Positions 1 through 64,000 of a stretch of DNA of 64,000 nt are shown here, one piece after another. Below the pieces are notes generated by a model. It was not told where the DNA came from. It saw only the letters and a program-made list of their open reading frames with translations, and searched no databases. The position numbers were made by a program, and so were the translations under genes. This stretch comes from Lingula anatina (Eukaryota > Animalia > Brachiopoda). Position 1 is the first letter of the stretch; the number at the start of each line of letters is the position of its first letter. The stretch covers positions 18,972,001-19,036,000 of the forward strand of contig CM120645.1 of the NCBI GenBank assembly GCA_051362555.1. The letters run 5' to 3'.

Positions 1-212
1 TCGATCTATCTCCAAGGGGATTCTAGGTTAATTGCAATTAACTTAAGCAGCTTAGATGTTTGAAACAACCACTGAAGCTGTTAGGGATAATTAATTAGTG
101 TTTTGCAGCTTCAGTAGGCGTGCCAGACATCTAAGCCGCTTAAGCTGAAAGCAATTAAACGTGAAACCCCTTGGAGTTGGATCGATCCTGGTATCTAGGT
201 ATGGGAACCCAG
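1..212. mobile_element. Palindromic MITE-like element (family P), truncated by window start
   Basis: Fold-back structure (tcgatctatctccaagggg ... ccccttggagttggatcga; ttaagcagcttagatgt ... acatctaagccgcttaa). Shares motifs (tagggataattaa, cgtgaaacccc, gatcgatc) with copies at 48107-48332 and 58964-59176. Confidence 0.6.
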
Positions 213-802
213 TCATAGCTAAAGCTCTCAGGTTTTGCACGTCCCGATAGCTGTAATATGCTAGATTATCAGGAGTTTATGTACGAATACTGATTTTAAT
301 TCAAACAGTTGCGTAGAAATAGAACGCTATACATTTGGTGCAAACCGTAACGCTTATTCCTAAGGAAAAAGTATGCGAGGTGCGTCGTGACGTCCCTCGG
401 TTGCATTTGGGAAGCTGCGGCACGATTTTTCATGAGAAAGACTTCGTAGCTTATACAACTGTTAATTAAAATGCAGATTATAGTAGATTCGATAATCAAA
501 ATGTCATTAACTAGAGAGACTATTTTGAATTGGACGAGCTGATCACAGTGAGAAGCCGAATCTTCTTTATTTTCATTTTAGTGGAATGATCTTATAATTG
601 CGTTAAAAACAATGGAATTTGATTGGTGTCAGGTTTTAAAGACAATAAGGAAGTGCCCAATCAAATTTATTCACCTTTTTTACTATGCCAATATGCATAC
701 CAGTGTGTGATGCATACAAATCAGAGGCGGGTACAGAGATATTTTCTGGCAGCCTTCTTTGTTCGTTCATCCTCCACTGCCCCATCCCTACCCTCCGCAC
801 GC

Positions 803-810
803 TCACACAC

Positions 811-849
<39 letters not shown>

Positions 850-855
850 TACACA
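803..855. repeat. (CA)n microsatellite
   Basis: Direct reading; it generates the THTHTH/VCVCVC pseudo-ORFs. Confidence 0.95.
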
Positions 856-3800
856 TTTATATTTATTGATTTATTTTATTTTCAAACACGTTTGGACTTA
901 CAAATATACAAATTTATTGAAAAGAAAGTAATCCTTGAATTCAAATGTCAAATGTATCCAGTGTTTGCCACTTATGAAAATAAGTTGCTGGTTCGAATGG
1001 GGAGCTTGTCCTAAAGGATGCTAGACCAAATATCCTACGAAACACCCGATCAAAACATCCGACCAAACATCCTTTCTACGACCACAGCGATGCCAGTTTC
1101 ATGGTCGCACAAAGGACGCAGAAAAGACGCCGTCCAGAGAAGGGGTTTTACAGATATTAGTTTTATGCGTTCAATACATCCTGAAATAAGAACATGCATT
1201 GCATAAGTCGTTTAAACAAAAGATGTCCTGAGAGACATTGCTCAGCCGACTTTTTCAACACTACGTCTTTGGCGCAAAAAGACATTGAATGAATAACAAC
1301 TATTCATTTTGACCAAATATGGATTTTCTTGAGGTAATCGACTATTTTTCCGTATTTACGAATGGTTGATGAATCCGTTCCGACATTCACAGTCGGTCCC
1401 TTTTTAAATAAAAAGTTGTGGTTATTTGTTAAAGTCTCTTAAGATATTATAACAGAGGGTAGACAACTATGAAGGTAACGTGGTCCGATGGAAAGCGAAG
1501 ATTCCAGAATAATTGCAACAATAGCCCTTAAAGAATTTATTATATTTCTATAAGTTAACAATGTATTAACTGAGAAATATGAATCTCATACCAAGAGTTT
1601 TTTATCCTTAAAAGATAGAGAGAGGGGGTATAAAATAATAGTAAATCTTTAAATTTGTGTTATTCAAAGGTAATTTATACGAATCATTGCTCGACCCGTC
1701 CGTGTATTAGGATTCGATATTTTATCCAATCTTTGATTTCATAATTTATTTCTAAATGACTGGCCAGTGATTTACAACAACATCTGCCTTCCTTGCTGGT
1801 ACCCCCAAAATGCACGTACCGGGCATGTCTTCCTTTTCACTGTATGGCACAGTACACTTTTGAGTACTGACACAGTCTACTTAAACAAAAAAATAGACAC
1901 TATCTCTTTGATTTGAATGACATAAAATACTCATAGAAAGGGGCAGAGGATGGGGTTTGGGTGGGGTGAAGAATTCCTTCTTCAAGCCTGGAAAAAATTT
2001 TCCTCGTTATGCTTTAGCTTTTTTCAGTTGACTAGCAGTTATATCCGTATAATATATAAGTATAATAGCATAAAAATTATATATTCAAGGGAACATTCAA
2101 TCAACTACATTTTTCTCGTGTTGTTTTTTAGAATTATTTCAACTGTTAGAATTATTCCTATATATATATATTTACGAGGCATAAAAATGGGCGTGTTCCC
2201 CACGCATCCAGCTCTAAAGACTGACGAGACTGGAAAAAGTGACGGGAGTACCCCCCCCCCCCCCCCCCCCCTTTATCCACCCAATCCTGCCCCTTGTTCC
2301 TTTAACACTATCGTTACCTTGTTCATATCCCGCATCTACTAGTATCTACTGCGAAACAGTTAACGCGGTCTGCAACATTTCGGGGAGAGACAGATCAAAT
2401 ATAGTCTGCTACAATGTTACAAAGTTTTAAGTCGCAAAACTGGAAAAGTTGATCAATCTTTTGCCCTTTAAAGAAATTCTCAAAATAATCTGCATTTCAG
2501 TTGTTCCAAGGGGTCCCAAATATTTTGCTGGCATCTTGATAATTCTTTTACGTGTGTTTTCCCCAAAACCGTCCTTACCCAAGATATCGATAATCGTATG
2601 GGATTTTTATACAGGCAATTGACCTACTTTGGGCAAGTGCAGTTTTCTGGGCTATTTTACAATTTTATGACTTGGGCGTGGAAACGTGATTCACGTCTGT
2701 GATATGAAAGTTTGTTTTTCTTACAATGATGCCCTTAACAAACAGCACGTGTCGATGAAATCTTTCAAAGTTTTTTAACATTGGTTTTAAAAGATAATGG
2801 GAATGTGTCAACAACCCAAGATCAAGAAAAAATACTGCGTTTTTCTCTTATATGCAAATTAGATTGCCTTGGGTAATAAACTGGCCGGAAGTAATGTACA
2901 TATCTGTAACGAGGCTGGTGCAACCATAATCTAAATGACGCTGCAAACTGAGATATCAGCGGGAAGGCAATCAGACTTTTGCATTTTGGGAGATTTTAAA
3001 GAGATACAAAAAAAATCAGAATCACAAGTGGATTCAAAAGTTTTATTATAAAGATTTTTAATTAAGATTTAGTCTGTAAACAAACAAAGCTAAAATTATC
3101 TGAATTTACAAATTTACAAAGAGAAGTGTCTGGTTTTCTTATACTTACATATACATTCACAAATGAATTAAATCCAGTGAAACATACATGTGTTTGTACT
3201 GGCCAAGGCCCCAGCCAACTAAATAACATATTCTCACAAGAATTATTATAAGCCGTATAATATATAAGTAATAGCAAAAAAGTGAAACTACAATCAAATA
3301 CCTCTTCGCATGAGATTTTTAAAAATATTTCTACTTTTAACATTTATGATTTATTCCATATACAACATACATACATACAAACCAAAAAAGTACTTTCAAC
3401 ACTCAGCGTGTAGTGTGCGTCAAAAGTTTTAAGTTATTAAAATATATATTTGCGTATATATACGTAAATTACATAGTGTAAATAATATATTTTTAAAATA
3501 CGCTTTCATGTGAAAGGGGATGTATTTGTCCCATCAAACAATTATGTCTCCAAACATTGCTGTGTATTTTAAATTTTTTAATTCTTAGCCGAAAATTTTA
3601 TTCAAAATCTGGAACACAAACGTACCTGTCTGTTTTGCAGCTTTACATTATGGAAAAGAAAACTCTCAGAATAGTATTGTCATATTTTTTGGACATCTCA
3701 GGGATTATTTACGGCACACTAAAATTGTTCTTCGTAGCAAATTTTGATGGGTGAAGAAAACGGGTTATTGTGCGTTACCATCGTTTCTATTTTCAACTTC

Positions 3801-4455
3801 AGTACTAAGTATGATCTCCCGTACACGTGAACTATACAAATCGTTCAATTTCGGGCTTTAAGTGCCTGAAAATTACTCTGCTCTTCATAAAACAACAAGC
3901 TAAGGGTGAAAAGAAAGCAGAGTTGAGCCCTAAATGACCATCTATCTAGCTAGAGACATACATGTATCTGTGAATATCTGTAAAAAATCTATCACTCGCC
4001 CTGGTAGAGGGTATGTTTAAGTTCAAGTTCACACTTTGAAAATGCCCGAATGAGCATTGTCGCCCTATTCATTCTTTTAGCATTCTTTAGAAAGAAGTTA
4101 TCTCCAACTTTCAACTTCAGCAAATTTCACCAAATTAATCATACGGACATGTGTTGTATTTCCTTCCCGTTTCAGAACATAATTAGTCTCCAAGTCTCCT
4201 GTTCTCTGATATTAATAAAAATTACATTCCAGATTTACATTTTTACTGTGGCCTTTTAACTGATGCTGGTCCCTGATATGTCTTTAAAATGACGCAAGTT
4301 ATTATAACATATGGTCAACTTAATCATTTAGGGGATCGGAAATCTTATAGCCAAAAGCGACACTTTGCTGTTCATTTGAACATGGACAAAATTACGTTAT
4401 GTCCAAGATTGGTGTATATATGTATATACACTTTCCCCTAGGAGCAAAATAAATA

Positions 4456-4601
4456 CCCTGAGTGTCAGAGCAACGTAAAAGCTAGCTTGTTAAATATACC
4501 TTGTGATGGAGTCGCTTTTACTAGTATTTACCGGCATTGCTGATATGGGTTATATATGAAATCAAGATCGAGCTGGCAATACCGGAATCTAGAACCTAGG
4601 G
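4456..4601 (+). mobile_element. ~145-bp non-autonomous DNA element, copy 1 (CCCT...AGGG ends, TA flanks)
   Basis: Near-identical reverse-complement copy at 15398-15538. Both copies are bounded by ta|ccct...aggg|ta. Confidence 0.8.
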
Positions 4602-5484
4602 TAAAAATAAACGGCTTATCCTGAAATTCAGTCTTCTCTGTTGGGTATCAAACTCTCACTTGCTGTTAAGCTCAAGATAAGCTACAGTCCCAGGAATGAA
4701 GACGGAAGTTCTACATACTTTCAGATGTAAATTCCTGGCAACTGTGCAAGCGACCAAGGATAGTGTATGTGATACACAAACTTAATTGCTTCCTTTTAAT
4801 CAATTATCCAAGGCTCTTGGTTCCAATAAGAGTTTATTTTAGCTCAAGTTGTATTGTTTTAAAAGATTTTAGTTAGTTTACAGACGGTGCGGTCAAAATA
4901 GCCACTGTTGATACCAATTGTTTAGGACAAAAATACCAACGAACCGACGTTTTACTCACCAATTATGTCACTTTGGTAAAGTGTTTTAAAGCTTTACAAC
5001 CTGAAAAAATGATTTTTTTGACAATTCTTCGCTTAACTATGGTACCATGCATGTCTCCGATCGAGAGGTGCAGCATTTTTCTGGGCTTTCAGTCTAAAAC
5101 AGTCGTTTTTCAAATCATTTTGGATAGAGCTTGCGGTTCAAGGTTACCAATACCTGACTTTTTATTAACCTAAGTACTGCATAAAGACCACAAGCCTGAT
5201 ATACAACGAAAAGAAAAACAAAATAAATCTTCTTTCCTCTTTCCCGTATCCTCATGAGATTTTTAAACAACATTTAAGCACCTTTAGGGTTTTCACCTAT
5301 CACCTAAGGGTAATCGCCTAAGGTTTCGGGGTCTGCCACCGCCCTGCCCCCTTTCCCGATACTCTTACTGATATGGAACATTTTTTTATGTAACCAACAT
5401 GAATGATGACTGACAGGTTATAGTACCCAGACCACAGTGGTCCATCTTAGAGAATTTTAGTATAATACCGAGTATAGCCCCCAG

Positions 5485-5487
<3 letters not shown>

Positions 5488-5561
<74 letters not shown>
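5488..5561. repeat. (TA)n microsatellite
   Basis: Direct reading. Confidence 0.95.
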
Positions 5562-5564
<3 letters not shown>

Positions 5565-7346
5565 CAATGCGTTAACAAAAATGAAGGTGAAGGCAAATGT
5601 CTAATACACATACCTTTAAGATGACAACTGTATACTTTTGTATTTTAGATTTAATAATATTTATGTTGATACCTTGTAGGAAGGAAGCAGACGTTTTTCC
5701 AAACAAGGTGAGCATTTCAGACAAGGGAAGTAGTATTTTCCCTAGACAACCCTCAGCTTCGGATCTTATACATTTAATTTCTCATTTTAGATGATTGCAT
5801 TGAAAAGGCGACCAAGATTGATTCATGTAAATAAAGGAGTGTAAAAACATTGTATAAAACAGCCATCAGACTTGTTATATACATGCATTTGAAAAAATAC
5901 CCTTATCTGATCTTCCACATAATATTTCAGCCACTGTGAGGTTTAAGGTATTTGATGCAATTTATTGTTTAGATAACTTTTATCTATAACCTCACAGAAA
6001 AAAGATAATCAGTAAATTTCAAAGAATTATCAAAAAAATGGCACATTTTCAGGTAAACCCATCACTTGTTTATCTCTGGTTATTTCTACCGGTGTTTTTC
6101 TGTTTGATGTTTGGTACCGTCACCGGTAAATATTGACATTCGTCCTCTTGATACTAGTAATTCTGCGAGTTGTCGATATCATCGCTGCTTTATTTATTTA
6201 TTTAAGTTTAAATGGCACGCTTTCTTTTATTTCACTTTGCTTAAATATGCTTCCATGTGTCTGTCTTCATTATTTCTATTTTTATTTATTCATTTACACA
6301 CACATGTACTTATCATCGTCAAGTACTCAAGATCTCTTATTTTAAACCTCAGAGTACAACTTAAAGCAGACATGTACCTATCTGGCTTCCACAAATTGTC
6401 TTCGCCGATAGGTATTTTTGGCGGCGATATTATACATACAGAGCTAATAATGGAGCGAAAAGAGGTTGAATGTTAATGATAAGTTCATTTACATGTAATT
6501 GATTGTTGGAAACAGTAGGGTGCTAAAGATCCTTTGAAACAAGTACCTATTTATAGTACCACCAATGGCCTACTAGATAGGACTTGTCTCTGATCTGTGC
6601 CGTGATCTCCAGGAGATGGCTGATAAGTCAGCGACCGCTTGTAAGACTGTGCATAGAGGTCTGTCAGTACTGCATTTGTACACAGTGAAAAGTGATCACC
6701 ACGCAAAATGATGATTTCTAATGAAAACCAGTTCATCTCATAAGCTTCAAAAGCTACATGTGCCACTGAATTGATTACGTTTTCAACTTAAAACGCCAAA
6801 ATTCTTAAACTTTCGAGCACTACTGATTACGGCGGCCGTTTTTTTACAGAGGATGTGTGCCTGGATTGTTACCATTTTAAGTGCCTTGCATTGTAAGTTG
6901 TTTGTTTTGAATGTGGCCGAGAAAATATTTTATACATGTTTACCATTTCACACACAGAGTTAATTTAGGGAGTAGGAAACATCATTACCCCAGGAACTAG
7001 TGTGTGGGTCTGGCTTCTATTTTTCAGTATTTCATAAAACGTTTCCCCCCGAGAGAAAAAATGTCTGCAATATGTGCAGTATAAGATTATCATATAATCA
7101 ATATCCATATGTTAATAAAAATGTAGATAACTAGTAGTAGCGGAGATGGTGCTCTTTATTATTATCATTTTTGCCCCCCCCCAAAAAAAAAAAGTAGAAA
7201 AGATACAAAAAGATTACCGCATGAAAGAAAAGAGACAATATTCACTAATTAGATATCTGGTAGTTAACTCATTTTATTAACTAAAAGGAATAATACTTTA
7301 AGGGAACAAATGATAACTTATTTGCTTACCTAATTAATTTCATTAA

Positions 7347-7683
7347 AGGGATAATAACTCTTCGTATGAGATCTATATTTCACAATAAAAACATAGTGAA
7401 TAACTCATAGAAATATAATATATTCTGTTTTACCACAAAAACGGCAGTTATAGCTATTATTCTGATATCTGAGCTTGTCTTTAGACCACGTGACCTCCAT
7501 TGATGGCTATACTCTGTTATAATCTCTTAAGAGATTTTAACAAAAAACCAAACTTTTTAGAAAAAAACCAGGGACTAACTTTGAATGTAAAAATGGATTC
7601 ATTAACCATTGGTAAGTATGGGAAAATTGTTGTTTACTCCAGGAAAATTAATTTTTTGGCCAAAACAAAGAGTTATTACCCCT
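7347..7683 (+). mobile_element. TTAA-targeting MITE (Kolobok-like), copy 1
   Basis: TTAA|agggataataactc ... gagttattacccct|TTAA. Reverse-complement copy at 51701-52024. TTAA TSD with AG...CT termini fits the Kolobok superfamily. Confidence 0.8.
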
Positions 7684-9629
7684 TTAATAGTTACATAAAT
7701 GTACCTACCCAACTTAAGCGTGCAGTTCTATACCGTTTTACTGAACTTAATATTTAATCATCCTATACAGAAAATGTTTAGGAGACGCGTATTTCTGTGA
7801 ATATGTCCAAAAACGCCATCAGTCTCTGCATGGCTTCTTGCTTTGCTTTGCTTGTTTGTGATCCTGACAAGTGAAAAACAAATAGACTTAATACAATTCC
7901 ATTAAATCACACGCAAATAAAGTCACGGTGCACTCTATATGATTTGATTTTCTAACTTGCAATACAGGGAGAGATCAGTGGGCTTCTCAATAGCTTTTAA
8001 GCTGCATTTGAAAATTAAGTGTTTGCAATTATGAAATTTGACTATTTGTTTACTGCCCTTCTTTCCCTGTACATTCTCAGTTTTCGAGATCATTGCTGAA
8101 CAGCTATTGTAAAATTGCGTAATCATAGAAAAGTATCTCAGAGATTGGACATTGCTATATTATATCAAAAAGCTTGCCCGTGGAATTGTCTCCTAAAATT
8201 CTAGTCTTCATCATCAGCATTAATCGACATTTCGAAGATTATCATCTTCAGGCCTTCTTATTTTGAACCATGCTGGCCCTATAGACGCCTACTTTCAGCA
8301 TATTAACATACGTATTCTGCAAATCAAACCTCTACGCGTCACACCAGACGCAATTTCAAAAGAAAGATGTGGGTGTTTCAAAACTAATATTTATATTTAA
8401 AACTTTGAATATAGGCGAATCGCGTTCTTCTCAATCACAGTCTATCCTGTAATCATCCGAAACAAGAATTCACTTTCAAACTTAGTTAGACTGGACTTTT
8501 CCTAGTGAACATCTACATTTGTAGCAAAAAGTGCCTCTCTTAGGCAATTGTCTTTGTACCTTTTGCTGATCAGAGACTTTTGCAAGTCACGATAACTCAG
8601 AAGCCACAGTTGATGTTTTGTGGTTACCTTACTGATCTCAGTTTAGAAGAAAACTATAGCTACTTTGCCGCTGTGTATACCACAAATGAACAAATATTCC
8701 TGTCAAGGGCGTACTTAAAGCGCGTCTGGGCATACTTCAACGAGGCAAGGGCTATTCTTTGACTTCGCGGGTGTAAATACACGCGCGACAGAGAAACGGT
8801 CCTTGTGAAACTCACTGGCTTTTCAAACATGTTTGCTAGACTGATTGCCAAGTCCAGAGACGTTTTTGAAGATGTGAACTAATATTTAATCCTACGTATA
8901 AACGACTTTGGCGTGAGTGTGAGAATAGCTTTGAGTCTACGGATACTGTATATAGAAAAGGAAATATAGGAAGCACATCATCTACAGGCAATTAAAAAAA
9001 GTCAAATATAACTACTGTCATCGTTTTTGCACTGCTTTATAGAAAACATCTAGAAATATTACACGTCGATTTGGATATCATAAAACCAAAGCTTTTGAAA
9101 AATTCTTAGAACAAGACCTTTTTTTCGAACCTAAATTATAGGTTGTGGTTGAACTCGATATTTTCAGTCGTGCAGTAGGGAAGATAGACAATAAGACGTA
9201 AATCGCTGCGGTTATACATAGTCAAAATTGAATGCAGCATCTGCAACGATAAGAGTGACATTTGAGATTTACAAGCTCCGTCCTACGTCCTTGAACTGAT
9301 TTCTACTTTGTTGTCTTCAAGTTGGGCAAATAGGATATCTAAAAAGAGACGACAGTCAGGCATATACTTTTTAAAATATATAGGCCCTATATATAACTCA
9401 TGGCACAGATATGTAAGGACCAGTATTAATATAATTGCATTTCTAGATGAAAATCTTAATTTGAAGTTCGAAAAAAGATTGTACTAGTACGTTACCTACA
9501 TTTTTACCCTCCCCCTCCTTTCAAAAAGAAAAGAAAGCAATGGTTGAGAAAAAACTATGCCCTTAAGTATGATAATTTCGTTAAATGCGTAATATTGTAG
9601 GGAGTATCTTTTCTCTGCCAATTAAAGAC

Positions 9630-9832
9630 ACACTGTCCGGAGGAAGAATACATTCAAGATCTTGTAACCTATGCTGATGTCTGTCTCTTCAGTTTTTGGA
9701 AATCTTTGCATCTTATTAAATTGTTTGTTTAAATTTCAAGGAAACTCTTTTTTTCTGTCACTCAAACAGTCACTGTCCGAAAATAGTGTTCATTCAAGAT
9801 CTTGCAACCTATACTGATGTGTGTCTCTTCAT
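9630..9832 (+). repeat. Degenerate local direct duplication (~60-bp core, ~140-bp spacing)
   Basis: cactgtccg...cattcaagatcttg(t/c)aaccta t(g/a)ctgatgt(c/g)tgtctcttca occurs twice. Confidence 0.75.
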
Positions 9833-11541
9833 GCAGTTCTTGGCACGCCTTGTGCAAGCCTTCGTGGAAGTCCCGGGGAACACCGAGGATGCGCAGATGA
9901 GATGCATAACGTCGTCTGAAAGCTATGCACAACGCCTACGCAACATCTGGCCCTCCCTTACCCGTCGCTGTAACCCAAACGTACGGCGCGATTTTCATGA
10001 CCTCGGCGTAACGGCACCCATGCGTCTAGCCAACAAATGACGCTTCTGCTATCTTATTCTGCTGCTTGGATGTATGCCATTTGTATATGTGATGACCAGC
10101 TCTGAAATAGTACAACAAAAGATAAAAGATATATTGCTTGCTTCATGACAAAAATTGCCATCTTTGGTATTAAACATTATTTACTCAACACACATAAAAT
10201 TGTGAGGACTTCTAACAAAAGGGTTTAAACCAACTGGATAGAATTATGCAATTCATATATACCCTTTCAAAGGTGGTATGAGGCAGATTAGTACGACTTA
10301 CTTCTATTTTTTTCTTTTTTTTTTTTTTGTATATTACTTCCAAACAATTTTTCACTGTCAGAAGAAAGCACAAGAGAGAAGTTCTAGAGTCACACATGCA
10401 ATCAATTCATTAGAGCTTTTCAACTTGAACACTTAATACAAAATGATGGGATTTTTCATCGCTGACGTTCTCAATTACTATGATTTCTCGCTCTCTAAGA
10501 GGAGAGAAGATATCGTATTTTGATATGAAAGATCTATTTCCCAACGCCCTCAGTAATTAATTTTCTAAGCCTGAAGTTCTTTTACCTTTAACTATCCTGC
10601 CGCCTCACCTTCGCACTCAACAGTGGTTTGGTTTGAATTGAAGCCCAGACAGCAGAACTTAGCCAAAAAAGGATGTCAAAGTGTAATACCAGCCTGTATT
10701 TCTATACTATACTTACTATAATTTTAAGAATAAAAATAAAAGGGAAATCTCAAGTGCTGTTGATAATCAATAAGTATTGAGGTGCCATTAAGCCCTTTGC
10801 TTGTATTAACACAGCCACGATTGGGGGATTATTTGTGCGCTTTTCCTAATGGATCTCCAAATCCTCATGAATACATGGGGTAGCAGTTTAACCGCCACCA
10901 CACAAAGGCACACTCCTGGTGTATTGACAAAGAGTGCGAACCTGAAACGACGCTGTATTTATTTCCCTCCGTTCTTGTTTGAATTAAACATGAACCGGTT
11001 AAGGCCCAGGTGTTATGTGGGGATAAAACGGATAAAGGAAATTGTTGAGGTTTTCATTGTGACAGTTTAATTTTACTAACTTATATTTTGCATTTTTAGA
11101 AGGATGGATATTGGGGCAGACAATAATAAAAGATGGAAGGCTTAAGCTCGGGTTACTTTAATGTCTGAATAAGAAGAGTAAATGACAAATAAAACATGCA
11201 ACCTGGTATAAAAATAGGTAAAATTGAATCACGGTACATATTTTATGTATGTTTCTCATATATATCGTGATTTTTTAAAAATCCTACTTTGTCATTTAAA
11301 AATACAGAAATAAGAATGTGACATGGAGATCGGAGCAGGCTGTTAATTCATCAAACTCGATTCGTTTTTATTTCTATGAGTTTGGTTCCATCCAAGTCTC
11401 TACGGTGTATCACATTCAAATTGATTTTATATGAGGAGATTACGTGTTTTAATGTGGTGCCTCGATATTAAGTGTCTCTCAGAGATTGTACGGCTTCTGA
11501 GTCATACACGTAGCTGCTATAGAGTGCTTGGTCACGAAAGA

Positions 11542-11544
<3 letters not shown>

Positions 11545-11588
<44 letters not shown>
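11545..11588. repeat. (CT)n microsatellite
   Basis: Direct reading. Confidence 0.95.
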
Positions 11589-11589
<1 letters not shown>

Positions 11590-12039
11590 AAGATGTCCAG
11601 TTATAACGCAATGCTTCTGATTAAGAATTGGTCCAGTATTTAAAGTAAACAAAGAGCGTTAGACCTTCATGTACACGGTAGCAAAGACATCGATGTTTCT
11701 TAAGAAATACAACATTTTTCCCTCAATCTCTTTAAAGGGTCAATAAAAAATAGAAAGTTAAAGCTAAATACGGGTTTATAGATTGTTGTTTTTTCAACAG
11801 CTTTAGATGATATATTCTTTAGTGATAAAGTCGAATTAGCTGAAACTTCCAGGAAAATTAATTTTTGCTTTATGAAGGTCTAAAAAGCACATAGATATTA
11901 TAGTATCCCCTATTTTCCCATATTTAACTCTTTCTTTGGATCGGGATTTAAACACGGACAGATATTTGTTCAGAAATTCTGTCTATTTAATTATTTGTTA
12001 TTTTTATAACCACCTCAAGGGTGAAAAACATAAAAGGTA

Positions 12040-12323
12040 CCCGCACGAAAATGCAGTAGTATCGAAGTAGCAAAGAAGCATTAACGCAGTAGTGGTGTGG
12101 AGCATATTTGCAGTAGAAATGCAGTATACCCTACTGCAATTCTACTTCAAAAATTACATAGGGTTGTACAGAGGAGGAGCATTAATGCAGTAGATTAGCA
12201 GCATGATAGAAGCATGTTTCAAATATGCTAATTAGCTCCCAATGCGAAGCAGATTTGAGGCATATTTGCAGTATGATTGCAGTAGTCTACTGCGCTGGAG
12301 CATCTACTGCGTTTTCGTGCGGG
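12040..12323 (+). mobile_element. 284-bp MITE, copy 1 (TIR CCCGCACGAAAA(T/C)GCAGTAG, TA TSD)
   Basis: ~20-bp terminal inverted repeats, TA on both sides, internal GCAGTAG/CTACTGC repeats. Same-length inverted copy at 23318-23601. Confidence 0.9.
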
Positions 12324-15300
12324 TATATACATAAAATTGAACACATAATAAAATAACATAATGAAGCTATGAAAGTTAGAAAGAATACAATCCCACACAG
12401 CGTGGACTACTCAAAATTTGAATTACATTTAGATTGCACTCCATTCTGCATATTATTTGAAGTCCAACAGGTGCTCGGTTCAGAGCTGGCCATCACAGTA
12501 CATAGCCCCTTCTTTTATCCTACCAGTATATACATGGAACATATCGGAGGTTCATGTCGTCAGTTTACATATAAGTTTAAAGCGTAATTCAAACACAGCT
12601 GTAGTAGAACCGAGTTATAAATCTAAAGGTGAAATTGGTGAATTGTGTAACGTATACTACCTGTTAATTGTCAAATTAAACGAGCATCACCCTTTTTCGA
12701 ATATTTTGTCTTACACCCTAATTTAAGTTTGGCATTCATCCTACAGTACAACAAAAATATGGAATATTCAAAAGACACTCGTTGCATGTGTTGTCAGGCT
12801 GCTTGGAGTTATTAGGCCTATATTTAGATTTTCTATTTAACAACAAGATTAGAGGCGTTATTGATTCCCTGAAAGAAAATCTCTTCAATTCTCGTGTTTC
12901 ACATATTTTTCAAGGATCGTGTTTGGCAAAGCCATGCCACCGAAAGTAATTTTGTTCCAGCCGCAAGGCTTCTATAGGTCTTTTCAAATACTTCCGTTTA
13001 CTCGCATGTTCGTGTGCAACTCGAAAAATCACTAGCAAGACAGGCGGATTTCTGGGATTCTGAGGGTCTTGGTTCTTCTAATATTTTTGTAAATGTTTGT
13101 AGTTTGTGTCGAAAGCATTTCAATATTTGCTAAAAATGAGTTCAGTTCATCCCGTCAACATGAGTGACTCATTCCAACAACATGGTAAGAACCAACTTTG
13201 CCCTTTTACGACAAGAAGTACCTCAGTTTCATAACTTCTGTTTTTCCACCATTTTGACTACCAGTTTACGACCAAAAAAGAGCGTTGAAAAATGAATGAC
13301 GATATACTGCACGTGTTTTGGAGTGATCACCTAGGATAAGCTGCTTATCTAACTACCGTATTAACGAGCAACAACGGAAGTGTTAGGGAGTCAAGAGAAC
13401 ATTCGCTGCATCACATCACCTTTTATCAACGCACACGGTTACTATAAATAGTTTCAGCTAAGATTGATTGGAAATTGAGTATGCATGCATCAGGTCACAC
13501 CAGTATTGTCAAAGAATGGCAGATGTTTTTACTGCGCAGTGATATAAGTAAAAACATAGTTGTCAATCTTAGTGCAAGGTACTTCGTCAACTTAAAAGAA
13601 CTCCTGTCACAGTTTGCTAGCTAATGACTTCTGAAATTGTCCGTTATAAACGCTTAAAGACGCTTACAGACTGGACGAGATATTCAGCGATACTCCGATC
13701 ACCTTCAAATCTAGGAAAAGTATACATGCAACACTAGAGCAAGGTGTACCCGTATACAAGACCATGAAATAAAGCATATTGAGAACCAGAAAACAGCCCT
13801 GTCTATCATAAATCTGCGTGACACTATTGCTTCTTTGGAATTACGCCTTACATATGTTTGCACGCATGCCTAGTTCAGACCTACATGACTGTGTGGTTAA
13901 ACCGTTTTCTTTTTCATTTTTATCAAATTCATGCAAGTTATCACTATGGTGAACCTGGTTGAGGTAATTTGTAATTCTGTTGCCAAGACAACATCTCAAC
14001 TTATACGATAACATAATCTAGTGAGATTAATGTAAAACCTCGAAAAAAACAGGGGTATTATAATATCAACACTTATTTTATATCCCGATACATCTCTATT
14101 TACACGTTGCTTTCAGTTGTTGAAACTACATCACCATGGAAATGAGCATCCAGGGCCTTTTTTGCAAAAAAAGTGTAAAGTCAAGTTGCGGGGATAAATT
14201 TTATGTCGCTGAGATTTGCCCTTTGACTATAAGGTGAGTTTCACATTCAAAATCAATAAGAATAGACACGAAAATATATAAGAGGTCGCTTAACTGTTTG
14301 TCTTAAAAGTATTTCAATCTTGTAATTAGAAAAAAGACTGTCTACTTGTTTGTCCGCTACCAAGGTGACCTGAAGCCAAAATGCTTTAATCACTCTGGTC
14401 AGGAAATCTGTGGTCTAATCAAAAGGGTCTCAGGCGGTCTATCTTTAAATTTTCAATCTTAGCCTCGCTCACTAATTGTCGCTTTTCCTAATCAAGCATC
14501 GTTTCCCTCCCGATAACCTGCAATGTTCGCTTGTTACCTGGGGATGCTATTATGTGATGTTTCCGGGATCTTTCCTGACATGCAGTTATCACACATATTG
14601 GCTATTGCAGAGTCTACCGTTGCTGCAATAAGGATGTACATGTAGTTATATTAATTAATAAGTAAACATTCTCTAAAAAATGAGTACCTTCGCTTTGTAA
14701 GAGATACAGGAATCGCTGTTGATTTCGGAATGTTGTAAGACACTCTTAGAAGATCGGGATGCTATGCGTCAGTTTGGTTTTGGACCGGTTAAGGCCTAAA
14801 TAGGGTAAAAATAAAGTTATAATTATGCAAGACGTGTTTTAGCTAGAACCAAGATGTATGAAAATCTGGCCGAAGGAAAGATTGAAGCGTACATGCAACT
14901 CGTGAAAATGATTTCAGCTTGACTGTACTAGTAGACTAAAAGGAAAAAGAAACGATCTGCATTGGTTTGCTTTTTCCTTATCCACATCCCCCCTCCCACC
15001 CTTGGGCTCAAACATCTTTTAAACGTCTTTTTCGAAGGAATAGTGCCACGTTTCTTTTCCCTTGGAAAAGTTTAGAAATTGTAACACAGCCTGAGTTTTC
15101 TTCCCTTGGGTTTTAAATGTCATTGTAAAGTCGGTCCTGTTTCCAGCATGCCTCTGCCATTTCCAGAATGCTGATATACATGTTCAATACATTACATATC
15201 TAGAGATGTTACGCGACATGTTATGTGCGATATACGCTTTGTTCGGTTTTAGGGTGTTATTCTGTGAAATGCGAATAGTTTCCCTCGGTGTTGGTGTCAA

Positions 15301-15397
15301 CCAATACACTGCCATCATCTCGCGATATGTGCCTTGAACACATCTCTGGCGCTCGAGGTGTTGAGTCAAACATTGCTCGGTTGGCAGTGTGTAGTTA

Positions 15398-15538
15398 CCC
15401 TAGGTTCTAGATTCCGGTATTGCCAGCTCGATCTTGATTTCATATATAACCCATATCAGCAATACCAGGTAGTAAAAGCGACTCCATCACAAGGTATATT
15501 TAACAAGCTAGCTTTTTACGTTGCTCTGACACTCAGGG
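15398..15538 (-). mobile_element. ~145-bp non-autonomous DNA element, copy 2
   Basis: Reverse complement of 4456-4601 with small indels; TA flanks. Confidence 0.8.
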
Positions 15539-16716
15539 TATGTGTAGTCTAACACGTAACGTTTTAGCCATCTCCAAATATCTGACGCCCAACGTGTTCG
15601 TCACGTCCTAAAACGTGATCGTCACGTCCTAAAACAAGTACCCAAAACGTTCAATGTGAAAAACTGATGTCAAGAATACCGGGAACAGGTCCTGTTAATA
15701 GTCCTGGGATTTTGTATACCCCCTTTTACACATGTATATATCTAAATTATCTCCATCTTTGTTGAGAACCACGGCATCTGTACCTATGTTCGCGTTATGA
15801 TATATTAGTAAAATCTAGAAACCCAGAATACAGTGTAAATTGATAGACGAGAGTTTGTATTGATGGTAAGCATGTTGTGAAATGAACATGTAACTTTTGT
15901 AAAGGAATAATCAATAACAAATTCCCTGACACGTTAATTTACATGCTTGAAAAGGCGAATGCCCTTGTAAGTATCTCATTTCGTTGGGTAGCATGACAAA
16001 AAAACTTGGTAATGAGTTAGAAGTACTGAAACGCGATAAAGATTTATTTTGTGTAACCAAAGACATGGTGTTTTCTAGGTATAAAATGTGTATTTTTCAG
16101 TCTCATTTGACAATTTTTCTTTCTAGACGGTAGGTGGCATTATGTCCATAAAAAACAAAAATATCAAATTCCTGCTTTTAAGAATTGGGGCTTATTTATC
16201 TCGTTGTTTACTTGTGATTCTCTATCTTTTTTCGATCTTCTTCACCATTATTCTAGAGCGAATAAAAGAATGAATAGATAAATAAGACAAATCGTTTTGG
16301 CCGGGAAATCTCGTATAAATTACTGATACTGAAGGACTGATCAAAAACCAGTAATGGTTACTAGCTTCAGATTCACCTATTTCATGATAAGTGATTAACC
16401 ATATCACCGAGGTTTGAAGAATTGTGCCAACGTCAACCATGTGAGTTCGTCAGTAATACCAGAACGGTTGCCTTCAGTCAATGAACAGTAACAAAATAAA
16501 ATTGCAGCAAAAAAGGTTTTAGATAAACGATTTTCGGCTGCAGTTCTCATCTGGAAATATCAGTGTGCATAAATTGAGACTGGGTTTCCTGGGAGCAAGT
16601 GCCCTCCCCCAAAGATAAAAATTAATTGTCTTGAGAATCTTTATAAAATGTTAGCCTTTTCCTTTTGCCCTGACCTACAGTATTATCTTACTTATTCTTC
16701 AGTGTTTATGAGACAA

Positions 16717-16823
16717 CCCAACAAACACAGAACGTTACTATAACGTTACTATAACGTTACTATTCCGTTTAGATAACCACAAAACGTTATGGTAACGTTA
16801 GAAAACGTTTTGTGTTTGCTGGG
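16717..16823. mobile_element. 107-bp mini-MITE (TIR CCCA(A/G)CAAACACA, AA flanks)
   Basis: cccaacaaacacagaacgtt ... aacgttttgtgtttgctggg; internal 11-bp AACGTTACTAT repeats. Confidence 0.75.
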
Positions 16824-19492
16824 AAGAGCTGTCCCAACCCTTTATCACAACAGGCTGTGGAGGTACCCGCATATAATAATTTTCTTATAATCAGTTTTGA
16901 AGCATCAGTTTTCACGAAACTCCTCCTTTATAATGTATCAGATTAGGTAAGAAGACAACAAAAGCAAACTAGTGTTTGTTCGTTGTTCTTTTTTTTTTTT
17001 ATCAAAATAGAATGCAGGGAAATATACTTACAATTGACAAAAAAATCTGCAACATGTACCCGAATACTGTTGAGAATGGGAGCCTAATCTGTGCATCAGC
17101 TATTCATGCCTGTCACATGAGTGCTGCAGCTAAATTCTGAATACCAGACAGTTATGTAAGACAAGTTGATAATAGACATAAAAACAAGCGCACGAATATA
17201 AAGTTTTGTTCACTTAAAGGTCAATTCACAAACCCATGTTTGTTTGTGTTACACCGGTTTCTTTCCACCTCTAGTGAACCATATGTCATTTGGCCTCGTG
17301 TCTCACTGTCTCACTGCAGGTCATAAGAATCCCTTGTTGCATAAGCAAACGCGGTATAACTAATATTTCCTTGTAGTTGCTAGGGGGAATACATGTATTA
17401 TACTGTATATTTTACTTTAAAAGCTACGATCAACACATCGAAGTTCATCTTTATACCGAACAATCTGTTGAATTCTCCGAGGAGAATACATGAGCTATTT
17501 TCAGAAAATGTCTGTGTCGGTATAGTTCATGACATTTTACATGGTAATTCTAGGACGTTCAGCTAATCAAAGTAATTCAGGCTAGATGAAACTAAGCTTC
17601 ACAATGGTCTATCGAATCTATAAATTGAACTGATTTGTACTGTACTGTATCTTATAATGCTGTAATGCACTATATCATTTGTCAACGTTCGTAACTATAG
17701 TACCTAGTGACTTATCATTCAGATAACGAGTAATCTTTTAATGGCTTTATATAGGTAGAGAAAATAATAACTTATTTTTCGACCTTTCCAGAGGAAAGAG
17801 ATTTCATAGGCAAAATGGGCCTATATAGGTCCATTTTTTGTCAAGAAAATTGAGCTATAGATACATGTATTTTAAAAGATCTGCATTTCATTCTGGAAAG
17901 ACATGAAATTATGAATAGGCTTGTGTAAATTTGAAGCAAGAACGTTTTGCAAACCTTTATTTTGCAGTTACAAAATGCCAGTATTTACTGAAACTGCCTA
18001 GGCTTGCAGTTCTTTATATCCATATCTTAGAGTTTGCTCTTTTACTGCTTTGGTGCAGGCGATTTCTCTTGAGTTGATCGAGTACAGTTCAACCAATGAG
18101 TTAATGAAATGCTTATTATTTGCTCCTCAATATATTTTTCCTAAACCTATGGTCCTGAAGTCTTTGTACTGTAAACCGCAACACGATAACGTACGCTAAA
18201 TTTAGACTTATCAAGGCGTCGAAGAAGCCTAAACACGCATCTCTAGACGATTTATGTAAATTTGACTCATTACATGTCAATGATTCATTTTGTCGCTGCA
18301 CTTACCACAGCGCAGGGAGCTATTTTTAGTATGGTTGTCTTCTCACATTCATATATGGCATTGTTAAAAAATTCCTCTTTACCTACCGCAGAATCAACAA
18401 ACACAATACGACAAATACATTTACTTTCTTTTAATCTTTAATAGTACTAGGTATATTCTACCCTTTATTGTACTACCTTTTATTGAACATATACAATGGT
18501 ATATATAATAATAACCTTTGTAACAAATATGCTTGTACTAATGTGATTATTTTAAATTGTATTTTGGTTCGTTTATACCCAAGCGTATCATTTTGTATCA
18601 TTTTGTGTTTTGACAAACATGCATCTGCAGTATTGTAAATCTGCCGTCCTACATGTAGAATTCAGTAGTTTTATTCTATTGTGGTATCTGGCCTTACAAA
18701 TGTACAATTGAAATGCATACGCCCCGAATTGTTTTGGCGATAGATTCTCCCTGAAACGGGCTTTAGCATTTAGGATCACTTGTTTTTTTCCCATCTTCCG
18801 AAGTTTCTCATGAGCCAACGCGAATTTTGATTTAAGTTTAATAGTTTCAACGATTTAAGCATGACATATTCATGCCAAAGCTGTGCATTGGCTAGCATGC
18901 ACGAATAAATGTAAGTCTATTTTAGTGGCAGAAATTCGCCTCTAGTGTCTTTTGAACATTATCAAGACTTTTTTGTAGCCTGGTGATCGTTTGCCATTCG
19001 TTTCATTAATTAAACAGGAGACTAACGTTCGTCTCAAACTTTGTCTGGAACAGGTGGTCTACTCCCAAGGGGTTTAATCTTGTTATTTTATTAAAATAAA
19101 GAACCGATATATTTTAATTAATATTTATCTAGCAAGAGTACCAAGCCAATATAACCATTAATGGGTGTATTAAACATAATATAGTCTACTAATAGCTCAC
19201 GGCTAGTGACAATGGCCGACCCTGGTGGTATTACTGTGGTTTTTCTATTTTTTACCATCCGACAGCTCCCTTCCATTGGATGATACTGCCGCTTTCTTTT
19301 CTCTTCCAGGGCTCTGTTTTCAATAAAGTGATATCGCTCTATCAATGAGAACCCCGCATCAATTTCCTGGCCAATTTCCGGAAATTATTGGTCGAGATTA
19401 CAGAAAACGAGACAGGATCATTGGAGTGACCGGGTAAATAACAATTGCAGGTTCATATCCAATAAATCGGCCATTTATATAACCATAACGAG

Positions 19493-19495
19493 AAA

Positions 19496-19534
<39 letters not shown>

Positions 19535-19535
19535 A
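19493..19535. repeat. (AAAT)n microsatellite
   Basis: Direct reading. Confidence 0.9.
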
Positions 19536-22500
19536 ACTAATTGGCATCTGTTTGTTTTTCGGCATCTATGTGACGTCAGAAAAAGGATCGGGAGCTCGCC
19601 CACCATTTCCTGCAGCAAAGTTGTTTATTTACTCAGCAATCTTTCCAAGAAGAAAAAAAAACACATCTTTTGACACATAAATCTGTTTCATACACTTCGT
19701 TTCTTCAAAATGATGTGGTGTATTGACCTCAACACCCCCGTATGCTGGTGATGTGACTTTGCGTCACAAATGAAACGTTGTCGCATACGTCTTCTGTGAC
19801 CTATACACGTACATTGCTGATATTTGTTATGGAATTTTTCAGTTTAAAAGTCTAGGTAAAAATGTATTGTTTCAAAAAAACTTACATCTCATACGAGATA
19901 AGTGAATATAGATATATATATGTGATGTCAGGTTTGTCAGTACCGATTAACCAACTACCTTGTCTGTAGCACTGCTGTATGACAAATTGTGTATTATTTC
20001 ATTGGGTAGTGTTCTTTGGGCTGGTCTTAGTATGGCTTTGACAGAGCATGGATCTGTCGCAAAAGTCTACATATGTCGGCAACGCTTGAACAGATAACCC
20101 GTTTGCATGTATTGTAGAAGATTTTTACAAGTTATCAGTTTTATGGTGAGTAAACTGAAAGTGGTGGTTTGTCACAGCATTCTCCATCAAACGGGCTTTA
20201 GCATTTAGGTTTGACTTGTTTCTCTAAGTCAAAATGGCTTGAACAGAGAGACATTGCCCAAAAGATATTTGTGTCACAAGAATTGGCCCGTACATTTTTA
20301 CAGAGGTATGCTTTGACTGGTGGTGGGTCACGGTCAGAGTATCCAAAACTTAGCAAGGGGGGGGGGGGGGGCGTGTGGGGGAGCGTCTGCCAAAACGCCA
20401 CTGATAGTCATCGATGGAAACCTCAACCACGTCAAACAATGGGAATATTCTGTAAATCAGCTGCGTCCCATATGGAAGAGGGCACCTTAGGAACGATTTT
20501 GTTTTGCAAGATAGACACAGTATTTGGATTTGTAAATGCACAAACCAAGGGGCTCAGCAGCTACATGCACCGTGGTCATCAAGATTGCCAGATATGAACC
20601 CCATAGAGATTCTGTTGGCAATAATTACCCGCCGAATCAATGGTTTAATGGCCCTAAGATAAATCTGTACCAACTCAGAAAAGATCTGGCCAATGCTAAA
20701 TAGGTTATTTCAGACCAAACTCTAAGAAAACCGTCAGAAGGAATGCTTTACCGTTGGAACAGCCCTGGTAGAATTCAGACGCCAAACTGACCACTGGCTA
20801 AACTTAGTTATGGTAGTACTTTGTGGAGCCTGTCATTGTTTAACAGACATTCATATGAAGATCCAAACAATGCTTTCAGTAGTTCTTTTTATGACTTAAA
20901 ATCAGCCCTGTACGTTTGTAATACTCCATCGATTAATTCAATTAAAGAACGGGCTGGAAGAAACCTGGAAAAGCATTTAAAATTATTAAAACGCAATCGA
21001 AATCTGTTTTCAGAAAAATTGGAGAAGGTCAAAGAAAAATGAGAAATTTTCCATGTATGACGCACAAAAATGTCTGATTCTTGCACCCATCATTCCCAGA
21101 AAATAAGTTCGAAATGACTGCCTTTAAGAATCGAGACCACGAGTAAAGTGATGTATGTTGGTGCCGATTTTACTGATAATAAAAATGATATCGAAAAAAA
21201 ACATGGATACTTGCCATGGTAAACGTTTGAGTGTGCGTTTGACATATGTATTTCGGAATTATTTCCGATAAAGTTATTAGTAACTTAATTCTAGACAGTC
21301 TATTTTTTAACGTATACGTCACAAGTGATCCTATCAAATTGCTCTTATAATTCTATCCTCTATCTATGATTAATATGATTTATTTCCTCTCTGTAAAATT
21401 ACCTTGGATCGAAGTGAAGAGTAAATACATGTCGAGGGTAAAAATTAGAAAAAAATTGTTCATTTTGTGTTTTTCTGAAAATTTGTACTGAAGGGGTTTC
21501 AGCATTAATTGGGATATTGTACAAAAGGTAACTCAGCTTTCTCAGTGTGATGAATAAAATGTCCTGGAGGGTGGGGGTGGGGGGGGGGGGGCTCTCCAAG
21601 TTTTCGGTCCCTATGCCTTCTCCAGGGATTTTAAAAAATGGTCATTTCTAATTATTTATCTCTTAGTGATCCATACGGTGATTTGATATGAATCTCCGGT
21701 GTACAAAGTCACCCCCGGTTTGCAGTTTCATTTTAATTTAATTCCAATTTCAGTCCCGGACATGAAAATCTAAGAAAAAAGACTGTCGGAAAGACGTGAA
21801 TGTCATGAACATGTAATCACACCCTAACATAGGTTGGAGCATACGCTCTTTCCCATTAAATTATCCTACTATTATTGGTGTGTTTGAGTGACAATAACAC
21901 AGCTGACTGTTCAAATATTTTATTCTTGAGGAGATGATCTTTGAGATGCAGAATAATTCGAATCCACTCAGCCTCAAGAGAAATAGTCACCAAAAGTATG
22001 AAGTCCACCCGTTCGAAGTCGTTATCCATACGTTCGGAGTGGTAACAACGATGGCAAATGATGGAATGACCAAGTGCCCAGCCGTAAAAAATCGAATTCT
22101 TCCAAAACATCTCTTACAAAAGACAAACTCTATTGCATAAACTTCAATTCTTTAAAATACTTTTAAAGAAACTGCTTTATTATATATTTTTTTCATAATT
22201 GAATTCTTATTTTATTCTAATGAACTATTAAAAAAACAGATTGATTTATTATTCTAATCAGCGAATTCTTCTTTTATGTTTTTAGTGAATAATGTCATAA
22301 TATGCTTTACCTGTAGTTACTTTTATCACTCTGTTGTAGGAATGTAAAATCCAATTTTTTATTGCAAGAATAAATAATATTATTTAAGTGATTAATTTTG
22401 ATTAAAGTGCACAGGATTTAATATAATATCGGTTTGACCATCACCCGTGTGATGGTCAGTGCCCGTGTCCAATGTCGTAGCCTATTTTGGCTATCATTAT

Positions 22501-23317
22501 TCCTGGACTTCTATAAAGATTGCCATGTTCTATGTTGCTGACTAATACTTTCCTGATTTACCGCATTTCTGAGTGTCAACCTACAGTTCTTTTACTATTT
22601 TTGTTTCCACGCCAGCAGTAACCAATCCCCCGTTTACATGTGTTTCCGGACATAACATTTTTAAATAAGCAATAGGCCTAAGTGTTACAAAACAAATTCT
22701 TGCGATGTCCCAAATGTTTAGAGATCTTGATAGAAGATGTTTATTCCTTATGTTTTATTTTATGCCAGATATTCTTTTCCTCTGGGGTCTTACTAATGAT
22801 ATTTTATGACTAGGCATTGGCACTTTTAAATGCCAACGCCATGAGCTTAAGACCTTTATATAGCAATTTCTTTCTTGGAAATCTTAACGCCTTTTCTTTC
22901 ATTGCAGAGTATAGGCAACACGCTACACAGAATTACAATCCATAAACCCAGTCTTGAGCTCTAGCTTTTGGGTTCATCTCGCAGTGGAGATACTGGGTAG
23001 AGCCTGGTAAAATCACTCTAGTAAATGTAAATGTAAATATTTACTAAAAACGAGTTAATAGATCTTAATATTGTCAAATATTTTGAAAAGGCTATTCTTT
23101 GGTCACAAAGAGAAGATTGCTGACTTTTAAAGAAATATTGTTGCCCTATAATAATGTCTTTCATGGTGTTGTCAAAACCCATCAAAGATGAGAGTTGCAC
23201 CCTTTCAATACGAGGATGAAGAAGTGATTCTTAAAATGTTTTTCACATAATAATAGTATCTTTTCCAGAAAAGTTTTTTTTCTTCAGTTTTCTTGCCGAT
23301 ATTTCACCGTGCAATTA

Positions 23318-23601
23318 CCCGCATGAAAACGAAGTAGATACTCCAGCGCAGTAGACTACTGCAATCATACTGCAAACATGCTTCAAATCTGCTTCGATGT
23401 GGGAGCTAATTAGCATATTTGAAACATGCTTCTATCATGCTGCTAATCTACTGCATTAATGCTCCTCCTCTGTACAACCCTATGTAATTTTTGAAGTAGA
23501 ATTGCAGTAGGCTATACTGCATTTCTACTGCAAATATGCTCCACACCACTACTGCGTTAATGCTTCTTTGCTACTTCGATACTACTGCATTTTCGTGCGG
23601 G
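23318..23601 (-). mobile_element. 284-bp MITE, copy 2
   Basis: Reverse complement of 12040-12323 with only a few substitutions; TA TSD. Confidence 0.9.
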
Positions 23602-23621
23602 TAATCAAGTATATCTTGGAT

Positions 23622-23658
<37 letters not shown>

Positions 23659-24629
23659 TGCGGCAGTGTTAATCTTCACAGGTAAATTATTGTGCGTTTA
23701 TATAATTTACATCAACATGGTCATTGCATATCTGTGCATGACATGTTACAGTCTGTACATCTTGGAACATTTCAGCAAACCATGCGTCCATATTCACGCA
23801 TATTCCAAGGTAATCAACCATCAGGTGATGGTGTTGGGTTTAGTGAACACGCAGGCTGGATTTATGCAAATAGTACCCGGCTGGTTCTATTTAGTTTCGG
23901 ATTTCACATTATAAGATACAAACGAGTGTCGTTAGAAGGGAATGCTGCAATCATAGCCGAAACATGTATATTAAATGGGGGGGGGGGGGCTGCTTCTCAA
24001 CTTTGATGATCATGACCTGAACCTAGAATTGAACCTGGATTGTTGCGTGCATCTACTACATTTGCAGGTCAGCAGTTTGTGAGGACAGATGCGTATATGA
24101 GGGGGGGGGGGGGTATATAAAGTGTTAGCCTTTTTCCCAGGCTATCGGGACTCCCTTACTTCCTCCCAGTCAGCATCTATACGTGTTCCACAGATGATGA
24201 AAATATCCCGCTTGCACGCCTTAAAGATCCTTAAAGTTTTTTTGTCAACCAACGAGTTTGGTTTTTCACGAAGAATCACTATAATGATGTGCAGACGGTT
24301 TTGTATTCATTCTATAGGGATATTAAATGTCAGTAGTGTTAAAATCAGTAGTGCTCAGTAGTGTTAACATCAAGGCTCAAAGATGGTTTCTCCATCCTTA
24401 AAACAGTGCGTTTCTGCAACAAATCACTCACCAGACAAGATCTGTAAGCAAGTGCATTATCACAATGAAACCTGTAGTATCCCTGAAATCACCTCTTGCA
24501 AATGGAGTGAGACATCTGTTGAGAATGTTACTGTATAAAAATGGCCCAATAACGCTCTGTTCCGGAAGGAACAATGTATCAATATCATGGGCATGGAATG
24601 CTCTCCAAACGCGGACTAACCCGGCACCT

Positions 24630-25040
24630 CAGGCTGTATTATTTAGAACACGCTCTTAAAAAAAAAACATTCTGCAACATGCATACGGACTCTAATTTGA
24701 CCATCGATGGGGTACAAGAAACGGTTACAAGAAAAGAAAAGCTTCTATTTGCCTTGAACCTTGATGTAAACCATATCAACTCAGTCTTACTATCATTTAA
24801 AGCCAATATGTTCACTTTCAGCAAATTTGGATATCTTCACCGGTATTTTGTATTTTCTGTACCATGAGTAATGTAAAATATGGTATCTGGAATACAAACA
24901 CTGTTCATAATGGTTAACAGATGTGTGATGATCATGTAAAAACAAAAACACATTGGTTTTAGGGTGGGACAAGCTTTTTGAAAAATCCTGTATCCCGCTG
25001 CAGAGGAGAATGTTAGTATAGTGACATTTTGCACAAAAGT
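24630..25040 (-). mobile_element. Decayed LINE reverse-transcriptase fragment
   Basis: Minus-strand translations give LALNDSKTELIWF (LINE L.LN.SKTE.I.F motif) and TLKPMCFCFYM (degenerate LGPLLF..Y), in the expected order; broken frames. Confidence 0.5.
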
Positions 25041-25299
25041 CTATCTTGTGGATATCATGAAAAACCCCACAAGGATCATGTGTGTCGTATGTTGTTGCTG
25101 ACCTAGTAGGGGGGAAAAAGATGCAAGAAACATGTTTTTTTAAATCGTGAACCTTTGATTAGGTCTTTGCACGACAGCCCAGCTCTTCTGAAAATCTTCT
25201 CACTTGCTGCCATTTAACATAAGATTGGAAATCGAGAATGATCAATAAAACGGTGAGGTAAAATTTCCTGCTAAGCAACGCTATATGAAACCCTGGATT

Positions 25300-25660
25300 T
25301 TTGCACTGTCATATTTACAAGGTGACAAAGCATGTGCTGCATGCGGTCTAAAATGGAGTGTTTCCATTGGCCAAGAAGCGTTAGATGCAAACGAGGCTCT
25401 GCCGTGCCGAGTTTCTTGCTCATGTCAACGGTATAAAAGCGAGGGTTTTTATTATAATAAGCACGTAAGCCATGCAAATGCATATGGTAAGTGACCATTG
25501 ATAATCTTTTGGGAAAATATTGAGAAGATTGAAAATACAGGACTCCCCCCATTGCGACGGTGAATAATGTCATCTTCGGACCAGGATTGCAGCACAGTAA
25601 GTATTCTGATATTTCTAAGTCACTAGTCATCTTTTCACAATGCCACCATTCAAATCTACC
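25300..25660 (-). mobile_element. Possible decayed LINE ORF2 C-terminal fragment
   Basis: An alternative minus frame reads KIINGHLPY...RHGRASFASNASW with stops, resembling the CR1/L2-type KI.NG..P.Y...G.RSF....P.LWN region. Confidence 0.35.
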
Positions 25661-27832
25661 ATACACTGCACTTAGTTCGTCGTCGTTATAAGTGCCGCAG
25701 CAGAAATAAGAGTGCAGTTAACTTTTAAGTCAACTTTAAATCTTATTGCCAACATTTTTAACTGTATGACATGATACCATAAGTAATTTTTATAAGGAAA
25801 ATGATGGCAACAGGCACGAATTTAGATTTACCGAAAAATCTTCCATCGCGACCGTTTCTGCAAGATTACGCGTTATTACCTTTTTCTTAATAGAAGAATG
25901 GTATGTTATGCGTTTGCTTTTTCTAAATTCACGTTAAAGAAAATGAACTGAAACTTGAAAGAAAAAAAACTCCCCTCCTCCCCTCTCTCAAAGCAACCTT
26001 TTATTTTACTTATTTAAGACAACAGGCAGAGTAAGACGGTCTTGTTACGTAAAGCAAACCTACGCGTGTTAAGTAATACAGTCCTTGTTCACGTCCTCAT
26101 ATTTGTTAATCGTTGTTCTTCAGGGAAGCCTTTTCAGACAGTGTTGATCAAAAGGTAGCGTGCACATTTTTGCTTGATTCTTTGACTGCAAGATTACATT
26201 TAAATAAAACGCATGGAACCCGTTTAGCAAAATTACCCGAAGATTTATCCAGATTTTCCGAATGTCAGTTCCCCGCAATAGAATTTAAATCAAATAAAAA
26301 TTTCTGTCTGTTTCTTAGCAAGAAAGATATTGCTTATGTTTCAGATTAATTTGTAATTAAAGTTGGAGCAATAGTGATTTATCCTTGAGCTGAAGTAGTA
26401 GTAGTAGACCTAATTGCTGTTGAAAGACATACTGTTACTGACGCGCCCCATCGACTATACAGGTGTCCTATACATGTGTGACGATATGTTTCCTATCCAA
26501 ACTTATCATAAAACGATAATTTCATCATCATACATACTAACGTAGATTTGTGAATAGAATGATAGGTGAACATATTTATTTCCATAATATACAAGAGCCT
26601 CCTGCGTCGACCTTCTACTTTATAATTACCTTCGTTAGAAAATAACAAGTGATGAAACCACACTAAACCAGATTATTGACCTCAAGGACTATTTTCTGCC
26701 GTAAAAGTAAACCCTGGACTTCTTATAAAATTTGCTCGTTTTCGAACAGAACTTACAAGAATTTCGTCTACGCCAGTTTTATCTTTTACGAAATGTAGCC
26801 TATACTATCATTTTAATCATGAATTCATCCCCTATATGCTGTAATACAAAAATACGATTAAACAAAGATATAAACAAAATCACTCCAAAACTGGAAAAAG
26901 TGCTTGAAATCTTAACACAATTGTCTACATTCAAATTGTCTCTTTTATTGAATAACCAAGCTGGTCTGAATATTGGTGCTCCCTTTCCCAATCAAAACCG
27001 TCCATCCCTGAACATAGAAAACAAAAATCAGTGAGGTTCTCAGAGCCATATTTCATGTCAGGTCGACATTTTGTGCTCCCTTTACACTTTTACAATGAAT
27101 TAAGCCATCAGTTAAAAGTAAAGGGGACTTATTACCACCTCATATATGTTGTCTGCTGTTGCCATAGAACTTGGACAACGACAATTCCTAAGATCGCCTA
27201 TCACCTCATTTTTCCCCTATTATTTACTAGCTACTGCCTCAAAATACATTCCTCTCACCTTAAATGCTACATGACGTAGCTTTTTACACATATATAAATA
27301 AATCTGCGAAAGGTTACAGGACCTAATAGGAAAACGTATGGCAGTTGCGTGATGCATTAAGCACAAACCACAACTTGATTGCAACTAAAAGCAACCTGCG
27401 TGCTGCTTTTGCGGGGTTTCGCAACTTCTGTCTAGAAACGCCTTGATGCATATTATCATCACTTTTCCCCCGAAAGACTGTCACTAAAATAGTCTTGCTT
27501 GTATGAAATAGCGTTTTTAGGGGCATAAAAGATGGCTAAATTAAAAAGGTTGGTTTTTTTAAACAATCTCCTCATACACGTGCTATCTAATTTTAACATT
27601 ATTTGCCTCCAAGTGTTGTGTATTTCTTTAAACTTACATTTCTCTGTTTCGTTATTGTGGTAGAGAGAGAGATAGCTGTAGAGAGAGAGATAGCTCAGTG
27701 TCGTATCACACAAAACGGTCTAGCTTTGTGCAGCACAGTGAGGTGGGGCTTCTCACTGCTCAAGATTTAGTAAGAATGCTGCTTCCATATCCAAATATGT
27801 TAGTTTTCGCGTTTTAAGTAATCTAAAGCCTT

Positions 27833-27836
<4 letters not shown>

Positions 27837-27888
<52 letters not shown>
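27837..27888. repeat. Poly-A tract (~50 nt)
   Basis: Direct reading; no attached retro-element body recognised. Confidence 0.9.
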
Positions 27889-27890
<2 letters not shown>

Positions 27891-29872
27891 CCTGTTATGG
27901 TCTCCAACAACTGCACACCTTTGCCCTGGTAGAAGAAAAATATATCTACATATCCGTTTTTCATGTCTTTCAGCATGATTTATGGTGATAATGAGACGTG
28001 GAATTATCACCATGCCTCAGGAAGAACGATATCAATTATATGAAGTGTTTGTGTATGTGTATGTGAGTGAGAGAGTGTGTATGCTTGTGTGTGAGTGTGC
28101 GAGAGAGAGAGAGAGAGAGAGAGAGGGTGCGCGTTTGTGTGTTTGGATGGTAGGGTGTTTGTATATACATATAAATATATATACATATATGCAAAAATAC
28201 ATAAATTAATGCGCTATAAATCAATTAGCAGGATAAAAGCTATTACCACGGTACAGGACTGCTCCACCATTATTTTAATCAAAATTAAGAGTCAATAATA
28301 TTTTTGTTCTATTCCAATTGGACTATTTCCAGCCGTGATAATTACAAAAATGGATTATACCAACTACATATATAAATCAGAGTAGGCCTAATTCCCACAC
28401 AGGCAGGTCTGTTTAGTTCATCGGGATGCTACACTGAATACCGAAAAAAAAGTGTAGGTATATTATTAATATCCAGGATTGCCGGCAATAATTTTCGACC
28501 TTGCTAACTACAGGGAAAAGCATGGGTTGAGGAGAACCTTTCATGTAGATGTTTTATGAACCTTTCATGTACAGATGCCTCATGTGTACACATTTTTAAA
28601 GCGTTTCTCTGTCTCGAACTTCCGAAACTCGAAGTAAGTATGTGTTATTATGAACCTACAGTTGCATTTGACACAGATTCCAATGTTATCTTATTCTGCT
28701 GATTAAGTTGCTCTTGTAAGCTGACTTCTAGACTGCAGGATGGAATTATCGTCATTACCTGATCGAGCAGAAAGCACAAAACTCAATACCGATTTATAAG
28801 TCTCGCCGTTTTCAGTTGCAGTGGTCCATTATGGTAATGAGACGCGCTCTCTCGGTCACATACAGTACATCAAGCGCTGCAACACGGCATAGCTTTCATA
28901 AGGCCGCCGAATCAGAAAATTCAATTTAACCCTACATTTTCCCATGCTTATGGGAAGAGGCGGCATACAGACGTCCATATACACATATGCATGTTGGTTG
29001 CGTCATATATCCGTTCTAATGCTGCTGTCAATACAAATATACCCAAGGTAATTACATGATAGATATATTGGCGATTTAATTCTATTTCACCAGGATGTTG
29101 ATAAGGGAGCAACCCATAAGATTTTACACTGTATTAACACTATTCCATCTTCGCATTTGAGCATACAAAAAGAAATCAAAATTAGAAAAACGCCTTCTGA
29201 GCGGACACTCATTTTTTGCGAAAATAGATAAATTTTAGGCTAGCAGACACCTTGAAATGTGTACACCTTGTTCTTATTGTTCTTGGTGTATCACCACTGT
29301 AGTACAGTAAGATTAACCTTTCAACACTTTTGAGACGGGTAAAATAGTTCGAGAAACTGATAAATGTCAACTGTAACATATTCCTGTTGACATTTTGTTC
29401 TCTGTCTATAGCGGATTTGCAAAGAAGGAAGCGCCACACTGGCTGAATAATCTGAGACAATACATTGGAGACCGCATTAAGTTTAATTTAATACATGTAC
29501 CACCCCACTGGTCAGCCTGTCTGAAGAAGATTAACGCGATGACCAATGTTTCTGTCAATCTCTGTAAACATTGACTAACGCGTAGGATCGGAAAATACCA
29601 TTGGAGATTTCATGTTTGGTAATTGCGTTCCTGATTAAGCACATTATTAAGCCCGCGCTTAATGGTCAGATTCCATTTAAGAAGATTGTTTGGAAAAATG
29701 ATATAAAGGAACTTTACACGGTGTAATATCTCTAATTTATCTTTGCGGTAAAGCTCCCAGATTAAATGAGCAAGTAAATGAGCTTATCTCTGCTGATCGC
29801 GTCTGACTTGTTCTACTGCTGTTCTACATCCGAAAGCTGGCACTGTATGCATGCACGTAGAAAGTAAATTTG

Positions 29873-29906
<34 letters not shown>

Positions 29907-30908
29907 ATAAAATGGAATTGTGGGAATGGGGTAGGGGTGAAGGTTACACCCCCTGCTCTCCATATGCTTATGTCTGACGTTCTTGAAAACAGTGACTCTT
30001 ACTCTTGTAATATATATCTTAAAGCTGTTGACTTCAGCGTATACTGAGACAGCACCCGTGCTTGTGAGGTAGAGCGCGGGGATGTGATTAAACGGCTGAG
30101 TTCTTCATGATTCAGATACGCGACACCATACAACATGTCCACTTACGTATTTCTTTTCACCAATACTGTGACCCATAAGTTTTTCATATATGGAACTTTA
30201 CGTTTTTTATTGTTATATTTTCCTATTTTCTTCGCACAACGTTGTAAAGTTCTCTCATAATCACCAATGAAGCCATGAAATTAGAAAAATAATAAAGCCA
30301 GTTTAACTTTGTATAATTTGGTATACATTCTGTCACAAGTAGGTATATATTAAGAAAATAAGTGGTCTCAATTTGAAAACGTGAAAGGATATAAATATAT
30401 AATCAAACTTACAAGCATGCGCAGTCATTAGTACTCTCGCTAAGGCAGCTTGCCAGTCCGTCTGCTTCTGAATCTCCACACACGCATATGACACACGCAC
30501 ACGTAAGCTTTCACGCACGTACACAGACAGGCCAGTTAACCAAAATGTAACGTCCAACTCATAAAAACGGAGATGTACACTGTTGTTTAATGAATTGGTG
30601 CACCTTTGGATATCCAATATGGTCAATTTCTATCAATTTAGCAAAATCCCCTTTGATTTTGAAGGAATTGTTTATTTCACTTTATCTATGGGTACTACAA
30701 AATAAGTTAGGTCGATTTTGGACACACCTCAGTGGACTGTTGCACCGATGTGACAGCCAAAGTGCTGAAGAAAAAATGGACATTTTGCATGTGCTGATAT
30801 GTTGTTCTGTGATTCTCCTGCTCTTCAGAGAGGTAGTTTTAGCTCATTCACAGCGTAGACGTCATTATTACAGCAAAATATACAAAAGTTGTACCAACAT
30901 TTTTAAAT

Positions 30909-30910
<2 letters not shown>

Positions 30911-30944
<34 letters not shown>
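30911..30944. repeat. (GT)n microsatellite
   Basis: Direct reading; another (GT)n lies at ~29875-29904. Confidence 0.95.
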
Positions 30945-30949
<5 letters not shown>

Positions 30950-31901
30950 CATATGATTTGTCCTCCAGTCGAGCAAATTGGATGTTTTTCTGAGCAAATT
31001 GCAATTCTGTAAGCGTAACCAACCAGTCTCTGAATCTTGGGGATTGCGTTTGACAGGACATGTAAAAAAAAAAAAAGATAAATGAGATTCACCTTGTTCA
31101 TATTGAAATTCGAGCCAACGTATACGTCATTCTGTCATTGCTATAAAGATACCAGCGTTGAGTTCCAGACATTTCCACTTTCATGCCAAACGTTTTGTAG
31201 CTGAAGTTGTATGATATGTCCCCAGTTAAAAAAAATAAGTCGGTTCCCTGGCTTAGTTGACTAGGATTTCCATGAGAGTGCTGTTACACTGATCCTGAAA
31301 GGGTCAAATGTCCCATGTGACCATGTAACATTGGTAATTCAGTTTTTAGCCAGGGAACCTGACTTATTTATTTATTTGTGAAACCGGGACATGGTATGTT
31401 TTTCCTAACTTGATCCGTTTGGAGCTGCCATGGGATTGATAAGATAAAACGACAGAATTTAATTTTTGTGAACCGAGATATCTGTTTACAATAAGTGGCA
31501 TAGATATGCAACGCTTCTTGCTCTTGAGAGCGGTTGTCACAACTGCGATTCTTTTCCTCATTTTTCACTTCCACATTTTTCTATTTTCTGCTTTGATATG
31601 TTGTTGCCAACAATGAGGATTTGCATATTTAATCTACGTTAACTGCGTATTACTCTGGGACTGCTCTGAAACTGACGTTCATTTAACCCTAATGCAACAT
31701 GGTAATTCAGGCAACAGTACATAATCTTTTTGTGTTTTTTTTTCAGAAACCGCAGGCTTTGTACCCACTACACTCTTAGTGCAACGCATGTTGAATGGTA
31801 TACCAAATGTCTGTTAAGCACTCGGACTGAGATTTTTCCATCAATCACAGACCACACATGTTAAACAATTACAAGCGAGGAGGTAGTCACTGAAAACCAT
31901 C

Positions 31902-33254
31902 ATGTCGACGACTGGAATTCCACGCAATGAAACAGTGCTGCCGTTGGAAAACAGTTCAGTTATGGCTGAGGCACTGATGCCCACGGTCATTTACAATTCG
32001 ACAGACGGCCGCGACCAATCGCTGACTGAAGCCGGGGGTTTAATTGCCATGGTGCTGATCACCATCCTGGGTGCTGTCGGCAACACCTGCCTTGTTGTAA
32101 TTATACTGGTATCCAAGAATCTAAGAAAGAATTTGACACATGCCTATGTTCTGAACCTCGCGTGCATAGACGGCTTAGCGTCCATATTACTTCTTCCTTT
32201 GGCTGCTGTGACATTCTCACGAGGCAGCTGGCAGCTGGGAACAGATAAGTTATGTTATGCAACGGGGTTTCTACACGTTATGCTGCACACCGCATCCATA
32301 TTGGGAATGTGCATTATTAGCGCAGAGAGGTACTACTCAATAGCTTTTCCAATGCGCCACAGTGCTAATTTGACCACTTCCAGAACCGTAATAACGATAA
32401 CAATAACATGGTTACCGCCGTTGATATTTTCCAGTATTCCGTATTTTATGTCTGATACAGGGTATTATCATGAGCCACGACCATCCATTTGCCTACCGCT
32501 GTTTGATTCAAAGGTTGGCGAGATTTTTTACGTTTTAATGGTGACAATATTTTGTTTTTGCATCCCGGCTGTAGTTATGGGTTGCATGTATTTTGGGATT
32601 CTTCAAGTCGCGAGGAAAACTGCGATTCAGGTGGGGCCGATTCCGGGCCAGTTTTTACCCCACGGCCCCAACACCTTTCAGCGTGAAGAACGATTCATAT
32701 TTGTCAATGTGACGACGCAGACTGATCGCACGACCGCCATAGCAACCGTTTCTGGGACGGACAGAGCTGGCGGGGCGTACACTAACACTGATCATGTCCA
32801 TAGCCAAGTCGTAAGAACGAGCAAAAGCCCCCCTCACACATGCAAAGCATTCCGAACGTTACTTCTCGTCTATGGATCTTTTTTGTGTCTTTGGGTACCT
32901 TACTACGTCATTTCATTGATAAGTCCATTCCAGAGCATTGACACGTATTATGTTTTGATAGCAACTTGGCTTGGCTACGCATCATTCGCCATTAACCCGT
33001 TCTTCTACGGTTGGCTCAATAGATCTATCAGAGAACAAATAGTGGAAGCACTGCAGCACTGTAAACGGAAGATTTTATGCCGTGACCCAGAGAGTGCGGT
33101 TCGCACTTCAGGTAACATTGAGGAAGCAGCAAATGGCGGCGGCTTAGAGAGCGGAGGGGCCTTTGAAGATTTCTATCAGTTCATTGGATGCAAAGCTAGC
33201 TACGATGCAAGGAATCGGCCGGGTGATACGACAAACATTGAGCAAAGGTTTTGA
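31902..33254 (+). CDS. GPR61: Class A (rhodopsin-like) GPCR, GPR61/GPR62-like orphan receptor, 450 aa, intronless CDS
   Basis: Seven hydrophobic segments; GN in TM1, LACID in TM2, ERY at TM3, LWVPY in TM6, NPFFY in TM7; N-terminal NET/NSS/NST sequons. VARKTAIQVGPIP, TWLGY...NPFFYGWLNRSIR and C-terminal EDFYQF resemble human GPR61 as recalled. Splice acceptor at 31746 implies a 5'-UTR intron. GPCR call is secure; the subfamily is less so. Confidence 0.9.
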   Translation: MSTTGIPRNETVLPLENSSVMAEALMPTVIYNSTDGRDQSLTEAGGLIAMVLITILGAVGNTCLVVIILVSKNLRKNLTHAYVLNLACIDGLASILLLPLAAVTFSRGSWQLGTDKLCYATGFLHVMLHTASILGMCIISAERYYSIAFPMRHSANLTTSRTVITITITWLPPLIFSSIPYFMSDTGYYHEPRPSICLPLFDSKVGEIFYVLMVTIFCFCIPAVVMGCMYFGILQVARKTAIQVGPIPGQFLPHGPNTFQREERFIFVNVTTQTDRTTAIATVSGTDRAGGAYTNTDHVHSQVVRTSKSPPHTCKAFRTLLLVYGSFLCLWVPYYVISLISPFQSIDTYYVLIATWLGYASFAINPFFYGWLNRSIREQIVEALQHCKRKILCRDPESAVRTSGNIEEAANGGGLESGGAFEDFYQFIGCKASYDARNRPGDTTNIEQRF

Positions 33255-34144
33255 CTCGCATCCCGAAGTCAATAAGTGCTAGCTGTCATTAGCATTGTTT
33301 TGCCATTTTAACTTACATTCAAATGAAAGCGAACTTCGTCTGCTATTGTGCTAAATTCGACAACTAAGCCATATGCAATAAGTTAGAAAAAATTGATAAA
33401 GCAGCCAAGAAAAAATTAACTTCTACACTTTTAAGCGCCAGTCAGATGGGGATAAGACATTAAACTTTTGAAGATTAGGCAAATACAAAATGTTTGTTTC
33501 AATAACATGCCGGACAAAAATATTTCAGCCAAGTAATTTAGTTTAACGTAACCTTAAGAGTGCTTATAATTTGGTTACAGTTTTCTAGACTGTATTGGTA
33601 TTTCTGTCCGTGTATTAGTCGTGTATTATACGTTTAATTTAGTCACTTTAATTTTTTTTTTCTGTAAAGCTTAATTTCTTCAAAACTATGGTCAAGCACG
33701 ATATTAAGTACTAGTTTAACCATATCAATGCGAACTGCTACCATAGTCGTGCGTTGTTGCATAACGAATCTTTATTAATTGCTCGTTGTCTGCATGCAGA
33801 CACACTAGCTGCAGTGATATATGTCACAAACAACACAACACTTATATGAAAAACGCACACACATGAACAATTTCTGCTTCAGCCAAGTTTGGCTGAATTA
33901 ATTAAACGAAGAGAGGTGTCGCGCCGAGATAGGGTGACCTAGCTTTAGTAGCGCGACTTGAAAGGTTATATTATTATGACATACAAGTGAAACCGTGTGC
34001 GCCGCGGCAGTAGTGCTGTTGGAAGCGGACGTTGTAGGCATCTGTATAGATCTATTTTACGTTTGTCAGTCTGGTGTAATAAGGAGACATATAGATCTCC
34101 GATGTACAGGAAGTAATTCTTAGAACAAGGTCATTTGTCACGAC

Positions 34145-34335
34145 TCTCACATTCAGGGTCCCCACTGATTATCTATGACAATACCTGAGTCCTTTATGTA
34201 TACTTATTGCAAATAATTCTTATAATAACAGCATAAAATAATATTGATGAAGAACGCTGAATGTAAAAAAAGTCATCCATCCCCCCCCCCTTCCAGGAAC
34301 AGCGCAACCCCAATGTTTTCATGAAATATGACTGA
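34145..34335 (+). repeat. ~195-bp dispersed direct repeat, copy 1
   Basis: ctcacattcaggg(t/c)ccccactgattatctatgacaatacc ... catgaaatatgactg is repeated at 36234-36435. Confidence 0.9.
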
Positions 34336-36169
34336 TCGCGATCGAGATGTATTTACCCACCTTATAACCTCTTATCCCTTTCATTCCCTTCATCTAAGTC
34401 TGCATTCCACGCTCGTTAGGGTCCATTTATCAATTATTTGTCACTTGCCTACTTAGCTATCACGATAAACCGTGTTGCTTATATTCTGTCGGTGAACAAC
34501 AGAGATTTTTTCCGGTTTTGTAGTTTATTGCATATATTTGGGTTAGCCTATAGCTAACAGACACCATATATTATGTCGCACCGTATACATGGGTGTGTTC
34601 TATTTTGTGATTTCTTTGTAGTTAACATTACATTGAAGATGTGTTTGTGCTTTATCGTATTCTTTCCAGCCAATGTGATTCACTTGTTTATTTAAATTCG
34701 CTCCTTGGTATAATTTGCGTTGTGATTCACAAAGAGATGTCAAAACATCCCCGTTTTAGAGGCCTATTTGCATCATATGAAATAGAGTTCCAGCCCGCTA
34801 TGCCTGATCCAAAAAACATTCGCTGTCCAGGAAATCAATGATGATTATAAATGACGCACTAGTCACACTAGGGTGATGATACAGTATTAATTACACTTAT
34901 AAGCCTCGTGTTATCATGCTGGTCAAAGTATCAACGCGCACAGCGGGTGAAATTGGAGATGGAGAAGCAAGTATGTATGCACCATGGAAAATATTGGCAG
35001 TTAAGAAAGGGCGTCAAGTAGTTATACATAGGCGTTAACGTGAAAGGTCAAAAAGTATACATAAGATGTATTGACAAAATGAACCAATTAGCACTTGGTA
35101 GCTACAAAAATGTAACAATATTACACGCCAGAACAGGCGAAAACGCACTGCTTTGGCTATTTATCACATTGAAGCAATATAGGCCACTTTGAAAGCCTTC
35201 TTTGGTAGCATAGATGGTACCTTGTTTCTTTATTTCTGATGAGAGCTAAGTTTTATCAAAAATAAATGACTTTACAGAATTTCAGAGATGTTATTAGAGT
35301 TTTCCAGTGTGTCGGCTGATGTCCTGCAAACAAGGAAAGAAAAGCACTTACGTTATTTAATTCCAAATGGATTGTTATAAGGATTTTTGATAGGAATTAA
35401 AAACGAGTACATAATGTAAATACACATGTCCGTACCATTACCAAGATATTTAATGTTATTTCATTCGTTTCAATAAAGTTTCGTTCATTAAAATGGGACT
35501 TGTTTCTTTACTTAATTCCTTACCCACGATATACGTATGAAGTAAATGAATGTAACATTGGCATCCTCTTGTAATAGTTAGATCTGATAAATGCTAATAC
35601 ATACACATTCATATCATACCTGTAACCACGTTCACAGGTAATCTTTCAGCAAACCTACAACAAAACAAATATGTTACAGGTTAGAAAAAATGATTCGGAA
35701 TTGTCCATAAGAAATTTTTCGTTACCTAAGACATGAGATCCAACAGAAAACTAACAACAAAGGGGCTGTACAAATACCGAAAAATACTGGAAAAACATGA
35801 AGACACCTTCACGGCCCAATTTCGTTATATTTAAGTTAAAATGTGAATAAACAGGACCGGCTCTATGTGTCCTATCTGTCCTCATAAACAATAATTGCCC
35901 TTTACAATTTGGATTTTTATGACTGTGAATGTTGAATTAACATCCTCAATTTCACTGTGTAAAAGTAAAAATTTTGAGGATGATTTGGCAAACCTCATTT
36001 TATATTCTGAATGTGCCAAACAGGAAGTTGAGGGGACTTGTTTTTTACAAGATTGTGTTTGCAACAAGTATCTATACAATTGCACCATAAAATCATAGTT
36101 ATGCCGTTGCTGTTTTGGAGTTGATATAGTTATGGTGCTTTATTTTCATCCTTGGTGGTGTAGAAATTG

Positions 36170-37430
36170 AACTAGATGGTTCCAATGGGTACCCATTACA
36201 TAGACCTGCATTTCCCCAAATTGTAAAGAGGAACTCACATTCAGGGCCCCCACTGATTATCTATGACAATACCCGAGTCCTTTATGTATACTTATTGCAA
36301 ATAATTATTATAATAACAGCATAAAATAATATTGATGAAGAACGCTGAATGTAAAAAAAGTGTCATCCGCCCCCCCCTCCCCCCCTCCCCCCTCCAGGAA
36401 CAGCGCAACCCCAATGTGTTCATGAAATATGACTGGCCCATCCACAGCCCTGATGAGAGGGTTATCACTTCAGATCATTAATATCAATGATCTAGAGGAG
36501 GAGATAGCAGAACTTGAGGAATGGACTTGTACAATGTGCAAAGGAATTAGGTCAAAAATCACCCCCCCCCCCCCAAGGACAGCCAAACCCTAAGAAGCAC
36601 TTAATTTTGTGAAATGCCCACATTTGTGTTGATATGTCTGCGAATATCTTAAGTTTTAACTTCCTCATTTTAATAATCTGGGAGGAGTAAGCCGAAATTA
36701 CAATGTGGCAAGAATGAACAACCATCGACCCCAAAGGGCCAGCTCAACCCCCTTCCCGGACTAAAATTCTGAGCTGCCCAAGCTCAACCCTGATCATAGA
36801 TTGATCAATTACCAGAATTTGAACTTCCTCAATCTTATGGCCTGATAGGGGCCAGAAGAAATTACACTGTGAAAAGAATTTAGAGCTAACCATCCCCCAG
36901 GTACAACCCAACCCCTAGCTGCACTAAAATTCTGAAGTATAGGTCTACAGGCCCGTAGCCAGCAAATTCAAAAGGGGGGTTCTTTTTCTGAAAAAGTGGA
37001 CCTTTTACAATGAAACTTATGTGTACCTAGAAAAATTTTTACCCAAAATGGAACTTTTCCTGACAAAAGAGACGGTTCTTTCGAACCCCCCCCCCCCCCA
37101 AACCCTCCCTGGCTACGGGCCTGGTCTATAATTAATCCGCAAAGTTTCAACTTCCTAACTGTAATGGTCTAGAGGGGTTAGCAGAAATTACAATGTAAAA
37201 AAATAAAGAATCATCCACCCCCAGTGGCAGTCCAATGTCCTGTTGCACTACAATTCCGAAGTATCCATACACATCCCTGATGATAGGTCTATACATTCCC
37301 AAAGTTTCAACTTCCTAGCTCTAACTGTCTCGGAGGAGATAGCAGAAATTACTAAAGCAATGGTACACAGACTCGTGGACAGGCAGAGTAACATGACTTA
37401 GACTCTTGTCGCACAAGTGCAGGGATAATG
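36170..37430 (+). mobile_element. Composite Helentron/HINE (pearl-like) element with degenerate ~150-bp internal repeats and nested insertions
   Basis: Starts aactaga; recurring units ...aacttcct...ggaggag...agcagaaattaca; ends with acagac and a short palindrome (cttgtcgcacaag). Contains copy 2 of the 195-bp repeat and a MITE. Confidence 0.5.
36948..37123. mobile_element. 176-bp MITE with perfect 15-bp TIR CAGGCCCGTAGCCAG
   Basis: caggcccgtagccag ... ctggctacgggcctg, flanked by the direct repeat GTCTA. CAG termini are hAT-like. Confidence 0.85.
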
Positions 37431-37918
37431 GACTTTCATATGGCATCCCAATGCTCAAGAATATGATGATTAGCCGATCTAAGCCTGACGGTAGGTCAAC
37501 AAACATCAATGTGTTCCATAAATGATGGCATCTGAACATCTAAGCCAACCGAAATTTTGAGCAATCCTTGCACTTATATGCATTGTACATTAACAAGGCA
37601 TGTACGGACCAAGCTCAGTTAGTCAATATTTTTGGTAAATTTTCCAAATGTTCATAAATAGTTCAATGTTGACTAAGATATCCACATATTTTATTATCCG
37701 ATAACCAACATAGTTTGATACATAAATCATTTCTAGACCCCCCCCCCAAAAAAGGAAAAAAATTGGAATTTTCTCTGAAAAATAGGAAAAAATAACAAAT
37801 AGGAAAAAAATAGGAGCTTGACTCCCTGCATATCGTTAGCGACGACGTGAATCTCGCGAGACAAGACGAGAATTCTTTAGTGGATTTGGAGCAAAAAGGA
37901 AAAAAAAACAATTACCAA

Positions 37919-40900
37919 TTACTGTAGTGCAGCCATTATTTCTTCGGTTACTAAGCTGACTTTGGCGTGCATGGCGGAGGAAATCTCCTCCAACGTCTTC
38001 TTTAAACGTTCTCCAAGTCCGGGGACAATGTCATTAATTTCATTGACGAATCGTTTAGTGTTTTCCACGTCTTTGATCAGATTCAGAGCTGTTTCCATAT
38101 CGAAAATATCTCTCCCTTTACGATCTGTAGATAAATAATCAACGACACTGCATTAAAAATATCAAGTAACCAACAATATAAAGTATATCACAGTCTTATA
38201 AATGACCAATGGCATTCGCTTCACTTATCTACTTTTATAAACAAAAAAACGTTGTTTCGTAAAGGTATAAAAGAGAAAGACCAACCACCGAGAAAATCCA
38301 TTTACCTCCAACATTTCCCCCAGATAGAACTTCATCTGTGATGGAGTTGACAATGTTATGAAGAGCAGTAGTGATATCGTCAATACTTCCGTTGAGATGT
38401 TTCTGGATATCTGGGACAAGTTGTTTAAGTTCACTGAGAAAACGCTGGGTCATACCTACAGCGTTGATCACCTTCAGAGCGGTTCCTAGTTGAGTTCCAG
38501 ATGTCAAGGACTCCAAGGTGTCAAACAGACCACGACCTTTGCGATCTGAAAGATGAAAGTATATCTAAACAATTAACTTAGTGCAAGTACCTCTTTGAAA
38601 AGAATATTGAAACTTTTCGTTAAAGGACAGTATAAAGAAAATGCATACAGTTGACTCTTAAGAGTATGAAACAAACTTCAAAATGAAGAAACAGCAACAT
38701 TCTACAATGTTTGAAAGGACCTACAAATGATCAGTTATACTGTTTGTAAATAACATAACCAAAACTTTAAGTGAAACTTTCACCTCCAACATTTCCCACA
38801 GACAGAACTTCATCTGTGATGGAGTTGACAATGTTATGAAGAGCAGTGGTGATATCGTCAATACTTCCGTTGAGATGTTTCTGGATATCTGGGACAAGTT
38901 GTTTAAGTTCACTGAGAAAACGCTGGGTCATACCTACAGCGTTGATCACCTTCAGAGCGGTTCCTAGTTGAGTTCCAGATGTCAAGGACTCCAAGGTGTC
39001 AAACAGACCACGACCTTTGCGATCTGAAAGATGAAAGTATATCTAAACAATTAACTTAGTGCAAGTACCTCTTTGAAAAGAATATTGAAACTTTTCGTTA
39101 AAGGACAGTATAAAGAAAATGCATACAGTTGACTCTTAAGAGTATGACACAAACTTCAAAATGAAGAAACAGCAACATTCTACAATGTTTGAAAGGACCT
39201 ACAAATGATCAGTTATACTGTTTGTAAATAACATAACCAAAACTTTAAGTGAAACTTTCACCTCCAACATTTCCCCCAGACAGAACTTCATCTGTGATGG
39301 AGTTGACAATGTTATGAAGAGCAGTGGTGATATCGTCAATACTTCCGTTGAGATGTTTCTGGATATCTGGGACAAGTTGTTTAAGTTCACTGAGGAAACG
39401 CTGGGTCATGCCTACAGCGTTGATCACCTTCAGAGCGGTTCCTAGTTGAGTTCCAGATGTCAAGGACTCCAAGGAGTCAAACAGACCGCGACCTTTGCGA
39501 TCTGAAAGATAAAAGTATACCTAAACAATTAACTTGGTGCAGGTGCATCTTGAAATATAATATTGAGACATTATCATCTTAGGACAGTATAAAGAAAATG
39601 CACAGAGAATGCCGTTGTCTAAAAATGTGACCAACACTTCTAAATGAAGTAACTTCAATATTCTACCATTTTTGGTGGAAGCTTAAATTGCTCAGTTCTA
39701 ATATTTTTAAGATCAACTACACTTATAGTGAGACTTTCACCTCGAATATTTCCCCAAGATAGAACTTCATCTGTGATGGAGTTGACAATTCAAGACTTTC
39801 GCTTCGTTGAGATATCTGTTTTTTTTTTCAAACGTTGTTTGGTAATGGCATAAAAGAGAAATACCGACCACCGGGAAATTCCATTTACCTCCAACATTTC
39901 CCCCAGATAGAACTTCATCTGTGATGGAGTTGACAATGTTATGAAGAGCAGTGGTGATATCGTCAATACTTCCGTTGAGATGTTTCTGGATATCTGGGAC
40001 AAGTTGTTTAAGTTCACTGAGGAAACGCTGGGTCATGCCTACAGCGTTGATCACCTTCAGAGCGGTTCCTAGTTGAGTTCCAGATGTCAAGGACTCCAAG
40101 GTGTCAAACAGACCGCGACCTTTGCGATCTGAAAGATAAAGGTATACCTAAACAATTAACTTGGTGCAGGTGCATCTTGAAATATAATATTGAGACATTA
40201 TCATCTTAGGACAGTATAAAGAAAATGCACAGAGAATGCCGTTGTCTAAAAATGTGACCAACACTTCTAAATGAAGTAACTTCAATATTCTACCATTTTT
40301 GATGGAAGCTTAATTTGCTCAGTTCTAATATTTTTAAGATCAACTACACTTATAGTGAGACTTTCACCTCGAATATTTCCCCAAGATAGAACTTCATCTG
40401 TGATGGAGTTGACAATTCAAGACTTTCGCTTCATTGAGATATCTGTTTTTTTTTCAAACGTTGTTTGGTAATGGCATAAAAGAGAAATACCGACCACCGG
40501 GAGATTCCATTTACCTCCAACATTTCCCCCAGATAGAACTTCATCTGTGATGGAGTTGACAATGTTATGAAGAGCAGTAGTGATATCGTCAATACTTCCG
40601 TTGAGATGTTTCTGGATATCTGGGACAAGTTGTTTAAGTTCACTGAGGAAACGCTGGGTCATGCCTACAGCGTTGATCACCTTCAGAGCGGTTCCTAGTT
40701 GAGTTCCAGATGTCAAGGACTCCAAGGAGTCAAACAGACCGCGACCTTTGCGATCTGAAAGATAAAGGTATACCTAAACACTTAATTTGGTGCAGGTGCA
40801 TCTTGAAATATAATGTTGAGACATAATCTCAACAAAACTGAAAGTGAAACTTGCACCTCGAATATTTCCCCAGAAAAAAACTTATCTGTGGTGGAGATGA

Positions 40901-43098
40901 CAATTCAAGACGTTCGGTTCATTTATAAATCTATAGTTTTCAAAAACGTTGTTTTGTATTGGCATTACAGAGAAAGACCGACCACCGAGAAAATCCATTT
41001 ACCTCCAACATTTCCCCCAGATAGAACTTCATCTGTGATGGAGTTGACAATGTTATGAAGAGCAGTAGTGATATCGTCAATACTTCCGTTGAGATGTTTC
41101 TGGATATCTGGGACAAGTTGTTTAAGTTCACTGAGAAAACGCTGGGTCATACCTACAGCGTTGATCACCTTCAGAGCGGTTCCTAGTTGAGTTCCAGATG
41201 TCAAGGACTCCAAGGTGTCAAACAGACCACGACCTTTGCGATCTGAAAGATGAAAGTATACATAAACAATTAACTTGGTGCAAGTACCTCTTTGAAAAGA
41301 ATATTGAAACTTTTCGTCAAAGGACAGTATAAAGAAAATGCATACAGTTGACTCTTAAGAGTATGAAACAAACTTCAAAATGAAGAAACAGCAACATTCT
41401 ACAATGTTTGAAAGGACCTACAAATGATCAGTTATACTGTTTGTAAATAACATAACCAAAACTTTAAGTGAAACTTTCACCTCCAACATTTCCCCCAGAT
41501 AGAACTTCGTCTGTGATGGAGTTGACAATGTTATGAAGAGCAGTAGTGATATCGTCAATACTTCCGTTGAGATGTTTCTGGATATCTGGGACAAGTTGTT
41601 TAAGTTCACTGAGGAAACGCTGGGTCATGCCTACAGCGTTGATCACCTTCAGAGCGGTTCCTAGTTGAGTTCCAGATGTCAACGACTCCAAGGTGTCAAA
41701 CAGACCGCGACCTTTGCGATCTGAAATATGAAAGTATACCTAAACAATTAACTTGGTGTGGACAGGTGTATCTTGGAAAAGAATATTGGATTTTTTCGTC
41801 TAAGGGCAATATACAGAAAATGCATACAGTTGACTCTTAAGAGTCAAACTTCAAAATGAAGAAACAGCAACATTTTACAATGTTTGAAAAGACATACAAA
41901 TGATCAGTTATACTGTTTGTAAATAATATAACCAAAACTGAAACTTTCACCTCCAACATTTCCCCCAGACAGAACTTCATCTGTGATGGAGTTGACAATG
42001 TTATGAAGAGCAGTGGTGATATCGTCAATACTTCCGTTGAGATGTTTCTGGATATCTGGGACAAGTTGTTTAAGTTCACTGAGGAAACGCTGGGTCATGC
42101 CTACAGCGTTGATCACCTTCAGAGCGGTTCCTAGTTGAGTTCCAGATGTCAACGACTCCAAGGTGTCAAACAGACCGCGACCTTTGCGAACTGGAAAGTA
42201 GACGTTTAAAGACCTTGAAGTTTTAGTAACATGTGTATAGAATCTATATATTTATATATTACATCTATTAGCTTTCGATATTTCAAATAGACAACTGTCC
42301 GCAAATATATCTCTTTTCTTTTTATTTTTCAATAATTATGAATGTGTCCAGTATGTGATAAGGACATACATGTAAATACAGTCAGAAAGGAGAATTCAAA
42401 AGCAAGGAGGAGATGGGTGTTAGTGAGGATTTAGGACTACCTCATCTTTGGCAATGAATCTAATTGTTCTATTGTCCCGCCGCCCGATAATGCCACTGAG
42501 GCAAAAGTTTGACTTAATCGCATACGTAAACACTACTTCAAGATATGTCACCGGGAAACACGATGTAACGTACGAACACTATGACAAAATATAAAACTAC
42601 TGGTTTTTGTTCCAATTCTATGTCATCAATAAGTTCCTTATGTTATTTCCATCAATTAAAAAACTACCTTCTTCTTTACAATCCGACTTGACGTCATTTG
42701 CGATTGCATTGATGACGTTATGTAAAGAGGTAGCAACGTCCTCTATGCCACCACGGATGTGATTCTGAAGGCCGGGTACGATAGATTTCAGTTCGTTGAC
42801 AACTCGGCCGGTGGCACGGAACGCTTTGACCAAATCCAGCGCAGGCCCAGGTTTGGTGCCACATTTTAGGAACTCAAGAGAGTCGAACAAACCGAGTGCC
42901 TTTACATCTGAAATAAACGACGTTTTTGAGGTAAAATTATCACATATTTTTGATATTCTTGGTACAGAGTTTTTATATTATATATAAACGTAAACAGCAG
43001 TGTTTACTAAACCCCGACCCGTATCAGTGTGACACAATGATATATAATACTGATTATAGACTGAAACTGGTAGGGATTATTAACCTCTGCTGTTTTTG

Positions 43099-43173
<75 letters not shown>

Positions 43174-43659
43174 GGATGCCGGTAATTACTGATTCAAGAG
43201 ATTTCAAATTTGAAATAAAGCATAGCCAATATGCAGTTTGAGTTTTAGAGCGAATGGTATTTCCTTTGATACCATTAACGGTGACAGAGATTAAAAAAGC
43301 CTCATGGAAGCGATATTTGGTCTACATAACTTGAGGACTGGCTGTAATCTGCCGTCACGAAAGGCCATGACATTCAAATGAACAATCCTTTCCTTTGTAA
43401 TAGCCGTATTGCAGAAACATTATTCATTTCGTGCTGTGAAATTGTTGGCTTGGCAACGATGACTGAATAACAGTAGCTTTTGCATGTGTTAACAAAGTAT
43501 TTAATCAGCAAGTCCTCAAGTTATGTAGACCAAATATCGCCTTGCTCATTTTAAACTTGGTTTCTATCTTTCACAATTAAGTTTTCTTTTAATTTTAAGA
43601 CCGCAAATTAATCCATCCTGATTAAATACTTATTATCCCTTTAACCTCTGCTATTTTTG

Positions 43660-43737
<78 letters not shown>

Positions 43738-43979
43738 CATGCGTGAGTGTGGAACAGAGTGCTCAACATAATTAATAATTAATATTAATGATAATAATTA
43801 ACAGTTTAATAATGATAACACCAGATACTCTAAATAAAAGAACTGAAATAATTACCATGTGCCGGCATAAAGTGACGTAACTAACACGGCGTGCGACGTA
43901 AGTGTCGTCACGCCGTGTATGTAAAACGGGGTTATTGCATGTCTTTTGTTTATTTATTTATTTATTTATTTATTTTAAT

Positions 43980-44040
<61 letters not shown>

Positions 44041-45014
44041 GATGCCGGTAATTACTGGTTCAAGCGATTTCACATTTGAAATAAAGCATAGCCAATATGC
44101 AGTTTGAGTTTTAGAGCGCATGGTATTTCCTTTGATACCATTAACGGTGACAGCGATTAAAAAAGCCTCATGGAAGCGATATTTGGTCTACATAACTTGA
44201 GGACTGGCTGTAATCTGCCGTCACGAAAGGCCATGACATTCAAATGAACAATCCTTTCCTTTGCAATAGCCGTATTGCAGAAACATTATTCATTTCGTGC
44301 TGTGAAATTGTTGGCTTGGCAACGATGACTAAATAACAGTAGCCTTTGCATGTGTTAACAAAGTATTTAATCAGGATGGATTAATTTGCAGTCTTAAAAT
44401 TAAAAGAAAACTTAATTGTGAAAGATAGAAACCAAGTTTTAAATGAGCAAGGAGATATCTCACTGCGAGAGATTTAAAAACGTTCTACCCAAAACAAGTA
44501 CATGTATATGTTTAATGTTTCGTCTTATTATCGATTAAACGTGGGCATTGGTGCAAGGGTAAAGTTTCTAAATATCATAAAATTTATCTTAAATTTAGTT
44601 TTTTATTTTGTTCTGCGTCTTCCTTTTTCACCCCACGCCATACATATGACAGATAAGAGCCTATACCGTCAGCTGGAAAATATTCCACTAAATACGCAGC
44701 TTGAAATATATAGTAGGTTGTTTGCTTTAGATTTATGGTTAACATGTATCTTTTAGGGGCTCCATAATATGGCGCTTATTTTTCGCAGGTATTCATTTCA
44801 GGTGCTGTTTTGCTTGAAGCATTTTGTTCGAGAAAAAGGTTATCTGCAGGCGAAAAAAATTTCGAGGCATTTAGTAAAATTTCTAAAAATTATGCTTCTT
44901 TTTCGTCCACCCTAATTTAGTTTTAATACATCCTCATCAAATATGGTTTTCCTCACCTTGGCCTTTAACCAGCTGGGCACATATCAGCAAGGCTATCGTG
45001 AGCAATTGTTTCAT
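37919..45014 (-). CDS. Secreted tandem-repeat polyprotein, 807 aa, 11 coding exons, unknown family
   Basis: Exons in transcript order: 45014-44957 (MKQLLTIALLICAQLVKGQ, signal-like), 42907-42668, 42190-41951, 41720-41481, 41242-41003, 40754-40515, 40128-39889, 39501-39262, 39023-38784, 38545-38306 (each 240 nt, AG/GT, phase 1-1), and 38124-37919 (ends TAA). Spliced length is 2424 nt with no internal stop. Confidence 0.88.
38306..42190 (-). repeat. Tandem array of eight near-identical exon+intron units (periods 470-627 bp)
   Basis: Each exon encodes DRKGRGLFD(T/S)LESLTSGTQLGTALKVINAVGMTQRFLSELKQLVPDIQKHLNGSIDDITTALHNIVNSITDEVLSGGNVG. Introns measure 238, 238, 387, 386, 248, 238 and 230 nt. 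Confidence 0.97.
43079..44452. repeat. Intronic duplication/inversion complex with three (TA)n tracts
   Basis: 43170-43508 is nearly identical to 44037-44373; 43541-43631 is the reverse complement of 44361-44451; (TA)n at ~43100-43168, 43660-43735 and 43985-44036. Confidence 0.9.
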
Positions 45015-45543
45015 TATTCTACCTCTCCTGTCCTTTGGTAACCTACAATAAACAAGTATTTACTTTGATTTTAGATTTGATTGAATAGACATGTACATTT
45101 AGAATTGCATTTTAGGTCTTTCTGGTAAATCGTTATCTTTTTCACATCCTAAATGCAACTGGTGAGAAGAAGAACGATGTTTGGATTGAATAAGTTTATG
45201 AACTTTTTTTCCGGTTGTAACTCATTGGGTTTTTTACACATTAAAAGACAGCAAATCATACGTTTTGGTTCACTCAGTACACTAAAAACAAGTCGCTAAT
45301 AATCTGCGTGGTCACGACAGTAAAGACTTTCAAGTAAAGACAATTAAAATTGTCTAGATGAAACACCAAGTACACTTTCCAGAATTCTCTGCCTAATTAT
45401 TAAACATAATTTTTTTCAAAAGAAACGCTTAGACTGTCCATGCCTCACTGGCAAAACTGTTTATTCTTTGTTATCCCAGTAAAGATTTTACATAGAACCG
45501 TAAAGTATTCAGATCACTTTTCCCATGAGTATACCATTTTAGT

Positions 45544-45600
45544 ACTTACCTTAAGTATCGTCCACCTCTGTCAACAGTAACCCGGTGTCAAGGAGCAAAC
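45544..45600 (-). other. Candidate 5'-UTR exon end of the polyprotein gene
   Basis: Consensus donor AAG|GTAAGT at 45550/45549. The signal-peptide exon has an acceptor (ttgtag) at 45043, so an upstream non-coding exon is expected. Upstream boundary is unknown. Confidence 0.4.
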
Positions 45601-47006
45601 TACTTATGGGCTCCCATCATCACGTTAATCCAGTCCCACCTGGGTTATCGTGGTTTTCGTGGGATTATGTCGCTTCGTGTTGGGTAACATCTCACCTCGT
45701 GTCAAATGTTGCGTTCACATACATCGAGAGCGAGTTCTGTCTACATGAACCAACCTCGCGTGGTGGGTGGGGGATGTCACGAACAGGTTTACAAATAGAA
45801 ATATCAGATTGAAACTAGATAAATTTATTAAAAAAACAAAAAAAACGTCACACATAAATACGATGTGTGTGTTCGATTAGCTGAATAGTTATCATTTCTT
45901 GACAATATTTGTTGTCCCCTGGACATTAATAAAGAAGTGCTATGCTTAATTTGGTTCTCACTTATTAGGATTCTGCGTCATAAGCGTTTTTCCTACTTTT
46001 GACAAGTACCTTAAACTCATACAGCTTCCAGTGCGTATCTGTGCATATGCATGTTTTTGTTTGTTTGTAAAAGTCTGTAAAATATGAGAGACTTTCTTCA
46101 TCACTTCGCACAGCATGTGAACAAATGACTTTTTGGCCATTATATAAAATATAATATATTCCTGCCCATATACTTAGTAAGCATCATACATAAAAACTGT
46201 ATATATTTTACTTACTTTTGCGATTGACATCTACAGAAATTCAGAAATTGACTTCATCAGTGTGTCCGAGTTACGTTTTTATACATGTGATTATGAAAAT
46301 TCCAAAAGTAATTTAATTCAAAGGATATTAAAAGCTTATCCAGAACCTTATCCAAATTATATAATACAATAAATGAACCAGAAGAATACATGTTAATTAT
46401 ACAAAACATAACTAAATGTGAGATTAAGAACTTGGCTAGATTCGGAATGGGAGCAGATGACCTTCCAATGCTGAAGGAAAGAGGCTAACAGCAATCTCTG
46501 AATAGGAAAGAACAGGTAAACTTTTTAAATTGACAATAGAAGGAGAGCCTCATTTCCTGAATATAAAACGGAAATGCTCCTCTTACACCAAACATAGCAA
46601 AGAGCTCTAAGTAAAAAAAAAAAAAAAAAGAAAAGAAAAAAAGGAGAGCAAACCCAAGTTCTTGTTGCAGACAAAATAAAAAACATGACACAGTGTTCAG
46701 ATTACTTGGCGAACTTCATAACAAAGTGCAGTAAAATGAGATTTGATATACCGAACCATCCACACAGGCGACAAGCAAGAGACGGGCGAATATGATTATA
46801 TCAATATTGACTGTGTATGTTTGTTTGTGTGTTTGTCTCTGTGTGTATTTTATATATTTAACAATGCATGGTTTGTTTAATATACCTCTCACTGTACAAC
46901 TATAACATACATGTACTGTAACTGTTACACAAGCCTTTGCAACAAACATGCTTGACTTAGGCCTATAGTTATATGAATGATCATGATAATTATATGAATT
47001 TCATAA

Positions 47007-47012
<6 letters not shown>

Positions 47013-47046
<34 letters not shown>
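47013..47046. repeat. (TG)n microsatellite
   Basis: Direct reading. Confidence 0.95.
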
Positions 47047-47047
<1 letters not shown>

Positions 47048-48106
47048 ATGTGTTCGCTGGATTCTACAGAAACAAATAGCCTTTGCAACACGATGGAAAT
47101 CACGTAGCACGATTGCACATTTACAAATATCCTGCTCTACAAACTAATAAAACCTGACAAGGACAGATAACTGCTTCATTTAGATCATAATAATGAGAGT
47201 TCCTTTCTAAAAATAATGGTTTTGAAAAGATAAATCATAACAGAGACAATATCCTATGTATTTCCTGGGTGTGTTAATTCACTCAGACAACACACTATCG
47301 CTGATTTAACCCGATTTATTGATCAGCAAAACTAAATACGCAGTCAATGCGACACGCCTATGCACGCATTAACAGCAATGTTACCTAATTACTGGGGGAT
47401 TTCCTATCCATATCTACGAGGAAAATTAAAATCTGTAAACCAATTTTCAGCTCTTAATTTGTAATTATTTTTACCAAGTTCCTATTGAAATCCACTATAG
47501 TGCCCATGTTAAATACGAGGGTGACACAAAAATTGAACTTTAAGTTTATAAAAGATGGTTGATGGGTTGGAATCTAAAAATGCCTCCATAAAGAGTGTTC
47601 TGAATAAGCGAAATGAGAGGTGAACATGTAACGTAAAGTACCAACTGCACTACATAAATCCCAGTTCGTGCATCAATACTTCGCACCCTAAGATTATATC
47701 AGATAGAGTTCTTGAATCTTCGAAACAAAATTCAGCGGCAAAAACAGTAAAAATGAGAATTCTAGTTTGAGATCTTTTAAAACAACGTGTCCTTTGCAAT
47801 ATACTGTCCATGATTTCCCCCGCCCAATCGAATTTTCCTTTAAAAGAGTCCAATTATTACTTGCTCGTTGCTCGGTCCGTTTCTGGGCTTGGATTTGATA
47901 TTTCAAATCATTTTAAAAGTAGTTTACTTCTAAATGTGACCCAAAACATTTAGACCACCACGTTTTCCTGTACATTGCAGATTGAAATATCGACATCAGG
48001 TAGCCTTATTTTTATTTGAAGGGTTTCATCATTTTAAGATCTGTACTGGAAAAGCTTGGAGCAATAATGATTTTCAAAAGGTCATTAAAGAACAAGACAA
48101 CACTTA

Positions 48107-48332
48107 AGGTGCTTTCCCAGAGATTTAGATCGATCTAAAGATTAAGATTTAGATCGACCTAACTCCCTGGGGGTTCACGCTAAATTGCAGTCAGCCGAGC
48201 GGGCACCATAGTTAATTACCCCCTTATAGCTATTAGTAGGCGGGACAGACGCTTAAGCCGGCCAAGCTGACAGTAATCTAGTGAGACTCCCCACAGGGAT
48301 AGATCGAACTAAAAATCTATGGAAATGGGGTG
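48107..48332. mobile_element. Palindromic MITE-like element (family P)
   Basis: Internal sequence is the diverged reverse complement of 58964-59176; ends ctatggaaatggggtg; TWA-like flanks suggest PIF/Harbinger. Confidence 0.7.
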
Positions 48333-48394
48333 TTAGTCTGAACATTTATAAACTGAATTGGAGTACATGTTACAGTTGAAAAAAATAACTGGGT

Positions 48395-49065
48395 CAGTAG
48401 AGGCGGAATGAGCAAGAATGCCATCGGAAAGACAATTCTTTGTGCGTTACTGGATATTCGAAGAACATTCTAAACATTCCGAGTGCATTCCGAATATTTT
48501 TACCTATTCTTGTGGCTGGCCCGAATGTTTTGCACATGTTAAAAACTTTCGAAGTACATTTCAAGTGGAAAATCATCGAATGGCATTTGAATAGTATTAT
48601 AACTGCACTATGACAGCATTCTAGATATTCTCACGGCATTCCGACAGAATTTGAAACATTCTGATCACATTCGAGGGAGAACCGAAATGGCAAGACACTT
48701 CAAATCCTGCTAGAATGAGCCAGAATGCAACTCGAATGCATCTCGATCCTATTTCAGCCAGCAATCGAACTACACTCGTACGGCATTCTAAGTGTATTCT
48801 AAATACTCTGAGTGCATTCTGACAGTATTATTGATATTCTTAATTTTCCAACTACATTTGAGCTGCATTTGAGAGCTAATACAGCCGAAATGTGCACGAA
48901 TCATTCCAGGCGGATTCAAGCGCATCCTGAGTATTCCAACGGCATTCTTACAAGAATTTAGGTCAATTTGAAATTTCTTCTCGAATGTAGTACGAATTTT
49001 TAAATTTAGTCATTCCGGCTGGTTCTGTTTGATTCCTGCTGATTCCGAATAAGTGTGACGGGGGC
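48395..49065. mobile_element. Probable non-autonomous DNA transposon rich in GAATG/CATTC motifs
   Basis: Dense gaatg/cattc(g/t/c) motifs in both orientations; right end gtgtgacgggggc|ttaa looks like a TIR; no matching left TIR found. Confidence 0.5.
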
Positions 49066-50494
49066 TTAAGAAATTTCACTGGATCAGTCCGAATTTTACT
49101 GGCAATCAGGTAGACATAGATTTTGGATTTTTTTCCACATGACAGTGACATAAAATGTTTGTCCACTTTTGAAATGTATATAGTCTGTGAGGTGACTGAG
49201 AATCATTTAAAATGTCATGAAAGGAGCACTATAAATTTAATATTATTTCAAGCAGTCTCTGTTGGCAAGGCCAGTATCCAGTATTTCTTTTCCAAAAAGG
49301 ACAACTATAGTGAGATTTTTTTCATGGCCTTGTCTTCTGCCCTGCTTATGTCATGCCACTCAGAAAAAAAGGAAAACCTGTATGTTAAAAAAACAACATA
49401 ATAATAGCATTATGAACTAGTAATATCCACGTAGACATTATGGAATTATGCAATGAAGTTTAATGTGTCATTGTTGTTATGACTTGACTGAAATAATGTT
49501 AACCTCATAAATGTACAATTTACAACTAAATTTGAAAGAAAATCAAGATTCATGATCACAGGCTCATAATCCCACGAAATTGAAAGAAATTGTACTTATT
49601 ACAAGAAATTAGATATCAAATTTATTTAAATCTGCCCTGGTTCCCACTCTTCTGACAGGACACAAAGGCATTTCAGAGAGGCCAGTCGCCAAAAAGGAAA
49701 ATGCCCAAGGTTGTTGTAGTTTGAAATTGGTTAAAAAATGTTAAAAAGCGTTCTGTTGTTAGTGAATGTTTCATGCATTGTAGGCATTACGGCAAAAGTA
49801 ACTTACCTCAGACACACTGACCTTTTTTCATTGATATTTTTGAATTCTTCCCAGCCTGATCATAATTCATATATTCAATGCAGCCTTCACCCATATCTTT
49901 AATAGAAAAAAAAACTTGATTTAAGTGCTTAGATATGCATGTCAGAATCATTATCAATTTTGAGAGAATTTCTCTTTCGCCATTGCAAGATGAAATATTT
50001 ACTTTAAAGTAATGAATAAACCTTAACAGAGTTCTATTCTTTTGTAACCACCAAGGCAAAGCTTCTTTTATAAAATGAACTGAAACATACAAGCTTGCCA
50101 CCTAACATACCAAAGTAAAAAAATATAATTACAGTAGGGAAGCAAGTACCCCTTAATTATAGAAGTCTCTTACACACCTTGACTCAAAGGGAGATGTGTA
50201 GTGAGATAACAGGAAAAGTAATTGGTGGAGCCTAGGTGAACTAAAAACCTTGTGACTTTAAATTAAGAAGCACTGGGATTCATATGTGTTTTTTCAAAGA
50301 TTTAACATTATTTGAAACATATATTTATATGTAAAAAGAGAAGTTAATAACCAATCCAAAGACATAAATCCAAGCTTCCTGTTTAACCGCCATGATGGAA
50401 ATGCTAGGTGGGGGCAAAACTTTTCCAGTCAAAACAAAATAACTGAGCACCTCACTTCTGTTGAAACTCCTTTACCTCATAGAGATATGGGATA

Positions 50495-50497
<3 letters not shown>

Positions 50498-50527
<30 letters not shown>
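50498..50527. repeat. (CT)n microsatellite
   Basis: Direct reading. Confidence 0.9.
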
Positions 50528-50529
<2 letters not shown>

Positions 50530-51700
50530 GGAGGGTGGGCTACTTTCTCGGGGATTTAAACCAAAAGAACATGAGTTATTCAAACTTATAATTAAATGTT
50601 TTTCTATTCCATATACAGGTAATAAACCGGCAAAACATTCAACAAATAATTTATTTTTGTGACACTTATGACACTTATGTACTGTATATAAGGAGGGCTT
50701 CGTCAGCCGACCTTTTGAAAAGCTGGTACTATACACATGTACTCTAACATAAGCTTTGGTTTGGGGTTGGTGTTTCCACTGTGATGACTATACTCTTTGT
50801 ATAGAAGAACTCATTTACCAGCAAACGTGGTTTTGTGCATCTCTGTACACGCACTCAAAAAAGACTGTGGACGTGTTCCAAAGCTACATGCTTTCCATGG
50901 CTACATATCCTGCAAAGCTACTTAACTCTCTTAATTCAGACCACAGAAACTACGATACTCCTAAAATAAAAAGCCCGCTGCCCTGGCGTTGATGCATGTA
51001 GTTCCTTTTTATATCTACAAGAAGACTGGTCAGTCATTTAGTACTAAATTATTTGATTTTAATCTAAAAAATAGAAAAATCTAATCCAATGGCAGGGACA
51101 AGTCGAACAATGATATATGAGTTGGAAAAAATTATTTTGCCGGGTAAAGAGTAGGCCTACTTTAAATTTCTCTTGGCGGGAGAAGAGGTCGATGCCAGTT
51201 ATTTTGAGGAAATTAGAATTGGTGAAAAAAAGCTGATCGTATATCCTTATTGCATTCCACAGTGAAGTATACCAGTATCTCGTCCTTGACCGTGCCCTTG
51301 TTACAGGTTTGGCATGAAGGTCGCTCGGGACTCGGGACGTTTTGCACATATCGCCAGCTATCAATTTGTGAAGAGTGAACATTTGTTCTGTTAATGCGAG
51401 TTTTATCGAGTGTCATACGAATGTAACGTAAAATACGGCCTTAAAATGCAATAAAATAGGTGCATGATTTAGGGATATATCTCCTGATCGAACTGTTCAT
51501 AATTATTTTTGCAATTACAGGAAAGACCCAGTGGCGGATTTGTGGTTAAAAAAAAAATAATTATAATAAATAAATAAATTAAAATAAAACTAACTTAGCT
51601 ATGCTGTTGGTAATCTTCCGAAACGTAGGCCTACATTCATTCGTTCTTCAGTATGGTAATTTTTGTTAATGCGCGGGGTTTATTGTAGTTTTATAATTAA

Positions 51701-52024
51701 AGGGATAATAACTCTTCGTTTTGGCCAAAAAATGAATTTTCCAGGAATAAACAACAATTTTCCCATACTTACCAATGGTTAATGAATCCATTTTTACATT
51801 CAAAGTTAGTCCCTGGTTTTTTTTTTAAAGTTTGGTTTTTTGTTAAAATCTCTTAAGAGATTTTTAACAGAGTATAGCCATCAATGGAGGTCACGTGGTC
51901 TAAAGACAAGCTCAGATATCAAACTGCCGTTTTTGTGGTAAAACAGAATATATTATATTTCTATGAGTTATTCACAATGTCTTTATTGTGAAATATAGAT
52001 CTCATATGAAGAGTTAGTATCCCT
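51701..52024 (-). mobile_element. TTAA-targeting MITE (Kolobok-like), copy 2
   Basis: TTAA|agggataataactcttc ... gaagagttagtatccct|TTAA; reverse complement of 7347-7683 with a short internal deletion. Confidence 0.8.
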
Positions 52025-52997
52025 TTAACTAGTAATTCCACCAAAACCACACTAGTTTTTATACCAACAGCAGATGAGGCACAAAACACGTATTCACTCG
52101 CTTTATTTCCAACTCCTCGCGCAAGCAATTATAATAAAAAGCTTGTTCACAACATTATACCGGCATTTAAACACAACTGCTCTTTTCACTGTTGATACCA
52201 TCATCATGTTTTGACATATTCTTTTGGCTTTTCAAAATGATGTTTTTCATGCTGGTTGAAATAATTATTCGTTTTTTTACACTGTTTTCGACGAAATATA
52301 ATCATGGTGTAATAAAAAGTTGCATAAATTCTTCATGTACCCCGGGTTTTGAAGCCTTTTTAAAACTCATTTCGTACGCCCTTGCCAATATTGAATTGTT
52401 GAAACTATGCTGGGCAAAGAAAAGGCACAACCAGTCCTATAATAAACACAGGGTGATCTCGGAATAATAAGAGAGCGTGTATATCGGGAAGAATATTCAT
52501 ACCAATATCATTTGCATAGTGCTTCCAGCTGAAGACTGAACGACGCTATAAAAGCATGATGCCAACCCCGCTGGGTTCACCCTTCTTGTTCTTTTTCACG
52601 GCTGCGCTTGTCATTCTAGTGAGAAACGAGTACTATGCGTATGCCGACCAAGTAAGTATTTAATATTCAATTTGAAATGAACGATTAAAGGCACAGTAGT
52701 TGATTTATTTGTGAGAAGTACGACCGGACCACTCGGCGGTGAGGATTTTGATCGCCTTTTCTCTTAATGTCCACTGTCAATTTCATCTATAATATTCCAA
52801 ACGCTTCTTTCGAATAACCCTTTCGGCACTTCTAAGGGACAGAGAACGAACGGCAAATGGTGTGAATAATGCTTGAACCCTGTATCTAGTAAAACAGATC
52901 ACCTATCTGTATCAAATTTAAGACACCACTTCTAAATTGTTCTTCCATTTTTGACAGTACTGCAAGAAACAAACATAAAACATAAACAAAGGATCAC

Positions 52998-54608
52998 GTG
53001 CATTTGATTAAATGGAATACACGCTTTTTATGGAAATTACCTAACGAATCGGGTTTCCTGAGTGGACACAGCACAGAATATCAATTGCTATCGATTGATA
53101 TTCTGATTAGGGACAATTTCAGAAATGGTCTTGATACTAGAGGTATTTTCCTCGATTTTGCTGCTGCATTTGACAGCGTACCTCACAGTCTCCTATTGCT
53201 GAAACTTATATCCTATGGTTTTAGAGGTAAACTGCACTCTCTCTTGGCCTCTTATCTGAGCAATAGGAAAATCAGAGTACGCATAAACGGTACCCTTTCA
53301 AAGGTCTCAGAGACAAACTTCATCAATACCAGTGTTCCGCAAGGAAGTATACTCGGCCCGCTTCTATTTCTTCTGTATATAAACGACCTACCTGACGGTC
53401 TTATCTCGCACTGCTTTATATATGCTGATGATACTTCGATCTTTTTCCCGTCTACCCCGGAGAACAGGAAAGCTCATGATATTCTCCAGTCTGACATTTC
53501 ATACCTTGAAGCATGGTCAGTGAAGTGGAAATTATTTTTTAAACCAAAAAAGTGCAATGAAGTGATTTTTACTACGAAAAAAGAAAATGTAGAAAAGTAC
53601 AGTCCACTTCTTCTATGCAACACGGCTATATCACAGGAAAAATACCACAAACACCTTGGGTTTATTCTTGATCATAAACTTGACTGTTCCGAGCATATTG
53701 TTATATATACTTTAAGCAAGGCGCAAAGTGCACTAAATCCTTTAAAATCGCTTTCTAAAACTCTACGATCTAAGCATCTTAACATACTTTATAATGCGTA
53801 CATTTCTCCTTTGCTTGATTATTGTGATGTTCTCTATAGCTCTGCGTCTCTACATAACCTATCAAGGCTATCCTCCCTCCAGTATCAAGCTGGCCTTAAT
53901 ATACTGGGGGCCCTTCCTGGCTCAAATCGCTGTAAAGTACTGAAACAGCTGAACTGGGTTTCACTAGAGGAACGTCGAAGAAACCACGCGAAAAAAATTA
54001 TGTTTAATATCCACAATCAACTAGCACCTTCCTATGTCTCTACCTATTTCATCCCGTTTAGAAATAAATCCATGCTACCCCTACGAACAACATCTAAAAG
54101 AGACTACATTATTCCCTCTAAATTTACATACAAAGGTCCTGAACATTTTTTGATGACAAGCTGGGATGAACTAAATACCACTCAAAAAAATCTTCCTTCT
54201 GCATCCTCCCTCAAATATAACCTTAGAAATGAAACCTTCCCAGCAACAATGTCCACCACCCATCTGAAGCTTCCGAGACAAAATGAAAAAATCCTAAATA
54301 AGGCCCGGGTCGATTTGTTATTTAGAGCCCAACTATATGACCACAACTGGACAGCTATGGCTTCTCCCAACTGTTTATGTGGGAAACCCGAAACCATTCG
54401 ACATTTTTTCTTTCAATGCCCACTGAAACTGAGGAAATATCGCGATCTCTACGAATCTGTTGAAGATACACTTGGTGTAACTTACTCATATTTCAGAACC
54501 CAACTAGATAAGATATCCCTCTTCCTACATGGCCATAAAACACTAACATCTGGACAAAACGACAAAATTTTTGAAATAGTGTCTGATTTCTTAATTAAAA
54601 ATGTCTGA
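52998..54608 (+). CDS. LINE ORF2 reverse-transcriptase fragment (uninterrupted; first 17 codons are flanking host DNA)
   Basis: SGF..GHST, FLDFAAAFDSVPH, VPQGSILGPLLFLLYINDL, YADD, KHLG motifs; C-terminal CLCGKPETIRHFFFQC zinc knuckle; no endonuclease domain. Confidence 0.9.
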   Translation: MHLIKWNTRFLWKLPNESGFLSGHSTEYQLLSIDILIRDNFRNGLDTRGIFLDFAAAFDSVPHSLLLLKLISYGFRGKLHSLLASYLSNRKIRVRINGTLSKVSETNFINTSVPQGSILGPLLFLLYINDLPDGLISHCFIYADDTSIFFPSTPENRKAHDILQSDISYLEAWSVKWKLFFKPKKCNEVIFTTKKENVEKYSPLLLCNTAISQEKYHKHLGFILDHKLDCSEHIVIYTLSKAQSALNPLKSLSKTLRSKHLNILYNAYISPLLDYCDVLYSSASLHNLSRLSSLQYQAGLNILGALPGSNRCKVLKQLNWVSLEERRRNHAKKIMFNIHNQLAPSYVSTYFIPFRNKSMLPLRTTSKRDYIIPSKFTYKGPEHFLMTSWDELNTTQKNLPSASSLKYNLRNETFPATMSTTHLKLPRQNEKILNKARVDLLFRAQLYDHNWTAMASPNCLCGKPETIRHFFFQCPLKLRKYRDLYESVEDTLGVTYSYFRTQLDKISLFLHGHKTLTSGQNDKIFEIVSDFLIKNV

Positions 54609-54755
54609 ATCTTCCTCCATTTCTGTTCTGGCGCCTACCACTCACTCCTGATGGCCTATTGCCCCTCCCCTCATAATTACCTCCCCCCCCCCCCATGCCC
54701 TGTCCCTCACTCCCCTCTAATGCCACTCATGTTCTCGTCACTGCCTTTCCTTGAA

Positions 54756-54812
<57 letters not shown>

Positions 54813-54917
54813 ATTCCAATGGTGAGCATATAATGCCTAGGCGAATTGCCACCTTTATTTATACTGTATCAATATTTAACCCTCTTGAGAATAAAGATGT
54901 TTAAAAAAAAAAAAAAA
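53049..54917 (+). mobile_element. 5'-truncated non-LTR retrotransposon (LINE; CR1/L2-group-like RT) with poly-A tail and 10-bp TSD
   Basis: TSD ACCTAACGAA at 53039-53048 and 54918-54927; AATAAA at ~54890; pure poly-A at 54903-54917; 3' UTR contains (TTA)n. Confidence 0.93.
54756..54810. repeat. (TTA)n microsatellite in LINE 3' UTR
   Basis: Direct reading. Confidence 0.95.
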
Positions 54918-56694
54918 ACCTAACGAAAACTATGGAAATTAGCTGCACAACTTTGAGTGCATTTTGTTTTTGTTCTTTATTTTCGAATTTTTTTCATAAC
55001 TTTGACAGTATGGAAGAATATTAAATTAAATGTAAAGCCAAAAGTGACTGAATGCCATGTCTACATGGACGAGACTGCAGAGGGGTGCTGGAAAGTATGT
55101 AGAGCCTACAACACGGATACCGCACGCTGTGCACAATGTTTTCCATTATCTTTCTTATTATCATTATTATTACTTTCTATTCAATTTCATTTTATATTGT
55201 TCCTTTTTATATTATCTAATTTTATTCTACTTCATTGTTTCTTTTTCTCCCCTTTTTTTAGATTACTGAAAAAGCCGCTGCACCTAGCTCGTATTAGAGA
55301 AAAAAATTTTGGCATTTCTTTAAGGCATATGACGCAAATGATGACGGAGAAGTGGACCATCACGAGTTCGTTGATTTAACGGCCGAAAGAGGTGCCAAAT
55401 TACCTTCGTGGAGAGTTAAAGCAGTGAAAGGATTTATGGAAAGCATATGGGTGACTTACTGGTGTAACGAGTTTACTCATTTCAAGAGCACATTCCAAAT
55501 CAAGGACTTCGTCGACATATCCTCTCGCAATATGTACAGGATTACACCATGGAAGACACTGGGCTTGACTGGTGTGAGGAATGGTTCCACATCATAGATG
55601 AAGACTGCAGTGGCGCGATTTCCATTAATGAATATTCGGTATTTCTTGTTATTTTTCGGAACGATCCGGCTTCGTTCGTTGTCTCATTCAATGCAACGGA
55701 CAGAGATGGAAATGGGATGATAAGTAATGAAGAGTTTATTAATGGGTGCGAGCATTTTTACCACGAAAATGAGGAATCCCCAGCATCACTTTTCTACGGA
55801 GATAAAAGAATAATGACTTAAAGTCACTCTGATCATTGTTCTTTTTCTTTTTGTGAGAAATAAATAAAATATATTTTGTCATGATGAAGCTGACATGTTA
55901 CGTACTCTTGTTTGTGTATTCCCAACAGAAATTGCGAGATGTTGATAACAATACAAACTGTAGGCACGTAAACAATGGTTTACGACCTTTGATCTTTCTT
56001 TGATCTTTCAACGCGTTTCCCATACAAATATTTTAGTAACTTTTGTAGTTCACACAGTAATATTTGAATTCAAAAACGCATTTTTTCTTTATATATTCGT
56101 TTTGATATTTTACTATTTTAATATGCCCACCACTACCAGAAAAGAAAAGAAAGAAATTAAAGAAAGAAAAAACTTTTAATTTGTAATCACTGAACTCCTC
56201 CTAAACGCATTGTTTTCTACTTGAAACACTCCAGCTGGATGCGACTGATGAGGACCGTTCGGAAGGCTGAACAAGCATTAGGCCCTTAATACATTTAGCA
56301 AGTCCTTGCACGCCTTTATTTGTGATATTTTTTGTTGTTGTCCCTTTTTCCCAGGAAATGGCAAGGTCCAGGATTTAGCTAAGTGGTTGATTGGGGCACA
56401 ATAAAAAACCGGAAAATAAAAATATCAAGGCCAAGGGCGCTAATAGGGGCATCACTGGGAATAAAACAATATAACGTACTTCTTCTAGGGAGAGAGTAAT
56501 TAAGATTTTATAGGAAAACATTTTATAAGTTCTCTCAAATGCTTTGACTGATTCGATTGTTTAGTTTGTTTTTCTAGTTTATAATTATCCTTCACCCTTA
56601 ACCAGCGCGCAAACCCCTCAAAGCGAACCCCACCCACCCAGCCTCTAGACTACAAAACAGTAGGGGCCTACATACCGGTAGATTACATACACAG

Positions 56695-56965
56695 ACTAGA
56701 AAAGCACTCAGAGAGCGCAGACCTCCACCAAGGCAGAAAAGTCTCCATCCAATGTTTCACCCCTAAATTTTCGATATTTTTGATTATTGATTGATTATGG
56801 ATCCGGATCACCACCAAAAACTCATCATCTGTTCCCTGGCCCACTTCTGACAGTTCCTGAAAATTCCATAAAAATTGGTCCATAACTTTTTGAGTTATGA
56901 TGATGACAGACAAACAAACAACAAACAAAGAGGGTGAAAACATAACCTCCTTGGCGGAGGTAATT
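56695..56965 (+). mobile_element. HINE/pearl-type non-autonomous Helentron-like element
   Basis: Starts actagaaaagcactcagagagcgcagacctccaccaagg; subterminal inverted repeat (acctccaccaagg / ccttggcggaggt); (ACAA/ACAG)n tract; terminal palindrome acctccttggcggaggt. Confidence 0.75.
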
Positions 56966-57175
56966 AAGATCTTTTGTTTTATGAATCATACTAGATTTTT
57001 GCAAAGAAGCTTGGCTAACCATTTCCAATAAGCCTCTTAAATTCCTGCAAAAGGTTTTTATGTCATGCGCAGGAAAGTGCTTAACGGAATGGAATATGGT
57101 TATTGATTAGTTTAGTTGTTGTGTGTGCCAGCTGATTCAATGTTTGGAGAGGGCGCTACATTCGCTATGAGACTG

Positions 57176-57199
57176 TGACGTCACCACTGTCGCCATCTT
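57176..57199 (+). promoter_or_regulatory. Putative OTUD5 core promoter: CRE palindrome plus YY1-type motif
   Basis: TGACGTCA at 57176-57183 and CGCCATCTT at 57191-57199, 110-135 bp upstream of the ATG. Confidence 0.55.
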
Positions 57200-57310
57200 A
57201 CCAGAAAATCCAAGAGAGAGAAACTTGGGTGAAAAATATCTCGAATACCTGTTTGTAAGCTCTTAAATTGTTTACTCGTCTGCACAAATTAATATCTCAA
57301 GCATCACAGA

Positions 57311-60203
57311 ATGACAATCTTGCCCAAAAAGAAGCAAGCAAAGGAGAAGAATGAACAAGAATCGGGTGAACATTCACAAAGTCATATTCACGGTCACAGC
57401 TCAACAACTGTTAGCGAGCAAAGGGCAGGAAGGGCCCGAAATTCACCCCCTAGATGGACTCATACTAGCTCTAGAGACAGTAAATTAACAACCCACGACC
57501 CAGGAGGGACGTTTGAAGAGTTTGAATCCCGAGAAGGGAGCTCTAGTCATAATAAAAGGCGTCACAGATCTCCCACCCACAGTCACAGAAGTAGAAAGCA
57601 AAGGAGCGAGTCTCGGCCGCACAGAGAGGCGACAGGGCTCTCGTCACATCCTAGCTGTAGCTCACAAAATACTGCTGATAATGAAGAGTTAAATGAAGGA
57701 TATAATAGTGAAGATGAATATACCACACCCAAATGTCGGGAAAATCTAGAAGAGGTACACCTGAAGTGGGAGTGTTGAAATATTTATGTTATTATTATAA
57801 AATCAAACCCATACAAGTAGCTGTAAATTACAGGTTTAGTTAGGAATTCAGATAATTTGCAGTTCAGTTTTTGTATACTGCCCATATGTGTGATATGTTA
57901 CATATTTCTGTACATGATGAACTGTTTGTCTGGTCGTCTCTTAGAAAGGCATGTAGCCAAGAAAAGGCATGCTCCATGTAAATTTGATCTAGGTATGCAT
58001 AGGTTTCATAGTATAAGGTTCACTTTTTCCCAAAAAGGACCTATTCTTTAAAATTGCTGGCTGTGGTCTGCTCTAGAAGGGCAACCTGGTTTTTCCCTTT
58101 TCATTAATCAGGCTTCATAATCATGTGTTTGACAATAGAAAATGATATTATAAATGAGATCAAGGGTTTTCCCAGCAAACCGTCTAGCCATCATTTGGAC
58201 GGCCACCAGCATCACTGGATGGCCTATAGTTTCAAAGACGGCTGGACAGGTTATGGATTTTTGGGAAATGTGATGGCTTTAGGCATACTTGGACTTCCTG
58301 AAATTTTAAAAGAAATTACAGGTGGTAATTGGATGACCTGTATGTCTGTACTCCTAATCGTGGGAAAAACCCCTAAATGAGATAAAGGATAAAATGCACG
58401 TTTTATTAGATTTTTCAGACCCTTGCATGTGGATATTGTATGGCTAGATGTCTAGAATTGATAAATATTGCCTTATATTTACATCTTTCTCTTTCTCAGT
58501 TAGAACAGTGGTTTGAGGCTGCACTGCAGAAGAAGCGACACTTTGCTATCAAAAAGATGAAGGAAGATGGAGCTTGTTTATTTCGAGCTGTTTGTAAGTA
58601 ACGCGTACATATTATTTATGAACATTTGCACAGAAAAGGTTGATTTTATTGGAAATTTGGACTATTTTGAAACAGTACTCAGAACCTTTCATAGAATTAA
58701 TCTTTTATTTTTAGCATTATAGCATTCTATCCCAAATACATCCCTGTATAAGATTAGTAGAGGAAATTTCTGGTTTCAGATTTTATTTTTCTCTTATTGC
58801 TCACTGATTTTTATTTTATTATTATTTTTTTCAGCTGACCAAGTGTATGGCGACCAGGAGATGCATTCATTAGTAAGAAAGCAATGTATAGACTACATGG
58901 TAAGACCCTTAAGACAAAATAGTGGAATATGTATGTCCATTGTAACCCTTAAGCAGAACCTTAGGCTCTATTCCCATAGATTTTAGATCAATCTATCCCC
59001 GCGGGGAGTCTCACTAGATTGCTTTCAGATAATCCGACTTAAATGTCCGTCCCGCCTACTAAAAGCTGTAAGGGATAATTAACTTTCGTGTCTGCCCGGC
59101 TGACAGCTATTTAGCGTGAACCCCAGGGAGTTAGGTCGATCTAAAGTAGGTTGATCTAATCTATGGAAATGGGGTGTAAATGTTTTCCTCACCACAGTTA
59201 CTAGCCCACCTATGGAGACCCAAGTAAACTATTATTTGACTCTATGTTTAAGGGACCATTAACAATGAGTTACGTCGACCTAGTTTTTGTGGACTAAATC
59301 CACAGGGATTCTCTCTGAAACAGTCACATTAAAAGACTAACATGCCTCCTCCTGGCATTGAGATTACAGAGAAGTTGGTGATTATATGAGTACTTTGGAA
59401 CCAAGAGGAGACATGCTAGTCTGTTAATTTGATTGATTGCAGCAAGAGTCCCCATGGAGTTAGGTCTGAAAGGTCCCTAAGACAGCCAGTCACATTTGCT
59501 GTTGCTTGTTAATTACTAATGTAGTAATGTGAAGTGGTCTCTGAATGTCTGGAAGCCTTTGCCTTTTGCCCGATTCCTTAATTATATAAAAAATTTTAAC
59601 ACGTAAACGGGTTTTATTTAAACACTGAACTTAATTTTCAGATGAAAAATGCAGACTATTTTTCTAATTATGTCACGGAGGATTTTACAACTTATCTTAA
59701 CCGCAAAAGACTAGATAGTTGCCATGGTAACCATGTAGAAATGCAGGCAATGTCCGAGTTATACAATAGGCCTATAGAAGTTTACAAGTACACAACAAGT
59801 GAGTGGCAAAAATTATTTGATTGATCTTGTAAGAGCAATTTTAGATTGCACCAGTTATTTGACAAAATATTCATGTGGAATTTTATCATTTTTGCTTGGA
59901 CATAACCAGTGAAACTTTGTTTATTATTAGTTGAATTGAAAAGGATAATTATTGTTTTTAATTTTTTTATTCAAAGAACATTATCAAATTCTGCTTTTTT
60001 TTTTTTTTTTCAGCACAAATCCAAGTGTTCCAATTCCAGGTTCAGTCCAAAGCACCCAATCTCTCACATTCTCCTATTTCTTATTGCCTCCTTTGGGCCC
60101 ATAAATCCACAACACCTCCCCCAACTGTATCCATTCTGTGAATTTGTCAACAGTGTTACCCAGGAAATCCTGCTTAGCTTTTGGTTCATTAATTTTATTA
60201 TTA

Positions 60204-60268
<65 letters not shown>

Positions 60269-62820
60269 CTTTTTTCACCAATGAAAAGATCCATTTTTCA
60301 GAACCAATCAACACGTTCCACGGTGCATACAAAACAGAAAACGAACCAGTACGGCTAAGTTACCATAACAACTCGCACTATAACTCTGTGGTTGACCCAT
60401 ATAAAGCCACAGTGGGAGTAGGCCTAGGGCTCCCAGGGTTTCAACCGGGGGTAAGTGTGAACTGTTTGTAATTCAAAAGCAGAGGAATTATTTTCAGCTG
60501 CCATAATATACTTCGTGAAAATGAATTCAGTCTCATCTTAGAAACTTTCCTCTTGATGCCCCATCAACTTGACTTCTGCCATTCACCCAGGAATTTTTCT
60601 TTCTTTTTAAAACCGATAAAGTTTACTCATGGCAAATATTCATTTTATCATTTTTTTTTTTTTTTTGCATTTTATTCATTGACAGATGGGAGGTGTATAA
60701 GTTGAGTATTTTTATATTTCAGTCTGCAGATAAAAACCTTATGAATAATGCAATAAAGCAGTCTGAAGACTTCCACATAGAGCAGGTCAGTGCACTTTCA
60801 TTGCTGGTGCTCATTTTGTCATAGTCAAAAGAGCAGAATGACACCATGATTGAGTAAATTGTCCATAGATAAGAAGTGCAATTTAAATTTTTTTCTTTCC
60901 AAATGGTGCTGATAACTACAGGTGTTAGACTAAGGTTTTTTCATCTTCCCTTAAGTGATGATAATAAAGTATCTAAACATATACATATTTTTTTTGTCTC
61001 TGGGACATGGCTGTTTATAATTTAGCCAAAAACGTGAAAATCAGATTTAACCCCATTAAGAAACCATGTTTTTATTCACTGAATTTATTTGTCATCTTCG
61101 TTTCAGACTATGTTAGACGATAAAATGCGAGAAACAGACTGGGAGCTCACCCAGGAGACCATGGAGGAGCAAGTGGCTCGCGAGTCCTACTTACAATGGC
61201 TCCGCGAGAATGAGAAAAGAGCAAAAGGACAAGCATCAGTATGATAAATTAACTTTTTACTTCATTCTGTTATAGTGCTTTACCTAATCTCAAAATGCTT
61301 GTACAGGTTTTGTTAGATGTAATTCAGAATGGACATGTTTTAAGAAGTTACTTATCGTTAAACAGTATCTTTGATTTAATTGTCATTTACTGGTCCATTG
61401 AAGACTTGTATTTGAATGTATTTAAAGTGACTGCTTTTTATATTTCTATTTTTTTTAAATTATTTGCGATATTATCTATGATAACAAAATTGTTCCATAT
61501 GAAAGTCTTAAGGCTGATATTTTGTGTAATATTAAAAAAGGCAAGTTGTTTCAAAATAGATAAGAAACTAACACCGTCTCACTATGATCACGTCAGTCAA
61601 CTTGTTAAAACGGACTTCTGGTCATGCTTCATAATATGAAATCTAATGTTTTATAGGTCTGGTTACACTCATATGACTCTGTTTAGTTGTTTTTTTTTAC
61701 CTTAATCAGCTAGGTGTATCATGTGGATTGTAATATAAATTGATATGAAGTCTTGTTTCTTTCAGTCTAAAAGTGCCAGTGCTACCTGTAGCAGCAGTTC
61801 TATGGCAGATGGACAGTCCTTCACCTGGAGGGAGGGGCTGTCACCTGTCAATGTCACCACTCACGCTGTGCGGTCACCAAGAAACCGTAGCGCTAATAAC
61901 TCTGGACAGAACAGTCCGAATAGGATGGACACTTCTGAAGCTCTGCCGTCACCCCCGCCACCCAAGCTACCTGTACAGAATGGTATGGAACCAAAATATT
62001 CCTTTGTTTTTCTAAACTTCAGCTACTTGAGCCGTAAAGGAATATTTTGCTTTGGCTTTAAATTCTAATCCTGTTTACTGAATTAGGATTAGTAAAGGGT
62101 GCAGCTCTATTCCCTCGTCTCTATATACAGAACCAAGATCTCTGATAGAGGACACCAAGAAAAAAAAATTGATTTTTTTGTTTAGATTCAGGAATCTTGA
62201 TGGACATGCTGTTATTCTAATGAGAGTGCTGTAGGTTCTTTTTTAATTTTAGACCAAGGTGCATGTGCTGGGTCCCCAAAGCCTGGGTCCAGTGGAGTGC
62301 TGAACCGAAGCCCCTCACCTCCTGGGGCCTGTGGGGGTGTGGCCTCTTTTTCTGAAACAGCTTCCATTATGAATCAACTTCCACCAAATGCATTTAGTAA
62401 GCATATTGAGATTACTGGTTCACTTGTATTTTTATTCTCCCAATTGAAACAAAAAATAATAATTGATAGAATTATGGTTCAATATATACTTAAATGTTCA
62501 TTAAAAAAAAAAAGATCAGTATGAAATTACTAAAAGACCAGACCATTTATTTCCAAAGTTGAACTTTCTAATATTCAATTTTTTTTTTTTTTTTTTGTCC
62601 TTTACATTTGGTATCTTCAAAATTACTAATGCTCTAAATGTGTGTATGTTCTGTTGTTTTTGACTTTCACTTTCACTTTCCAGACCTTTCAGACTGGGTC
62701 ACTGATGATGATGACATTTTGGCTCAAGTGATGGCCCAGTCGCAACAAGAATATCTGGACAGTCTGAGGAAGAACGCTGCTGGCACAAGTAAACAATCCT
62801 CATCCAGCGGAAACAGCTAA
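57311..62820 (+). CDS. OTUD5: OTU domain-containing deubiquitinase 5 (DUBA), 10 exons, 533 aa
   Basis: Exons 57311-57754, 58500-58593, 58835-58899, 59642-59798, 60302-60450, 60723-60785, 61107-61238, 61766-61982, 62253-62396, 62684-62820 (1602 nt, all GT-AG, in frame). MTILPKKK start, [15 protein letters not shown] catalytic Cys, HYNS catalytic His, VGVGLGLP, C-terminal [16 protein letters not shown]. Confidence 0.97.
58964..59176. mobile_element. Palindromic MITE-like element (family P) in OTUD5 intron 3
   Basis: tta|ggctctattcccatagatt ... aatctatggaaatggggtg|taa; related to 48107-48332 and 1-212. Confidence 0.7.
60207..60265. repeat. (TA)n microsatellite near the 3' end of OTUD5 intron 4
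   Basis: Direct reading. Confidence 0.95.
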
Positions 62821-64000
62821 CACACACTGCAGGGCAGCATAGGTTGATATATAGGGTTTCTATTTTACACTGATCAGTAATGCTTCTAAAAGTGGGACGC
62901 ATTGTTAAGGTTTAAAGACCACTCTCATTTACAATAAAGACAAACTCTTTTTAGTTTATGACTACCCCAATGGCATATTTCAGTGTTTAAAGGCTATCGT
63001 AATATATGCAGCAAATGAAATCTAATTTTTTTTTTTTCATTTTTGATGAAGAAAATGGAGGGTTAACATATCCCTGATTTTGATGGGACAGTAAGTTGAG
63101 AATTGTTCCAGTGTTAGCAGTAAGCTGGGCTGGTCTATCTGCTGTGTGATCATTTTGTGTCCGTGTTCTTCACATTGTGATGAGGAATTGTGGCATTATA
63201 CCATTTCATATAACACAGATATATGCAATCCCCGTCAGTAGTTGGTTAAGACTTGCCCAGTGCCATAAGCCACTGTGGTATCTTTCTGATGCCGGTGTTT
63301 GTATGGAATTCGATAGTAGATGCTTGACTGAGTTTTTAGGATGAAAAAAAATTCCTATGATTAAAGTGTGGTATGTCATTGAGAGTGTACATTTACTTGT
63401 GTCCTTCCATTTCTGTGAAGTAGGGCATACTAATGAGCTTCCATGCAAGATATTTGAGTTGTCTTGTGTTGGCACCATTTGGTCAGGGGTGGTGGAGGGT
63501 GAACACTGCCATATCCTAGAATTCACTGTGGGGGGAATGGGGCACAAGGAAAACTTTTTCCTCACTCTGCTCATCAGATATAAACCAGTAGAGGAGGACT
63601 ATTTTGTAAGGGTATGTAAGGCACATCTTCACTGCTCTATTAGTTTATTTATTATGTACTTGAGTAATTGGGACACACTCAGCGATGATGTTTGATTGAT
63701 GGTTTTTGTGCTAGTGACTTTTCATGTTACTTCTCACATGTCATTTAAACCACATCATATTTGCTTTGCTTTGTTGTTGTAGGTAAATACTTAAAACTGC
63801 TAAGATATACAAAGGTTTGCTGACCCCCTCCCCCTCTGAACAAATTAGATAGCAAGTGATTAGTTGATGGAAAAAAGTGCATTTGGAAACTTGTCACATA
63901 TATAAGAATATCCTGTCAATGGTGACACCCCTACTTTGCTTGCAGAAAAGAACCTTTAAAAAGTTGCTGGATTTTGAATAGAAATATTTGTGAATGGGAA

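What the first reader, a model, noticed from the sequence alone, without database searches (positions are those of the whole stretch)
37919..45014. Hidden 807-aa secreted polyprotein: one exon per unit, RKGR cleavage site at each junction
Seen: the ORF track shows only eight truncated 'MESLTSG' ORFs. Splicing instead joins a 19-aa signal-like exon to nine exactly 240-nt phase-1 exons and a 206-nt terminal exon, with no stop. Units 2-10 all begin (D/V)RKGR, followed by GLFD (DIFD in the last unit). Unit 1 follows the signal peptide and has DVKAL-GLFD instead, so the basic site is missing only where signal peptidase already provides the cut. Established: R-X-X-R is the minimal furin/proprotein-convertase site, and signal plus tandem units split by basic sites is the design of nematode polyprotein allergens and multi-copy toxin or antimicrobial precursors. 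Inference: one transcript yields about eight identical ~76-80-aa proteins plus two divergent partners. I recognise no family for the unit, so this may be an undescribed secreted product (venom, mucus, adhesive, egg coat or lipid carrier).
Basis: partly seen in the sequence, partly recalled or inferred. Interest (0 to 1): 0.92.

Follow-up and report, generated by a model that had tools for sequence, protein, structure and literature searches.

The report
Undescribed secreted polyprotein family of invertebrates
A lamp-shell (brachiopod) gene with ten look-alike exons is predicted to encode a secreted chain of ten helical units of about 8 kDa; it belongs to an unnamed family also found in chitons, limpets, snails and horseshoe crabs, and its units are probably cut apart after an arginine and may work as lipid binders.

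Summary
Observation confirmed: eleven minus-strand exons with AG/GT ends give an 807-aa frame, with RKGR before units 2-10. The gene is not hidden: RefSeq models it as Lingula anatina LOC106178393, uncharacterized, with six units. New here: a profile search finds the same 75-80-aa unit in signal-bearing tandem proteins of a chiton, two limpets, two snails and horseshoe crabs, with no Pfam family or solved relative. In four mollusc proteins 26 of 26 units follow an Arg, and Arg is almost absent elsewhere, which supports cleavage. The conserved signal is that single Arg; R-X-X-R is Lingula-only. Units are strongly amphipathic predicted helix-Pro-helix hairpins whose charge varies between species. 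Best guess: cleavage releases apolipoprotein-like lipid binders (0.45). Splicing, cleavage, tissue and function were not shown; eight RNA runs gave no junction reads. Horseshoe-crab members lack the Arg. Interest 0.62: a new variant of a known design (tandemly repetitive polyprotein).

The parts
45696..45724 (-). Upstream exon 1, part from an in-frame ATG to the GT donor (probably 5' leader; true 5' end unknown)
   Evidence: Older database model P0004 maps here; 43 of 44 residues match over the three 5' exons
45550..45567 (-). 18-nt upstream exon (cag/gtaagt)
44957..45042 (-). Signal exon, 86 nt; coding from ATG 45014 (19 aa + 1 nt). Signal-peptide-like; predicted cut after Gly18
   Evidence: hydropathy of 9-residue windows peaks at 3.1; same start in XP_013417001.1; SignalP not available
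42668..42907 (-). Unit 1 exon (240 nt): DVKAL-GLFD..., two Cys, 47% identical to B units
   Evidence: RefSeq allele has Arg at the Leu
41951..42190 (-). Unit 2 exon (B1), VRKGR-GLFD
41481..41720 (-). Unit 3 exon (B2), DRKGR-GLFD
41003..41242 (-). Unit 4 exon (B3)
40515..40754 (-). Unit 5 exon (B4)
39889..40128 (-). Unit 6 exon (B5)
39262..39501 (-). Unit 7 exon (B6)
38784..39023 (-). Unit 8 exon (B7)
38306..38545 (-). Unit 9 exon (B8), identical in DNA to B3
   Evidence: about 300 read-bases in RNA run X7 lie on it
37919..38124 (-). Terminal unit 10 coding part (206 nt with stop), DRKGR-DIFD, 32% identical to B with a 10-residue gap
37690..37695 (-). AATAAA, candidate polyadenylation signal about 220 nt after the stop
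   Evidence: only AATAAA/ATTAAA in 37918-37300; use not shown
40368..40416 (-). 49-nt relic of a B exon's 3' end inside intron 6 (also 39741-39789 in intron 7; decayed copy 40857-40904 in intron 5): trace of recombination in the array

Best explanation
The gene is predicted to encode a secreted tandem polyprotein that is likely cut after the Arg of each RKGR into ten 7-8.6-kDa amphipathic helical units, which probably bind or emulsify lipid in the manner of small exchangeable apolipoproteins. Shown: the exon anatomy, open frame, purifying selection on the exons, the family across three phyla, the Arg before every mollusc unit, and the amphipathic pattern. Inferred steps and odds: spliced as modelled (about 0.95); secreted through an 18-aa signal (0.9); cut after Arg by a convertase in the secretory path or by a trypsin-like enzyme outside (0.8); each freed unit, starting G-L-F/L-D, forms a short helix plus a helix-Pro-helix hairpin whose exposed hydrophobic face is buried by oligomer formation or on lipid (0.55). 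Symmetric 240-nt phase-1 exons let unequal crossing-over add or drop units without frameshift, which would raise output per transcript and homogenise the units.
For: Frame and splice signals. Selection on exons. RefSeq models XP_013417001.1 and .2 give the same layout with 4 and 3 B units; an older model uses an 18-nt 5' exon, which points to spliced-read support (inference). RKGR is kept between B and unit 10 (32% identical) through three changed codons, including CGY to AGA. Family: 23 hits at E<=0.001 among 1.84 billion representatives; 2 of them (P0020, P0025) failed re-test. Named members are from Liolophura (7 units), Patella (8), Gigantopelta (7-8), Lottia (4), Batillaria, Limulus and Tachypleus. 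In the four complete mollusc proteins 26 of 26 units follow Arg; only 6 of their 35 Arg lie outside P4-P1 of a junction. Mean hydrophobic moment exceeds 1000 of 1000 shuffles for each of the three unit types, with peaks at 3.60-3.67 residues. Over 34 family units the helix after the Pro peaks at 3.67-3.75; in the 14 residues before the Pro, 64 of 93 Lys/Arg lie 60-120 degrees from the hydrophobic face. Unit net charge in the mollusc proteins is -2 to +6 and -5 for Lingula unit 10, while amphipathicity is kept. AF2 of unit 1: helices 4-10, 16-38, 42-72, pLDDT 67.5. No 19-residue transmembrane stretch after the signal. Precedent: nematode polyprotein allergens are cleaved lipid binders (PMC3079579, introduction and passages read).
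Against: No junction read was found. In four runs that hold the organism's transcribed repeat, only about 300 read-bases (one run, consistent with one read pair) lay on a B exon and none on unit 10 (6-30% of each run read). No proteomic evidence of cleavage. Chelicerate members have Tyr, not Arg, before their G-F starts, so the unit can exist without the Arg site. RKGR is only the minimal furin motif (PMC11209347 passage). Lipid binding rests on sequence pattern alone: Pfam apolipoprotein, ApoLp-III and Taeniidae antigen scores are far below their cut-offs. Acidic residues are not confined to the middle of the polar face in the helix before the Pro (33 of 52 at 60-120 degrees), so the class-A pattern is only partial. 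An 11/3 period also fits right-handed coiled coils (established knowledge). Both AF2 models are of low confidence (pTM 0.33 and 0.41).
Confidence: 0.45

Rival explanations
1. Cleavage frees membrane-active defence polypeptides (antimicrobial or cytolytic) whose G-L-F/L-D N-terminal helix inserts into membranes.
For: Signal plus Arg-separated repeats. The freed N-terminus resembles frog-skin antimicrobial peptides such as aureins and citropins (recalled, not tested). A weak Uperin-family score for the Lottia protein (E 7e-4, under the cut-off). Gigantopelta units are cationic, +2 to +6.
Against: Lingula B units (pI 5.5) and unit 10 (pI 4.6) and the chiton units are acidic. The unit is conserved at 44-46% between brachiopod and limpet and homogenised within species, not diversified as defence peptides often are (established knowledge).
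Confidence: 0.2
2. The units are structural: after cleavage they self-assemble through 11/3-period helices into bundles or fibres in mucus, cement, egg coat or another extracellular matrix.
For: Hydrophobic positions after the Pro fall at 6, 10, 13, 17, 20/21, 24, a hendecad pattern. High dosage by repeat expansion. Weak fold matches are helical hairpins that form four-helix bundles, such as ESAT-6/CFP10 (E>=4.4).
Against: Absent from the Lingula shell-proteome supplement, where a control identifier was found (PMC13425148). No low-complexity, Tyr-, Cys- or Gly-rich glue motifs. Searches of Lottia shell and Patella pedal-mucus supplements found nothing but had no positive control.
Confidence: 0.2
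3. The protein works uncut, as a chain of helical repeats; the junction Arg is a linker or structural residue.
For: Limulus, Tachypleus and P0031 have four units of two alternating types and no Arg at the unit starts. 18 of 26 mollusc junctions are monobasic at P2-P1. The window allele lacks the first Arg. No cleavage data exist.
Against: Arg stands exactly before the unit start in 26 of 26 mollusc units whose P4-P2 residues differ freely; 8 of 26 are KR or RR; Arg is purged from the unit bodies. The Atlas model of the uncut RefSeq protein has no confident fold (pTM 0.18).
Confidence: 0.12

Closest known systems
Lingula anatina LOC106178393 (XP_013417001.1/.2) and LOC106159799 (XP_013391654.1), RefSeq 'uncharacterized protein'
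   Same: Same gene: identical layout, 3 residue differences in the stretches compared (first 179 and last 68 residues).
   Different: 4, 3 or 2 B units against 8 here (collapsed assembly or copy-number variation, not resolved); Arg24 instead of Leu24; no description of repeat, cleavage or family found in the searched literature.
Nematode polyprotein allergens (NPA/ABA-1), the type case of tandemly repetitive polyproteins (PMC3079579)
   Same: Secreted tandem precursor of near-identical helical units with divergent units among them and regularly spaced basic sites; proposed lipid-binding role.
   Different: No sequence match. [quoted passage not shown] Here units are 75-80 aa with three predicted helices and no Trp, follow a single Arg, and sit one per exon between 181-477-nt introns.
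Small exchangeable apolipoproteins (apoC, apoA-II), insect apolipophorin III, cestode 8-kDa antigen B / hydrophobic-ligand-binding proteins (features recalled)
   Same: Size about 8 kDa, Pro-punctuated amphipathic helices with about 3.67 period, lysines at the helix flanks.
   Different: Pfam scores under the cut-offs; those proteins are single-copy products, not polyproteins; lipid binding untested here.
Multi-copy linear antimicrobial peptide precursors (magainin, aurein/citropin type; recalled)
   Same: Signal peptide, repeats released after Arg, N-terminal G-L-F/L-D amphipathic helix.
   Different: Units are much longer, have no acidic spacer, are acidic in Lingula and the chiton, and are conserved across phyla.

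Membership tests
Tandemly repetitive polyprotein (design class) | Large precursor of repeated similar or identical units | tested here: met
   10 homologous units, 8 within 1-2 residues
Tandemly repetitive polyprotein (design class) | Regularly spaced protease sites between units | tested here: met
   RKGR every 80 residues, 9 of 9 junctions; Arg in 26 of 26 mollusc junctions
Tandemly repetitive polyprotein (design class) | Post-translational cleavage into free units | not testable with these tools
   needs proteomics or a western blot
Tandemly repetitive polyprotein (design class) | Very small or no introns in the repeat region (PMC3079579 introduction) | tested here: not met
   one exon per unit, introns of 181-477 nt
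Nematode polyprotein allergen (NPA/ABA-1) | Sequence homology of the unit | tested here: not met
   no such Pfam family listed at E<=1 and no ABA-1 chain at E<=10 in PDB sequence searches
Nematode polyprotein allergen (NPA/ABA-1) | Conserved Trp and disulfide; K/R-X-K/R-R site | tested here: not met
   no Trp in the Lingula or mollusc proteins, no Cys in B units, site is RKGR
Nematode polyprotein allergen (NPA/ABA-1) | Seven-helix fold | tested here: inconclusive
   low-confidence models show 3-4 helices; ABA-1 not among listed fold matches
Furin substrate | Minimal R-X-X-R motif | tested here: met
   9 of 9 junctions and nowhere else in the protein; motif per PMC11209347 passage
Furin substrate | Optimal R-X-K/R-R motif, conserved in relatives | tested here: not met
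   0 matches in the protein; P4 Arg in 0 of 26 mollusc junctions
Exchangeable apolipoprotein / ApoLp-III / cestode antigen B | Pfam score above the curated cut-off (PF01442, PF07464, PF05596) | tested here: not met
   best 27.2 vs 90, 22.6 vs 36.3, 16.2 vs 31.9 bits, in relatives only
Exchangeable apolipoprotein / ApoLp-III / cestode antigen B | Amphipathic helices of about 11/3 period broken by Pro | tested here: met
Exchangeable apolipoprotein / ApoLp-III / cestode antigen B | Class-A charge layout (basic at the flanks, acidic mid polar face) | tested here: inconclusive
   basic residues at the flanks before the Pro, acids central after the Pro, neither helix shows both cleanly
Exchangeable apolipoprotein / ApoLp-III / cestode antigen B | Reversible lipid binding | not testable with these tools
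   needs a binding assay
Cationic linear antimicrobial peptide precursor | Net positive mature product | tested here: not met
   B unit pI 5.5, unit 10 pI 4.6; only unit 1 mildly basic

The most novel reading that the evidence does not exclude
An ancient protostome family, unrecognised by Pfam and unnamed in the searched literature, of apolipoprotein-like 8-kDa lipid- or membrane-binding units. Brachiopods and molluscs mass-produce them as exon-per-unit polyproteins activated by a cut at Arg|G-L-(F/L)-D, while chelicerates keep them as four-unit chains or cut them at Tyr. It would be a third major kind of tandemly repetitive polyprotein beside filaggrin and the nematode allergens, and one where cut and uncut versions of the same unit can be compared.
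Probability: 0.4. Interest if true: 0.8.

Novelty: new variant of a known kind. Interest (0 to 1): 0.62.

Why it matters
Tandemly repetitive polyproteins are described as rare, and why they exist is called unexplained (PMC3079579, introduction). This family offers natural contrasts for that question: unit number from 4 to 10, Arg, dibasic and Tyr junctions, and units homogenised within each species, in an exon-per-unit gene that departs from the intron-poor pattern of known cases. A secreted unit kept at about 45% identity between brachiopod and limpet and recognisable in horseshoe crabs probably has a basic physiological role that nobody has assigned. If it binds lipid it would be a new lipid-carrier or emulsifier family in invertebrates. 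It is cheap to test: one 75-residue, Cys-free unit.

Tried and rejected
Expression: no RNA holder listed. Runs X8, X2, X5, X6 gave 0 reads on 41745-43090, which is no test because the organism was not shown in those runs. No whole genome is held, so paralogues elsewhere could not be sought; no further copy in the window. Word-seeded searches found only the Lingula cluster or nothing; they missed the family that one search found, so they say nothing about absence. ESM Atlas: no usable hit by features, structure rows all TM<=0.30. PDB by sequence: nothing credible; best a designed repeat protein (E 2e-4) and CapZ beta (E 0.18). Folds: Foldseek none at E<=0.001; VIA-align best Z 7.8, rmsd 2.1, 75 aligned (I-BAR), within the range the tool calls non-specific for helical models. 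Pfam and NCBIfam hits on whole repeat proteins (Baculo_PEP_C, DUF948, DUF7217, TBCA, Exo70_C and others) pass some cut-offs only by summing weak stretches, with 0 stretches passing alone, and single units score under every cut-off shown: rejected as repeat artefacts. Hits P0020 and P0025 rejected (no unit over 15 bits). Neuropeptide precursor: rejected; units are 63-80 aa, and the passages shown for family motifs and identifiers in the supplements of PMC8557429 and PMC6425005 were unrelated proteins (two files of the latter were cut when stored). Assembly stutter: unlikely, as the copies differ and introns fall into distinct types. Literature: no relevant paper for the Lingula, Lottia, Patella, Gigantopelta or Limulus identifiers or motifs (the ten listings were unrelated number matches by title), nor in supplements of PMC4595640, PMC13121700, PMC13425148, PMC4094399, PMC7333891. 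Subscription journals are mostly not searched. Earlier findings of this scan: none.
Full report
Observation. On the minus strand, a 58-nt coding stretch from ATG 45014, nine 240-nt exons and a 206-nt terminal coding part have AG acceptors and GT donors in phase 1. They join to 2424 nt, 807 residues and one stop. Unspliced, each 240-nt exon runs into a stop within 84-119 codons. Of 3341 yAG sites in the window, 10 are followed by an open 240-nt phase-1 exon with GT; the 9 unit exons meet that description. Because the copies are duplicates, selection is the better test: 7 of 9 in-frame variable sites among the eight B exons are synonymous (P about 0.001), and seven B exons differ by 1.7% against 12.4% in the 60 intron bases before them. 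Unit 1 is 47% and unit 10 is 32% identical to B.

What gene it is. The B unit matches XP_013417001.1, 'uncharacterized protein LOC106178393' of the brachiopod Lingula anatina, at 100%. RefSeq models the same layout with four B units (487 aa); isoform X2 has three and a second locus, LOC106159799, two. So the gene is not hidden, but its unit count differs; collapse in the older assembly and allelic variation are both open. An older model (P0004) extends over two further exons, 45724-45696 and an 18-nt exon 45567-45550, with 43 of 44 residues matching and canonical ends. An 18-nt exon and alternative isoforms usually come from aligned transcripts; that is inference. My own read tests gave no junction. 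In four runs whose reads covered a transcribed repeat beside the gene, only about 300 read-bases in X7 lay on a B exon and none on unit 10. Four other runs gave nothing and are no test. Expression is therefore probably restricted, and is not shown here.

The family. Word-seeded searches found only Lingula. A profile of the three unit types against 1.84 billion representatives gave 23 hits. I looked up 20 of the 22 non-self hits; two failed re-test. Named members, all uncharacterized or hypothetical, are from the chiton Liolophura sinensis (7 units), the limpets Patella vulgata (8) and Lottia gigantea (4), the vent snail Gigantopelta aegis (7-8), the snail Batillaria attramentaria, and the horseshoe crabs Limulus polyphemus and Tachypleus tridentatus (4). 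The complete chiton, limpet, Gigantopelta and horseshoe-crab proteins have a hydrophobic N-terminus (10-residue hydropathy 3.0-3.5). The Lingula B unit is 44-46% identical to Lottia units, and the RefSeq protein aligns to Limulus at 25%, E 4e-22. Within species the units are near copies (2 distinct of 4 in Lottia, 5 of 7 in the chiton). By eye, 8 of 10 single-unit ORFs from unnamed contigs end their homology in a G/S/R-E/K pair, as read-through of a phase-1 donor gives. That hints at one exon per unit elsewhere too; no DNA was available to test it.

Cleavage. RKGR occurs nine times, every 80 residues, and is the only R-X-X-R in the protein; none is R-X-K/R-R. R-X-X-R is the minimal furin motif (PMC11209347, passage read). 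B and unit 10 keep RKGR through three changed codons. In the four complete mollusc proteins 26 of 26 units follow an Arg, and only 6 of 35 Arg lie outside junctions. P4 Arg occurs in 0 of 26, KR or RR in 8 of 26. The conserved signal is thus Arg|(G/S/F)-L, and which protease acts is open. The first unit also follows Arg in all four molluscs and in RefSeq Lingula (DVKAR); the window has Leu there. Against universality, chelicerate members have two alternating unit types and Tyr before their G-F starts.

The unit. Each unit type has a mean hydrophobic moment above 1000 of 1000 shuffles, with peaks at 3.60-3.67 residues. Across 34 family units anchored on the central Pro, the following helix has a 3.67-3.75 period, two lysines before the Pro are nearly invariant (31 and 32 of 34), and a G-T-K-L-G-like motif follows the first helix. 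There is no Trp or Tyr in the Lingula and mollusc proteins, and net charge per unit runs from -5 to +6. AlphaFold2 gives a short helix and two long ones hinged at the Pro (unit 1: pLDDT 67.5, pTM 0.41; B unit alone: 56.3, 0.33). No Pfam family, solved structure or Atlas cluster matches.

How it most likely works. A signal peptide (hydropathy only; no SignalP) sends the precursor into the secretory path. A convertase or trypsin-like enzyme probably cuts after each Arg, giving one unit 1, eight B units and one unit 10. A hairpin of two amphipathic helices leaves hydrophobic surface exposed, so the units would oligomerise or sit on lipid. Conserved amphipathicity with free net charge, 8-kDa size, 11/3 period and flank lysines best fit a small apolipoprotein-like lipid binder or emulsifier (0.45 for the whole chain of steps). 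Rivals: membrane-active defence (0.2), self-assembling matrix or mucus component (0.2), uncut repeat protein (0.12). The gene is absent from the Lingula shell-proteome supplement, where a control identifier was found (PMC13425148, passages and supplement search). Symmetric exons allow in-frame gain and loss of units; mixed intron types and three exon-tail relics in introns 5-7 record such recombination.

Comparison and novelty. It works, by design, like a tandemly repetitive polyprotein; PMC3079579 (introduction read in full, other passages seen) calls these rare, names filaggrins and nematode polyprotein allergens as the best cases, and notes very small or no introns in their repeats. It is not an NPA: no homology, no Trp, different site, one exon per unit. 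It is not an apolipoprotein by Pfam cut-offs. No description of the family was found in the searched library or in seven papers' supplements (search results only, two files cut when stored); subscription journals are largely outside the search. Of PMC7333891 I saw the abstract and a supplement search; of PMC4595640, PMC13121700, PMC4094399, PMC8557429 and PMC6425005 only listings and supplement searches. Features of apolipoproteins, antigen B and frog antimicrobial peptides are recalled, not taken from a call.

Verdict. A real, conserved gene; a known precursor design with an undescribed unit family spanning Brachiopoda, Mollusca and Chelicerata. Cleavage is likely but unproven and function is a pattern-based guess.

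Noticed in passing
window 31887-33254 (+): Single 455-codon open frame encoding a rhodopsin-family GPCR (PF00001, E 3e-43).
   Followed up: partly
window 52986-54608 (+): 540-codon open frame with a reverse transcriptase domain (PF00078, E 1e-21), probably a LINE-type element.
   Followed up: partly
window 55468-55821 (+): Exon of an EF-hand protein; resembles a sarcoplasmic calcium-binding protein (recalled, untested).
   Followed up: partly
window 57293-57778 (+): Open frame with a GYNSEDEY motif recalled from OTUD5 deubiquitinases; no Pfam hit for this exon.
   Followed up: no
window 43118-43508 and 43984-44374: 391-bp direct duplication (97.7%) inside the gene's long intron, each copy beside a (TA)n tract; the N-terminus of RefSeq LOC106159799 is translated from this intronic repeat, so that model's start is probably wrong.
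   Followed up: partly
window 37000-37130: Dispersed repeat covered by RNA reads from other copies (mostly 90-99% alike) in all four runs.
   Followed up: no
window 12038-12325 / 23316-23603; 7343-7688 / 51696-52028; 4453-4604 / 15395-15541: Long inverted-orientation repeat pairs (92-97% identical), probably dispersed mobile elements.
   Followed up: no
P0031 (KAB1093444.1): A family member labelled Acinetobacter baumannii has a signal-like N-terminus and the alternating layout of the horseshoe-crab proteins; probably an animal sequence under a bacterial label (inference).
   Followed up: no
P0009: Single-unit ORF from an unnamed contig, 85% identical to the B unit: a closer relative of this gene than any mollusc.
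   Followed up: no
window 45724: In-frame upstream ATG would add 25 residues before the signal peptide if the two 5' exons are used.
   Followed up: partly
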